Assembly: GCA_963770895.1 (NCBI GenBank)
Contig: CAVYRF010000002.1
Location: forward strand, 4,096,001-4,160,000
Length of the DNA stretch: 64,000 bases
DNA from: an uncultured Acidobacteriota bacterium
Lineage (GTDB): Bacteria > Acidobacteriota > Thermoanaerobaculia > Multivoradales > UBA5704
Direction of reading: 5' to 3'
Shown: positions 1 through 64,000 of the stretch, in pieces
Numbering within the stretch: position 1 is the first letter of the stretch
How the letters are laid out: every line of letters starts with the position of its first letter
Translations under genes and position numbers: made by a program
Notes under the pieces: generated by a model
Seen by the model: the letters and a program-made list of their open reading frames with translations, nothing else
Told to the model about the DNA's origin: nothing
Database searches by the model: none

Positions 1-2645
1 TGCAGTTCGCGTCGTTGAGCTTCGACGCCAGCTGCCACGAGATGTTCGCCTGCTGGGCGTCGGGGGGGACGCTGGTGCTGATCCCCGAGAGCCTGCGGCG
101 CGACGCGCGGGCGCTGGCGCGGTTCTTCGTCACGGCGCGGATCGACAAGGCGATCCTGCCGGTGCTGATGCTGCAGCAGCTGGCGGAGATCTACGCCGAG
201 CCGGGCGCCTCGCTGCCGGTGTGGCGGGAGATGACGACGACCGGCGAGCAGATGCAGATCAGCCCGGCGGTCATCGACCTGTTCGAGCGGCTGCCCGGAT
301 GCCGGCTGCACAACCACTACGGTCCCTCGGAGAGCCACGTGGTGACGGCGTACAGCCTGGGCAGCGAGCCGCGCGGCTGGGTGTCGCATCCGCCGGTCGG
401 CAAGCCGCTGCCCAACTGCCGCCTGGAGCTGCTGGGTCCTGGGTTGGAGCGGGTGCCGCAGGGGGTGCCGGGCGAGCTGTACATCGGCGGCGTGTGCCTG
501 GCGCGGGGGTACCTGGGCCGTCCGGAGCTGACGGCGGAGCGGTTCGTGCCGGACGGCTGGAGCCGGGTGCCGGGGGAGCGGCTGTACAGGACCGGGGACC
601 TGTCGCGCTACCGGGCGGGCGGCGACGTCGAGTATCTGGGCCGCCTGGACCACCAGGTGAAGGTGCGCGGGTTCCGCGTCGAGCCGGCGGAGGTGGAGGC
701 GGCGCTGGGAGCGCACCCGGCGCTGGTGGAGACGGTGGTGGTGGCGCTGGACGCGCCGGAGGGCGGCAAGCGGCTGGTCGCCTACATGGTGGGCCAGCCG
801 GGCGGCGGCGACCGTCCGGGGGCGGGGGAGCTGCGCGCCTGGCTGGGCGAGCGGCTGCCGCACTACATGGTGCCGGCGGCGTTCGTGTGGCTGGAGCAGC
901 TGCCGCTGTCGCCCAACGGCAAGGTGGACCGCAAGGCGCTGCCGCAGCCCGAAGCGTCGCGGTCGGTGGCGGGAGCGGCGTACCGGGCGCCGGAGTCGCC
1001 GGCCGAGCAGCTGGTGGCGTCGTATTACGCGGAGCTGCTGGGGGTCGACCGGGTGGGCCTGGACGACGACTTTTTCACCTTGGGCGGGCATTCGCTGCTG
1101 GCGACGCGGCTGGTGTCGCGGCTGCGCCAGGGATTCGCGCTGGAGCTGCCGCTGCGGCAGGTGTTCGAAAAGCCGGCGGTGGGGGCGCTGGCTGCCGAAA
1201 TCGAGCGTCAGCTGCGCAGCGGCGCCGCGGCCGCGGCGCCGGCGATCCGTCCGGCGCCGCGCGACCGGCCGCTGCCGCTGTCGTTCGCGCAGCAGCGGCT
1301 GTGGTTCCTGGACCAGCTGGCGCCGGGCAGCCCGCTGTACAACCTGCCGCTGGCGCTGCAACTGGACGGGCCGCTCGTGCCGGGCGCGCTGGCCGCGGCG
1401 CTGACGGCGGTCGCCGGCCGCCACGAGGTGCTGCGCACGGTGTTCGCGCAGGCCGCGGGCGAAGACGGCGACCCGGTGCAGGTGGTGCTGCCGGCCGGCC
1501 GCATGCCGCTGCCGGTCGTCGATCTGGCGGCGCTGCCCGCAGCGTCGCGCGAGCAGGAGGCGCGCGCGCTGGCCGCGGCCGAAGCGCTGCGGCCGTTCGA
1601 CCTGGCGGCCGGCCTGGTGCGCGCCGCGCTGCTCGGTCTGGGGCGCGTCGCGGCCGGCGGCGACGATCGGGAGATGGCGCGGCACGTGCTGCTGCTGACG
1701 CTGCATCACGCCGTGGCCGACGGCTGGTCGCACGGCGTGCTGGTGCGCGAAATGGTGGCGTTCTACGACAGCTTTGCCGCTGGCGGCGGCGGCGCGTCCG
1801 GGCTGCCGCCGGGCGTTGCCGCGCTGCCGATCCAGTACGCCGACTTTGCCGTCTGGCAGCGGCAGTGGCTGCAGGGGGACGTGCTGGCGGCGCAGCTCGA
1901 CTACTGGCGGCGCCAGCTGGCGGGTGCGCCGCGGCAGCTGGAGCTGCCGCTCGACCGGCCGCGTCCGGCGGTGCGCACGCACGCGTCCGCGGCGCGGCGC
2001 TTCGTGCTGCCGGCCGCGGCGGTGCGCGAGCTGCGCCAGCTGGGCAGGAGCGGCGGCGGAACGCTGTTCATGACCCTGCTGGCCGCGTACCAGGTGGTGC
2101 TGGCGCGCTACGCGGCGCAGGACGACGTGGTGGTCGGCACGCCGATCGCCGGCCGCACGCGCGGCGAAACCGAAGACCTGATCGGCTTGTTCGTCAACAC
2201 CCTGGCGCTGCGCACGCAGATCGCGCCGCGCGCTTCGTTCCACCAGCTGCTGGCACGGGTGCGGGAGACGACGCTGGGCGCCTACTCCCACCAGGACCTG
2301 CCGTTCGAGCGGCTGGTCGAAGAGCTGCAGCCGGAGCGCGCGCTGGGCCATTCGCCGCTCTTCCAGGTGACCCTGATCCTGCAGAACACGCCGCTGCCGC
2401 CGCGCCCGCCGGCCGGCCTGACGCTCGCGGCGCTGCCCGAAACCGCCACCGGCGCCAAGTTCGACCTGACGCTGGCGGTCGCCGAGAGCGCCACCGGCGA
2501 CCTGGGCGGCCTGCTCGACTACAACCGCGACCTGTTCGACGCCGCGACCGCCGAGCGGTTGCTGGGCGCCTTTGCCCGCCTGCTGCACGGCGCCGCCGCG
2601 GCGCCGGCGCAATCGGTCTGGGACCTCGAGCTGATGAGCGGCGTT
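1..2645 (+). CDS. NRPS, 5'-truncated by window (A[Pro-like]-T-C); reading frame continues after a +1 frameshift at ~2644-2645
   Basis: A motifs [37 protein letters not shown]; T motif FFTLGGHSL; C motif HHAVADGWS. Translation becomes nonsense after LMSG. Confidence 0.93.
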
Positions 2646-2646
2646 C

Positions 2647-5367
2647 GAGCGCCACCAGGCGCTGCTGGAGTGGGGGCGCGGCGCGCCCGCGGTGCCGCCG
2701 GTCTATCTGCTGCTGCACCAGCGGTTCGAGGAGCAGGCCCGCCGCCAGCCCGAGGCGGTGGCGGTGATCCTGGGCGACCGGCACCTGACCTACGGCGAGC
2801 TCGACCGCCGCGCCGAGCGCCTGGCACGCCGGCTGCGCGCCATGGGGGCGCTGCCCGACGCTCCGGTCGGCATCTGCGCCGAGCGGTCGCCCGAGCTGAT
2901 CGCCGGCATTCTCGCCATCCTCAAGGCGGGCTGCGCCTGGCTGCCGCTCGATCCCGGCTACCCGGCGGAGCGCCTGGAATTCATGGCCGCCGACGCGCGG
3001 CTGGCGGTGCTGCTGGTCGACGGCCGCGGCGCCGCGCACGCCGACCTGGCGCCGGCGGCGGTGCGCGTGCCGCTGCACCCGGACGGCGACCCGGCCTGGC
3101 CGGCCGGTGACGCGGCGGCGCCGCCCGCTGCCGCCGGCGTGCCGCCGGACGGCGCCGCCTATGTGATCTACACCTCGGGCTCGACCGGCAGGCCCAAGGG
3201 GGTCGTGGTCAGCCATCGGGCGGCCTGCAGCCACATGGCGTGGATGTCGCGCGCCCTGGCCTGGAGCCGGCACGACCGGACGTTGCAGCGCACGTCGCCC
3301 AGCTTCGACGCCTCGGTGTGGGAGATCTGGATGCCGCTGCTGGCCGGGGGGCAGCTGGTGCTGCTGCCGCCGGGCGCCCAGGGCGACCCGTCGCTGCTGC
3401 TCGACGCCGTGGCCGCGCAGCAGGTCACGGTGCTGCAGATGGTGCCGTCGCTGCTGGGAGCTCTGCTGGAAGATCCGGCCGCCGTCGCCGCTGCGGCCGG
3501 GCTGCGCTGCCTGTGCTGCGGCGCCGAGGCGCTGCCCGCGGACCTGGTGCGGCGCTTCCACCGCTTCCTGGGCCGGCCGCACGGCGTCGCGCTGCACAAC
3601 CTGTACGGGCCCACCGAGGCGGCGATCGACGCCACCTGGTGGCCCTGCGGCGCCCAGTCTGGCGACTTGCGCGCCCGCACCCTGCCCATCGGCCGGCCGA
3701 TCGACGGCGCCGAAGCGGTGATCCTGGACGCCGGCGGCCGCCTGGTGCCTGCCGGCGTCGCCGGCGAGCTGCACCTGGGCGGCGCCTCGCTCGCGCGCGG
3801 CTACCTGGACCGCCCCGACCTGACCGCCGCGCGCTTCGTGCCGCACCCGTACGCCGCGCTGCCGGGCAGCCGCCTCTATCGCACCGGCGACCTGGGCCGC
3901 ATGCGGGCCGACGGGGTGATCGAATTCCTCGGCCGCACCGACAGCCAGGTCAAGCTGCGCGGCTTCCGCATCGAGCTGGGCGAGATCGAGGCGGCGTTGG
4001 TCGACCACCCCGGCATCGCCAGCGTCGCCGTCGTGCTGCGCGACGATCCGCCGGGCGGGCCGCGCCTGGTCGCCTACGTCGTGGCCGATACGGCGCTGGC
4101 GCCGGAGCCGCCGCCCACCGATGGCGAGCTGGCCGCCCACCTGCGCCAGCGGCTGCCCGAGCCGATGGTGCCGGCGGCGTTCGTGGCGCTGCCCGAGCTG
4201 CCGCTGACGCCCAACGGCAAGGTCGATCGCGGCCGCCTGCCGCGGCCGGCGGCGGGCGGTGCGGCGGCCGGCCAGACGGCGCCGCGCGATCACGTCGAGC
4301 TGCAGCTGGCAAAGATCTGGGGCGACCTGCTGGGCGTGGGGCCGATCGGACCGGCGGACAGCTTCTTTGCCCTGGGCGGCCACTCGCTGCTGGCCGTGCG
4401 CCTGATGAACCGCGTCGCCGCGGTCTTTGGCCAGCGCCTGCCGGTGTCGGCGCTGTTCGAGAGCCCGACGCTCGCGGCCCTGGCGGCGCGCCTGCGCCGC
4501 GGCGCCGCCGGGCCGCAGCGCCGCGACGCCCTGGTGCACCTGGCCGGCGACGGCACCGGCACGCCGCTCTTCGTGGTCCACCCGGTGGGCGGCAACGTCC
4601 TGTGCTACTGGCAGCTGGCCCACGCCGCGGGCGCCGACGCCCCGGTCTACGGGCTGCAGCTGCCCGACCTGGCGGCGCTGCCGGCGGGCGACGGGCTGGC
4701 GCCGGCCGTGGGCACCGTCGAGGCGCTGGCGGCGCACTACATCGCCGCCCTTTCCGCCATCCAGCCGCGCGGCCCCTACCGCCTGGCCGGCTGGTCGCTG
4801 GGCGGCGTCATCGCCTTCGAGATGGCGCGCCAGCTGGAGCATGCCGGCCAGCCGGTCGCCCTGCTGGCGCTGCTCGACAGCTATGCGCCGGCCGCGGCAC
4901 CCGGCGCCCGCCGGCCCACCGGCGCCGCCCTGGTGCGCCAGTTTGCCGCCGACCTCTGCGGCCTGCTGGGGCTGCCCGCCACCGCGCCGCCGTTCGACCT
5001 GCCCGCCGGCGAGGCCGCCGCCCTGCGCGCCCTGGACCGCTACGGCCGCGAGCAGGGCATCCTACCCGCCGACCTCGACAGCGCCTCGCTGCGGGAGATG
5101 TTCGCGCTCTTCAAGACCGGCGCCGCGGCGTTCGCCACCTACCGTCCCGCCCCCTACCACGGCGGCCCGGTCCTGCTGTTCACCGCCGAAGACACCGGCG
5201 CCGCCGCCGCCGACCCCACCCGCGGCTGGCAGGCGCTCGCACCGGCCGGCCTGGACGTGAGGCCGCTCGCCGGCAACCACTACGCCATGGTCAGGCAGCC
5301 CGCCATCGCCGCCATCGCCGCCGCCCTGCGCGCGCCGGCCATCCCGCGCATCACGCCGCCGGCCTGA
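2647..5367 (+). CDS. NRPS terminal module A[Gln-like]-T-TE (downstream part of the frameshifted gene)
   Basis: Frame resumes ERHQALLEWG; [30 protein letters not shown]; TE motif GWSLGG and C-terminal GNHY. Code read as DAWQCGLIDK, close to the Gln code DAWQFGLIDK. Confidence 0.93.
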   Translation, partial: ERHQALLEWGRGAPAVPPVYLLLHQRFEEQARRQPEAVAVILGDRHLTYGELDRRAERLARRLRAMGALPDAPVGICAERSPELIAGILAILKAGCAWLPLDPGYPAERLEFMAADARLAVLLVDGRGAAHADLAPAAVRVPLHPDGDPAWPAGDAAAPPAAAGVPPDGAAYVIYTSGSTGRPKGVVVSHRAACSHMAWMSRALAWSRHDRTLQRTSPSFDASVWEIWMPLLAGGQLVLLPPGAQGDPSLLLDAVAAQQVTVLQMVPSLLGALLEDPAAVAAAAGLRCLCCGAEALPADLVRRFHRFLGRPHGVALHNLYGPTEAAIDATWWPCGAQSGDLRARTLPIGRPIDGAEAVILDAGGRLVPAGVAGELHLGGASLARGYLDRPDLTAARFVPHPYAALPGSRLYRTGDLGRMRADGVIEFLGRTDSQVKLRGFRIELGEIEAALVDHPGIASVAVVLRDDPPGGPRLVAYVVADTALAPEPPPTDGELAAHLRQRLPEPMVPAAFVALPELPLTPNGKVDRGRLPRPAAGGAAAGQTAPRDHVELQLAKIWGDLLGVGPIGPADSFFALGGHSLLAVRLMNRVAAVFGQRLPVSALFESPTLAALAARLRRGAAGPQRRDALVHLAGDGTGTPLFVVHPVGGNVLCYWQLAHAAGADAPVYGLQLPDLAALPAGDGLAPAVGTVEALAAHYIAALSAIQPRGPYRLAGWSLGGVIAFEMARQLEHAGQPVALLALLDSYAPAAAPGARRPTGAALVRQFAADLCGLLGLPATAPPFDLPAGEAAALRALDRYGREQGILPADLDSASLREMFALFKTGAAAFATYRPAPYHGGPVLLFTAEDTGAAAADPTRGWQALAPAGLDVRPLAGNHYAMVRQPAIAAIAAALRAPAIPRITPPA

Positions 5368-5458
5368 GCGCCGCGCTCCAGGTCAGCGGCGCTTGGAAGT
5401 CATCAGGCCGACCCGATAAGAGCCAACCCCGCTAGAATGAGCGTAGGAGGATGCAACC

Positions 5459-5701
5459 GTGGTGCAGAACTCCCTCACTATCGACGAGCTCTACGAGCAA
5501 CAGGTCCGTACGCGTTCGCTGCGGGATCGTTTGCGGCTGGCGCAGCGCATCCTCGCCGAAGCCGCAGACGCCGCTCCAGCGAGCGATGAGCGTCAGCGCA
5601 GTCTGCTCGAACTGGAAGGATTGGGTGCTGAGCATTGGGGCTCGGCAGACGCGCAGGAGTACGTGGAGCGCCTGCGGCAAGAGTGGGACGGCGGCCATTG
5701 A
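5459..5701 (+). CDS. Putative antitoxin of a VapBC-type TA pair
   Basis: 80 aa, RBS AGGAGG at 5445-5450; stop overlaps the TTG start of a PIN-domain gene (TTGA); C-terminus DAQEYVERLRQEWD is typical of PIN-associated antitoxins. Confidence 0.7.
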   Translation: MVQNSLTIDELYEQQVRTRSLRDRLRLAQRILAEAADAAPASDERQRSLLELEGLGAEHWGSADAQEYVERLRQEWDGGH

Positions 5702-6138
5702 ACCTTGAGGCCTTTTCGGCGGTCACCAAGCTTGGCCTCGATACTGCGCCCCTGATCTATCTGGTCGAACGGCATCCAACCTTCGGCCCCCTCGTGCGCA
5801 CCCTCGTCGAGCGAGCAGAGGGCGGTGGCATCGAGTTCATCTCCTCAACGTTGACCCTCACCGAGGTGCTGAGCCTGCCGCTCGAACGGAACGACGAGGC
5901 CACGGTCAGCGCCTATCGCTCGATACTTCTCCATAGCCCCTATCTGCACCTGCGGCCCATCGACCTCGAATCCGCCGAGCGGGCGGCCCGTCTCCGAGCG
6001 ACTCATCGCTTGAAGACTCCCGACGCGCTCCAGGTTGCGGTGGCCAGCCAAGCCGGCTGTGAAGCCTTCCTGACCAACGACCGCTCCCTGCGCCGGGTGA
6101 CCGAGATCAAGGTCCTGGTGCTTGCAGATCTGATCTAG
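5698..6138 (+). CDS. vapC: PIN-domain (VapC family) toxin
   Basis: PIN acidic motifs LDTAPLIY, TLTEVL, LKTPDALQVAVA, FLTNDRSL. Start set at TTG 5698 (translational coupling). Confidence 0.85.
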   Translation: MNLEAFSAVTKLGLDTAPLIYLVERHPTFGPLVRTLVERAEGGGIEFISSTLTLTEVLSLPLERNDEATVSAYRSILLHSPYLHLRPIDLESAERAARLRATHRLKTPDALQVAVASQAGCEAFLTNDRSLRRVTEIKVLVLADLI

Positions 6139-7305
6139 TGTAGTGCGCCCTAATTAGGAATCCTTATATGCGGTTCGTACGTATCGTCCTGTGGGAGGAT
6201 TGGGACGATGCGGATCGCACCGTTGGTTCTGGTTTCGCCGGAGGAAAGGCGGCAGTTGGAGGCCTATGCCCGAGGCCGCAGCACGCCGACGCGTCTGGTG
6301 CAGCGCGCGAAGATCGTCTTGCTGGCCGCCGAGGGCAAGGAGAATCGGGAAATTGCCGAAAGTCTTGGCATCATGCGGCATACCGTCGGACGTTGGCGGA
6401 GCCGCTTTTGCCAGTTCGGCCTGAGCGGGATCGAGAAAGACGCGCATCGAAGTGGGCGCCTGCCGAGCCTGTCCCAGGGCTTGCTACGGAAGATCGTGCG
6501 CAAGACAACGCAAGAGACGCCGCAGGACGGCACTCATTGGAGCACGCGGAGCATGGCCGAGGCGGTCGGGGTCAGCGCCTCGACGGTGCGCCGGGTCTGG
6601 CAGCGGCACGGCCTCAAGCCTCATCGGGTGCGGACCTTCAAGCTGAGCAACGATCGACGCTTTGTCGAGAAAATGGAAGATGTCATCGCGCTCTATCTCA
6701 ACCCGCCAGAGCACGCCCTCGTCTTGTGTGCCGATGAGAAGAGCCAGATCCAGGCTCTTGATCGGACTCAACCCGGCCTGCCGATGAAGAAGGGCCGCTG
6801 CGGCACGATGACGCACGACTACAAGCGCAATGGCACCACGACGTTATTCGCGGCCTTGAGTACGCTGGACGGTAAAGTCATCGGTAGCTGCATGCCGAGG
6901 CACCGCCACCAGGAGTGGTTGAAGTTCCTCAAACAAATCGATCGGGAGACACCCGCAGCCAAGCAAATCCACCTGATCGCCGACAACTATGGCACCCACA
7001 AGCACGCGGTCGTTCTACGCTGGATCGCTCGGCATCCGCGATTTCACCTTCATTTCACTCCGACCAGTGCCTCCTGGCTCAACATGGTCGAACGCTTCTT
7101 CCGACACCTGACCGAGAAGCAAATTTCCCGTGGAGTGTTCCGCAGTGTCGACCAGCTCGAATCCGCGATTCTGGGGGCGATCGAGCGGCACAACTCTGAT
7201 CCTAAACCCTACATCTGGACGGCTAAGGCTGCTGACATCCTCGAAAAGGTCAAGAGAGCACGTCTCAGACTGAATAAGGTCCCATCTGTGTGACGCACTA
7301 CACTA
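6136..7305 (+). mobile_element. IS630-family insertion sequence
   Basis: Perfect 13-bp inverted match CTAGTGTAGTGCG (6135-6147) / CGCACTACACTAG (7294-7306), including a TA at each end (IS630-type TA target duplication); lower GC than flanks. Confidence 0.9.
6208..7293 (+). CDS. IS630-family DDE transposase
   Basis: N-terminal HTHs ([20 protein letters not shown]); DDE motifs [29 protein letters not shown]; intact 361 aa. Confidence 0.95.
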
Positions 7306-7370
7306 GAAGAATCGTTTCGGCCTGCCGCCGGACCCCTGGCCGCTGTCGCTGAAAACGGCTGGCCGGCGGT

Positions 7371-9647
7371 TCAGGCGGGGGTGAGGCCGGATTGGGGGTC
7401 GCGGCGGGCGCGGCTGTCGGTGCGGTAGAGGCGGGCGCCGGGGTGCGGGCTCCAGGGATCAGGGAGGAAGCGCTCGGCGGTGAGGTCGGCGCGGCCCAGG
7501 TAGCCGCGGGCGACGCCGGCGCCGCCGACGAAGAGCTGGCCGACCTCGCCGGCGGCGACGGGCTGCAGGCTGCCGTCCAGGAGGTGGAGCTGGGCGTCGG
7601 CGGGGGCCAGGGCGGCGGCGGCCTGGGGGTCGCCGGCCAGGTGGCGGGCCAGCGCCGGGGCGCAGTGCAGGTGGGTGGTGGCGCGGCCGGCGAGCGCGGC
7701 TTGCAGGCTGGGGTGGGCGGCGGCGGGAGCATGGGCTGCGGTGGGCGGCGCGGGCGTAGTGCGGCGGCGCAGTTGGTCCAGGTTGCCCAGGGCGGCCAGC
7801 ACGTCGTCGGTCGGGGCGCCGAAGTCGATCAGGCAGGCGACCTCATCCACCTCCATGCGGCGCAGGCGTTCCAGGGTGCGGGCGCAGCTGTCGGGTGTGC
7901 CGATCAGGCCCGAGCCCTCGGCGACGTAGCGGTCGTAGGCGCGGCCGACCAGCAGGTCCAGTTGGGCGCCGGCCAGATCCTTGGGATCGCTGTCCAGGCC
8001 GACGCTGGCGGCCAGCGAGCGCAGCAGGCCGAAGGAGGTCTTGAGGTAGGCGCTGAGCGGTTCGCGCACCACGCGGTGCACTTCGTCCAGGGTGGCGCCG
8101 ACGTAGGTGTGGAGCATCACCGTCACGGTGCCGATGCCGGGGTGGCCGGCCTGGCGCCAAGCCTGGCGATAGACGCGGATCTTGCTTGCCACTTCGTCGG
8201 CTTCCTGGCCCAGCATGTGGGTCAGGACGCCGGCGCCGACCTCGCCGGCCAGGCGGAAGGTTTCGGGGTTGCCGGCGGCGGTGACCCAGACCGGCAGCTC
8301 GGGTTGCACCGGCCGCGGGAAGATGCGCACCGGCACCTGGTTGCCGGCGCCGCCGGGCAGGCTCAGGGCTTCGCCGCGCCACAGGCGGCGGACGGTTTCG
8401 ATGCCGCGCGTCATCACCTCCTGGCGGTCGGCGTAGGCGGCGGGATTGAGCACGAAGTCGTTGGCGTGCCAGCCCGAGGCGAACGACACGCCGACGCGGC
8501 CGCCCGACAGGTTGTCGACCAGCGACCACTCTTCGGCGACCAGCAGCGGGTTGTGCAGCGGCAGGACGACGCTGCCGGCGCGGATGAGCAGGCGCTCGGT
8601 CGACGCGGCGATGGCGGCGCTCATCACCGCCGGGCTGGGGTAGAGGCCGCCGAACTCGTGGAAGTGGCGCTCCGGCGTCCAGATGGCGTGGAAGCCATTG
8701 CGGTCGCCAAAGCGCGCCCCTTCGAGCACCAGGCGATAGTGGTCGGCGGTCTTGCCCGCGGTGTAGTTGCCAAAATAGAACAGGCTGAAGGCCAGCGGGC
8801 GGTCGGCGGGGCTGGCGGCGGCCGTGGCGGCAGCGGCGGTGGCCGTGGGGGAAGCGACGGTGGCGGCTCGTGCGCCCGGCGCATCGTGGGTCGTCGCGAC
8901 GGCCCGCGTGGCTGCGGGCTGGTCGCCGTCGAGCCGCAGCGGGCCTTCCCGCAACAGCGTCCACAGCATCTCGACGGGCTCCAGGTCGGGCGCGGATGGA
9001 CCTGTCGGCGCGCCGGCCATGCTTGCTTCGCCGGCGTCGCTGGCCGGGTTGGCGGCGCCGTGGTCGTCCGGGCGTCCGTCGCCGGCGGCCAGCAGGCCGG
9101 CGAGGGTGCTGTGGCTGACCATTATGCCGTGAGGGAGACCGGTTGCGCCGGAGCGGTAGAGCACCCAGGCAAGGCTGTCGCCGGTGACGGCCGGCGGGGG
9201 AGGCGCCGTCGGCGATGATGGCGAGGGGCTGGGCGCGCCGGCGGCGGCTGGCTCTGGATCGCCCAGCCACACGACCGGCACGCGGTGCGGCGGCAGGCGG
9301 CGTGCCAGCGACCGATGGAGGAGGATGGCCTTGGGACGGGCGGCGCCCAGGATCTGCGCCAGGCGTCCCGGCGGCTGGGTGGCATCCAGGCAGGCGCAGG
9401 CGCCGCCCGCTTTCAGCACGGCCAGGAGCGCCACCGGCAGATCCGGCGAGCGCGGTACCAGCACGGCGACGATCGCTTCGGCGCCCACGCCCAGCTGGCG
9501 CAGGCGGGCCGCCAGGTCGCCGGCATTGGCGTCCAGCTCCGCCCAGGTGAGCGAGCGGTCAGAGCCGGTGACGGCGACGTCGCCGGGCGCCGCCGCGACG
9601 CGGGCGGCCAGCAGGCTGACAAGGGTGCGATCGGGCTGTTCGCTCAT
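7371..9647 (-). CDS. Luciferase-like (LLM, MupA-type) flavin monooxygenase embedded in a degenerate adenylation-domain shell
   Basis: LLM core FSLFYF...[17 protein letters not shown]...[11 protein letters not shown]...[15 protein letters not shown]. Flanking A remnants [38 protein letters not shown]. Start MSEQPD at 9647. Confidence 0.85.
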
Positions 9648-9885
9648 CGGGCGTAGGGACTTGCGATCGGCGGCTGCGACGCCGGCAGACGATACCATGC
9701 CGGGCCCCCGGCTTGGACAGGTAAAGCCCTGCTTGCCAAGCATTTGGCGCGCTTCAGGGGAGGCCTGCCGGGAGCTTCCCAAGATCTGTCGCCCATCTAA
9801 GGAACGAAGTTGGTAAAGTGCTGGCGCCGGTGCCCGCCACCTCCGGCAGTCGTGCAACTGCGATCTCGCAGGAAGGAGATCCTCG

Positions 9886-32304
<22,419 letters not shown>

Positions 32305-32715
32305 CCGCAGCCCCCGCGGCCGGCGGCGCCCAGTGCGCCCGGCGCGCTGCGACCCGCCGCGGCGCCGCCGCCGTACCAGCGCCGTAACGTGATCGAAAAC
32401 GTTATTGTCCTGAAGGATCATGCCCGGTGGTCGATCGCCGGCACCGGCGGCGGAGAGTTGCCCGCAGCGCGACGACGGGGTGAACATTCGGTGACGGCGG
32501 CACCAGGTTGCGAAATCTGACTCTTGCGGCCCCTGGGGGGGGCAAGGTGTCACGATTTTGGGACCAGGCGGCACACGTGGAAGAGAGGAGCGCACCAGGC
32601 AATCCATCCCGCCCGCGGCCAGGGAAGGAACCGGACAGCGCCCGCAGGCAGCTGAACGTATGGGTAAGGTCGGAAACACATCTCCCGCCACTTGCTGGCA
32701 TGGTGAGGTCTTCGA

Positions 32716-33159
32716 ATGCATCAGGTAACGCAATTGAACGGCACGAGCGCCGCCATCGGTTCGCCGATGCCATACTTCGTGAACCCTGAGCTGAGCGCCA
32801 AGGCGCTCGAAATCAACTGGCGGTCGTTTGAGTACTACCCGCCGCTCGATCGCATCAAGCGCTACACCGAAGAGCATTACCAGGAAGAGATCCCGCTGCC
32901 GTGCGCCGCCGAGGTGGCGGGCATGGAAGCCACCTACTTCTCGGCTTTCTTCCGCAAGAAAGTCGGCATTCGCTATACCGACTGGCTGTGCTGCCTGCGC
33001 ATCTCGCACGCGATCCGGCTGATCTCCAGCCGCGACCAACCGATCGCGGACGTGGCGCTGGCGGTCGGTTTCAGCGATTTGCGGACGTTCCAGCGCGCGT
33101 TCAAGCGCGTCACCAACATGACGGCGCGCGAGCTGAAGGAGCGCGTCCGTCCGGCGTAG
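32716..33159 (+). CDS. AraC-family regulator (essentially DNA-binding domain only)
   Basis: AGMEATYFSAFFRKKVG...IADVALAVGFSDLRTFQRAFKRVTNMT double-HTH signature; start may be ATG 32767. Confidence 0.88.
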   Translation: MHQVTQLNGTSAAIGSPMPYFVNPELSAKALEINWRSFEYYPPLDRIKRYTEEHYQEEIPLPCAAEVAGMEATYFSAFFRKKVGIRYTDWLCCLRISHAIRLISSRDQPIADVALAVGFSDLRTFQRAFKRVTNMTARELKERVRPA

Positions 33160-33256
33160 CAGCCGGTTGAAAACCCCTGGACCGGCGGCAGCTCCGCCGC
33201 GTGAGCGGCGGGCGCTGCCGCGCCGGTGTCCCCAATCAGTGAATGGAGCGGCGGCG

Positions 33257-34780
33257 ATGTTAATTCGCAAGGTCAACCCCGACGAGTTCGTCGATGCGTA
33301 CGACGTCAAGGAACAGATGTTCTATCCCTGGAGCGACGTCGTCTCGACGCCTTTCGGCGCCGCATGGCTGGTGGTCGAACCGGGACAGCGCACCAAGCCG
33401 CACAACCACCACGAGCAGGAGACCTTCTTCATCGTCAGCGGCCGCGGCAAGATGACCTACGACGGCGAGAGCCTGGACGTGGAGCCGGGGCACGTGGCGT
33501 ACTTCCCCGCCTTCGGCGATCACATTTTGGAAAATACCTCGGCGGACGAAGATCTGCACTTCCTCACCATTTGGTGGGAAGACGAATCGGTCGTCTCGGC
33601 GCTCAAGGACGGCAGCGCCGCCGGCAAGACGTCCGGCGCCGTCAAGGACCTGGTGGCGGTGTCGCTCGCGGCAGCGCCGGCGGCGCAGTCCGCGGCGGCG
33701 GTGATGGCTCGTTACCTGCTGCTGCGCGGCGCCCGCGCACGGCTGGCCCTGACGCCCGCGCCGGCGGCCGCGGGTGCGGACGCCACCGCGGCGGCCCCGG
33801 CCTGCGACCTGCTGCGGCGTCTGGCCGCCGCCGGCGCCATCACGGTCGACGCGCAGGGCGTGACGTTCGCGCCGGCACAGTTCGCCGCGGCGGTGCGCAG
33901 CCACTACGACCAGGCGACGATGAGCCCGCGGCTGCGCGCCCTGGTGGATGCCCAGCTGTTGCGCGGCGCCGCCGTGGCGACCCTGGCCCGGCCGGCCGCC
34001 GCCGGCGCGCCGGTGCCGCTGCCGGGCTTCACCGATCACCGCCTGGAACCCTGGTTCGAGAGCGCGGCGCGGGTGCTGGCGACGCCGCGCGGCGAAGAGC
34101 GGCCGGTGGTTTTCGTGGGCGCCGAAGGTTGGAGCGAAGCCGGCCTGCTGCCGGCGCTGGCCGCCGCGGCGGGCAAGACCTGGGCGCCGGTGGCGCTGGT
34201 CGACCTGACCGAAGCCGGGGCCGCCCTGCCCGAGTGGGCCGCCACCGGCGAGCCGCCTGCCGCCTGGACCGCCTGGCTCGGCAACCTGGGCGCCAACCTG
34301 GTGCGCGACGATGCCGGCAAGGTGCCGCCGACCCAGGCATGGACGACCGAGCAGCAGCGCTTCATGGCGCGCCTGCTGCGCTACGTCGACGAAGCCGGCG
34401 CCGCCTACGATCCCGCCACCTTCTCGCCGCGCGAAGCGGCGCGGGTGCTGTCCGACCTGGTGCGCACGGCCGGCGAGTACGCCGACCGCGAGCGCCCCTG
34501 GAACGGCATCGCCAACCGGCGCGAAGAGCGCAACACCGCCGTGGCGCTCGAAGCCCTGGCGGCCAAGGTGCTGGCCTTCCTGGCCCAGCCGCTGCTGCCG
34601 GCGTGGAGCGACCGGCTGTGGCAGGCCCTGGGATACAGCCGGCCGCTCGGCGCCGGCTCCTGGGAGACGACCCCGACCTTCGTGCCCACCGGCAGCGCGG
34701 CGGCGGGCCTGGCAGAGCTGGCGGGACCGGCGCCGGTGCCGGCGGCGGCGCCTCTCGCGGTGGCGGGGGCGCCTTCCTGA
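33257..34780 (+). CDS. Cupin fused to degenerate methionyl-tRNA-synthetase-like domain (putative hydrazine-synthetase N-N-forming subunit)
   Basis: Cupin motifs PHNHHEQETFF and PAFGDHILEN. C-terminal part aligns by eye with the 37681 MetRS-like protein (PVPLPGF..RL..WFE; FSPR; P.LP..S.RLW..LG) but lacks HIGH, Zn-knuckle and KMSKS motifs. Confidence 0.8.
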   Translation: MLIRKVNPDEFVDAYDVKEQMFYPWSDVVSTPFGAAWLVVEPGQRTKPHNHHEQETFFIVSGRGKMTYDGESLDVEPGHVAYFPAFGDHILENTSADEDLHFLTIWWEDESVVSALKDGSAAGKTSGAVKDLVAVSLAAAPAAQSAAAVMARYLLLRGARARLALTPAPAAAGADATAAAPACDLLRRLAAAGAITVDAQGVTFAPAQFAAAVRSHYDQATMSPRLRALVDAQLLRGAAVATLARPAAAGAPVPLPGFTDHRLEPWFESAARVLATPRGEERPVVFVGAEGWSEAGLLPALAAAAGKTWAPVALVDLTEAGAALPEWAATGEPPAAWTAWLGNLGANLVRDDAGKVPPTQAWTTEQQRFMARLLRYVDEAGAAYDPATFSPREAARVLSDLVRTAGEYADRERPWNGIANRREERNTAVALEALAAKVLAFLAQPLLPAWSDRLWQALGYSRPLGAGSWETTPTFVPTGSAAAGLAELAGPAPVPAAAPLAVAGAPS

Positions 34781-34837
34781 CGCCTGCGGCGCCGTCGCGC
34801 CCGGCGCGGCGGCAGCGGGTCGCGGAGCCCATGCGAA

Positions 34838-36199
34838 ATGCTGCTTGAGCCGAAGGACGATGCGGAGTCGGGGTGGATCGGGATGCTGCCGCCCGCGCCC
34901 GCGCTGTGCCCGCTCAGCGGCGACGAGCGCTGCGACTCCGCGATCATCGGCGCCGGGTTGACCGGCCTGGCCATCGCCCGCCGCCTGGTCGAGCTGCGGC
35001 CGGGCGAGCGGGTGGTGATCGTGGACGCCCAACGCGTCGGCTATGGCGCCTCGGGGCGCAACGCCGGGTTCGTCGTCGAGCTGACCGACTTCGCGGCGCG
35101 CATGGCGCCGGCCGACCGCCAGCGCTACGTGCGGGTGGCCCGGTTCGGCATCCGCTGCCTGCGCGAGCAGATCGCCGAGCACGGCATCGACTGCGGCTGG
35201 GACGACCAGGGGGTGCTGCGCGCGGCGGCGGGGGAGGAGGGGCACCGCGCCCTGGCCTCCTGGCCTGCATGGCTGGACACCGCCGGTTCTCCCTACACCC
35301 GCCTGGACGCGGCGGCCACCGCGGCGGTGACCGGCACCCCTTTCTATACCGGCGCCATCCGTTTTGGCGGCACCGCCAACGTGCAGCCGGCGGCGCTGGT
35401 GCGCGGCCTTGCCGCCGCGCTCCCCGGCGAGGTGACGGTGTTTGAAAACTCGCCGGTGCGGGCGATCCGACGCCAGGCCCTCGGCAACGGTGGGGATCGG
35501 AGCCATGGCGGCAACGGCAAGAGCGGCGCCGGCGGCGGCGCCGGTTTCCACCTCGAGGTGGGCGGCGGCACGCTCACCGCTCGGCGCCTGTTCGTGGCGG
35601 TCAACGGCTATACCCCCGGCCTGGGCCTGCTGCGCCAGCGGGTGTCGCCGCTGTGGAGCTTTGCCAGCCTGACCCGCGTGCTGAGCGCCGGCGAGCAGGC
35701 GGCGGTCGGCGGCGATCCGCAGTGGGGAGTGCTGGCGACCGATCCCTCGGGCTCGACCGTGCGGCGCACGGCGGACCAGCGCATCATGATGCGCAACACC
35801 TTTCACTTCACCTCCGAGCTGACGGTGCCGCCGGAAGTGCGCCAGGCGGCGGCGGTGCGCCATCGCGAGGCGGTCGCGGCGCGCTGGCCGGCGCTCCAGG
35901 ACGTGCCGTTCGAGTACACCTGGGGCGGGCTGATGGGAGTTTCCAGCAACGGCCAGGCGTACTTCGGCGAGCTGGAACAGAACCTTTTCACCGTGGCGAT
36001 CTACAACACCGCAGGGCTCGCGATGAGCGCCGCGGCGGGCCGCCTGCTGGCGGACCTGGCCCTGGGCTTGCGGTCGCCCCTGCTGCAAGACATCGGGCAG
36101 CTGCCGCTGCCCTCCTGGTTGCCGCCCGAGCCGCTGCGCTCCGCGCGCGGGCGGCGCAAAGTCGCGAAGCTGAACAGCCAGGCCGGAGCCTACCTGTAG
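34838..36199 (+). CDS. FAD-dependent oxidoreductase, D-amino-acid oxidase/PuuB-like
   Basis: IIGAGLTG dinucleotide fold, GYGASGRNAG, QPAALVRGLA, YTWGGLMG. Confidence 0.85.
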   Translation: MLLEPKDDAESGWIGMLPPAPALCPLSGDERCDSAIIGAGLTGLAIARRLVELRPGERVVIVDAQRVGYGASGRNAGFVVELTDFAARMAPADRQRYVRVARFGIRCLREQIAEHGIDCGWDDQGVLRAAAGEEGHRALASWPAWLDTAGSPYTRLDAAATAAVTGTPFYTGAIRFGGTANVQPAALVRGLAAALPGEVTVFENSPVRAIRRQALGNGGDRSHGGNGKSGAGGGAGFHLEVGGGTLTARRLFVAVNGYTPGLGLLRQRVSPLWSFASLTRVLSAGEQAAVGGDPQWGVLATDPSGSTVRRTADQRIMMRNTFHFTSELTVPPEVRQAAAVRHREAVAARWPALQDVPFEYTWGGLMGVSSNGQAYFGELEQNLFTVAIYNTAGLAMSAAAGRLLADLALGLRSPLLQDIGQLPLPSWLPPEPLRSARGRRKVAKLNSQAGAYL

Positions 36200-36261
36200 G
36201 CCGCACCGCGGCGGCTCCGCACCCCACGAACGGTAGACCTCAGAAGGAAAGGCGACGAGCG

Positions 36262-37668
36262 ATGAAGCAGCGGAATCGGATCGAGGATGCGGAAGCCCGT
36301 CACACAGGCGCGCCTCTCGACGTGATCGGCATTGGGTTCGGTCCTGCCAATCTCGCCCTGGCCGCGTGCTTGAAAGAGCAGCCGGAGATGATCGAAGGCC
36401 GGCTGGTGCAGAGCCTCTTTTTGGAGCGCAAGCCGCACTACGAGTGGCACCCCGACATGCTGATCCAGGGGGCGGAGATCCAGGTGCCTTTTCTCAAGGA
36501 CCTGGTGAGCCTGCGCAATCCGATCAGCCGTTTTTCTTTCCTCAACTACCTGCACGTGCACGGCAGGCTGCTCGATTTTGTCAACCTGCGCACGTTCTTC
36601 CCCACCCGCGTCGAATTCAACCAGTACTACACCTGGGTGGCGGGGCAGCTGTCCGACCGCGTGCGCTACGACCGCGAAGTGCTGTCGGTGCAGCCCGTGC
36701 CGGCCGAGGAGGACGGCGTGGTCGAGCTGCTGCAGGTCAAGGCGCGGCACCAGGCGACCGGCCGCGTCGAGGAATACCTGACGCGCAACCTGGTGGTGGC
36801 GACCGGCGGCTCGCCCTACATCCCGCCCGGCATCGACATCAGCACCACCGACAAGGTGTTCCATTCGCAGACCTTCCTTGCCGGGCTGCGGCAGCACTTC
36901 CCCGACCCCGACGCGCCCTACCGGTTCGTCGTCGTGGGTTCGGGCCAGAGCGCCGCGGAGATCTTCCAATACCTGTTCTCCAACTACCCCAACTCCGACG
37001 TGACGGCGACGATGCGGCGCTTCGCCTACAAGCCGGCCGACGAAAGCGAGTTCGTCAACGAGATCTATTCGCCGGCGATGACCGACGTGTTCTTCGGCCT
37101 GCCCGAAGCGGAGCGGCGCAGCCTGCACGCGGCGCACGCCGACACCAACTATTCGGCGGTCGACCTGGAGCTGATCCGTTCCATCTTCCGCGCCATGTAC
37201 CAGATGAAGGTGAACGGCCAGAGCCGCGTGCGGGTGCGCGCGATGTGCGAGCTCAAGCAGCTCGAAAAGAGCGGCGACAGCCTGGTCGCCACGGTGTGGA
37301 ACAAGGTGGCGGCGCGCATGGAAACCCTGGAAGCCGACGGCGTCGTGCTGGCGACCGGCTTCACCCGGCCGCGCCGCCATCCGCTGCTGCGCGAGCTGAA
37401 CAACCACCTGCTGACGACGCTTGACGGCGCCTACGACGTCCACCGCGACTACCGGGTGCGCAGCGTGCCGGGCTTCACGCCGGGCATCTATCTGCAAGGT
37501 TTCTGCGAGACCACCCACGGCATCAGCGATTCGGTGCTGTCCATCCTGCCGGTCCGCAGTCAGGAGATCGTGCAGTCGATCGTCGGCGGCACTTGCAGCC
37601 GGGCCGAGGACCTGGAGACGGCGGTGGCGAGCGCCGCCTATCTGCCGAGCTCGGGCGAACCGCTGTAA
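36262..37668 (+). CDS. L-lysine N6-/L-ornithine N5-monooxygenase (IucD/PvdA family)
   Basis: DVIGIGFGPANLALA, WHPDMLI...QVPFLKDLVSLRNP.S.FSFLNYL, VVGSGQSAAE, TNYSAVD, VLATGF, THGISDSVLS. Confidence 0.93.
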   Translation: MKQRNRIEDAEARHTGAPLDVIGIGFGPANLALAACLKEQPEMIEGRLVQSLFLERKPHYEWHPDMLIQGAEIQVPFLKDLVSLRNPISRFSFLNYLHVHGRLLDFVNLRTFFPTRVEFNQYYTWVAGQLSDRVRYDREVLSVQPVPAEEDGVVELLQVKARHQATGRVEEYLTRNLVVATGGSPYIPPGIDISTTDKVFHSQTFLAGLRQHFPDPDAPYRFVVVGSGQSAAEIFQYLFSNYPNSDVTATMRRFAYKPADESEFVNEIYSPAMTDVFFGLPEAERRSLHAAHADTNYSAVDLELIRSIFRAMYQMKVNGQSRVRVRAMCELKQLEKSGDSLVATVWNKVAARMETLEADGVVLATGFTRPRRHPLLRELNNHLLTTLDGAYDVHRDYRVRSVPGFTPGIYLQGFCETTHGISDSVLSILPVRSQEIVQSIVGGTCSRAEDLETAVASAAYLPSSGEPL

Positions 37669-37680
37669 GGCGGGGAGGAC

Positions 37681-39372
37681 GTGATGAAGAGAGTGCTGAT
37701 CACCGCCACGCCGCCGACTCCCAACGGCGAGCTGCACGTCGGACACCTTTCGGGTCCGTACCTGGCGGGCGACGTGTTCAAGCGGTTCTGCCGGCTCAAT
37801 GGGCGCGAGGTGCGCTACATCACCGGCGGCGACGACAACCAGAGCTACGTCGCCACCAAGGGCGAGCAGCTGAAAATGACGCCGCAGCAGACGGCCGACA
37901 AGTTCAACGGCGCCATCGCCGACATCCTGCGGCGGGCGCAGATCGAAGTGGACGTGTACGTGCAGCCGTTGCACTCGGCGCACCATCCGCAGTTCATCGC
38001 CGAGTTCGTAAAGCGGCTGTACGCCGCGGGCCACCTGGTGGGCAAGGACGTCGCGGCCGCCTGGTGCGGCCAGTGCGAGCGTTACCTTTTCGAGTCGTAC
38101 ATCGGCGGCATCTGCCCGCACTGCGGCGCGCACTGCGACGGCAACGTCTGCGAAGCGTGCGCCGAGCCCAACCAGTGCACCGACATGATCGACGCGACCT
38201 GCAAGAAGTGCGGCAGCCCGGCGCTGGAACGCTCCTACCGGCGGCTGTTCTTCCCGCTGGCGCCGTTCGCGTCGCGCCTCGCCGACTACTTCTCGCGGGT
38301 GAGCATGGGATCGCACCTGGCGGCCTGCTGCGACCGCATGCTCGCCAAGGGGCTGCCCGACATCCCGGTCAGCAACCTGGCGGACTGGGGCATTCCGGTG
38401 CCGGTGCCCGGCTTCGAGGGACAGCGGCTGTACGCCTGGTTCGAGATGGGGCCGGGGTATCTGAGCGCCATCAACGAAATGTTCGCCCAATCGGGGCGCG
38501 GCGACGCCTGGGCGGACTGGTGGAAGTCGGACGACGCCGAGGTGGTGCAGTTCTTCGGCTACGACAACGCCTACTTCCACACCACCCTCTTCACCTCGGA
38601 AATGATGGCGTACGACCCGGAGATCCGCCTGCCGGCGGCCTTCGTCACCAACGAGTTCTACCGGCTGGACGGGCTCAAGTTCTCGACCAGCCGCAACCAC
38701 GCCATCTGGGGCAGCGCGGCGCTCGACCACCTGCCCTCGGACGTGTTGCGCTACTTCCTCTGCCTGGACCGCCCCGAAACGGCGCAGACCAACTTCCGCT
38801 GGCAGGACTTCCGGCGCGCCGTGCACCGCGATCTGATCGAGGGCTGGCAGCCCTGGCTGCTGCAGGTGGCGCGCTCGGTGCGCGAGGAGCACCAGGGGAG
38901 CGTGCCGCAGATGGCGCCGCTGTCCGCCAACGAGCAGCGCTTCGTCGCCGAGATGGCGGGGCTGGTAGTGGCGGCGACTGCCGGCTATCAGAAGGAGAGC
39001 TTTTCGCCGCGGCGCGTGGTGGCGGCGCTCAACCAGCTGGTGGAGTCGGCGCGCATGTTCGGCGAGGCGGCCGGCTACTGGCGCAGCGGCGCCCACGAGC
39101 GGCGGCGCAATGCCGCGGCGCTGTCGGTCAGCGCCGTCGCGACGCTCGCGGCGCTGGCAGCGCCGATCATGCCGTCGCTTTCGGCGCGGCTCTGGTCCGA
39201 GCTGGGCCTGGGCCAGGCGCCCGCCGCGGGCGACTGGCCGACGCAGCCGGTGATGGTGCCGGCCGGCCGGCAGCTGCGCGGCATGGACAGCGCCTATTTC
39301 ACCGGTATCGACAGCGGGTGCGACGCGCTGGAGGCGGCGCGAGCGCCGGCGGGGGCCGCGGCCGTCGCCTGA
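37681..39372 (+). CDS. Methionyl-tRNA-synthetase-like class I aaRS paralog (biosynthetic)
   Basis: PPTPNGELHVGH (HIGH), four CxxC (CGQC, CPHC, CEAC, CKKC), FFGYDNAYFH, KFSTS (KMSKS variant); located in the tailoring operon. Confidence 0.9.
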   Translation: MMKRVLITATPPTPNGELHVGHLSGPYLAGDVFKRFCRLNGREVRYITGGDDNQSYVATKGEQLKMTPQQTADKFNGAIADILRRAQIEVDVYVQPLHSAHHPQFIAEFVKRLYAAGHLVGKDVAAAWCGQCERYLFESYIGGICPHCGAHCDGNVCEACAEPNQCTDMIDATCKKCGSPALERSYRRLFFPLAPFASRLADYFSRVSMGSHLAACCDRMLAKGLPDIPVSNLADWGIPVPVPGFEGQRLYAWFEMGPGYLSAINEMFAQSGRGDAWADWWKSDDAEVVQFFGYDNAYFHTTLFTSEMMAYDPEIRLPAAFVTNEFYRLDGLKFSTSRNHAIWGSAALDHLPSDVLRYFLCLDRPETAQTNFRWQDFRRAVHRDLIEGWQPWLLQVARSVREEHQGSVPQMAPLSANEQRFVAEMAGLVVAATAGYQKESFSPRRVVAALNQLVESARMFGEAAGYWRSGAHERRRNAAALSVSAVATLAALAAPIMPSLSARLWSELGLGQAPAAGDWPTQPVMVPAGRQLRGMDSAYFTGIDSGCDALEAARAPAGAAAVA

Positions 39373-39435
39373 GGCGGCAGGCCGGCGACCGCGGATCGAG
39401 GAACGACCCAAACGAATGACGAAAGGGATGAAGCC

Positions 39436-40863
39436 ATGAGCGAGACCTTCGACGTAATTATCATTGGCGGCGGCCCCGCCGGCACCACGGTCGCGACCAA
39501 GCTGGTGCAGCGCGGCCGCAAGGTGCTGCTTTTGGAGCGCGAAAAGTTTCCGCGCTTCCATATCGGTGAATCGATCACCGCCTTCGGCTTCACGGTGTTC
39601 AAGGAGCTGGGGGTGTTCGACGAGCTCAACGCGATGAACGAGGTGAAGAAGAAGGGACTGGAATTCGTGTTGCACGAGAAAAAGTACAAGGTCTTCTTCT
39701 TCCAGGAGAACCGCGACGAGCCGGCGCGCTGGGCGTTCCAGATGGCGCGCGACAAGTTGGACAACGTGCTGCTGCGCAACGCCCAGAAGGTCGGCGTCGA
39801 CGTGCGCGAAGAGCACCTGGTCAAGCGCGTCCTGTTCCAGGGCGACAAGGCCATCGGCGTGGAATTCAAGGATTACTCGATGGGGCCGTCCGAGGAGCTC
39901 AAGTACGCCTACGCCAAGTGGATCGTCGACGCGTCGGGGCAGGGGGCGCTGCTCAACCACCAGCTGAAGGACAACTGGTACAACGACCCGCTGCTCGACA
40001 ACAAGATGGCCATCTTCTGCCACTGGAAGGGCGACATCACGGTCAAGAACACCGACGACGAGCTCAACTTCAAGCTGTGCGTGCACAAGAACCGCCGCGA
40101 CTGGTGCTGGTACATCCCGATCGCCAAGGACACCCTGTCGCTGGGCGTGGTGCTGAGCCCCGAGACGGTGAAGCGCGAAACGCAGACCAAGTCGCTGGAA
40201 CAGATCTTCTACGAGTACGCCAAGGACATCCCGTTCATCAGCGACATCCTCAAGAACACCACCCTGGAAGCGGTGGAGAAGTTCCGCATCGTGCGCGACT
40301 ATTCCTACCGCTCCAGCCGCTACTACGGCAACCATTGGGCGATCGTCGGCGACAGCGCCGGCTTCATCGACCCGATCTTCTCGACCGGCCTGCAGGTGGC
40401 GTTCAACAGCGCCTACGCGCTGATCGACCCGCTCAACCAGCTGCTCGACCACGAGGGCCCCGGCGAGGTCGACCTGTCGGTGCTCAAGGGCTACGACTAC
40501 GCGGTCAACCGCTACTACCGCATCAATTCGATGCTGGTCTACCTGTTCTACCTGTGCCGGCTGGACTACGCCAACTACAACTTCTGGTACATGTGGAAGC
40601 ACATCGAGTGGGCCGGCTGGAGCGACCGGCTGAAGTGCGCGCGACTCTACATCCGCTACATCATGGGGTCGGCGCAGAACAAGAGCAAGTGGTTCAACCA
40701 GGTCCTGTTCGGCAATCCGGGCGCCGAAAACCCGCTGGGCGACGTGGCGATGGCGCTGTCGGCCAACTACGATAAGGTATTCAGCAAGCGCGCCGCGCGG
40801 CCGCCGCGCGAAGAGAAGGAAAAGCGGGAGCAGTGGGTCGGAGCCCAGGCCGGCGCGGCCTAG
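39436..40863 (+). CDS. Flavin-dependent halogenase-family protein
   Basis: GGGPAG, FPRFHIGES, VKKKG (candidate catalytic Lys), DASG, WCWYIP (WxWxIP), GDSAGFIDPIFSTG. Confidence 0.82.
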   Translation: MSETFDVIIIGGGPAGTTVATKLVQRGRKVLLLEREKFPRFHIGESITAFGFTVFKELGVFDELNAMNEVKKKGLEFVLHEKKYKVFFFQENRDEPARWAFQMARDKLDNVLLRNAQKVGVDVREEHLVKRVLFQGDKAIGVEFKDYSMGPSEELKYAYAKWIVDASGQGALLNHQLKDNWYNDPLLDNKMAIFCHWKGDITVKNTDDELNFKLCVHKNRRDWCWYIPIAKDTLSLGVVLSPETVKRETQTKSLEQIFYEYAKDIPFISDILKNTTLEAVEKFRIVRDYSYRSSRYYGNHWAIVGDSAGFIDPIFSTGLQVAFNSAYALIDPLNQLLDHEGPGEVDLSVLKGYDYAVNRYYRINSMLVYLFYLCRLDYANYNFWYMWKHIEWAGWSDRLKCARLYIRYIMGSAQNKSKWFNQVLFGNPGAENPLGDVAMALSANYDKVFSKRAARPPREEKEKREQWVGAQAGAA

Positions 40864-40950
40864 CCACGGCGCCAACCGCGCCGTACCCGGCCGCTGTCGG
40901 CCGCGACGTGTGACGCCGTATGCCACAGGCCCTTTGAGCAAGGAGACGCG

Positions 40951-43392
40951 ATGATTTCAGATATCCGGCAGGCGCTGCGCCAGATGGCCGCCCACCCCGG
41001 CTTCACTCTGGTGACCGTCTTGACCCTTGGCCTTGGCATCGGCGCCAACACGGCGATCTTCAGCATGGCGCGGGGGGTGCTGATGCGCCCCCTGCCCTAT
41101 GCCCACGGCGCCGCCCTGGTGCACATGGTGCCGCGCATCTCGGGCGCGGTCGGCGACCAGGTGTACTTCCCGGTGTTGGAGGTGCTCGACTACCGCCGCG
41201 AAAATCAGACCCTGGCGGCGGTGCTCGAATACCACTCGATGACGTTCAACCTGCTGGGCGAGGGCGAGCCCGACCGGGTGCAGACCGGCGTCGTCTCGGC
41301 CAACTTTTTCCGCGGCTTCGGCATCGCGCCGATCCTCGGCCGTGACTTTCGCCCGGACGACGACGCGCCGGGCGCCAACCCGGTGCTGCTGCTGTCCTAC
41401 GACTACTGGAAGGACCGCTTCGGCGGCGATCCCAAGGTCGTCGGCAAGCGGCTGCGCATGAACAGCCGTGAGATCGAAGTCATCGGCGTGCTGCCGCGGC
41501 TGCCCGCCTATCCCGGCAACGACCGGGTGTTCATGCCGACCTCTTCGTGCCCCTTCCGGTCGTCGGAAGGCACCAAGTCCAACCGCAACATCCGCATGGT
41601 CAGCATGTGGGCTCAGCTCAAGCCCGGCGTGACGCTCGATCAGGCGCAGGCCGACATCTCGACGCTGACGTCGCGCGAGCTGCGGTCGTTCCCCACCGCC
41701 TCGACCGCCGGCCTGCGCGTCGACCTGGTGCCGGTCAGCCAGGAGCTGACCGGGCACTTCCGGCCGACGCTCCTCATCCTGCTGGGGACGGTGGCCCTGG
41801 TGCTGCTGCTCGCCTGCGCCAACGCCGCCAACCTCACCTTTGCGCGGCTGCTCAGCCGCGAGCGTGAAGTGGTGGTGCGTGCGGCGCTGGGCGCCAGCAA
41901 GGCGCGCCTGGTGCGCCAGCTGCTGACCGAAAGCGTCCTGACGTCGCTCATGGGCGGCGTCCTGGGGTGCCTGCTGGCGGTCTTCGGGCTGGACCTGCTG
42001 GTCTCCTTCGCGCAGCGCTTCACGCCGCGCGCGGTGGAAATCCGCATCGACGGCGTGGTGCTGCTGTTCTCGCTGGGGCTGTCGCTGCTCGCCGGGTTCG
42101 CCTCGGGATGGCTGCCGGCGGTGCAGGCGCTGCGCCACAACCTGGCCGCCTCGCTCAAGGAGGGGGCGGGACGCTCGACGGCGGCAGCCGGCAAGCGGCG
42201 TTTCCGCGACCTGATGGTGGCGGCGCAGGTGGGGGTGTCGCTGGTGCTGCTGATCGGCGCCGGCCTGATGGTGCGCAGCCTGGTGCGGCTGATCGAAGTC
42301 GATCCCGGCTTCCGGCCGGAGCGGGTGCTGACCGCGACGCTGGAGCTGCCGTTCTCCAAGTACCCGCCGGGCGGGCCGCAGATCGCCAACTTCTTCACCC
42401 GGCTCTTGCAGGACATGGCGACCGATCCCAACGTCATCTCGGCGGCGGTGTCGAGCGACGTGCCGATGGGCGATTCCGACCTGATGACGCCGGACTACAA
42501 GGTCGAGGGGCAGCCGACGCCGGTCGGCCAGCCGGCGCCGCGCGCCGACGTGCACATCGCGAGCGAGGACTACTTCACGACGCTCGGCATCCCGATGGGC
42601 GAGGGGCGCTCGTTCACCTCGCAGGACAGCCTGCACGCGCCCGCGGTCATCGTCGTCAACCGCGAGATGGCCAAGCAGTGGTGGCCCAACCGCAGCCCGA
42701 TCGGCCAGCGCATCGCCATCAACTGGGCGCGCCATCCTGAGATGCGCACCATCGTCGGGGTGGTGTCCAACGTCCGCCACGAAGGGCTGACGGCCAAGGA
42801 GCACCCGACGATCTACCTGCCCTTCCAGCAGCTGCCGGGCGACGGTTCGCAGATCTTCGTGCGCACCCGCACCGACCCGTCCACCTTCCTGGCCAACCTG
42901 CGCGGGGCGGTGGCGACGATCGATCCCGAGCAGCCGGTGGCCAACATCCAGACCCTCGAACAGGTGCGCAGCAGCGCGCTGGCGCCCACCCGGCTGATCG
43001 CCATGCTGCTGTCGCTCTTCGCCGCCCTGGCGCTGATCATCACCGGCATCGGCATCGGCGCCGCCGTCTCCTTCGCGGTCGCCGAGCGCGTCTCCGAGAT
43101 GGCCATCCGCATGGCCCTCGGCGCCGACGGCGGCAGCGTCCTGTCGCTGCTCTTCAAGCGCGCCATGGGCCCGGTCTTCATCGGCTTGGCCCTGGGCCTG
43201 GCCGTCGCCATCACCCTGACCCGCGTCCTGGCCAGCAGCCTGGCCGGCATCGGCCTCTTCGGCATCGGCGCCACCGACCCCCTGGCCGTCGCCGCCGCCC
43301 TGGTTGTCCTCCTGGCCATCGGCGTCGTCACCTGCTTCCTCCCCTCCCGCCGAGCCGCCAAGGTCGACCCAGCCTCCGTCCTCCGCCAGTAA
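40951..43392 (+). CDS. ABC permease, duplicated MacB/FtsX type (ADOP-like)
   Basis: DIRQALRQM..HPGFT...LTLGLGIGANTAIFS, LLLACANAANL, RQLLTES, second half AIRMALGA, C-terminal P.RRAAKVDP; 813 aa; no adjacent ATPase. Confidence 0.9.
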   Translation: MISDIRQALRQMAAHPGFTLVTVLTLGLGIGANTAIFSMARGVLMRPLPYAHGAALVHMVPRISGAVGDQVYFPVLEVLDYRRENQTLAAVLEYHSMTFNLLGEGEPDRVQTGVVSANFFRGFGIAPILGRDFRPDDDAPGANPVLLLSYDYWKDRFGGDPKVVGKRLRMNSREIEVIGVLPRLPAYPGNDRVFMPTSSCPFRSSEGTKSNRNIRMVSMWAQLKPGVTLDQAQADISTLTSRELRSFPTASTAGLRVDLVPVSQELTGHFRPTLLILLGTVALVLLLACANAANLTFARLLSREREVVVRAALGASKARLVRQLLTESVLTSLMGGVLGCLLAVFGLDLLVSFAQRFTPRAVEIRIDGVVLLFSLGLSLLAGFASGWLPAVQALRHNLAASLKEGAGRSTAAAGKRRFRDLMVAAQVGVSLVLLIGAGLMVRSLVRLIEVDPGFRPERVLTATLELPFSKYPPGGPQIANFFTRLLQDMATDPNVISAAVSSDVPMGDSDLMTPDYKVEGQPTPVGQPAPRADVHIASEDYFTTLGIPMGEGRSFTSQDSLHAPAVIVVNREMAKQWWPNRSPIGQRIAINWARHPEMRTIVGVVSNVRHEGLTAKEHPTIYLPFQQLPGDGSQIFVRTRTDPSTFLANLRGAVATIDPEQPVANIQTLEQVRSSALAPTRLIAMLLSLFAALALIITGIGIGAAVSFAVAERVSEMAIRMALGADGGSVLSLLFKRAMGPVFIGLALGLAVAITLTRVLASSLAGIGLFGIGATDPLAVAAALVVLLAIGVVTCFLPSRRAAKVDPASVLRQ

Positions 43393-43409
43393 CCCCCCAG
43401 GAAAGTCCA

Positions 43410-43438
43410 GGGGCCGCGGCACGTCCGCGGCCCCTTTT
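43410..43438 (+). terminator. Intrinsic terminator closing the tailoring operon
   Basis: 10-bp stem GGGGCCGCGG-CACGT-CCGCGGCCCC followed by TTTT, 17 bp after the permease stop. Confidence 0.7.
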
Positions 43439-43487
43439 CCACCCCCCCACCAGAAGCCCCGCGCCGCCGGCGCAACACCTTCCCTCA

Positions 43488-43983
43488 TCGCCCCCCGGCC
43501 CGAGCGCGGTCGCGCCGTCAGGCGCGCCGCGGTCGGGGCAACCAAGGAGGCGAGGGGCACCTTTCCTGCCAGCGAGTCTCCACAGCTGATGGCGCAGCCT
43601 GGCCCTGCGGCCGCCCCACCCGAGGCGGCAGCTCCGGGGCGGCTGCCGGGAGGGCTCCCCTTGTCGTCGCGCTGCGGGCTCGTGGGGCGCCAGCGACTTG
43701 GCGGTGAGCCGTATTGCCAGCGGAGCCCACATTGCCTCGCCCCAGAGCGCCGCCAAGTGGACCCTCCCGTCAGCCGCCCCTCCCCGGACTGCCAGCGACG
43801 ACTCCGGCGGCGGATGGGTCGCCTGCGAATCGAAGGCACCGCCGGCCGCAAGTGCGTGAGTACAGCGCAGCTCACGCTCCAGAGCCAGGCCGAAGCCAAG
43901 GTGCCCTCGTCGCGGCAAAACCTTCGCTCTTCGCCCCCCGGCCCGAGCGCGGTCGCGCCGTCAGGCGCGCTGCGGTCGGGGCA
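43488..43983. repeat. Two near-identical ~53-bp palindromic (REP-like) units at 43488-43540 and 43931-43983
   Basis: tcgccccccggcccgagcgcggtcgcgccgtcaggcgcgc(c/t)gcggtcggggca; internal hairpin around GTCA. Confidence 0.75.
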
Positions 43984-44056
43984 TTCCCGCCTCGCGACCC
44001 ACAGCAGGTTCCGGGGAAAAAGGCGAACCAGATGGGCAGATGACACATTGCACGCA

Positions 44057-44166
44057 CGTCCTGTCGCTGCTCTTCAAGCGCGCCATGGGCCCCGGTCCTC
44101 ATCGGCCTGGCCCTGGGCCTGGCCGTCGCTATCGCCCTCCCGCGTCTTGGCCAGCAGCGTGGCCGG
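44057..44166 (+). repeat. Degenerate ~110-bp copy of permease gene segment 43137-43247
   Basis: cgtcctgtcgctgctcttcaagcgcgccatgggccc... is identical at the start, then diverges with substitutions and small indels. Confidence 0.85.
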
Positions 44167-44249
44167 GGTGCGCCGAGCCGCCGGGCCGTCCACGACGGCG
44201 GTTTCCTGGCAATCGGCGCGCAGGGTGTCGCATGTTACAGTAGTGTCTT

Positions 44250-44738
44250 GTGAGCAACCGTGAACTCGATTTGCGCCGTTTGTCGGATGGCATTCCCCAG
44301 ATGCCACGCAGGCTGACTGCGCGCGAACGCCTTGCGGATCATGTGTTCTTCTACCTGCAGATGGCGTCGTGGTTTACCTTCCTGGTTGGTGGCATTGTCG
44401 GCTATGCGGTCAAGGGTCTGATCGGCTGCGTTGTCTTGCTTGGCGCCGGCACGCTGTTCGGCTTCTGGATGCGCAGAAGCCTCGGCAGGCGAGGCCGAGA
44501 TCCATTTCATGGGTTCTTCCGGCGTCTCAAGGAGCGCGCCAACGGCTCCCGCCGCGGACTGCTCGAATGGGCTATTGAAACCTTGCGTGGCAGTGGTTTT
44601 ACGCTCTCCAAGTGCCAAGCCATCACTGCCGCATACGAGCGGGCCATGGCGCAGGGTCGTTCGGCATCGCCAGCGGAGAGACAAGTTATCCTCCAGCACC
44701 TTGACGCAGAGGTTAAGCGTATCTCCTATTCGAGTTGA
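44250..44738 (+). CDS. Hypothetical membrane protein
   Basis: 162 aa with an N-terminal hydrophobic stretch (~2 TM); lower-GC region. Confidence 0.6.
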   Translation: MSNRELDLRRLSDGIPQMPRRLTARERLADHVFFYLQMASWFTFLVGGIVGYAVKGLIGCVVLLGAGTLFGFWMRRSLGRRGRDPFHGFFRRLKERANGSRRGLLEWAIETLRGSGFTLSKCQAITAAYERAMAQGRSASPAERQVILQHLDAEVKRISYSS

Positions 44739-44754
44739 CGCGCAGGTGCCGCAT

Positions 44755-45735
44755 ATGTCCTGGTCGCAGCGCCGGAAAGTGGTGTGGCGCGTGCTCGTAA
44801 CTGGCAACGCACTGCTGATCTTTGCCGCTATTGCCTCCACGGCCCTGGGGATCACAGCGGCATGGAATGCAACCAAGACTGAATTCTTGCACGCTCTGGT
44901 GAGCCTACTTTTCACTTTCGGCTGCTGGTCGTGCAGCCTGGTAGGGTGTTGGTATGGAGGTCTTGGGTTGCTCCAATGGCGCGAGTCGGGGCGGATTTTG
45001 CATGGAGTTTCGTCATCGGAGAGACGGGCGATGTCGGCTCTGTGCCGCATCTCGGACGCAAATCAGGTGGTTTATGGCTCTCAGCCAATGATGCTGATCC
45101 CTGGTGCAATTGCCCTGGGTGCTGCTTTGCTATTGAAGGAGCCGCGTTGGCTTGGCATCGTTGTCATGATGGCTGGTCTTCGATGGTGGCTTTGGGTACG
45201 CACCACGACGCCGCCGTTTGTCCTCTTCCTTTCCACCTCACACTCTCGAAGCATAGAGATGCATCGGCAGACCAAGCGCTTGGTGAGCCCGCTGCGGGTC
45301 GTGACGCTGCTGGACCTGGGCGACAGCCCGTCCCGCGTCGTGGACGAAATCCGCCTGGATTGCTTAAGAAGCGGCAATGACGCCGATTGGTGGAACGTAA
45401 TAACGATTCTAATCGAGGTGACACCACTGATCGTCATCAACGCCGACACGGAAAGTCCCGGCGTGCTGAGGGAAGCCCGGTACCTGATTTCGGAGGGCCT
45501 TACGTTCAAGGCATTCTTTCTGACCAAGGGCGACGCTTGTCTCCTCCGACGCGAGCCAGAACCAGCCGCCAGCGCATCAACCTGTCGTGTTGGTTCTGCT
45601 GCGTCACTGCAAGAGCTCATCATGGCGATTCTCAACAGCGAGAAGCTTCCGGAAAGAGGGCAGACCCTTGGGCCGCCTATCCGGCACGGAGCTTTTCCCG
45701 GATCACCCGGCAGGGACTGCGGACCCGGCGTGTGA
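44755..45735 (+). CDS. Hypothetical multi-TM protein with soluble C-terminal alpha/beta domain
   Basis: Start MSWSQRR 17 bp after the upstream stop; ~4 hydrophobic segments, then PFVLFL...WWNVITILIE..PLIVINAD..SPGVLREA. Confidence 0.6.
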   Translation: MSWSQRRKVVWRVLVTGNALLIFAAIASTALGITAAWNATKTEFLHALVSLLFTFGCWSCSLVGCWYGGLGLLQWRESGRILHGVSSSERRAMSALCRISDANQVVYGSQPMMLIPGAIALGAALLLKEPRWLGIVVMMAGLRWWLWVRTTTPPFVLFLSTSHSRSIEMHRQTKRLVSPLRVVTLLDLGDSPSRVVDEIRLDCLRSGNDADWWNVITILIEVTPLIVINADTESPGVLREARYLISEGLTFKAFFLTKGDACLLRREPEPAASASTCRVGSAASLQELIMAILNSEKLPERGQTLGPPIRHGAFPGSPGRDCGPGV

Positions 45736-46176
45736 CTGCAGATCAACTCTGGCGGTTTGCTCAGGCCGGGCGGGTCTGGTCGGTGGTGCGGCCCTACGTG
45801 GAAGCGATCGTCGCCGATGGCTCTTGAATCTCGCAACGTGGGTGCTTCCGTCCGTTCGCGTCTCCTCGACCGGGCTCGCGCCCATGGCTCCGAGTTCGAT
45901 CGATCTTTGCTGACGGCAGCGCTCCGCCGAACGTTCGAGCGGCGCCGTACCGCCTGGCCGGCGGCAACGCCGACCGGCCTTGGTGAAGCATTCGCGGCCG
46001 ATAAGAACGTGCAGTGGCGTGCGTTCCTCGGGCGCGAGCGTCTGGGCGCAGCGCCTGATGCGTTTTGACGCGTCATCGCAGACCTGCGCGTTTTCCTGGC
46101 GCCGCTGGTCGCCGAATACAAAGATGGCGAGCAGTGGATGCCTGGGGGTCCGTGGGCTCGCGAGGAGGGTGCCTGA
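45732..46176 (+). pseudogene. Type IV TA (AbiEi/AbiEii-like) remnants
   Basis: AbiEi-like C-terminus DQLWRFAQAGRVWSVVRPYVEA (to 45827). AbiEii-like N-terminus NVGASVRSRLLDRARAHG (from 45817) joined directly to C-terminal ALRRTFERR...QWRAFL, with in-frame TGA at 46066 and continuation DLRVFLAP...W.PGGPW. Confidence 0.65.
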
Positions 46177-46220
46177 GGCGGCGCCGGTGTTCCGGCGCCG
46201 GTTTGGTGGTGGGGGCTGGG

Positions 46221-47327
46221 TTAGCGGGCTTGGTCGGGGGTGCGGTCGCGGTCTTGCCAGTCGACCATCCAGCCGGGGTATTCGATGGGGAGGGCGCTGG
46301 CGGCGTCGAGCTTGGCGATGTGTTCGGGAGCCAGGGTGACGTCGCTGGCGGCGAGGTTGTCGTGCAGCTGGTCGCGGGTCTTGGCGCCGATGATGACGCT
46401 GGTGACGAAGGGGCGGGTGAGGACCCAGGCGAGGGCGATGCGGGCGACGGAGAGGCCTGATTCGGCGGCGACCTCGCGCATGGCCGCCAGGACGGCGCGG
46501 GCGCGGTTGCGGTCGACGGGGGGGAAGTCGAAGGAGGTGCGGCGGCCTTCCTGCGGGCCGGTGGCGCCGGTGGGGGCTCCTGGGAGGGCGTGCCCAACGA
46601 CGGACGCGGGTTTGGCTTCGGCGGCGTCGGGGGCGGATGGATCGATCTCGTACTTGCCGGAGAGGAGGCCGCCGGCCAGGGGGCTCCAGGGGAGAATGGC
46701 GATGTGCTGGTCGGTTGCCAGCGGCACGATCTCGCGCTCGATGTCGCGGCCGGCGATCGAGTAGTACATCTGGGCGCTGACGAAGCGGGCCAGGCCGTGG
46801 GCGGTGGACAGGGTGACCGCCTGCGCCGCCTGCCAGGCGGGCAGGTTGCAGAACCCGACGTAGCGCACCTTGCCGGCGCGGACGACGTCGTCGAGGGCGC
46901 GCAGGGTCTCTTCGATCGGCGTCTGGCGATCCATGCCGTGGATCTGGTAGAGGTCGATGAAGTCCAGCTTGAGGCGCCGCAGGCTGCCGTCCACCGAGGC
47001 CAGGATGTGGGAGCGCGACAGGCCGTTCTGATTGGGGCCGGGACCGGTGCGGCCGCGCACCTTGGTGCCGATCACGATCTGGTCGCGCGGGCGCCCGAGC
47101 GAGGCCAGCGCGCCGCCCAGCAGCGTCTCGGATTCCCCTTCCGAGTAGACGTCCGCGGTGTCGATGAAGTTCACGCCGGCGTCCAGGGAGGCGCCGACCA
47201 GCGCCTCGGCGTCGTCGGCGCCGAGCGCGCCGATGGCCTGCCAGAATCCCTTGCCGCCGAACGTCATGGTGCCGAAGCAGATCTCGGACACGTACAGACC
47301 GGTGTTGGCAAAACGGCGATACCGCAT
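46221..47327 (-). CDS. Aldo/keto reductase
   Basis: GLYVSEICFGTMTFG, NFIDTADVYSEGESE, IGTK, IDLYQIH, GKVRYVG, PWSPLAGGLLSGKY, VIIGA. Confidence 0.93.
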   Translation of the reverse strand: MRYRRFANTGLYVSEICFGTMTFGGKGFWQAIGALGADDAEALVGASLDAGVNFIDTADVYSEGESETLLGGALASLGRPRDQIVIGTKVRGRTGPGPNQNGLSRSHILASVDGSLRRLKLDFIDLYQIHGMDRQTPIEETLRALDDVVRAGKVRYVGFCNLPAWQAAQAVTLSTAHGLARFVSAQMYYSIAGRDIEREIVPLATDQHIAILPWSPLAGGLLSGKYEIDPSAPDAAEAKPASVVGHALPGAPTGATGPQEGRRTSFDFPPVDRNRARAVLAAMREVAAESGLSVARIALAWVLTRPFVTSVIIGAKTRDQLHDNLAASDVTLAPEHIAKLDAASALPIEYPGWMVDWQDRDRTPDQAR

Positions 47328-47750
47328 TCGGTGTTCTCCCGCTGGGGCTCGGCGCCGCCGGGCGCCGGGCCTGCCCTGAGCCCCGGCGCCATCGTGGCGC
47401 CGGGCGATCAGTATCCTACGCGCAGGTGACAGGGGTATTGCCGGTGGAGGCGTGCGACCGGTCGGCTCGGCCCGGAGCGGCCGCACCGCTGAGCCACGTG
47501 CCTTGAGGGGCCGCCGGCGGCGCCCAGCTCCCGGTGCCCCTCGCCTCGCGGTGGCAAGCCGGTCGACGGGTTCCGCGAAGCAAGACGGGTGCGGGGGCAA
47601 GGCGGGTTGTGGGAAACAGAGGCGCGTTTTTCAGTTCGTGGTGCACAGATCTGTGTAGGGAATGCTCTGTTAGCCATGGATGGGAAGCGCGCCGGCTTCG
47701 GCGGAAGGGCGTGCTGCATTTGGCGCTTTGTCTCTTCAAAGGAGAATTGC

Positions 47751-48986
47751 ATGAATACGACGTGGGGGAAGCGATGCAAGTCCATGCTCAGGCTCTGGCC
47801 GGCGTTGTTGCTGATCGCCCCGGCCGGGGTCTACGCGGTGACGGCTCCCGATGCGCCCAGCGGCTTCGACAACCTTACCAACGGGTTCGAGGTGCAGGCG
47901 TCGATGGATGCCGATCGTGCCACGTTCGACGAGATCGAACAGATCTCCGACGGGCTGGGACCCATCTACAACGCGCAGTCCTGCCGCGAGTGCCATCAAA
48001 ACCCGGTCAGCGGCGCCACCAGCCAGGTCACTGAGCTGCGCGCCGGCTCGTTCAACGGCAGCACCTTCACCAACCACCCCGGCGGTTCGCTGATCCACGA
48101 CCGGGCGATCGACCCGTCGATCCAGGTGCGCGTCCTCGGTTCGGACAACGTGACGACGTTCCGCACCTCCCTCAACATCCTGGGTGACGGCTTCATCGAG
48201 GCGTTGCCCGACAGCGTGTTCACCACGATTCAGTCCGGCCAGCCGCGCGGTATGCAGGGAACGATCATCAAGGTCGCGGTGCTGGAATCGCCGGGCACCA
48301 CCCGCATCGCCCGTTTCGGCTGGAAGAACCAGCACGCCAGCATCCTGTCCTTCGCGTCGGACGCCTACCTCAACGAGATGGGGATCACCAATCCGCTGAA
48401 TCCCACCGAGGACACCTCCAACACGACGGACGTCTCGTACTTCAACACGCAGAACGGCGTCCCCGCGATCCAGGACCCGGCCACCCCGACCGATCCGTTC
48501 GGTCACGACATCGACGCCTTCACCCGCTTCATCCGCTCGACCAAGACGCCGCCGCGCGACACGGTGCTGGAAGCCACCAGCGACGCCCAGGCCGGAGCGC
48601 AGATCTTCACCTCCATCGGCTGCAACATCTGTCACGTCCCGTCGATGGTCACCGCTCCCGCCGGCACCTCGTTCAACGGCGGACAGTTCATCGTCCCGGC
48701 GGCGCTCGGCAGCCAGACCATCCACCCGTACAGCGACTTCCTGCTGCACGACGTGGGCACCGGCGACGGCATCGCGCAGGTCAGCCAGGCCACCATGAAC
48801 ATGATGCGCACGCCGCCCCTGTGGGGTCTGCGCACCCGCACCCGCATGATGCACGACGGAGAGAGCCTCACTCGCAACGACGCCATCCTGCGCCACTTCG
48901 GCCAGGCCAACCCCGTCATCGAGAACTACATCAACCTGACGCTCAACCAGCAGAACCAGCTGGTGACGTTCCTCAACACCCTGTAG
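47751..48986 (+). CDS. Secreted di-heme (DHOR/DUF1111-like) c-type cytochrome protein
   Basis: Signal-peptide-like N-terminus; DGLGPIYNAQSCRECH and GCNICH heme motifs; RFGWK, EMGIT, RTPPLWG, MHDG. Confidence 0.85.
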   Translation: MNTTWGKRCKSMLRLWPALLLIAPAGVYAVTAPDAPSGFDNLTNGFEVQASMDADRATFDEIEQISDGLGPIYNAQSCRECHQNPVSGATSQVTELRAGSFNGSTFTNHPGGSLIHDRAIDPSIQVRVLGSDNVTTFRTSLNILGDGFIEALPDSVFTTIQSGQPRGMQGTIIKVAVLESPGTTRIARFGWKNQHASILSFASDAYLNEMGITNPLNPTEDTSNTTDVSYFNTQNGVPAIQDPATPTDPFGHDIDAFTRFIRSTKTPPRDTVLEATSDAQAGAQIFTSIGCNICHVPSMVTAPAGTSFNGGQFIVPAALGSQTIHPYSDFLLHDVGTGDGIAQVSQATMNMMRTPPLWGLRTRTRMMHDGESLTRNDAILRHFGQANPVIENYINLTLNQQNQLVTFLNTL

Positions 48987-49224
48987 TCGCTGCCGTGGGG
49001 ACCGGTCCGGCCGCCGCCGGATCGGTCCAGCTTGCCACTCCGCCCACCCCCGGCCCATCGCCGCCGATCGCCGTCGTTCGCCGCCGTTTGCAGGCGTGCT
49101 CGTCGTGCCCCGCTCGAAAACAGAGCGGCGGGGGCCCTGGCCCGCAGCCGCAGTGCCCGCCAAGCCCGCATCGCTGCCGGTGCGGCGGTCTGGTGGCGGC
49201 CGGCGGTCAGGTGGCGGCGGGTGG

Positions 49225-49617
49225 TCAGGCGGCGGCTGGCGGGGCCGGGAGGGGTTGCGGGATTGGGGCGGTGATGGTGGCGAGCCAGTGTTCCAGGCCG
49301 CGGTCGCCCAGGCCTTCCATTTCGAGGAACTGGACGCCCATGCCGCGGGGCTTGCCCCATTGGCGGCGCCAGCGGACGATGGCCTTGGCGCAAAGGGGCC
49401 TGGTCAGGGCGATGTCGGTGCCGCTGTAGATGTGGAGGCTGAGGATGGTGCCGGTGGCGGGGGGGTGGCGGACGGTGACGAAGAGGCCTCCCAGGCTCAT
49501 GTTGTCGGCGACGCCGACCAGGTAGCGCTGCTCGGGCGGGGAGGATCGCTCGCAGCGGTAGAAGACCTGGGCTCCCTGGGCGAGTGTGCGGTATTCGGCG
49601 CGCTGGTCGGAATGCAT
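49225..49617 (-). CDS. PilZ domain protein
   Basis: RAEYR (RxxxR), NMSLGGLF (D/NxSxxG), VRW...GMGVQF. Confidence 0.8.
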   Translation of the reverse strand: MHSDQRAEYRTLAQGAQVFYRCERSSPPEQRYLVGVADNMSLGGLFVTVRHPPATGTILSLHIYSGTDIALTRPLCAKAIVRWRRQWGKPRGMGVQFLEMEGLGDRGLEHWLATITAPIPQPLPAPPAAA

Positions 49618-49755
49618 GGGCCACCTCTTGCGGTATGTGCGCGTCTCAGCAGGTGCGTAACCAAGCGCATCTTACCTGGGCAGGTGGTGCGGGGGAAGGG
49701 GCTCGCGCCGCGAAAGGGTGTCAGCCGCGGGCGACGGCGCGTGTCGGGGTTTGTC

Positions 49756-51603
49756 CTACAGGGCGTCGACGCGGCGGCTGAGGGCGGTCAGGCGGGCGGC
49801 CAGGCCGGCGAGGGTGGCGGCGGTGGATTCCAGGTGCTCGCGCTCGGCGCGGATGAAGCGGGTGTAGGGGGTGATGGCTTCGTCGATGCGGTGCTGGCTG
49901 CGCTCGGTTTCGCGTTCGAACTGGGTGGTGAGGGTGGCCATGAGCTGGCTGCGCAGGGCTTCGATCTTGGCGGCGAGGTCGCGCTTGGCGGCTTCGCGGC
50001 GGCTGGGGATGATGAACAGGCCCAGGGCGGCGATGACGCCGCCGGCGAGCAGGCCGGTGGCGTCGGCGGCGGCGCCGACCAGGACGTGGGCCAGCAGGGC
50101 TCCCAGGCCGATGGCTCCGACTTCGACCAGGGCGGTGGAGGTGACGGCGGCCTGGACGTCGGCGGCCAGCCGGGTGGCTTCGTGGTCGCGATCGTAGGCG
50201 TCGACGGCGGCCTGGGCGGCGCGGCCGACGCTGGCCAGCAGGCGGTCGCGCTGCAGCTCGAAGGCGCCGCCGACCTGGCCGACGATGCGCTCGGCGTGGC
50301 GGCGGCGGCGGTCGTCGATGCGGGCCATGACGGCCTGCCACTGGCGCAGGTCGGCGGTGACCATCCAGTCGATGATCTCGTGGACGCGCTGGTCGATCAG
50401 GCGCGGCACGTCGGCGACGACCTTGGCGGCGAACTCGGCCTTGATGCGCGACTTGTTGACCAGGTCGAAGACGCGGGCCAGGCGCATGGTGTCGTCGAAG
50501 AAGCGCACGCCGCGCTGCTCGAACTCGCTCAGCACCAGGGCGACGTCGGCGAGGCGGAAGCGGAACTCCCGGCCCAGGTCTTCGCCATAGAGGGCGAGCT
50601 GGCGGTCGATGTCGTCGATCGTGGACAGGTCGTCCGCCAGCAGCGCCAGGCGTGCGGCGGCGTCGTCGCGGTAGCGCTGCGCCAAGCGGGCGGCGACGCC
50701 CAGCGGGTTTTGCAGCTTGAGGCGCAGGCGCTCGGCCTGGTCCAGGGTGCCGGTGATGAAGCGCTCCAGGTCGGCGAAGCGGCTGGTGGCCAGCAGCGCG
50801 GCGTCTGGGGTGCCGGGGGTGCCGGAGGTGCCGGAGGCGGCGGGGTTGGCGGGGTCGGCGGCGGTGGCGGGTGCGGCGGCCGCGGCCTTGGCGCGCTGCG
50901 CCTGGCGGGCCGAGACGGGGAAGATGTCGGGGGCGGCGCCCAAGAGCGCCGCGGCGTGCTGGGCGACGAAGGCGCGGACCTGCTCGACGTCGGCGTCCGA
51001 GGCCAGGATGTCGATCTTGTTGATCACCACGACGATCTTCTTGCCCCAATCGCGGATGCCTTGCAGGAAGGCGCGCTCGCTTTCGGTGAAGGGGCGGTCG
51101 GCGGAGGTGACGAAGAGCACCAGGTCGGAGCGCGGCACGAATTCGCGGGTGATCGCTTCGTGCTCGCGATGGATGGCGTTGGTGCCAGGGGTGTCGACGA
51201 TGTGGATCTCGCGCAGCAGCTCGACCGGCGCGGTGACCACCCGGACGTCGGCTTCGGCGGTCGCGGTCGGGGCCGGCCCTGGCGCCTGGCCGGCGGCGCC
51301 GGCGGTGGGGGTGTTGGCGGCGGCGTAGCGCAGCAGCTGGACCTGGGTGGTGGTCGGCGTCACGCCTTCGGCGAGCACCGGGCTGCCGAGGAGGGCGTTG
51401 ATGAAGGCGCTCTTGCCGGCGTTGAATTCTCCCGCCACGACCAGCAGGAAGAGGTCGTCGAGCTGGGCGCCCGAGCGCCGCAGCACTGCGCGGTCTTCGG
51501 GCGTCGCGCCGCAGTCTTCGAGCGCCGCCGCCAGGTCGGCGAGCAGCTGGCGCTCCTCCTCCAGGAGCACTTCCTGCTGCGGGGCGAGCAGGCGCCTCAG
51601 CAT
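49756..51603 (-). CDS. Bacterial dynamin-like GTPase
   Basis: GEFNAGKS (G1), GVTPTT (G2), DTPG (G3), NKID (G4), helical C-terminus with hydrophobic hairpin; start MLRRLL at 51603. Confidence 0.88.
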   Translation of the reverse strand: MLRRLLAPQQEVLLEEERQLLADLAAALEDCGATPEDRAVLRRSGAQLDDLFLLVVAGEFNAGKSAFINALLGSPVLAEGVTPTTTQVQLLRYAAANTPTAGAAGQAPGPAPTATAEADVRVVTAPVELLREIHIVDTPGTNAIHREHEAITREFVPRSDLVLFVTSADRPFTESERAFLQGIRDWGKKIVVVINKIDILASDADVEQVRAFVAQHAAALLGAAPDIFPVSARQAQRAKAAAAAPATAADPANPAASGTSGTPGTPDAALLATSRFADLERFITGTLDQAERLRLKLQNPLGVAARLAQRYRDDAAARLALLADDLSTIDDIDRQLALYGEDLGREFRFRLADVALVLSEFEQRGVRFFDDTMRLARVFDLVNKSRIKAEFAAKVVADVPRLIDQRVHEIIDWMVTADLRQWQAVMARIDDRRRRHAERIVGQVGGAFELQRDRLLASVGRAAQAAVDAYDRDHEATRLAADVQAAVTSTALVEVGAIGLGALLAHVLVGAAADATGLLAGGVIAALGLFIIPSRREAAKRDLAAKIEALRSQLMATLTTQFERETERSQHRIDEAITPYTRFIRAEREHLESTAATLAGLAARLTALSRRVDAL

Positions 51604-51751
51604 GCGCGGGGGCCTGGCGTGTGCCGTGGCTGGAGGGTGCCGTGCCGGTGCCGCGGGGTGTCCCTGGGAAGGGTCGCCGGGCGTACGCCGGTGGAGACGT
51701 CGCCGGCGCCGGTGGCGGGCCGCGCGCTGGGCTTTGCCATGCGCCGGAGTA

Positions 51752-51767
51752 TGGCATGCCTTTAGCA
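51752..51767 (+). promoter_or_regulatory. Candidate sigma-54 promoter upstream of the lipoprotein gene
   Basis: TGGCATGCCTTTAGCA: GG-N10-GC spacing, close to TGGCACG-N4-TTGCW; ~70 bp upstream of ATG 51838. Confidence 0.4.
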
Positions 51768-51837
51768 CTGGTAGGATTGCGACGCTGACGCCGCGCTTGC
51801 GCCCTCCTCCGGCGGCGTCCCCTTGAAAGGTGAACCG

Positions 51838-53115
51838 ATGAACGCGAAGATGCTGCTGGTCCTGGCCGGTGTAGGCCTGCTTGGCGCCGGCTGTGCCGTA
51901 TATGTGCCGTTGGGGCCCCCGCCGGGCCCGCCACCCCCGTCGCCGTATACGCAGGGCGGCCCGCCGCCCTATCAGCCACCGCCGCCGGGAGCGCCCGGCG
52001 ACCAGGGGTATAACCCCGCCGGCGCCGACCAGCCGCCACCGCCGGGAGCCGACCAGCCGCCGCCGGGAGCCGATCAGCCGCCGCCGGGCGACGACCAGCC
52101 GCCGGCGGGCGCCGCGCCGCCTCCGGGCGACCAGGACCAGGCGGACGTCGGGCAGTTCTACAACCAGCTGTCGCCCTACGGCGAGTGGGAGCAGGTGCCT
52201 TCCTACGGCTGGGTGTGGGTGCCGCGCGGCATGGCTCCGGGCTGGCGACCCTACAGCGTCGGCCACTGGGTCTACAGCGACGCCGGCTGGGCCTGGGTGT
52301 CGGATGAGCCCTTCGGCTGGGCCTGCTATCACTATGGGCGCTGGTTCGACGACCCCGGCTTCGGCTGGGCGTGGGTGCCGGGTCCGGTCTGGGCGCCGGC
52401 CTGGGTCGCCTGGCGCAGCGGCGGCGGCTACATCGGCTGGGCGCCGCTGCCTCCCGCCGTCGGCTGGCGCGCCGGATTTGGGCTGCAGCTGGGCGGCGTC
52501 GATCTGAACGTGGCGATCGGGCCGACGCACTTCTGCTTCGTCGGCGAGCACGACTTTCTGTCGGCGCACGTGCACGACGTGCTGCTGCCGCCTTCGCGCG
52601 GCGTGACCCTGATGCGCAACACGGTCAACATCACCAACTACACGGTGGTCAACAACCGCGTGGTCAATCGCGGCGTCGCGGTCGATCACATCGAAAAGGC
52701 GGTCGGCCATCCGATCCAGGCGGTCCGCCTGGCGTCGTCGTCGTCGCCGGAGCGGGCCGGGGTGCGCGGCGGCACCGTCGCCTTCTACCGGCCGCCGGTG
52801 CCCGCCGGCCGCGCCGCAGCGGTGGCGCGTCCGCCGGCGCGCGTGGCGCCCAACTACAGCGCCGAAGAGCTGGACCGCCGGCACCAGGCGGAACGGCAGG
52901 ACCTCGAGCGCTACCAGCAGTCGCAACGCGAAAACCTGCAGGCGTTGCACCAGCGCGAGATGGCCAGCCAGTCGTCGGAGGCGGGGCGCAGGCAGCTGGC
53001 GCAGCAGCACGCCCAGGAGGTGCAGGCGCAACAGCAGCTGCACCAGCGCCAGGCGCAGGTGATGCAATCCCGCCAGCAGCGGGAGCGCGCGGCAGTGCCC
53101 CACCCGCACCACTGA
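51838..53115 (+). CDS. DUF6600-like Trp/Gly-rich lipoprotein
   Basis: Lipobox LLGAGC; Pro-rich GADQPPP repeats; LSPYGEW...WRPY..GHW...WVSDEPFGW..YHYGRW; Gln-rich tail. Confidence 0.75.
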   Translation: MNAKMLLVLAGVGLLGAGCAVYVPLGPPPGPPPPSPYTQGGPPPYQPPPPGAPGDQGYNPAGADQPPPPGADQPPPGADQPPPGDDQPPAGAAPPPGDQDQADVGQFYNQLSPYGEWEQVPSYGWVWVPRGMAPGWRPYSVGHWVYSDAGWAWVSDEPFGWACYHYGRWFDDPGFGWAWVPGPVWAPAWVAWRSGGGYIGWAPLPPAVGWRAGFGLQLGGVDLNVAIGPTHFCFVGEHDFLSAHVHDVLLPPSRGVTLMRNTVNITNYTVVNNRVVNRGVAVDHIEKAVGHPIQAVRLASSSSPERAGVRGGTVAFYRPPVPAGRAAAVARPPARVAPNYSAEELDRRHQAERQDLERYQQSQRENLQALHQREMASQSSEAGRRQLAQQHAQEVQAQQQLHQRQAQVMQSRQQRERAAVPHPHH

Positions 53116-53248
53116 TCCGTCGTCGCTTGTTTGGCGGTTTCTCCAGCACCGGCCGGCTTGATGAGCCGAACGGTGCCGCGAGCGCCGGCGATGGCGTGCG
53201 TGCCAGCCGCGGCTTCGACGTCGGAGCCGGCGGTGCCTGCCCGGCGGA

Positions 53249-54430
53249 TCAATCAGGCGGATCAGGCGGATCGGCAGCCAGCGGGGCCAGGCAATAGGCT
53301 GGATCGTGGCGGCGGCGCCAGAAGGGAGCGTCGGGCCAGCGGCGCTCGTCGGCGTAGCAGCGGCGCTGCAGGTCCAGGTAGGCGCCGTAGGTCGTCTGCA
53401 TGACTTCCAGGTAGGCCCAGCGGGCCTCGTCGCGGCCGGCGAGCAGGTCGGCGGCGGCATGGCCGCCGTAGAATCCCGATCCCATCGCCGAGCCGATGCC
53501 GTGCGACGACAGCGGATCGTAGGCTGCCGCGGCGTCGCCCAACGCCAGCCAGCCGGGGCCGGCGATGACGTCCAGGCGCGAGCTCTCCGCCGGCGCCACC
53601 TGGAAGCCGGCGGCGACGGCGCGATAGCCGTGGCGCTCGATCCGCTCGCGGGTCGCCGCGGTGGCGGCGAGCCTTTGGTGCCACAGGTCGGCGGCGCTCG
53701 CGGGGCGGAGGAGGGCGGGCGGCAGCAGGTCGCCGTCGCCGAAGAGCGCCGCCGCCATGCGGCCGCCGGGCAGCACCGCCGTGTACCACCAGCCGTCCGG
53801 CGTCGCCTCGACCAGCGTGTACGAATCGGCTGCCGGTGTGGCGCTGGTCAGCAGGGCGCTGATCCCGATCAGCCGGTCGTAGCGCAGGCGGCGGGCTCCC
53901 GCGCGGCGGGCGACGCGCGCGCGGCGGCCGGTGGCGTCGGCGACGAACTGGACGGCAAGCTCCTCCCGGCCGCAATCGTGCGCGACCTCCAGGCGCCAGG
54001 CCGGCGGGCCGGGCGCGCCGCGCGGAAGCCGTGTCACCCGCGTGACCCGGCACCCCCAACGCCAGGTGGCGCCCGCCGCGCTGGCATGCGCCGCCAGGCG
54101 GGCTTCGAATCGCTGGCGATCCAGGTGCCAGCCGTCGCCGCGCGTCCCGGCCAGGAAAGACCGCTCCTGCGGCTCCGCGCCGCCCCACAGGAAGCGGTTG
54201 CCCAGCGATCGCAGGTGGCCGTCGGCGGCCAGGCAGTCCTCCAGCTGGAGGTGGCGCAGCAGCGGCGTCACGCCCGGCGGCAGGCATTCGCCCGGCCTGG
54301 CCGCGGGGGCCTGGCGCGCCTCGAGGACGGTGACCTGCAGGCCGCGCCGGGTCAGCACCAGGGCGGCGACCGCTCCGGCGGGGCCGCCGCCGACCACCGC
54401 CACGTGCGCGCCGCCCTGGGGGGGCGTCAC
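53249..54430 (-). CDS. LodB/GoxB-like flavoprotein (quinone cofactor maturase)
   Basis: VVGGGPAG, GECLPP, GWHLDR, DATGR, GWWY, GDAAAAYDPLSSHGIG; GTG start overlaps the lodA-like stop (GTGA). Confidence 0.82.
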   Translation of the reverse strand: MTPPQGGAHVAVVGGGPAGAVAALVLTRRGLQVTVLEARQAPAARPGECLPPGVTPLLRHLQLEDCLAADGHLRSLGNRFLWGGAEPQERSFLAGTRGDGWHLDRQRFEARLAAHASAAGATWRWGCRVTRVTRLPRGAPGPPAWRLEVAHDCGREELAVQFVADATGRRARVARRAGARRLRYDRLIGISALLTSATPAADSYTLVEATPDGWWYTAVLPGGRMAAALFGDGDLLPPALLRPASAADLWHQRLAATAATRERIERHGYRAVAAGFQVAPAESSRLDVIAGPGWLALGDAAAAYDPLSSHGIGSAMGSGFYGGHAAADLLAGRDEARWAYLEVMQTTYGAYLDLQRRCYADERRWPDAPFWRRRHDPAYCLAPLAADPPDPPD

Positions 54431-56439
54431 CGCTCGTCGCGCCGGACCGGGTGCTGCGGCTCTTCTTCCTGCGGCGTGGTCGCCGGCGCCACGCTCTTGA
54501 GGAGCGCCGAATGCGGCGGCGCGGCTTCGTCGTCGGCGACGACGTGCTCGGCGCGCAGCACCTGCCGCCAGGTCGGGTCGTGGGCGCTGCGGGTGCGGCT
54601 GCGCTCGGTTTCGACCCAGTAGCGGTGCGGCCAATCCGGCGGCTGCTTGGCGGCGGGCGCCGGGTGCTCGGCGATGATGCCCAGCAGGTGCCACTGCTGC
54701 ACCATGTTGTTGATGCGCCCCTGGTAGCTGCTGCCGGCGCCCTTGGTCAGGTCGCGCATCCAGAACTGGCGGTAGGCGAAGTGCTTGCTGCGCTGGAGCT
54801 GCGTCAGGTCGGCGTCGCCCAGGCGGGCGTACGACTGCATGCTGAGCACCTCGTTGGGAACCCGCGCCGCCCAGAACGACGGCAGCGGCAGGTAGGTGTA
54901 GGTGTCGTAGCCGTCCAGGCAGCTGGCTTCGTCGGTCTGCCAGGGGACGCCCATCCAGCGCGTCAGCGTGCCGGGGCCGCTCGCGGCGCAGGGGCCGTTC
55001 GCGGCGAGCGCGATGTCCGGCGTCAGGTAGGGCCCGTAGTCGTCCTCCGGCTCGACGTCGGGAGGCAGGATGTTGAGCCGGAACGGCAGCGGGTCGGGCT
55101 GCTGCCAGAGGGTCGGCACGCGCATCGGCCAGGTCAGCTCGATGCCGGGGTGAAACGGCCCGCCCAGGCAGTTTTCGAGCGGCGTGCGGTCGAGCGCCGC
55201 CGGCTGCTCGGCAAGCGGGATGTCGTCCAGGCTGGGCGGCGGCGGCTGCCGCTCGCCGGGCACGAAATCCCCTTCGGCCCAGCGGCGCAGCCAGTCGTAT
55301 TGGGTGGTGGTGAGCGCCAGGTCGTAGATCGTCGTCGTCTGGTAGTCGACGCCGTCGCCGTAAAACGGCGGCAGCTTGGCGTGGCGCGGCGGCGGCAGGT
55401 GGGCCCGCTGGCCGGGTGCATCCCAGGGGGGCGGCGGCTTGCGGAACCAGCGGAAGAGCGACTCGCGCACGGGGCGGTGCACGGCGTCGGGGTTGGATAG
55501 CCGCGCGCTCACCCGCGGGTCGGTCAGGTCGCTAGGGGAGCCGGCGCCGAACAGCATGAACATGCCTTCGCTCACCCACTGGTTGCCCACCATGCGCTCG
55601 AACAGCGGATAGATGTCGCGCCAGAACGTGAGCTCCGGCGGTGCCGCGATCCAGCCCTGGCGCAGGTACAGGTCGTAGACCACGTCGTACATGGTGACGA
55701 CGCCGTACAGGCCCTGGCCGAAGTTGGGCGGCGTCACCACCGCCATCGCCGGCGCAGCCTCGAGCGTGCGGCCGTCGGCGAGCTGCACGCGGGCGCGCAC
55801 CGGGCCGTCCGCCACGTCGTCGTACCAGCCGTCGTTGTTGGCGAAGGTGGTCGCCGGCGCGCCGGTGTCCGACGCCGACTTGCCGTGCCCGCCCAGGACG
55901 ATCAGGCGGCCCGCCGGGTCGGTGCGCAGCTCGCCCAGCGGCACCTGGTGCGGGCCGTTGCCGGCGCTGAAGTTGATGTAGGCCTGGTCGAAGCGGTAGC
56001 GGGCGCCGTGCTGGTCGCGTCCGGAGATCTGTTTGGGCCCCGGATCGATCACCAGCTGGTCGCGCAGCGCGCCGGTGACCGAGGCGTTGCGAAAGGTGCT
56101 CGACATCGCGTACTGCTTGAGATCGAGCGCGTTGTTGAACTGGTACCAGGCCGCCTTGCGGTTGGCGAGGTGGACCTGCCAGTGGATGGTGGCGTTGTCG
56201 GCCGACAGTTCCTGCACCACCTGGCCCGCCGCGTCGTAGCCGTAGACGCGAAAGCGCACGCCTTCGCGCTTGACCGCGCCCGCTTCGGTCTTGAAGCCGG
56301 ACGGTCCCGGATCGGCCGTCTGCCCCGGCACCTCCGGCGCCAGGAAGTAGTCTTCCGGCGCGTTGCCCACCCTGGCGATACCGATCGAGGGGTGGATGGC
56401 ACAGCTCACGACGCGATCGCTACCGTCGGCCTTCGGCAT
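54427..56439 (-). CDS. LodA/GoxA-family CTQ-dependent amino-acid oxidase
   Basis: AIHPSIGIARVGN, VHLANRKAAWY, LGELRTD..GRLIVLGGHG, NNDGWYDDVADGPV, GGPFHPGIE, LTRWMGVPWQTDEASC, MVQQWHLLG. Confidence 0.9.
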   Translation of the reverse strand: MPKADGSDRVVSCAIHPSIGIARVGNAPEDYFLAPEVPGQTADPGPSGFKTEAGAVKREGVRFRVYGYDAAGQVVQELSADNATIHWQVHLANRKAAWYQFNNALDLKQYAMSSTFRNASVTGALRDQLVIDPGPKQISGRDQHGARYRFDQAYINFSAGNGPHQVPLGELRTDPAGRLIVLGGHGKSASDTGAPATTFANNDGWYDDVADGPVRARVQLADGRTLEAAPAMAVVTPPNFGQGLYGVVTMYDVVYDLYLRQGWIAAPPELTFWRDIYPLFERMVGNQWVSEGMFMLFGAGSPSDLTDPRVSARLSNPDAVHRPVRESLFRWFRKPPPPWDAPGQRAHLPPPRHAKLPPFYGDGVDYQTTTIYDLALTTTQYDWLRRWAEGDFVPGERQPPPPSLDDIPLAEQPAALDRTPLENCLGGPFHPGIELTWPMRVPTLWQQPDPLPFRLNILPPDVEPEDDYGPYLTPDIALAANGPCAASGPGTLTRWMGVPWQTDEASCLDGYDTYTYLPLPSFWAARVPNEVLSMQSYARLGDADLTQLQRSKHFAYRQFWMRDLTKGAGSSYQGRINNMVQQWHLLGIIAEHPAPAAKQPPDWPHRYWVETERSRTRSAHDPTWRQVLRAEHVVADDEAAPPHSALLKSVAPATTPQEEEPQHPVRRDER

Positions 56440-56623
56440 GCAGTCACCCTCCTGGAAGAGCCCGAGACATCAGTTGCGACAATTCTACCGTAAAGTGGGC
56501 GTCGCCGGCGACCACCCGGCGCCGGCGGTGCCGGCTCGCGCCGTGCGGCCGGGGCGGCGTGCGCGAAGGTGCGCAAGGTGCGCCTGGGCGGCGGCGTGTG
56601 TGCCGTCCGGCCGGGGCGGCCGG

Positions 56624-58636
56624 TCAGTCGGCCAGGGTCGACAGATCGCCGGGGTCTTCGCCCAGGGCGCGCGCCTTGAGCAGGCGGCGGACGATCTTGC
56701 CGGAACGGGTCTTGGGCAGCGCCGCGATGAAGTCGATCTCGCTCGGCTGGGCGATGGGGCCCAGGTCGCCGCGCACGTGCTCGCGCAGGGCGGCCGCCAG
56801 GTCGGGGCCGGGGCCGGGGGCGGCGCCGGCTTTCACCACCACGAACGCCTTGATGCGCTCGCCCTTGATCGGGTCGGGCAGGCCGACGACGGCGCTTTCG
56901 GCGACGGCGGGGTGGCGCAGCAGGCAGCTCTCGACGTCGGCGGTGCCGATGCGGTGGCCGGCGACGTTCATCACGTCGTCGGCGCGGCCGAGGACGGCGA
57001 AGTAGCCGTCGGCGTCGGCGACCGCCACGTCGCCGGCGGTGTAGCGGCCGGGGATCTGGCTCCAGTAGAAAGCGTAGCGGTCGGGGTCGTTCCACACCGT
57101 GCGCAGCATGTAGGGGAGCGGCTGATCGATGGTCAGCAGGCCGCCCTGGCCGGCGGCGACGGGCTGGCCCTGGCGGTCGACGACGGACGCCTGGACGCCG
57201 GGCAGGGGCTTGCCGACGCGGCCGGGCCGCGCCTCGAAGCTAGGCAGCGTGCCCAGCACCGGGCCGGCGATCTCGGTCTGCCACCAGTTGTCCATCACGA
57301 AGCCGTCGGCCTGGCCGACCAGGTGGCGCTGCGCCCAGCGGTGCGCCTCGGGGTTGAGCGGTTCGCCGGCGCAGGCGAGCAGGCGCAGGCGCGACAGGTC
57401 GTGACGGTCGGGCGCCGCGCCGCCGTGGCTCATCCACATGCGCACCGCCGTCGGGGCGGTGAACAGGATGTCGACGCCGTAGCGCTCGCAGATCTCCCAG
57501 GCGACCTCGGGCGAGGGGTGGTCGGGGGCACCCTCGCGACACAGCACGGTGGCGCCCAGCGAGAGCGGCCCATAGACGATGAAGGAGTGGCCGACCACCC
57601 AGCCGATGTCGGAAGTGCTCCAGTAGATGTCGTTGTCGCCGATCTGGTAGAAGGCGCGCGCCAGGTAGGTGGCGCCCACCAGGTAGCCGCCGGTCGCGTG
57701 CACCACCCCCTTGGGTCTGCCGGTGGTGCCGGACGTGTACAGGATGAACAGCGGCTGCTCGGCATCGACGAAGGTGGGCTCGCAGTGGATCTCGTGCGGC
57801 CGCTGGATGGCGTAAAAGTCGCGCTCGCGGGCGGCGCCGGAGACGGCTTCGGCGCTGGTGTCGGCGTCGGCGTCGGCGTGGGGAAAGCCTGCGTTGGCGT
57901 TGGCGGCGGGGGCGAAGGCGGGAGCGGCCTGCCGGTGGTGGACGACCACGTGCTCGACCAGGGGCAGGTCGCGCACGGCTTCGTCGACCGCCGGTTTGAG
58001 CGGCACCGCCTTGCCGCGCCGCCAGGTGAAGTCGGAGCAGATCACCACCCGCGCCCCGGCGTCCTCGATGCGCGCCCGCAGCGCCTGGGCGCCCATGCCG
58101 GCGTAGACCACCGAGTGGATGGCGCCGAGGCGGGCGCAGGCCAGCATGCTGGCGACCCCTTCGGGCGTCAGCGGCATGTAGATCACCACCCGGTCGCCGC
58201 TGCCGACCCCCAGGCGCTTGAGGGCGTTGGCCAGCCGGTTGACGCTGCGATAGAGCGCGTCGTAGGTGTAGACGCGCTCCTCGCCGTTTTCGCCCAGCCA
58301 GATCAGCGCCGCCTTGGTGCGCCGCGGGCCGCGCACGTGGCGGTCGAGCAGGCTCACGGTGGCGTTGAGCTTGCCGCCGAGAAACCACTGGTGGTGCGGC
58401 GGCGTGAACCGGAACGTTTCGGTGAACGGTTCCCGCCACTCGATCAGCGCCGCCTTGTCCGCCCAGAAGGCGGCTGGGTCGGCCGCGGCGCGCGCCCGCT
58501 CCGCCACGTCGTCGATCGCCGCCTGCCGGCGCAGCCACTCCGGCGCCGGGATGGGCGCTTCGCCCTGTTGCAGCGCCTCGATCGACGCGCGCTGCTGGCG
58601 GCTGATCTCAAGCTCTTCGTCGCCTGCCTGGCCCAT
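56624..58636 (-). CDS. acs: Acetate--CoA ligase (acetyl-CoA synthetase)
   Basis: WF.GGKLN, MLACARLGAIHSVVY, YTSGTTGRPKG, DIGWVVGHS, DNWWQTE, GRADDV.NVAGHRIGT, PKTRSGKIVRR. Confidence 0.88.
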   Translation of the reverse strand: MGQAGDEELEISRQQRASIEALQQGEAPIPAPEWLRRQAAIDDVAERARAAADPAAFWADKAALIEWREPFTETFRFTPPHHQWFLGGKLNATVSLLDRHVRGPRRTKAALIWLGENGEERVYTYDALYRSVNRLANALKRLGVGSGDRVVIYMPLTPEGVASMLACARLGAIHSVVYAGMGAQALRARIEDAGARVVICSDFTWRRGKAVPLKPAVDEAVRDLPLVEHVVVHHRQAAPAFAPAANANAGFPHADADADTSAEAVSGAARERDFYAIQRPHEIHCEPTFVDAEQPLFILYTSGTTGRPKGVVHATGGYLVGATYLARAFYQIGDNDIYWSTSDIGWVVGHSFIVYGPLSLGATVLCREGAPDHPSPEVAWEICERYGVDILFTAPTAVRMWMSHGGAAPDRHDLSRLRLLACAGEPLNPEAHRWAQRHLVGQADGFVMDNWWQTEIAGPVLGTLPSFEARPGRVGKPLPGVQASVVDRQGQPVAAGQGGLLTIDQPLPYMLRTVWNDPDRYAFYWSQIPGRYTAGDVAVADADGYFAVLGRADDVMNVAGHRIGTADVESCLLRHPAVAESAVVGLPDPIKGERIKAFVVVKAGAAPGPGPDLAAALREHVRGDLGPIAQPSEIDFIAALPKTRSGKIVRRLLKARALGEDPGDLSTLAD

Positions 58637-58657
58637 GGGTTCCCCTCCGGCGCCGGT

Positions 58658-59650
58658 TCAGGGCTGGCGGCCCGCGGCGAGCGGCGGGGTGGTGCCCTGC
58701 CTGGCGGCCGGCGGGTCGACTTCCGGATGCCTGGCGGCGCTGATGTTTTCCAAGCCTTTGAGCAGGTTGGTGGGGATCAGCAAGGTGTTGTTCTGCGCCG
58801 AGCGCGTCAGCTCCACCAGTACCTCCAGCTCCTTCAACCGCCAGGCGTCGGGGGTCAGCGCCGCCGCGGCCTCCACCAGCTTGCCGGCGATGTGCAGCTG
58901 CATGGCGGCGCGCACCAGTTCCGCGTCGGCTTCCTTGCCGGCGCGGGCCTTCATGGCGATCGCCTGCTGGATCTGCTCGTCGGTGATCTGCAGATCCTTG
59001 AGCTCGACCGCCTTCACCTTGACGCCCCAATCCGCCACCTTGCTCTGCAGCGACTCGCGCACCTCGACGTAGAACTGGTCGCGGTTGTGCAGGATGGCGT
59101 CCAGCTCGTGGTTGCCGACGATCTCGGTCACCGAAGCGAGCGCGCGCTGGCGGGTCGCTTCGTAGCCGTTGGCGACCTGCACGACGAATTCCCGCACGTG
59201 GTTCTCATCCACCCGCGTGGTCATGATCAGGTTGAACGAGATCGGCACGTTGTCATGCGTCTGCACGCCGGCGACCTGCAGCTGGGTGACCGTGTCGCGC
59301 ACCGCCACGTCGTCCAGCCGCCGGTGCAACACCGGATCCACCCACGCCAGCCCCGGCCCCACCGTGTTGACGTAGCGCCCCAGCAACATGATCGGCCGCC
59401 GCTGCCATTCGCTGACGACGTTGAGCCCGCTGAGCACATACAGCAGCCCCAGGCCCAGCAGATAGCCGGTCCAGCCGATGACCGGCAGCGGCGAATTGCC
59501 CGTCGCGCCCAGCGCCCGTGACACCAGGGTCAGCCCCGTCCAGGCAATCCCCCCCAGCCAGAACAGCGCCGGCCCGCCGCCCCGCATCTGCACCCCCGCC
59601 GCCCCCCTGACCGGCACGCCCGAGCGCCCAACGTTCTGTCCTGGGTCCAT
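58658..59650 (-). CDS. SPFH/band-7 (stomatin-like) membrane protein
   Basis: N-terminal TMs, LGRY....GPGL, QTHDNV, ELDAIL..R, WGVKVKAVELKD; exact start uncertain. Confidence 0.85.
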   Translation of the reverse strand: MDPGQNVGRSGVPVRGAAGVQMRGGGPALFWLGGIAWTGLTLVSRALGATGNSPLPVIGWTGYLLGLGLLYVLSGLNVVSEWQRRPIMLLGRYVNTVGPGLAWVDPVLHRRLDDVAVRDTVTQLQVAGVQTHDNVPISFNLIMTTRVDENHVREFVVQVANGYEATRQRALASVTEIVGNHELDAILHNRDQFYVEVRESLQSKVADWGVKVKAVELKDLQITDEQIQQAIAMKARAGKEADAELVRAAMQLHIAGKLVEAAAALTPDAWRLKELEVLVELTRSAQNNTLLIPTNLLKGLENISAARHPEVDPPAARQGTTPPLAAGRQP

Positions 59651-59855
59651 ATCGTCCCCCGCACCGCGCCGCCAAGGGCGCCGGAAAAGTTCTGTTCAAG
59701 AAGTCCTTGCTGACTCTTGCCGAGAACCCGCACGCTGTCAAATCGGCGGCGGGGAGGGAGGCCATTGGGGGCTCGGCATCATTGATCATATGATAAGTAT
59801 AGGTACTCTTGTGGCGCGTTTTGCGCCTTATCGCTGATCGACATGGAGAACCAAA

Positions 59856-60935
59856 ATGGAAGACTTTGTGAAGGCCCTGGTCAAGCTCTACGAGCTTATT
59901 AGTGATAGCGCTGTTTCGACGCTACTGGCAATGACCGGCTTCTTGGTATTCGTGGTGGCGATCCTCCTGCTGCACCACCAGTCGAAGGCCAGGCCAGAGG
60001 AGGTCGCCAGGTGGCATCGGCCGTTGTTGCTCTCTTCCCTCGCGATCGCCCTGCTGCTGTCGATCGCGGCGCCGTCGCTGCGCATGCTGGAGATTTCGCG
60101 GAGCCGTGCCGAGCCCACACGCTACGCGTCCACCCGGTCGGCGATTCTTGGAGACCTCTATGCCAACAAGAAGGTCTATTGGTTGGTGCGCTTGATCCCT
60201 TACACCCCCGCCAGTCGAGACTTCCTCAACATCAGCAAGATCAAGAATCTGGGGCGATGTGACCCGGATACCTGTGGCGGCACCTGCAAGCAGCAGTATG
60301 TTTTTGTCGCCGACTACGCTGAGCTGCGCGGGCTCACGGCGGAGCAGGCAGTCCTGAAGGTAGGCGGATCGATGGACGAGGTCATCGGAGTATCGGCAGT
60401 ATTTTTCCCCCTTCACAACCATGACCTTTTTCCTGCCACCGCGCGCGGGCTTCTGCAGCTGGTGGAACGGGTCGACAATGTCTGCAAGGGGACCGCGAAC
60501 TATGTCAACTTCCCCATGACCCTGCTGCCAGCCGAAGTCACAGACCTCGAAATCAAGAAGATCCCTAGTTACAACTGGGACCAGTCCAAACGTTATTACC
60601 AGCACTACTGTCAGATTGCCCAAAAATTTCGCTGCGCCGGCGACGACAAGAAATCCTACTCGGCGCTAGAGCATATCGGCAGCTTGTCGAGTGACTGGCA
60701 CCCTTTGGGTTTCTCGCGCACAAAGCCAGACTATGACCCTTGTGACATGCGGGACATTCCGTGTTCGATCTCCAGCTGGGGGCCGCGCAACCCGCCGGTG
60801 GAGGATGTCGGCGCACGTGTTTTCCTGATCCAGAACTTCAGCCTTGATCAACTGAGCGGCAGGATATTGATTGATTTCAATAATCCGAGCCGCCAGTTGA
60901 TGCCGGAGATCGACGAGCGGCTCGATACCCTGTAG
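59856..60935 (+). CDS. Hypothetical membrane-anchored, Cys-containing protein
   Basis: GGAG RBS; two N-terminal TM segments; eight Cys in the soluble part; lower GC than flanks. Confidence 0.7.
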   Translation: MEDFVKALVKLYELISDSAVSTLLAMTGFLVFVVAILLLHHQSKARPEEVARWHRPLLLSSLAIALLLSIAAPSLRMLEISRSRAEPTRYASTRSAILGDLYANKKVYWLVRLIPYTPASRDFLNISKIKNLGRCDPDTCGGTCKQQYVFVADYAELRGLTAEQAVLKVGGSMDEVIGVSAVFFPLHNHDLFPATARGLLQLVERVDNVCKGTANYVNFPMTLLPAEVTDLEIKKIPSYNWDQSKRYYQHYCQIAQKFRCAGDDKKSYSALEHIGSLSSDWHPLGFSRTKPDYDPCDMRDIPCSISSWGPRNPPVEDVGARVFLIQNFSLDQLSGRILIDFNNPSRQLMPEIDERLDTL

Positions 60936-61031
60936 TGCCGTCTACTGGCTTGAAAGCGTTGCCGGCCACCTGCGCCAAGAGCCGCCTGATTCGTATCTGC
61001 AGTCCGATTGAGTGAAAGGGGCACTTGTGCC

Positions 61032-61298
61032 ATGGCGACCCTAACGATTCGCTTGCCCGATGAGAAGCACGAGAAGCTGCGCCAGCTTGCAATTCGCCGC
61101 AAGATCAGCATCAACAAGCTGATGGAAGAGCTGTCGACCATTGCCCTGACCGACTTCGACGCGGAAACCCGGTTTCGTGCTCGCGCCGCGCTCGGATCGC
61201 CGCGAGAAGGGTTACGGATGCTGGAGCCCCTTGCCGATGAGCCTACGGCCGATCCAGTGCCGAGCAAGGGAAGGACGGCGCGGCGCCGGACGCCTTGA
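61032..61298 (+). CDS. Ribbon-helix-helix (HicB/CopG-like) antitoxin, no toxin adjacent
   Basis: MATLTIRLPDEKHEKLRQLA..RKISINKLMEEL...FDAETRFRARAA.GS. Confidence 0.7.
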   Translation: MATLTIRLPDEKHEKLRQLAIRRKISINKLMEELSTIALTDFDAETRFRARAALGSPREGLRMLEPLADEPTADPVPSKGRTARRRTP

Positions 61299-61835
61299 GG
61301 CTCTCCCTCAACGAAGCGGGGCGGGCTTGATGGTCGCCTCGAACAGAGCCGCCATGGTGCCGCGGCGGTCGCTCCTCCGGCTGCTTTCCACCTGGGAGCC
61401 TCTCGACGAGAGCCTGCCGGCGATCGACGAGCTTGGGCCGGTCGAGGATGTGGAGCTCGGTGGTGGGATAACAAACGTGGCTGTTGCGCGTATCCCTGGT
61501 TCGGGGGTATAAGGCTGGTGCGGGGCGAAAGGGGGGCGTAACAGGATGGTGACATTGGGTGGGCGCCCGGCACAAAGCGGTAAACCGGTGTATAGTTCTC
61601 CGGCGAACGAGATTCAGGCTTGGCGGGTCGAGCGCGCGAACCGTACGCGGCTGACTGGTTGGGCCTGATCCGAACGAGCTGTTGCGCCGCAGCTGTCGCG
61701 TACACCGCGACAACCATCGCGATCCTTCGTTGGCTGACCGCGTCTCTGGCGAGGCTGCGGCTTGTGCGCTCCGATCGATGCGAGCCCTGTGCGCGCGCCG
61801 GCTTTCCGTCGTTCGCCGCTACCATGGAGCCTTAC

Positions 61836-63086
61836 ATGCACTTCTTGCGATTTCCGGTTTCACGCCGCCCGCTGCCGGTCCGAGCGCTGGCGCTGTGTGG
61901 GTTGTCGATGCTGGCGCTGCTGGCCGCTGCGTGCGGCGGTGGCGCACCCGGTGGCGCCGGCGCGGCGGGCGGCCCCGGCGGGGCGCCGCAGGCGCTGCCG
62001 GTGCCGATCACCACGGTGACCGATACCGATCTGCGCGACGCGAGCGAATACGTGGCGACGCTCAAGTCGCGCCACACCTCCGCGGTCCAGCCGCAGGTCG
62101 AAGGCGTGCTGACGCGGATCTTCGTCAAGTCGGGCGACCGCGTGGCCGCCGGCGCGCCGCTGATGCAGATCGATCCTGAAAAGCAGCGCGCCACGGTGCG
62201 CAGCCAGGAGGCTTCGCGCGAGCTCAAGGCGGCGGCGCTCAACTACGCCCGCCAGCAGAAGGAGCGCATGGAGACGCTGTACAAGGGCGGCGCCGCCAGC
62301 AAGCAGCAGCTGGACGAAGCGCAGTCGGGGCTGGACCAGGCGCAGGCCGACTACAACTCCCTGGGGGCGCAGGTGCGCGAACAGGAGGTGCAGCTGGGCT
62401 ACTTCAAGGTGGTGGCGCCGAGCGCCGGCGTGATCGGCGACATCCCGGTGCGCACCGGCGACCGCGTGACGACGGCGACGCTGCTGACCACGATCGACCA
62501 GAACGACGCTCTGGAAGCCTACATCTCGGTGCCGATCGAGCGCGCCAAAGACCTGCGGCTGGGCCTGCCGGTGCAGATCCTGGGCGACAAGGGCGAGGAG
62601 CTGGCGGCGACGCAGGTCTACTTCATCGCGCCGCAGGTGGACGATCAGACCCAGCAGGTGCTGGTCAAGGCGCCGGTGCCGAACGGCAAGAACGGCCTGC
62701 GCGCCGACCAGTTCGTGCGGGCGCGGGTGGTGTGGGCCAACCACCGCGGCCCGGTGGTGCCGGTACTGGCGGTGACGCGGGTCAACGGCCAGTACTTCAT
62801 TTTCGCCGCCGAACCGGGCGGCCCCAACGGCGCCATGGTGGCGCGGCAGAAGCCGGTCAAGCTGGGCGACGTGGTGGGCGACGACTACGTGGTGCAGTCC
62901 GGCCTTGCGGCCGGCGACAAGATCGTCTCTTCCGGAGTGCAGAAGCTGTTCGAAGGGATGCCGATCGTCGCCATGCCGGCGCAGCCCCCGGCTGCGGCCG
63001 CTCCGGCCTCTCCCGGCGCCGCCCCGGCCGCGCCGGGCTCCGGAGGGTCCGGTTCCGGCTCCTCTCCCCAGGCGCCGGGCGCCTGA
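61836..63086 (+). CDS. RND efflux periplasmic adaptor (membrane fusion protein)
   Basis: Lipobox LLAAAC; VQPQVEG....IFVKSGDRV.AG.PL.QID; VAPSAGVIG; V.LG.......V.SGL..GDKIV..G.QKL. Confidence 0.92.
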   Translation: MHFLRFPVSRRPLPVRALALCGLSMLALLAAACGGGAPGGAGAAGGPGGAPQALPVPITTVTDTDLRDASEYVATLKSRHTSAVQPQVEGVLTRIFVKSGDRVAAGAPLMQIDPEKQRATVRSQEASRELKAAALNYARQQKERMETLYKGGAASKQQLDEAQSGLDQAQADYNSLGAQVREQEVQLGYFKVVAPSAGVIGDIPVRTGDRVTTATLLTTIDQNDALEAYISVPIERAKDLRLGLPVQILGDKGEELAATQVYFIAPQVDDQTQQVLVKAPVPNGKNGLRADQFVRARVVWANHRGPVVPVLAVTRVNGQYFIFAAEPGGPNGAMVARQKPVKLGDVVGDDYVVQSGLAAGDKIVSSGVQKLFEGMPIVAMPAQPPAAAAPASPGAAPAAPGSGGSGSGSSPQAPGA

Positions 63087-63110
63087 GATCGCCGAGCGGA
63101 GAGCAAAGCC

Positions 63111-64000
63111 ATGGCTGACTTCTTTCTACGGAGACCCGTCTTCGCGACGGTCTGCGCGCTGCTCATCATCCTTGCCGGCGCGGTGAGCATCCCGACGCTG
63201 CCGATCGCGCAATATCCGACGCTGGCGCCGCCGCAGATCCAGGTGACCAGCGTCTACACCGGCGCCAACGCCCAGACCGTCGAATCCGCCGTCACCCTGC
63301 CGCTCGAACAGCAGATCAACGGCGCCGAGGGGATGCGCTACCTCACCTCGACCAGCGGCAACGACGGTACCAGCATCATCACCGCCGTCTTCGACATCAA
63401 CCGCAGCATCGACCTGGCGGCGGTGGACGTCGAAAACCGCGTGTCGATCGCGTCGGGACGCTTGCCGAACGAAGTCAAGACGACCGGCGTCACGATCAGC
63501 AAGACCTCCAGCGCCATCGTGCTGGTGGTCGGCGTCTACTCGGAGCACGGCGAATACGACGCCCTGTTCATGAGCAACTACGTCGACGTGTACCTCAAGG
63601 ACGCGCTCAAGCGCATCAAGGGCGTCTCCGACGTGCAGATCTTTGCCGAGCGCAAGTATGCGATGCGCGTCTGGCTGGATCCGGTGCTGCTGGCCAGCCG
63701 CAAGGTGACCGCCTCGGACGTCACCGCGGCGCTGCGCGAACAAAACGTCGAGGTGGCGGCGGGCGCGGTGGGACTGCCGCCGGCGCCCCAGGGACAGCAG
63801 TTCCAGATCAGCGTGCGCGCCGTCGGCCGCCTGTCGGAGCCGGCCGAGTTCGGCAACATCATCGTCAAGGCGCAGCCCGACGGGACGCTGGTCAAGCTCA
63901 AGGACGTCGGCCGCGTCGACCTGGGATCGGAGTCCTACTCCAGCAACCTCACCTTCAACGGCCTGCCTTCGGTCGGCTTCGCCGTGTTCCAGCTGCCGAG
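63111..64000 (+). CDS. RND efflux permease (AcrB/HAE1 family), 3'-truncated by window
   Basis: Reads MADFFLRRPVFATV...LPIAQYPTLAPPQIQV...YTGANAQTVESAVTLPLEQQING; absent from the ORF track because there is no stop in the window. Confidence 0.92.
   Translation, partial: MADFFLRRPVFATVCALLIILAGAVSIPTLPIAQYPTLAPPQIQVTSVYTGANAQTVESAVTLPLEQQINGAEGMRYLTSTSGNDGTSIITAVFDINRSIDLAAVDVENRVSIASGRLPNEVKTTGVTISKTSSAIVLVVGVYSEHGEYDALFMSNYVDVYLKDALKRIKGVSDVQIFAERKYAMRVWLDPVLLASRKVTASDVTAALREQNVEVAAGAVGLPPAPQGQQFQISVRAVGRLSEPAEFGNIIVKAQPDGTLVKLKDVGRVDLGSESYSSNLTFNGLPSVGFAVFQLP

Follow-up and report, generated by a model that had tools for sequence, protein, structure and literature searches.

Bacteria make hydrazine, diazo and related N-N groups mainly by way of the cupin/MetRS-like hydrazine synthetases, which are being mined as biocatalysts. 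The glycine-using systems of s56-p1 (Spb38-Spb40), triacsin (Tri26-Tri28) and azaserine (AzsN) make hydrazinoacetic acid, and they comprise a Lys N-hydroxylase, a zinc cupin, a MetRS-like activating enzyme and a FAD oxidase, with the cupin and a live MetRS-like domain joined in one didomain protein. In azaserine biosynthesis, a succinyltransferase and a loading ligase put hydrazinoacetic acid onto carrier proteins (PMC10445470). PyrN of pyrazomycin is also a single didomain chain, but uses D-Glu; its C-terminal domain, PyrN-C (9L8V/9VQ4), carries two Zn knuckles together with HxGH and KFSTx motifs and is dimeric (10.1101/2025.08.22.671884). In addition, the family is accepted to include split forms, and four-gene cassettes of this type are already proven. 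The Fuz cassette of the fuscazines consists of the N-monooxygenase FuzD, the cupin FuzE, the oxidoreductase FuzF and the MetRS-like enzyme FuzG (PMC13149037), and RHS1 of Rhodococcus jostii with its partner is another proven split case (PMC8664883). In these cassettes, as in that of AsnHS from Burkholderia ubonensis, separate genes encode the MetRS-like enzyme and a small stand-alone cupin of ~125 aa, accompanied by an N-monooxygenase and a flavin oxidoreductase.

The locus described here lies in a window of 64,000 nucleotides, the whole stretch of acidobacterial DNA that was analysed, in which seven co-oriented genes are found downstream of a giant NRPS gene (Table 1). Judged from sequence, a hydrazine-forming pathway of the cupin/MetRS-like kind, as in Spb38-40, Tri26-28 and FuzD-G, is reasonably likely to be encoded here in full, in a three-protein layout. 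Genes were assigned with Pfam and NCBIfam profiles, and the successive gaps from the end of the NRPS gene through the permease gene measure 411, 97, 57, 62, 15, 63 and 87 bp. The co-oriented, tightly spaced genes reported by the initial annotation are real, the genes being 15–97 bp apart from the regulator gene onward. Every function in its gene list is present as well; its labels, however, are off by one gene and the regulator was missed. The first gene product, formerly labelled a cupin, is an AraC-type regulator by its HTH_18 match, and the degenerate MetRS-like domain carried by the cupin gene itself had gone unnoticed. Orthologues of the regulator (77–87% identity) stand upstream of the cupin gene in all seven related loci (L012-L018), on the opposite strand, unlike here.

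Table 1. Features of the locus, with positions in the window and supporting evidence
Feature	Position	Strand	Evidence
NRPS, 7472 aa	9886..32304	+	Pfam counts, core-motif positions
Short AraC-family HTH regulator, 147 aa	32716..33159	+	HTH_18 68.4 bits, HTH_AraC 43.2 bits
Cupin-Psi (cupin + MetRS-like domain), 507 aa	33257..34780	+	Cupin_2 57.2 bits, Anticodon_3 25.1 bits
DAO-family FAD-dependent oxidase/oxidoreductase	34838..36199	+	PF01266 155.8 bits
N-hydroxylating flavin monooxygenase of Lys N6 or Orn N5 type	36262..37668	+	PF13434 363.9 bits
Stand-alone MetRS-like protein, 562 aa, putative O-aminoacyl-hydroxylamine synthetase	37684..39372	+	tRNA-synt_1g 299.4 bits
Flavin (FADH2-dependent) halogenase, predicted carrier-protein-substrate type	39436..40863	+	Trp_halogenase 93 bits
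ADOP-family duplicated MacB/FtsX permease	40951..43392	+	TIGR03434 869.9 bits (cut-off 622.3)
Adenylation-domain fragments (A1-A3, A6-A7) around MupA/Atu3671-type luciferase-like monooxygenase	7371..9857	-	

Cupin-Psi is composed of a cupin (aa 1 to ~120) and a MetRS-like part (aa ~130–490). The metal-ligand set of zinc cupins, His/His/Glu/His, is intact, and H49, H51, E55 and H89 are invariant across 11 sequences. The domain aligns to plu4264 and to RHS1 (5UQP), whose His and Glu ligands it retains, and E55 is presumably the counterpart of the essential Glu of PyrN, E56. In the C-terminal part, Pfam recognizes the Anticodon_3 portion of MetRS only, and the alignment reveals that three elements are missing: the segment with HxGH, the CP insert that bears the Zn knuckle, and the loop with KFSTS. 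An AF2 model (pLDDT 77.4) nevertheless has PyrN-C (9l8v) as its best fold match (E 1.1e-13, TM 0.57). The ATP-site motifs are absent from all ten aligned cupin-fusion proteins, this one included, and from 34 of 34 cupin-Psi homologues searched with regular expressions. Of the 150 best representatives, 102 have a cupin and a length of 440 aa or more; 21 of these lack both motifs, 79 have both and 2 have one. Cupin-Psi does not show the classical form, a cupin and a live MetRS-like domain in one didomain chain, and its fused domain is predicted to be catalytically dead yet conserved.

The stand-alone MetRS-like protein, by comparison, carries HVGH, KFSTS and four CxxC motifs and is apparently active; like PyrN-C, it has both the HxGH/KFSTx signature and two Zn knuckles. 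Its best solved relative is PyrN-C (9L8V, 296 bits), ahead of the MetRS of P. abyssi (249 bits), and it displays 32–43% full-length identity to six didomain or split hydrazine synthetases, compared to 24% over 350 aa with the MetG of its own genome. A normal MetG with HIGH, KVSKS and TDEHG is encoded elsewhere in that genome (G000:C2, near 5.758 Mb), whereas TDEHG is replaced by GDDNQ in the MetRS-like protein, which also scores under every NCBIfam MetG cut-off (e.g. 323 vs 587 and 289.5 vs 336.35) and lies apart from MetG in a quick tree. These findings support its placement with the hydrazine synthetases and not with MetG. Grouping with housekeeping MetG had been set in advance as a refuting outcome for the earlier proposal of an N-N-bond operon, and the protein did not group there; the proposal gains further support from the adjacent N-hydroxylase, the zinc cupin and the DAO-type oxidase. 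The acidobacterial origin, which the initial annotation had called probable, is likewise supported.

The substrate of this enzyme is predicted to be glycine. Its eight-residue pocket, TPDQWMNH (T9, P10, D50, Q53, W252, M255, N295 and H299), was located with two alignments, one to PyrN-C and one made with MAFFT, following a published AlphaFold-based code, and recurs in all five orthologues with a complete N-terminus, a sixth being cut at a contig end. The pocket is identical to that of the Gly-using Spb40 and AzsN under the Matsuda et al. scheme cited in PMC12376268, where the Thr enzyme ThzN has SADQWYGH; the Glu enzyme PyrN has SFVQALNR (PMC12376268; 10.1101/2025.08.22.671884). About 4–5 of the 8 positions are already common with the pocket of the genome's own MetG, TPDGWAIH, whose Gly, Ala and Ile are replaced by Gln, Met and Asn.

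Among solved structures, the N-hydroxylase is closest to MbtG, an L-lysine N6-monooxygenase (341 bits), followed by PvdA (322) and SidA (305); scores for ornithine hydroxylases and MbtG are nearly equal and do not separate a Lys from an Orn preference. The DAO-family enzyme is proposed to be of the Spb39/Tri27/FuzF type, cleaving the Lys C6-N6 bond. Its nearest NCBIfam models, aminophosphonate oxidoreductase and L-pipecolate oxidase, are both matched under their cut-offs, and no close characterised or solved relative was found, the best solved match reaching 43.7 bits. Its gene adjoins that of cupin-Psi in all six related loci that extend that far.

The genes with their motifs and homology, the matching pocket and the co-occurrence of the parts are observations. 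We infer the chemistry from homology to the published systems, and likewise the docking role and the NRPS entry point. The flavin monooxygenase would produce N6-hydroxylysine, and the stand-alone MetRS-like enzyme would adenylate glycine and esterify it to the N-OH group. The zinc cupin could then rearrange the O-glycyl ester into an N-N linked Lys-Gly hydrazine, from which the DAO-type oxidase, acting on the lysine C6-N6 bond, would free hydrazinoacetic acid. A glycine-type pathway of this kind would probably yield hydrazinoacetic acid for the adjacent NRPS, in which the N-terminal carrier domain is an orphan and one module lacks an adenylation (A) domain. The peptide might subsequently be modified by the halogenase and leave the cell through the ADOP permease. 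The initial annotation likewise predicted a halogenated, O-methylated, N-N-containing nonribosomal peptide.

The locus shares its enzyme set with the Spb, Tri and AzsN systems (Spb and Tri being compared by their descriptions), the DAO-family gene being the putative counterpart of their FAD oxidase. It differs from them in its fused MetRS-like domain, which is predicted to be dead, so that the activity would come from a second gene. The pathway also belongs to an acidobacterium and not an actinomycete, and it is partnered by a large NRPS together with a halogenase. Unlike in azaserine biosynthesis, no succinyltransferase or ligase resembling those that load hydrazinoacetic acid was seen in the window. 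With FuzD-G, RHS1 and AsnHS it has in common separate cupin and MetRS-like genes in a four-gene cassette; the cupin here, however, is extended by ~380 residues of MetRS-like fold without ATP-site motifs.

The dead domain may act as a scaffold onto which the live enzyme docks, the two forming a pair like that of the PyrN-C dimer. Complex prediction for the live enzyme and the dead domain gave a median ipSAE of 0.47 (best control 0.00), a weak score: the mark that it passes admits 58 of 80 solved complexes along with 2 of 110 mismatched pairs, and at or below 0.60 lie only 7 of those 80 complexes together with both passing mismatches. The partners have a pLDDT of at least 82, and the runs agree in at least 70% of contacts; as PyrN-C is a solved dimer, the pass may nonetheless reflect likeness to it. 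A natural protein, P0042, present on 4 contigs, combines the cupin, the dead domain and a full MetRS-like domain in a single chain, with Cys in place of the first Lys of the KFSTS motif. A more elaborate reading, which we put forward only tentatively, is that of a pseudoenzyme-scaffolded synthetase derived from a duplicated didomain enzyme. The dead/live heterodimer would hold the cupin at the active-site exit, allowing direct transfer of the O-glycyl-hydroxylysine ester, which is very unstable. Hydrazinoacetic acid, or an oxidised form of it, would then be delivered to the NRPS, either to its orphan carrier domain at the start or to its second module, the one without an A domain, giving the first N-N-containing, halogenated Acidobacteriota peptide.

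Both the live enzyme (65–69% identity) and the N-hydroxylase have orthologues in 5/5 related genomes with cupin-Psi, and the parts are contiguous in this genome and in two others (G001, G004). In G005, which is assembled in megabase contigs, and in G002, they are spread over three separate NRPS-flanked loci holding cupin-Psi and DAO, MFS-NMO-halogenase-ADOP, and the MetRS-like gene; therefore the operon does not always hold together, and its proteins may function apart from one another. The MetRS-like gene of these two genomes stands between NRPS genes, far from cupin-Psi and the N-hydroxylase, which would fit a MetRS-like enzyme working by itself for the NRPS, with cupin-Psi and DAO separate or vestigial and the neighbourhood a product of rearrangement. 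Such an enzyme might transfer its amino acid to a hydroxylamine bound on the NRPS, or feed the A-less module, and the orphan carrier domain and A-less module of the present NRPS do need loading in trans. We regard this explanation as unlikely, since every genome with one part has the other (5/5), the parts are contiguous in three genomes and fused in P0042, no case of carrier-protein loading by an enzyme of this clade was found in the literature searched, and the characterised members of the clade all work with a cupin (10.1101/2025.08.22.671884, PMC8664883, PMC13149037). If, instead, the same pathway used an amino acid other than glycine, or if the NRPS took up the Lys-amino acid hydrazine uncleaved, the code of NRPS module 3, which has no assignment, could be accommodated. 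Pocket codes predict imperfectly, and enzymes accepting Ser/Gly or Ala/Gly exist (10.1101/2025.08.22.671884); this variant is still quite unlikely, because all eight pocket residues match two characterised Gly enzymes in every orthologue with a complete N-terminus, and the neighbour of the cupin gene consistently encodes a DAO-type oxidase.

The N-hydroxylase might also mainly supply N-hydroxy-Lys or N-hydroxy-Orn for a hydroxamate siderophore-like peptide, N-N formation being absent or marginal. An intact zinc cupin, a live MetRS-like enzyme with a Gly pocket and a DAO oxidase in the same operon would then be left unexplained, the ORFs of the window include no TonB-dependent receptor or siderophore uptake genes, and a halogenase is unusual in siderophore clusters. 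The near-equal closeness of the hydroxylase to PvdA, SidA, KtzI and MbtG would fit such a product, as would the predicted Ser, Thr and Asp-like residues with one unassigned code (codes read by hand) and two related loci (L038, L039) in which the N-hydroxylase occurs with a halogenase, an ADOP permease and an NRPS and without cupin or MetRS-like genes; taken together, we consider a siderophore very unlikely. Gene clusters are known to carry resistant copies of aminoacyl-tRNA synthetases, and the 562-aa protein does show the class I MetRS fold over its full length, including a bundle that resembles the anticodon domain (tRNA-synt_1g, 299 bits). That it is a second, drug-resistant or spare methionyl-tRNA synthetase protecting the producer is nevertheless highly improbable in view of its scores under all MetG cut-offs, its GDDNQ motif, its altered pocket, its greater closeness to PyrN-C and the didomain hydrazine synthetases than to any MetRS, and the tRNA independence of hydrazine synthetases (PMC8664883).

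A hydrazine-forming pathway of the preferred kind would add a third architecture to the didomain and split ones, in which the cupin is fused to a conserved dead paralogue and a live enzyme is present besides. This architecture is represented by at least 21 sequence clusters and may shed light on the channelling of the unstable ester. When didomain hydrazine synthetases are mined by domain architecture, dead enzymes are counted as live. The locus further offers a candidate route for a glycine-derived hydrazine into a large halogenating NRPS, and for the Acidobacteriota class Thermoanaerobaculia no characterised N-N natural product was found in the literature searched.

The NRPS itself begins with an orphan T domain, followed by C-A(Ser)-T-T, C-[A deleted]-T, C-A(unassigned)-T, C-A(Thr)-T, C-A(Ser, with an inserted FkbM methyltransferase)-T and C-A(Asp-like)-T-TE. 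The predicted specificities (Ser, Thr, Ser and Asp-like) were read by hand from the codes with GrsA numbering; the FkbM-type methyltransferase within an adenylation domain, noted earlier, was confirmed with Pfam. Association with NRPS genes was found again in all related loci. In flavin halogenases, the FAD motif is GxGxxG and the second motif WxWxIP, and the enzyme encoded here has GGGPAG and WCWYIP. Its best solved relative is 3e1t (179.6 bits), which we take to be CndH, and PltA, Bmp2-type enzymes and CmlS were also matched. The permease, a likely exporter by its family, contains MacB_PCD and FtsX twice each (Pfam). Finally, the minus-strand gene on the far side of the NRPS is a possible member of the cluster, and its orthologues (56–61% identity) lie beside NMO-halogenase-ADOP in L038 and L039.

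The cluster lies in a genome of 8.16 Mb on three contigs (~70-78% G+C), and comprises seven genes on the same strand downstream of an NRPS gene, with successive gaps of 411, 97, 57, 62, 15, 63 and 87 bp. The gene functions listed in the initial annotation are confirmed by Pfam and NCBIfam, but its labels were displaced by one gene and the regulator had been overlooked; the 147-aa product is not a cupin, its Pfam match being an AraC-type HTH. A cupin gene is indeed present, although its second, MetRS-like domain had gone unseen. An alternative ORF in another frame (33226-34848) was dropped, as it has no Pfam match, and ORF 37593-39419 was likewise dropped. The proposed origin from an acidobacterium is supported, as named Thermoanaerobaculia/Acidobacteriota MAG contigs recur as same-genus genomes in the search for relatives and the ADOP permease is typical of the phylum. 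The AraC gene shares 77-87% identity with the orthologues in the related loci L012-L018 and is conserved more than the enzymes; these seven loci all have it divergent to the cupin gene, and it is co-directional in the window, which points to a local rearrangement in this genome.

Coordinates of the NRPS, the seven-gene cluster and other features of the window
Feature	Coordinates	Strand	Length (aa)	Assignment
Second NRPS (end), A-T-C then A-T-TE	3-5367	+		
DDE_3-family transposase with HTH domains	6208-7293	+		
Adenylation fragments around a MupA/Atu3671-type luciferase-like monooxygenase	7371-9857	-	828	TIGR04020, 496 bits
NRPS	9886-32304	+	7472	
AraC-type HTH regulator	32716-33159	+	147	Pfam/NCBIfam
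Cupin-Psi: Cupin_2 (N-terminal); of MetRS, the anticodon-domain part only	33257-34780	+	507	Pfam/NCBIfam
DAO-family FAD oxidase (DAO)	34838-36199	+		Pfam/NCBIfam
Lys/Orn N-monooxygenase (NMO)	36262-37668	+		Pfam/NCBIfam
Complete MetRS-like protein (live enzyme)	37684-39372	+		Pfam/NCBIfam
Flavin halogenase	39436-40863	+		Pfam/NCBIfam
ADOP duplicated permease	40951-43392	+		Pfam/NCBIfam
Dynamin-family GTPase ORF	49756-53460	-	1234	
DUF6600 ORF	51823-53115	+	430	DUF6600, 121.9 bits
LodA-like L-lysine epsilon-oxidase quinoprotein, then LodB-like flavoprotein	53249-56439	-		LodA_N, 262 bits

Judged from its sequence, the live enzyme is a predicted hydrazine-synthetase component rather than a MetRS. 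Its top solved relative is 9L8V/9VQ4 (296 bits), with the Pyrococcus abyssi MetRS at 249 bits; 9L8V is PyrN-C, the domain that adenylates an amino acid and then esterifies it to N6-hydroxylysine (10.1101/2025.08.22.671884). The ATP-site motifs HVGH and KFSTS are retained (HLGH and KFSTG in PyrN), four CxxC zinc-knuckle motifs are present, and GDDNQ occupies the position of the MetRS TDEHG. The protein scores under every NCBIfam MetG cut-off, and an ordinary MetG, which has a C-terminal tRNA-binding extension and the motifs HIGH, KVSKS and TDEHG, is encoded elsewhere in the genome. BLASTP aligns the live enzyme along its whole length, at 32-43% identity, with six hydrazine synthetases of didomain or split form; their sources are cyanobacteria, a Chengkuizengella, a Pseudonocardia MAG and a second Thermoanaerobaculia MAG. 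Identity is 24% over 350 residues to the genome's own MetG, which falls outside all other rows on a branch of 2.86 in a quick tree of 19 rows with SH-aLRT support only. A housekeeping or resistant MetRS is rejected on the MetG cut-offs, the motifs, the PyrN-C score, the identities and the separate MetG. The initial annotation had named a grouping of this protein with housekeeping MetG among the results that would refute its hydrazine reading; BLASTP, the tree and the cut-offs revealed no such grouping, and the reading is therefore not refuted by this test.

The amino-acid pocket was transferred to the live enzyme through the PyrN-C alignment and a MAFFT alignment. In the scheme of Matsuda et al., as quoted in PMC12376268, the Spb40 pocket consists of T128, P129, D169, Q172, W371, M374, N412 and H416; the same text gives TPDQWMNH for AzsN and SADQWYGH for the threonine enzyme ThzN, and 10.1101/2025.08.22.671884 gives SFVQALNR for PyrN. 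The corresponding residues of the live enzyme (T9, P10, D50, Q53, W252, M255, N295 and H299) read TPDQWMNH, identical to Spb40 and AzsN, and the same motif is found in each of the five orthologues whose N-terminus is complete (one more is truncated by the end of its contig). The motif is that of the glycine enzymes, and glycine is the predicted substrate, by a scheme that is model-based and of which four of the eight positions are shared already by the genome's own MetG. With glycine, hydrazinoacetic acid would be the expected product after cleavage by the oxidase.

Cupin-Psi was aligned with nine homologues and the live enzyme. None of the ten cupin-fusion proteins has the PTPNGxLHxGH segment or the KFSTS loop, and the GxDN stretch, which in PyrN binds ribose and the substrates, is replaced; the zinc-knuckle insert is also lost in the shorter forms, including that of the window, and kept in the longer ones. 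Both motifs were missing by regular expression from all 34 matches of the first homology search. Searched exhaustively, 1.84 billion representatives gave 784 matches, and among the best 150 of these, 102 were proteins of 440 aa or more that bear a cupin (79 with both motifs, 21 with neither and 2 with one), the others being 7 cupin-less live enzymes, 1 cupin-less protein of another kind and 40 proteins under 440 aa. This dead domain is not decaying; many of its residues are invariant in the alignment, its model has a pLDDT mostly above 80, and a fold search returns PyrN-C first (E 1.1e-13, TM 0.57), followed by true MetRSs. The cupin retains H49, H51, E55 and H89, and aligns to RHS1 (5UQP), a zinc cupin for which N-N bond formation is proven. 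An origin of the dead domain by recent duplication of the live enzyme is unsupported, as the dead domains group together on a long branch (1.31) among the didomain enzymes and away from the stand-alone ones in the same 19-row quick tree, where long-branch attraction is possible. Unusual architectures occur among the representative proteins P0040 (819 aa), P0042 (1155 aa), P0068 and P0125 (~1125 aa), one of which has two tandem cupins before a live MetRS-like domain and one, P0042, is a triple fusion of cupin, dead and live domains, others being didomain enzymes with long additional N- or C-terminal regions.

The nearest solved relative of the hydroxylase is the lysine N6-monooxygenase MbtG (341 bits), with the ornithine enzymes PvdA (322), SidA (305) and KtzI (297 bits) close behind. 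The oxidase has no close solved relative (top match glycine oxidase, 43.7 bits); its nearest NCBIfam models, under cut-off, include L-pipecolate oxidase, which itself oxidises a lysine-derived C6-N bond, and by analogy only, it would fit the role of Spb39, Tri27 or FuzF. The halogenase is closest to 3e1t, PltA and Bmp2-type enzymes, the substrates of which are carrier-protein-bound. The LodA-like and LodB-like genes, of lodAB type, lie ~10 kb from the cluster; both the LodA-like enzyme and the proposed oxidase step would give aminoadipate semialdehyde.

Seven related Thermoanaerobaculia/Acidobacteriota MAG loci (L012-L018) carry the AraC and cupin-Psi genes, plus the oxidase gene where the contig permits, and a second group of six (L019-L024) encodes live enzymes, either classical didomain or adjacent split ones, beside an N-hydroxylase. 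At E <= 1e-30, cupin-Psi has matches in six of nine same-genus genomes and in 17 of the 41 genomes searched (the window's own included). The complete order from cupin-Psi through DAO, NMO, MetRS-like and halogenase genes to ADOP is found in L012, and L016 keeps it up to the MetRS-like gene, where the contig ends. All five genomes behind L012, L013, L014, L016 and L017 encode orthologues of the live enzyme (65-69%) and of the hydroxylase (67-71%). Furthermore, P0042, found on four contigs (the longest 26.8 kb), joins a cupin (1-121), a dead domain (134-572) and a full MetRS-like domain (582-1125) in a single chain with HLGH present and KFSTS changed to CFSTS, and is a natural fusion of the cupin-Psi and live-enzyme genes. 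A complex of the live enzyme with the dead domain (cupin-Psi 121-507) is weakly supported by structure prediction: ipSAE values were 0.30, 0.47 and 0.51 (median 0.47; best control 0.00), the partners have a pLDDT of at least 82, and at least 70% of contacts agree between runs. Of 80 solved complexes, 58 pass the mark applied, as do 2 of 110 mismatched pairs, and scores of 0.60 or less include no more than 7 of those 80 but both mismatched pairs that passed; since PyrN-C is itself a solved dimer, the pass may reflect likeness only.

In a less likely alternative, the dead, live and hydroxylase proteins would not always act together, the live enzyme serving the NRPS alone and cupin-Psi with the oxidase being a separate or vestigial system placed beside it by rearrangement. 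In L013, L014 and L017, MetRS-like and hydroxylase genes were sought near cupin-Psi and none was found; PhyH, creatininase-like, MFS, SDR and NRPS genes are the neighbours instead, and whole-genome searches locate the MetRS-like and hydroxylase genes elsewhere in these genomes. In line with this alternative, the related genomes G005 (megabase contigs) and G002 have the parts at three separate loci, each with flanking NRPS genes: AraC, cupin-Psi and DAO; an A-fragment/monooxygenase gene, MFS, NMO, halogenase, ADOP and NRPS; and a 509-aa gene followed by the MetRS-like gene and NRPS. Another related genome, G003, has an NRPS gene between its NMO and MetRS-like genes (L014, L036). On this evidence the cassette is modular; for a joint pathway, the proteins would evidently be able to work though encoded apart. 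The 509-aa ORF of G005 (L035, 11712-13241, minus strand) has no Pfam match and lies directly upstream of the MetRS-like gene that is split from the cupin.

The survey by Matsuda et al. (ChemBioChem 2024) reportedly covers 401 hydrazine synthetases in 13 clades and may note the form seen here; in the literature searched, no description was found of a cupin joined in one protein to a dead but conserved paralogue together with a separate live enzyme, of a dead MetRS-like domain, or of the family in Acidobacteria/Acidobacteriota. Two matches from one of these literature searches concerned anammox. Split forms (RHS1 with its partner, AsnHS and FuzE/FuzG), which occur with an N-hydroxylase and a flavin oxidase, are established, as are the didomain enzymes Spb40, Tri28, PyrN, AzsN and ThzN (10.1101/2025.08.22.671884, PMC12376268). 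With both forms known and more than 1,200 hydrazine synthetases estimated to exist (PMC13149037), another hydrazine cluster is unsurprising in itself.

From core motifs, the NRPS has the order orphan T; C-A-T-T; C-(A deleted)-T; C-A-T; C-A-T; C-A(FkbM)-T; C-A-T-TE, with the FkbM methyltransferase inserted between A8 and A10 of the module 5 adenylation domain. Module 1 has two tandem carrier domains, the protein begins with an orphan carrier domain, and module 2 has lost nearly all of its adenylation domain (~15900-16700, residues ~2060-2240), only an A6-A7-like remnant being left. Specificity codes were read by hand using GrsA numbering and code tables. We take DVWHISLVDK (module 1) and DVWHLSLVDK (module 5) to specify Ser, DFWNIGMVHK (module 4) Thr, and DATKMGHVGK (module 6) an Asp-like residue; no amino acid could be assigned in this way to DIVNVGRISK (module 3). 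The module 5 Ser is probably O-methylated. The natural sites for a trans-loaded block such as hydrazinoacetic acid would be the orphan carrier domain at the start of the protein and module 2, which is A-less. No enzyme for loading it is evident in the window. The 828-aa product consists of A1-A3 and A6-A7 fragments around the monooxygenase and is devoid of the A4-A5 pocket and the C-terminal adenylation subdomain; its orthologues (56-61% identity) adjoin NMO-halogenase-ADOP in two relatives. Azaserine loading requires a succinyltransferase and a ligase (PMC10445470), neither of which is seen in the window.

The transposase gene lies in a patch of lower GC (0.658) between the two NRPS systems. 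In the second NRPS, a condensation domain ends at ~2640 and the next adenylation domain starts at ~2725 in a different frame; the overlap of ~400 bp between ORFs 3-3110 and 2692-5367 suggests that one module contains a frameshift, whether genuine or an assembly error. The dynamin-family and DUF6600 ORFs overlap on opposite strands with high third-position GC in both, and at least part of one of these calls is probably spurious.

Follow-up and report, generated by a model that had tools for sequence, protein, structure and literature searches.

The window, a stretch of 64,000 nucleotides from an uncultured Acidobacteriota bacterium, carries a series of genes on the + strand, two of whose products are a cupin protein and a distinct MetRS-like protein. 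The cupin-pseudoMetRS gene (33257-34780) encodes P0001, a single polypeptide of 507 amino acids. It is followed by genes for a DAO-family FAD oxidoreductase of 453 amino acids (34838-36199; Pfam DAO, E 2.8e-45), a lysine/ornithine N-monooxygenase (NMO; 36262-37668; Pfam Lys_Orn_oxgnase, E 3.7e-109), and an intact standalone MetRS-like enzyme of 563 amino acids, P0002 (37681-39372), whose database copy begins at the ATG at 37684. Adjoining this cassette is the gene for an AraC-family regulator (32716-33159; Pfam HTH_18, E 6.5e-19), whose counterparts in related loci are 77-87% identical and likewise lie upstream of a pseudo-domain gene. Directly 3' of the MetRS-like gene is a conserved gene for a Trp-halogenase-like flavoprotein (39436-40863; Pfam Trp_halogenase, E 2.4e-26), with 75-78% identical copies in loci L001, L016, L038, L046, and L047. 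A MacB/FtsX-type permease (40951-43392; Pfam MacB_PCD and FtsX), conserved in L001, L038, L046, and L047, is likely an exporter. On the other side lies the gene for an NRPS of 7472 amino acids (9886-32304), for which Pfam, run on two halves of the protein, yields seven C, six A, and eight PCP domains, an FkbM-type methyltransferase, and a TE domain.

The reading frame of P0001 is unbroken from 33257 to 34780 and its GC3 is uniform (0.85-0.95) along the whole length. The ATG at 33257 is favoured as the start because all homologues have the same MLIRK N-terminus. A division into two genes and a pseudogene with a frameshift were both ruled out, since the frame is continuous and the arrangement of cupin plus pseudo-MetRS is common to 33 homologues. 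The cupin domain comprises residues 1-110 (33257-33586) and matches Pfam Cupin_2 at residues 38-106 (E 1.3e-15). As an initial sequence-only reading of the locus had pointed out, it carries an HNHHEQE motif and a more distal histidine, which are located at residues 49-55 and at position 89 (the second-motif His), respectively. Candidate metal ligands are H49, H51, E55, and H89, all of which, along with H52 and E53, are invariant among 32 sequences. In the alignment, E55 coincides with Glu69, which is essential in RHS1 (PDB 5uqp), and its counterpart in PyrN is E56. The PDB matches of the domain are plu4264 (4mv2, E 1e-20) and RHS1 (5uqp, E 7e-8). With the His/His(Asp)/Glu/His ligand set and the essential Glu in place, the P0001 cupin is predicted to be the N-N bond-forming half of a hydrazine synthetase.

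The C-terminal part of P0001 is homologous to P0002, which the same reading had proposed from an alignment made by eye. BLASTP aligns residues 337-485 of P0001 with residues 389-535 of P0002 (34% identity, E 1e-16), and a second segment (E 4e-9) ends in a PVPLPGF/PVPVPGF block that the reading had already singled out. Two parts of this pseudo-domain can be delineated. In the pseudo-Rossmann part (residues ~129-325; 33641-34231), for which strands and helices are predicted, alignments reveal that the HxGH region is replaced, that the CP/zinc-knuckle insert is deleted, and that the equivalents of D420 and N421 of PyrN are lost. The helical bundle (residues 328-490; 34238-34726) is a homologue of the MetRS anticodon-binding domain, as identified by BLASTP and by a match to Pfam Anticodon_3 at residues 356-461 (E 1.7e-5). 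The segment immediately before the bundle, which would bear KFSTS, is deleted. The bundle itself is the most conserved part of the pseudo-domain and holds most of its invariant columns.

The proposal that the HIGH, KMSKS, and all four CxxC motifs are gone from this domain was borne out by alignments, in which P0001 is devoid of HxGH, the K(F/M)S(T/K)(S/G) loop, and all four CxxC motifs. HxGH and the KFSTS loop are missing from 33 of 33 members of the pseudo-family, and both are present in one canonical fused relative recovered in that search. Among 120 intact relatives, the HxGH and KFS regular expressions matched 117 and 119 sequences, respectively, with the three HxGH misses reading HCGH or HAGH. 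We also tracked the ligand residues of PyrN that are given in section 6 of a recent preprint (10.1101/2025.08.22.671884), namely S138, T141, N143, HLGH, Q182, G418, D420, N421, N449, Y452, and KFSTG. Each of them persists in 41-45 of the 46 intact rows of the alignment, except at S138, where T is present in 31 rows and A in 13, and the 33 pseudo rows have lost them. P0001 therefore lacks the catalytic features of a cupin-fused MetRS-like domain of the didomain form, and judging from the residues that are lost, this domain should have lost the known mode of binding for ATP and for substrates. In an AF2 model of P0001 (mean pLDDT 81.9, pTM 0.71), pLDDT values in the pseudo-Rossmann part are mostly 73-94, and the top matches from a Foldseek search with this model include MetRS (2x1l, E 4e-13) and the C-terminal domain of PyrN (9l8v, rank 3, TM 0.57). 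According to the model, the ~380 residues behind the cupin are predicted to fold like MetRS. The pseudo-domain has the attributes of a dead paralogue, with catalytic residues lost and the fold apparently retained.

The downstream MetRS-like enzyme had been described as intact, and P0002 indeed has HVGH, KFSTS, and four CxxC motifs, a match to Pfam tRNA-synt_1g (E 4.4e-89), and a match to the solved C-terminal domain of PyrN (9l8v, E 4.5e-87). PyrN-type contact residues are present as T10, T13, N15, Q54, G293, D295, N296, N324, and Y327. The HxGH motif, the KFST(G/S) loop, and the adenylate/substrate contacts of a hydrazine synthetase MetRS-like domain are thus found in this separate protein. 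The positions of R390 and R425 in PyrN are occupied by Gly and His, respectively. P0002 is predicted to perform ATP-dependent O-aminoacylation of a hydroxylamine. In hydrazine synthetase systems of this type, the ester is made with ATP but independently of tRNA, and the cupin then catalyses formation of the N-N bond. It was excluded as a real MetRS by its score of 323.5 bits, which is below the NCBIfam equivalog cut-off of 587 for true MetRS, and by the presence of a separate housekeeping MetRS elsewhere in the same genome (G000:C2:5757561-5759120). Collectively, the BLASTP and Pfam results, the match to 9l8v, and the motif losses uphold the initial description of the locus as a split hydrazine synthetase with a dead MetRS paralogue on its cupin.

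The N-hydroxylase that accompanies hydrazine synthetase systems is co-located in the window as the NMO gene (36262-37668), whose product is the predicted source of the hydroxylamine substrate. A published four-gene cassette consists of a cupin, a MetRS-like protein, an N-monooxygenase, and a flavin oxidoreductase (PMC13149037), and from that precedent the DAO-like oxidase is predicted to cleave a lysine-amino acid hydrazine to give a hydrazino acid. Homology with PyrN, Spb40/Tri28, RHS1, and the Fuz cassette suggests a pathway in which the N-monooxygenase would generate N6-hydroxylysine or a similar hydroxylamine, and the intact MetRS-like protein would adenylate an amino acid and then esterify the N-OH group. 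The cupin domain would convert the labile O-aminoacyl-hydroxylamine to a hydrazine, from which the DAO-like oxidase would finally free the hydrazino acid. The 7472-amino-acid NRPS is the probable user of this hydrazine building block. We consider it fairly probable that this soil bacterium possesses a split cupin/MetRS-like hydrazine synthetase cassette that feeds an NRPS pathway and includes a dead MetRS domain on the cupin.

The pseudo-domain defines a clade of 28 sampled proteins from metagenome genomes of Acidobacteriota/Thermoanaerobaculia, and the dead domain is a clade-wide feature rather than a local accident. The layout of the window had been suggested as something to look for in other genomes, and the gene order pseudo-DAO-NMO-MetRS-like recurs in L001, L005, L038, L046, and L047. 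One genome has its pathway genes dispersed over two contigs. An orthologue of P0002 with 65-69% identity is present in 5 of 5 genomes that have the pseudo gene, and this co-occurrence is a circumstantial sign of an association between P0001 and P0002.

Selection on the domain was assessed by computing dN/dS with the NG86 method, pooled over seven pairs and with bootstrap intervals, which is a rough measure at GC3 > 0.9 and with pairs that are partly non-independent. The values are 0.15 for the P0001 cupin, 0.45 (CI 0.39-0.54) for the pseudo-Rossmann part, and 0.39 (CI 0.31-0.49) for the helical bundle, and zero bootstrap replicates reached 1. The neighbouring genes yield values of 0.15-0.31 (DAO), 0.33-0.49 (NMO), and 0.17-0.29 (MetRS-like), such that the pseudo-domain is evolving about twice as fast as the intact MetRS-like enzyme. 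Within the limits of this rough method, the pseudo-domain is held by purifying selection across the clade. Neutral decay, which would have told against the initial proposal of a retained scaffold, is not what these intervals and the clade-wide conservation of the domain indicate.

Spb40, Tri28, and PyrN are single cupin-MetRS polypeptides, as the sequence-only reading correctly stated. Like these didomain enzymes, P0001 has the cupin first and the MetRS-like domain second, with the cupin ligands and essential Glu present, and the locus shares with them the MetRS-like fold, a neighbouring lysine N-hydroxylase, and the predicted chemistry. However, the cupin-borne MetRS-like domain of P0001 is dead and spans 380 residues instead of about 550, and catalysis in the window is assigned to the second gene, which encodes P0002. 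Among the split hydrazine synthetases described in the sources consulted are RHS1 with a standalone MetRS-like protein from Rhodococcus jostii, AsnHS-cupin/AsnHS-aaHS, Afn9/Afn8, and FuzE/FuzG (PMC8664883, 10.1101/2025.08.22.671884, PMC11705231, PMC13149037), and natural split systems with small standalone cupins have already been published (PMC8664883; preprint 10.1101/2025.08.22.671884). The locus resembles these systems in that separate cupin and MetRS-like proteins are encoded together with an N-monooxygenase and a flavin oxidoreductase. In contrast to RHS1, a bare cupin of ~125 residues (5uqp), the P0001 cupin carries a conserved pseudo-MetRS of 380 residues. The consulted parts of the descriptions of the AsnHS, Afn9, and FuzE cupins mention no MetRS remnant, and P0001 is set apart from these three by descriptions rather than by a comparison of cupin lengths. 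In the portions of the literature searched, we found no description of a conserved pseudo-MetRS on a hydrazine-synthetase cupin. Split hydrazine synthetases are already known, and the conserved pseudo-domain on the cupin is the new element relative to that literature.

A precedent for such a domain is HisZ, an aaRS-class paralogue that has lost its catalytic motifs and is kept by selection beside its catalytic partner HisG. Binding between HisZ and HisG, which are unrelated proteins, has been shown experimentally. Like HisZ, the pseudo-domain of P0001 is an aaRS paralogue without catalytic motifs that is under selection alongside a catalytic partner. It differs from HisZ in that its binding is a proposal, with its own active paralogue as the putative partner.

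The origin of the pseudo-domain had been attributed to duplication and subfunctionalisation of the neighbouring gene, and this part of the initial proposal is not supported in that form. The pseudo-domain clade and the clade of its partner P0002 are separate lineages in both trees, and a tree constrained to unite them in a single clade is worse by 28 log-likelihood units, with a marginal AU p of 0.04. The trees thus marginally disfavour a recent duplication of the partner gene as the source. In addition, the helical part of the pseudo-domain is 42-44% identical to fused hydrazine synthetases versus 34% to its own partner P0002. A formerly fused hydrazine synthetase that has decayed is a better fit than a recent duplication of the partner. 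The psi2 lineage is nested inside intact fused enzymes (ML tree, SH-aLRT 95-99). Because a common origin for all pseudo-domains withstood an AU test (p 0.27), we do not claim recurrence as shown.

We tentatively favour the interpretation that the pseudo-domain is a remnant of a once-fused hydrazine synthetase that is kept as a non-catalytic structural module, although our confidence in it falls somewhat short of even. Such a module would keep the cupin in the normal quaternary assembly of the enzyme, most plausibly by pairing with the intact MetRS-like protein and replacing the second protomer of the PyrN homodimer. The C-terminal domain of PyrN crystallises as a dimer (10.1101/2025.08.22.671884, section 5), and the O-aminoacyl ester is reported to decay non-enzymatically to an amide (PMC8664883). 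Pairing, as in the docking and channelling role put forward in the initial reading, might allow the ester to be caught before this rearrangement. A more specific and rather doubtful version is that P0001 and P0002 form a putative obligate heterodimer mimicking the fused homodimer, in which a dead protomer contributes the cupin, a live protomer makes the ester, and the labile ester is handed on inside one complex, with this design having arisen more than once from fused ancestors, as the ML tree suggests for psi2 and for the large psi clade. Complex prediction for P0002 and the pseudo-domain (residues 125-495), run with separate alignments and without controls, gave ipSAE values of 0.00 and 0.04, which speak neither for binding nor against it. 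Docking would be dispensable for the chemistry, since separated PyrN domains and the 125-amino-acid standalone cupin RHS1 are reported to function in trans in vitro (PMC8664883).

It is also conceivable, but unlikely, that the pseudo-domain docks a component other than the MetRS-like enzyme, such as the NRPS or the DAO-like oxidase that would receive the hydrazine. The oxidase could be the partner instead because its gene is the constant neighbour: in all 17 informative loci it comes immediately after the pseudo-domain gene, even when the NMO and MetRS-like genes are elsewhere. The intact MetRS-like gene, by contrast, neighbours the pseudo-domain gene in just 6 of 11 informative loci. However, gene adjacency by itself is weak evidence for binding. 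Moreover, in L070, a distant pseudo member with 37% identity, an intact MetRS-like gene stands by itself 0.6 kb downstream and no DAO homologue occurs within the 11.5 kb examined, and psi2 loci have their DAO gene in the opposite orientation.

To about the same low degree, we entertain the view that the domain has no interaction role and is either a decaying relic, tolerated because the cupin requires its former fusion partner solely to fold or stay soluble, or in the course of being lost. Relatives exhibit graded decay, with lengths from 447 to 645 amino acids, a zinc-knuckle insert that survives in 5 of the 33 family members but not in the remainder, and weakly degenerate members such as L094, which has QLGE in place of HLGH. 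The twofold faster evolution relative to the intact enzyme is consistent with this view, as is the reported function of known split systems with 125-amino-acid cupins (PMC8664883). Speaking against this view are dN/dS values of 0.39-0.45, whose intervals are well below 1 and which are similar to those of the neighbouring N-monooxygenase, a helical bundle that is kept, with many invariant columns, among the 28 sampled sequences, the absence of frameshifts or stops among 18 full-length genes, and a fold that AF2 predicts with confidence. Least probable is the gain of a new ligand-binding or regulatory function, such as sensing or holding the hydroxylamine, ester, or product, for which the retained Rossmann core and helical bundle (predicted to be compact) and family-specific motifs such as PPTQAWT at residues 357-363 might speak, but every PyrN residue with a known contact to adenylate, amino acid, or N6-hydroxylysine has been lost, and the PxTxxWT motif also occurs in intact fused enzymes and therefore marks no new pocket.

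Hydrazine synthetases attract mining and engineering efforts as biocatalysts that form N-N bonds. How the very unstable ester passes between the MetRS-like site and the cupin is an open question in the field, given that the cupin is invisible in the cryo-EM map of PyrN (10.1101/2025.08.22.671884, section 5). A clade whose cupin bears a copy of the large domain that is dead yet under selection points to a non-catalytic role in assembly or hand-over, and it offers a ready-made natural test system in which the full-length protein can be compared with the bare cupin. Genome mining for cupin-MetRS fusions would score pseudo-domain proteins as complete didomain enzymes. The names of homologues illustrate this problem: most named examples are annotated as 'mannose-6-phosphate isomerase-like protein (cupin superfamily)' or 'cupin domain-containing protein', and four (P0007, P0018, P0029, and P0034) are labelled 'methionyl-tRNA synthetase'.

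The degenerate domain of about 380 aa that resembles methionyl-tRNA synthetase (MetRS) in the cupin protein P0001 (507 aa; 33257-34780, + strand) is dead, folded and under selection. The sequence-only reading had described P0001 as a cupin with an HNHHEQE...H motif, fused to a MetRS paralogue without catalytic motifs and encoded beside a separate, intact MetRS-like enzyme, and each element of this description stands. The cupin motif occupies aa 49-55, with the second cupin histidine at aa 89, and Pfam recognises Cupin_2 (aa 38-106) as well as an anticodon-binding domain of the MetRS type (aa 356-461). The cupin is intact, with H49, H51, H52, E53, E55 and H89 invariant among 32 sequences. In an alignment to the small standalone cupin RHS1, E55 corresponds to the essential Glu69, the counterpart of Glu56 in PyrN, a fused cupin-MetRS hydrazine synthetase (PMC8664883). 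As proposed, the C-terminal part aligns with the downstream MetRS-like protein P0002 (563 aa; 37681-39372, + strand), with BLASTP matching the helical bundle (E 1e-16, 34% identity) and a second segment that ends in the PVPLPGF block (E 4e-9). Where HxGH belongs, P0001 has Ala-rich filler, and the alignments place deletions at both the zinc-knuckle insert and the segment bearing the KFSTS loop.

P0002 carries HVGH, KFSTS and four CxxC motifs, matches Pfam tRNA-synt_1g (E 4.4e-89), and has the PyrN C-terminal domain (PyrN-C) as its closest solved relative (9l8v, E 4.5e-87). Judged by its sequence, it is a complete MetRS paralogue of the hydrazine-synthetase type. A genuine MetRS is rejected, as the score lies far under the NCBIfam cut-offs and a housekeeping MetRS is encoded elsewhere in the genome. 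Section 6 of the preprint 10.1101/2025.08.22.671884 lists the PyrN residues in contact with adenylate, amino acid and N6-hydroxylysine, and these were mapped onto an alignment. Of 46 intact relatives, 41-45 retain them; the exception is S138, which is T in 31 and A in 13. All 33 pseudo-domain rows have lost them. At the positions of the two glutamate-binding arginines of PyrN, P0002 has Gly and His.

An AlphaFold2 model of P0001 built from the family alignment (mean pLDDT 81.9, pTM 0.71) contains a beta-alpha core (aa 131-316) and a helical bundle (aa 335-457), with disorder limited to the linker (aa 110-128) and the tail. Foldseek ranks MetRS structures at the top (2x1l, E 4e-13, TM 0.58) and PyrN-C third. 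The pseudo-domain is thus predicted to be a folded domain rather than debris. The sequence-only reading had also taken this domain to be retained, and neutral decay is not what dN/dS reveals. Nei-Gojobori estimates with a codon bootstrap, pooled from seven fairly close pairs (dS 0.06-0.44), are 0.15 (CI 0.10-0.23) for the cupin, 0.45 (CI 0.39-0.54) for the pseudo-Rossmann part and 0.39 (CI 0.31-0.49) for the helical bundle, values that come from a simple method applied to genes with extreme GC3 and to pairs with some common history. No bootstrap replicate reaches 1, and the frame is open in 18/18 full-length pseudo-domain genes read. Controls from the same locus give 0.15-0.31 for the DAO-family FAD oxidoreductase (DAO), 0.33-0.49 for the lysine/ornithine N-monooxygenase (NMO) and 0.17-0.29 for the MetRS-like protein. 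Therefore, the dead domain is about twofold relaxed relative to its active paralogue and is constrained like the N-monooxygenase.

A word-based search recovered 34 proteins, 33 of which (395-638 aa) join a cupin to a degenerate MetRS; the remaining one, with HLGH, KMSTS and four CxxC, is a fused enzyme of the canonical type. All 33 lack both HxGH and the KFSTS loop, and five retain all four CxxC. An exhaustive phmmer search of 1.84 billion cluster representatives, with the pseudo-domain alone as query, gave 227 matches at E<=1e-3 (16 at E<=1e-30). A motif screen of the best 150 of these 227 sorted them into 20 cupin-plus-pseudo proteins, 43 intact fusions, 18 intact standalone enzymes, 47 fragments and 22 unclear cases. 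Upon alignment, the 14 newly found cupin-plus-pseudo proteins stayed in the class, P0255 was removed as intact, and two more candidates emerged that show no cupin motif by regex (P0253 and P0250). Named sources are metagenome-assembled genomes of Thermoanaerobaculia and other Acidobacteriota. Among 401 sampled genomes of the phylum, only three have a match at E<=1e-20, all from the family of the window's organism. In the family alignment, the zinc-knuckle (CP) insert with four CxxC occurs in scattered members of the pseudo-domain clade (P0007, P0009, P0018, P0029, P0034, P0163, P0165 and P0187) and is missing from all others, a distribution that indicates repeated loss.

The two-gene layout, for which the sequence-only reading had suggested a search, recurs in other genomes. 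The order AraC, pseudo-domain gene, DAO, NMO and MetRS-like gene is found at L001, L005, L038, L046 and L047, followed by halogenase-like and FtsX genes where these loci extend far enough. Counting the window, the intact MetRS-like gene is in place in 6 of 11 loci with enough downstream sequence and missing there in five (L002, L006, L041, L003 and L044). These five represent two or three lineages, because L003 has the same sequence as L044, and L002 is a 99% match to L041. A P0002 orthologue (65-69% identity) is present in all five genomes searched, three of which lie behind negative loci and two behind positive ones; in one genome the pseudo-domain and DAO genes, the NMO gene and the MetRS-like gene occupy three distant places. 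The DAO gene immediately follows the pseudo-domain gene in 17/17 informative loci, with eight more ending too early to show what comes next. At L070, a distant member (474 aa, 37% identical; 1088-2512) lies 0.6 kb upstream of a different intact standalone MetRS-like gene (3133-4761). The product of the latter belongs to another lineage, about 39% identical to all others in the set, and an open frame of about 190 aa separates the two genes.

On the simplest reading, the pseudo-domain goes back to a fused hydrazine synthetase that ceased to be catalytic once a separate standalone MetRS-like enzyme was available. An in-place duplication of the neighbouring gene, in line with the duplication and subfunctionalisation favoured by the sequence-only reading, fits less well. 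A tree built from 353 shared columns in 60 rows places the pseudo family in one group (SH-aLRT 90, and 99 for 15 of its 16 rows), apart from the P0002 clade (support 99), which is nested among intact standalone and fused enzymes. Forcing the two together costs 28.1 log-likelihood units, a marginal result (AU p 0.041) from a test made after the tree was seen. In its helical bundle, P0001 shares 42-44% identity with fused enzymes from related genomes and 34% with P0002. An enlarged tree (79 rows) unites 28 pseudo-domain proteins (support 97) and contains a second degenerate fusion lineage, psi2, nested within intact fused enzymes (support 95-99). Its members come from Acidobacteriota MAGs: L030/L089, from a genome of the window's own family (G370:C1, about 1726705-1728582), and L094 (9001-10857). 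These proteins keep their full length (618-626 aa), and L089 has all four CxxC, while HxGH and KFSTS are lost, with QLGE replacing HLGH in L094. A single origin of all pseudo-domains is not rejected (AU p 0.27), and recurrence is therefore suggested rather than shown. The psi2 gene is flanked by an N-monooxygenase gene and by a DAO gene on the opposite strand, and intact MetRS-like genes are absent within about 9 kb. Two other hydrazine synthetase genes, both intact, lie elsewhere in G370.

By analogy with characterised relatives, including the four-gene Fuz cassette (PMC8664883, preprint 10.1101/2025.08.22.671884 and, for Fuz, PMC13149037), we infer that the cassette would form a hydroxylamine, which P0002 would O-aminoacylate at the expense of ATP. 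The cupin would then catalyse rearrangement to the hydrazine, and the DAO-like enzyme would oxidatively release a hydrazino acid for the NRPS pathway. PyrN-C is dimeric in the crystal, the PyrN cupin is flexibly tethered (preprint 10.1101/2025.08.22.671884, section 5), and the ester turns spontaneously into an amide unless captured by a cupin (PMC8664883). These observations lead us to favour, tentatively and at somewhat less than even confidence, a pseudo-domain that acts as a structural module and keeps the cupin in the usual assembly of the enzyme, with P0002 as the most plausible partner for pairing. However, separated domains and 125-aa cupins function in trans in vitro (PMC8664883), which counts against a strict docking requirement. 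The DAO-like oxidase is also in play as the partner, a proposal favoured by the constant adjacency of its gene. Hydrazine synthetases in split form have already been published, as has the four-gene cassette; in the main texts searched, no cupin subunit with a conserved pseudo-MetRS domain is described. The finding is of moderate interest for the enzymology of N-N bond formation and for work on pseudoenzymes.

Coding frames in the window are clearly marked by third-codon-position G+C. Eight successive + strand genes run in one direction, starting with a 7472-aa NRPS (9886-32304) that has seven condensation, six adenylation and eight carrier domains, an FkbM-type methyltransferase and a thioesterase. 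An AraC regulator (32716-33159), P0001, DAO (34838-36199), NMO (36262-37668), P0002, a Trp-halogenase-like flavoprotein (39436-40863) and a MacB/FtsX permease (40951-43392) follow, with gaps of 12-63 bp within the cassette. The regulator shares the direction of the cassette here and is divergent, on the opposite strand, in 21/21 related loci seen. The flavoprotein gene, directly 3' of the MetRS-like gene, is kept at 75-78% identity, exceeding every hydrazine gene, which suggests that the hydrazine or the peptide is further tailored. Upstream lies the terminal part of a further NRPS (15-5367) that has a thioesterase of its own, so the window holds more than one NRPS unit, and an open frame on the - strand (7371-9857) joins an AMP-binding part to a luciferase-like monooxygenase. 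About 11 kb past the cassette, a LodA-type L-lysine epsilon-oxidase homologue (54427-56439, - strand; LodA_N E 5e-78) adjoins an acetyl-CoA-synthetase-like gene and is possibly tied to the lysine-based hydrazine pathway. G+C is mostly 66-78% across the window and is markedly lower at 44001-46000 and 60001-62000 (0.615 and 0.624, versus 0.66-0.78 in the rest). A large dynamin-family GTPase frame (1234 aa) lies at 49756-53460 on the - strand.
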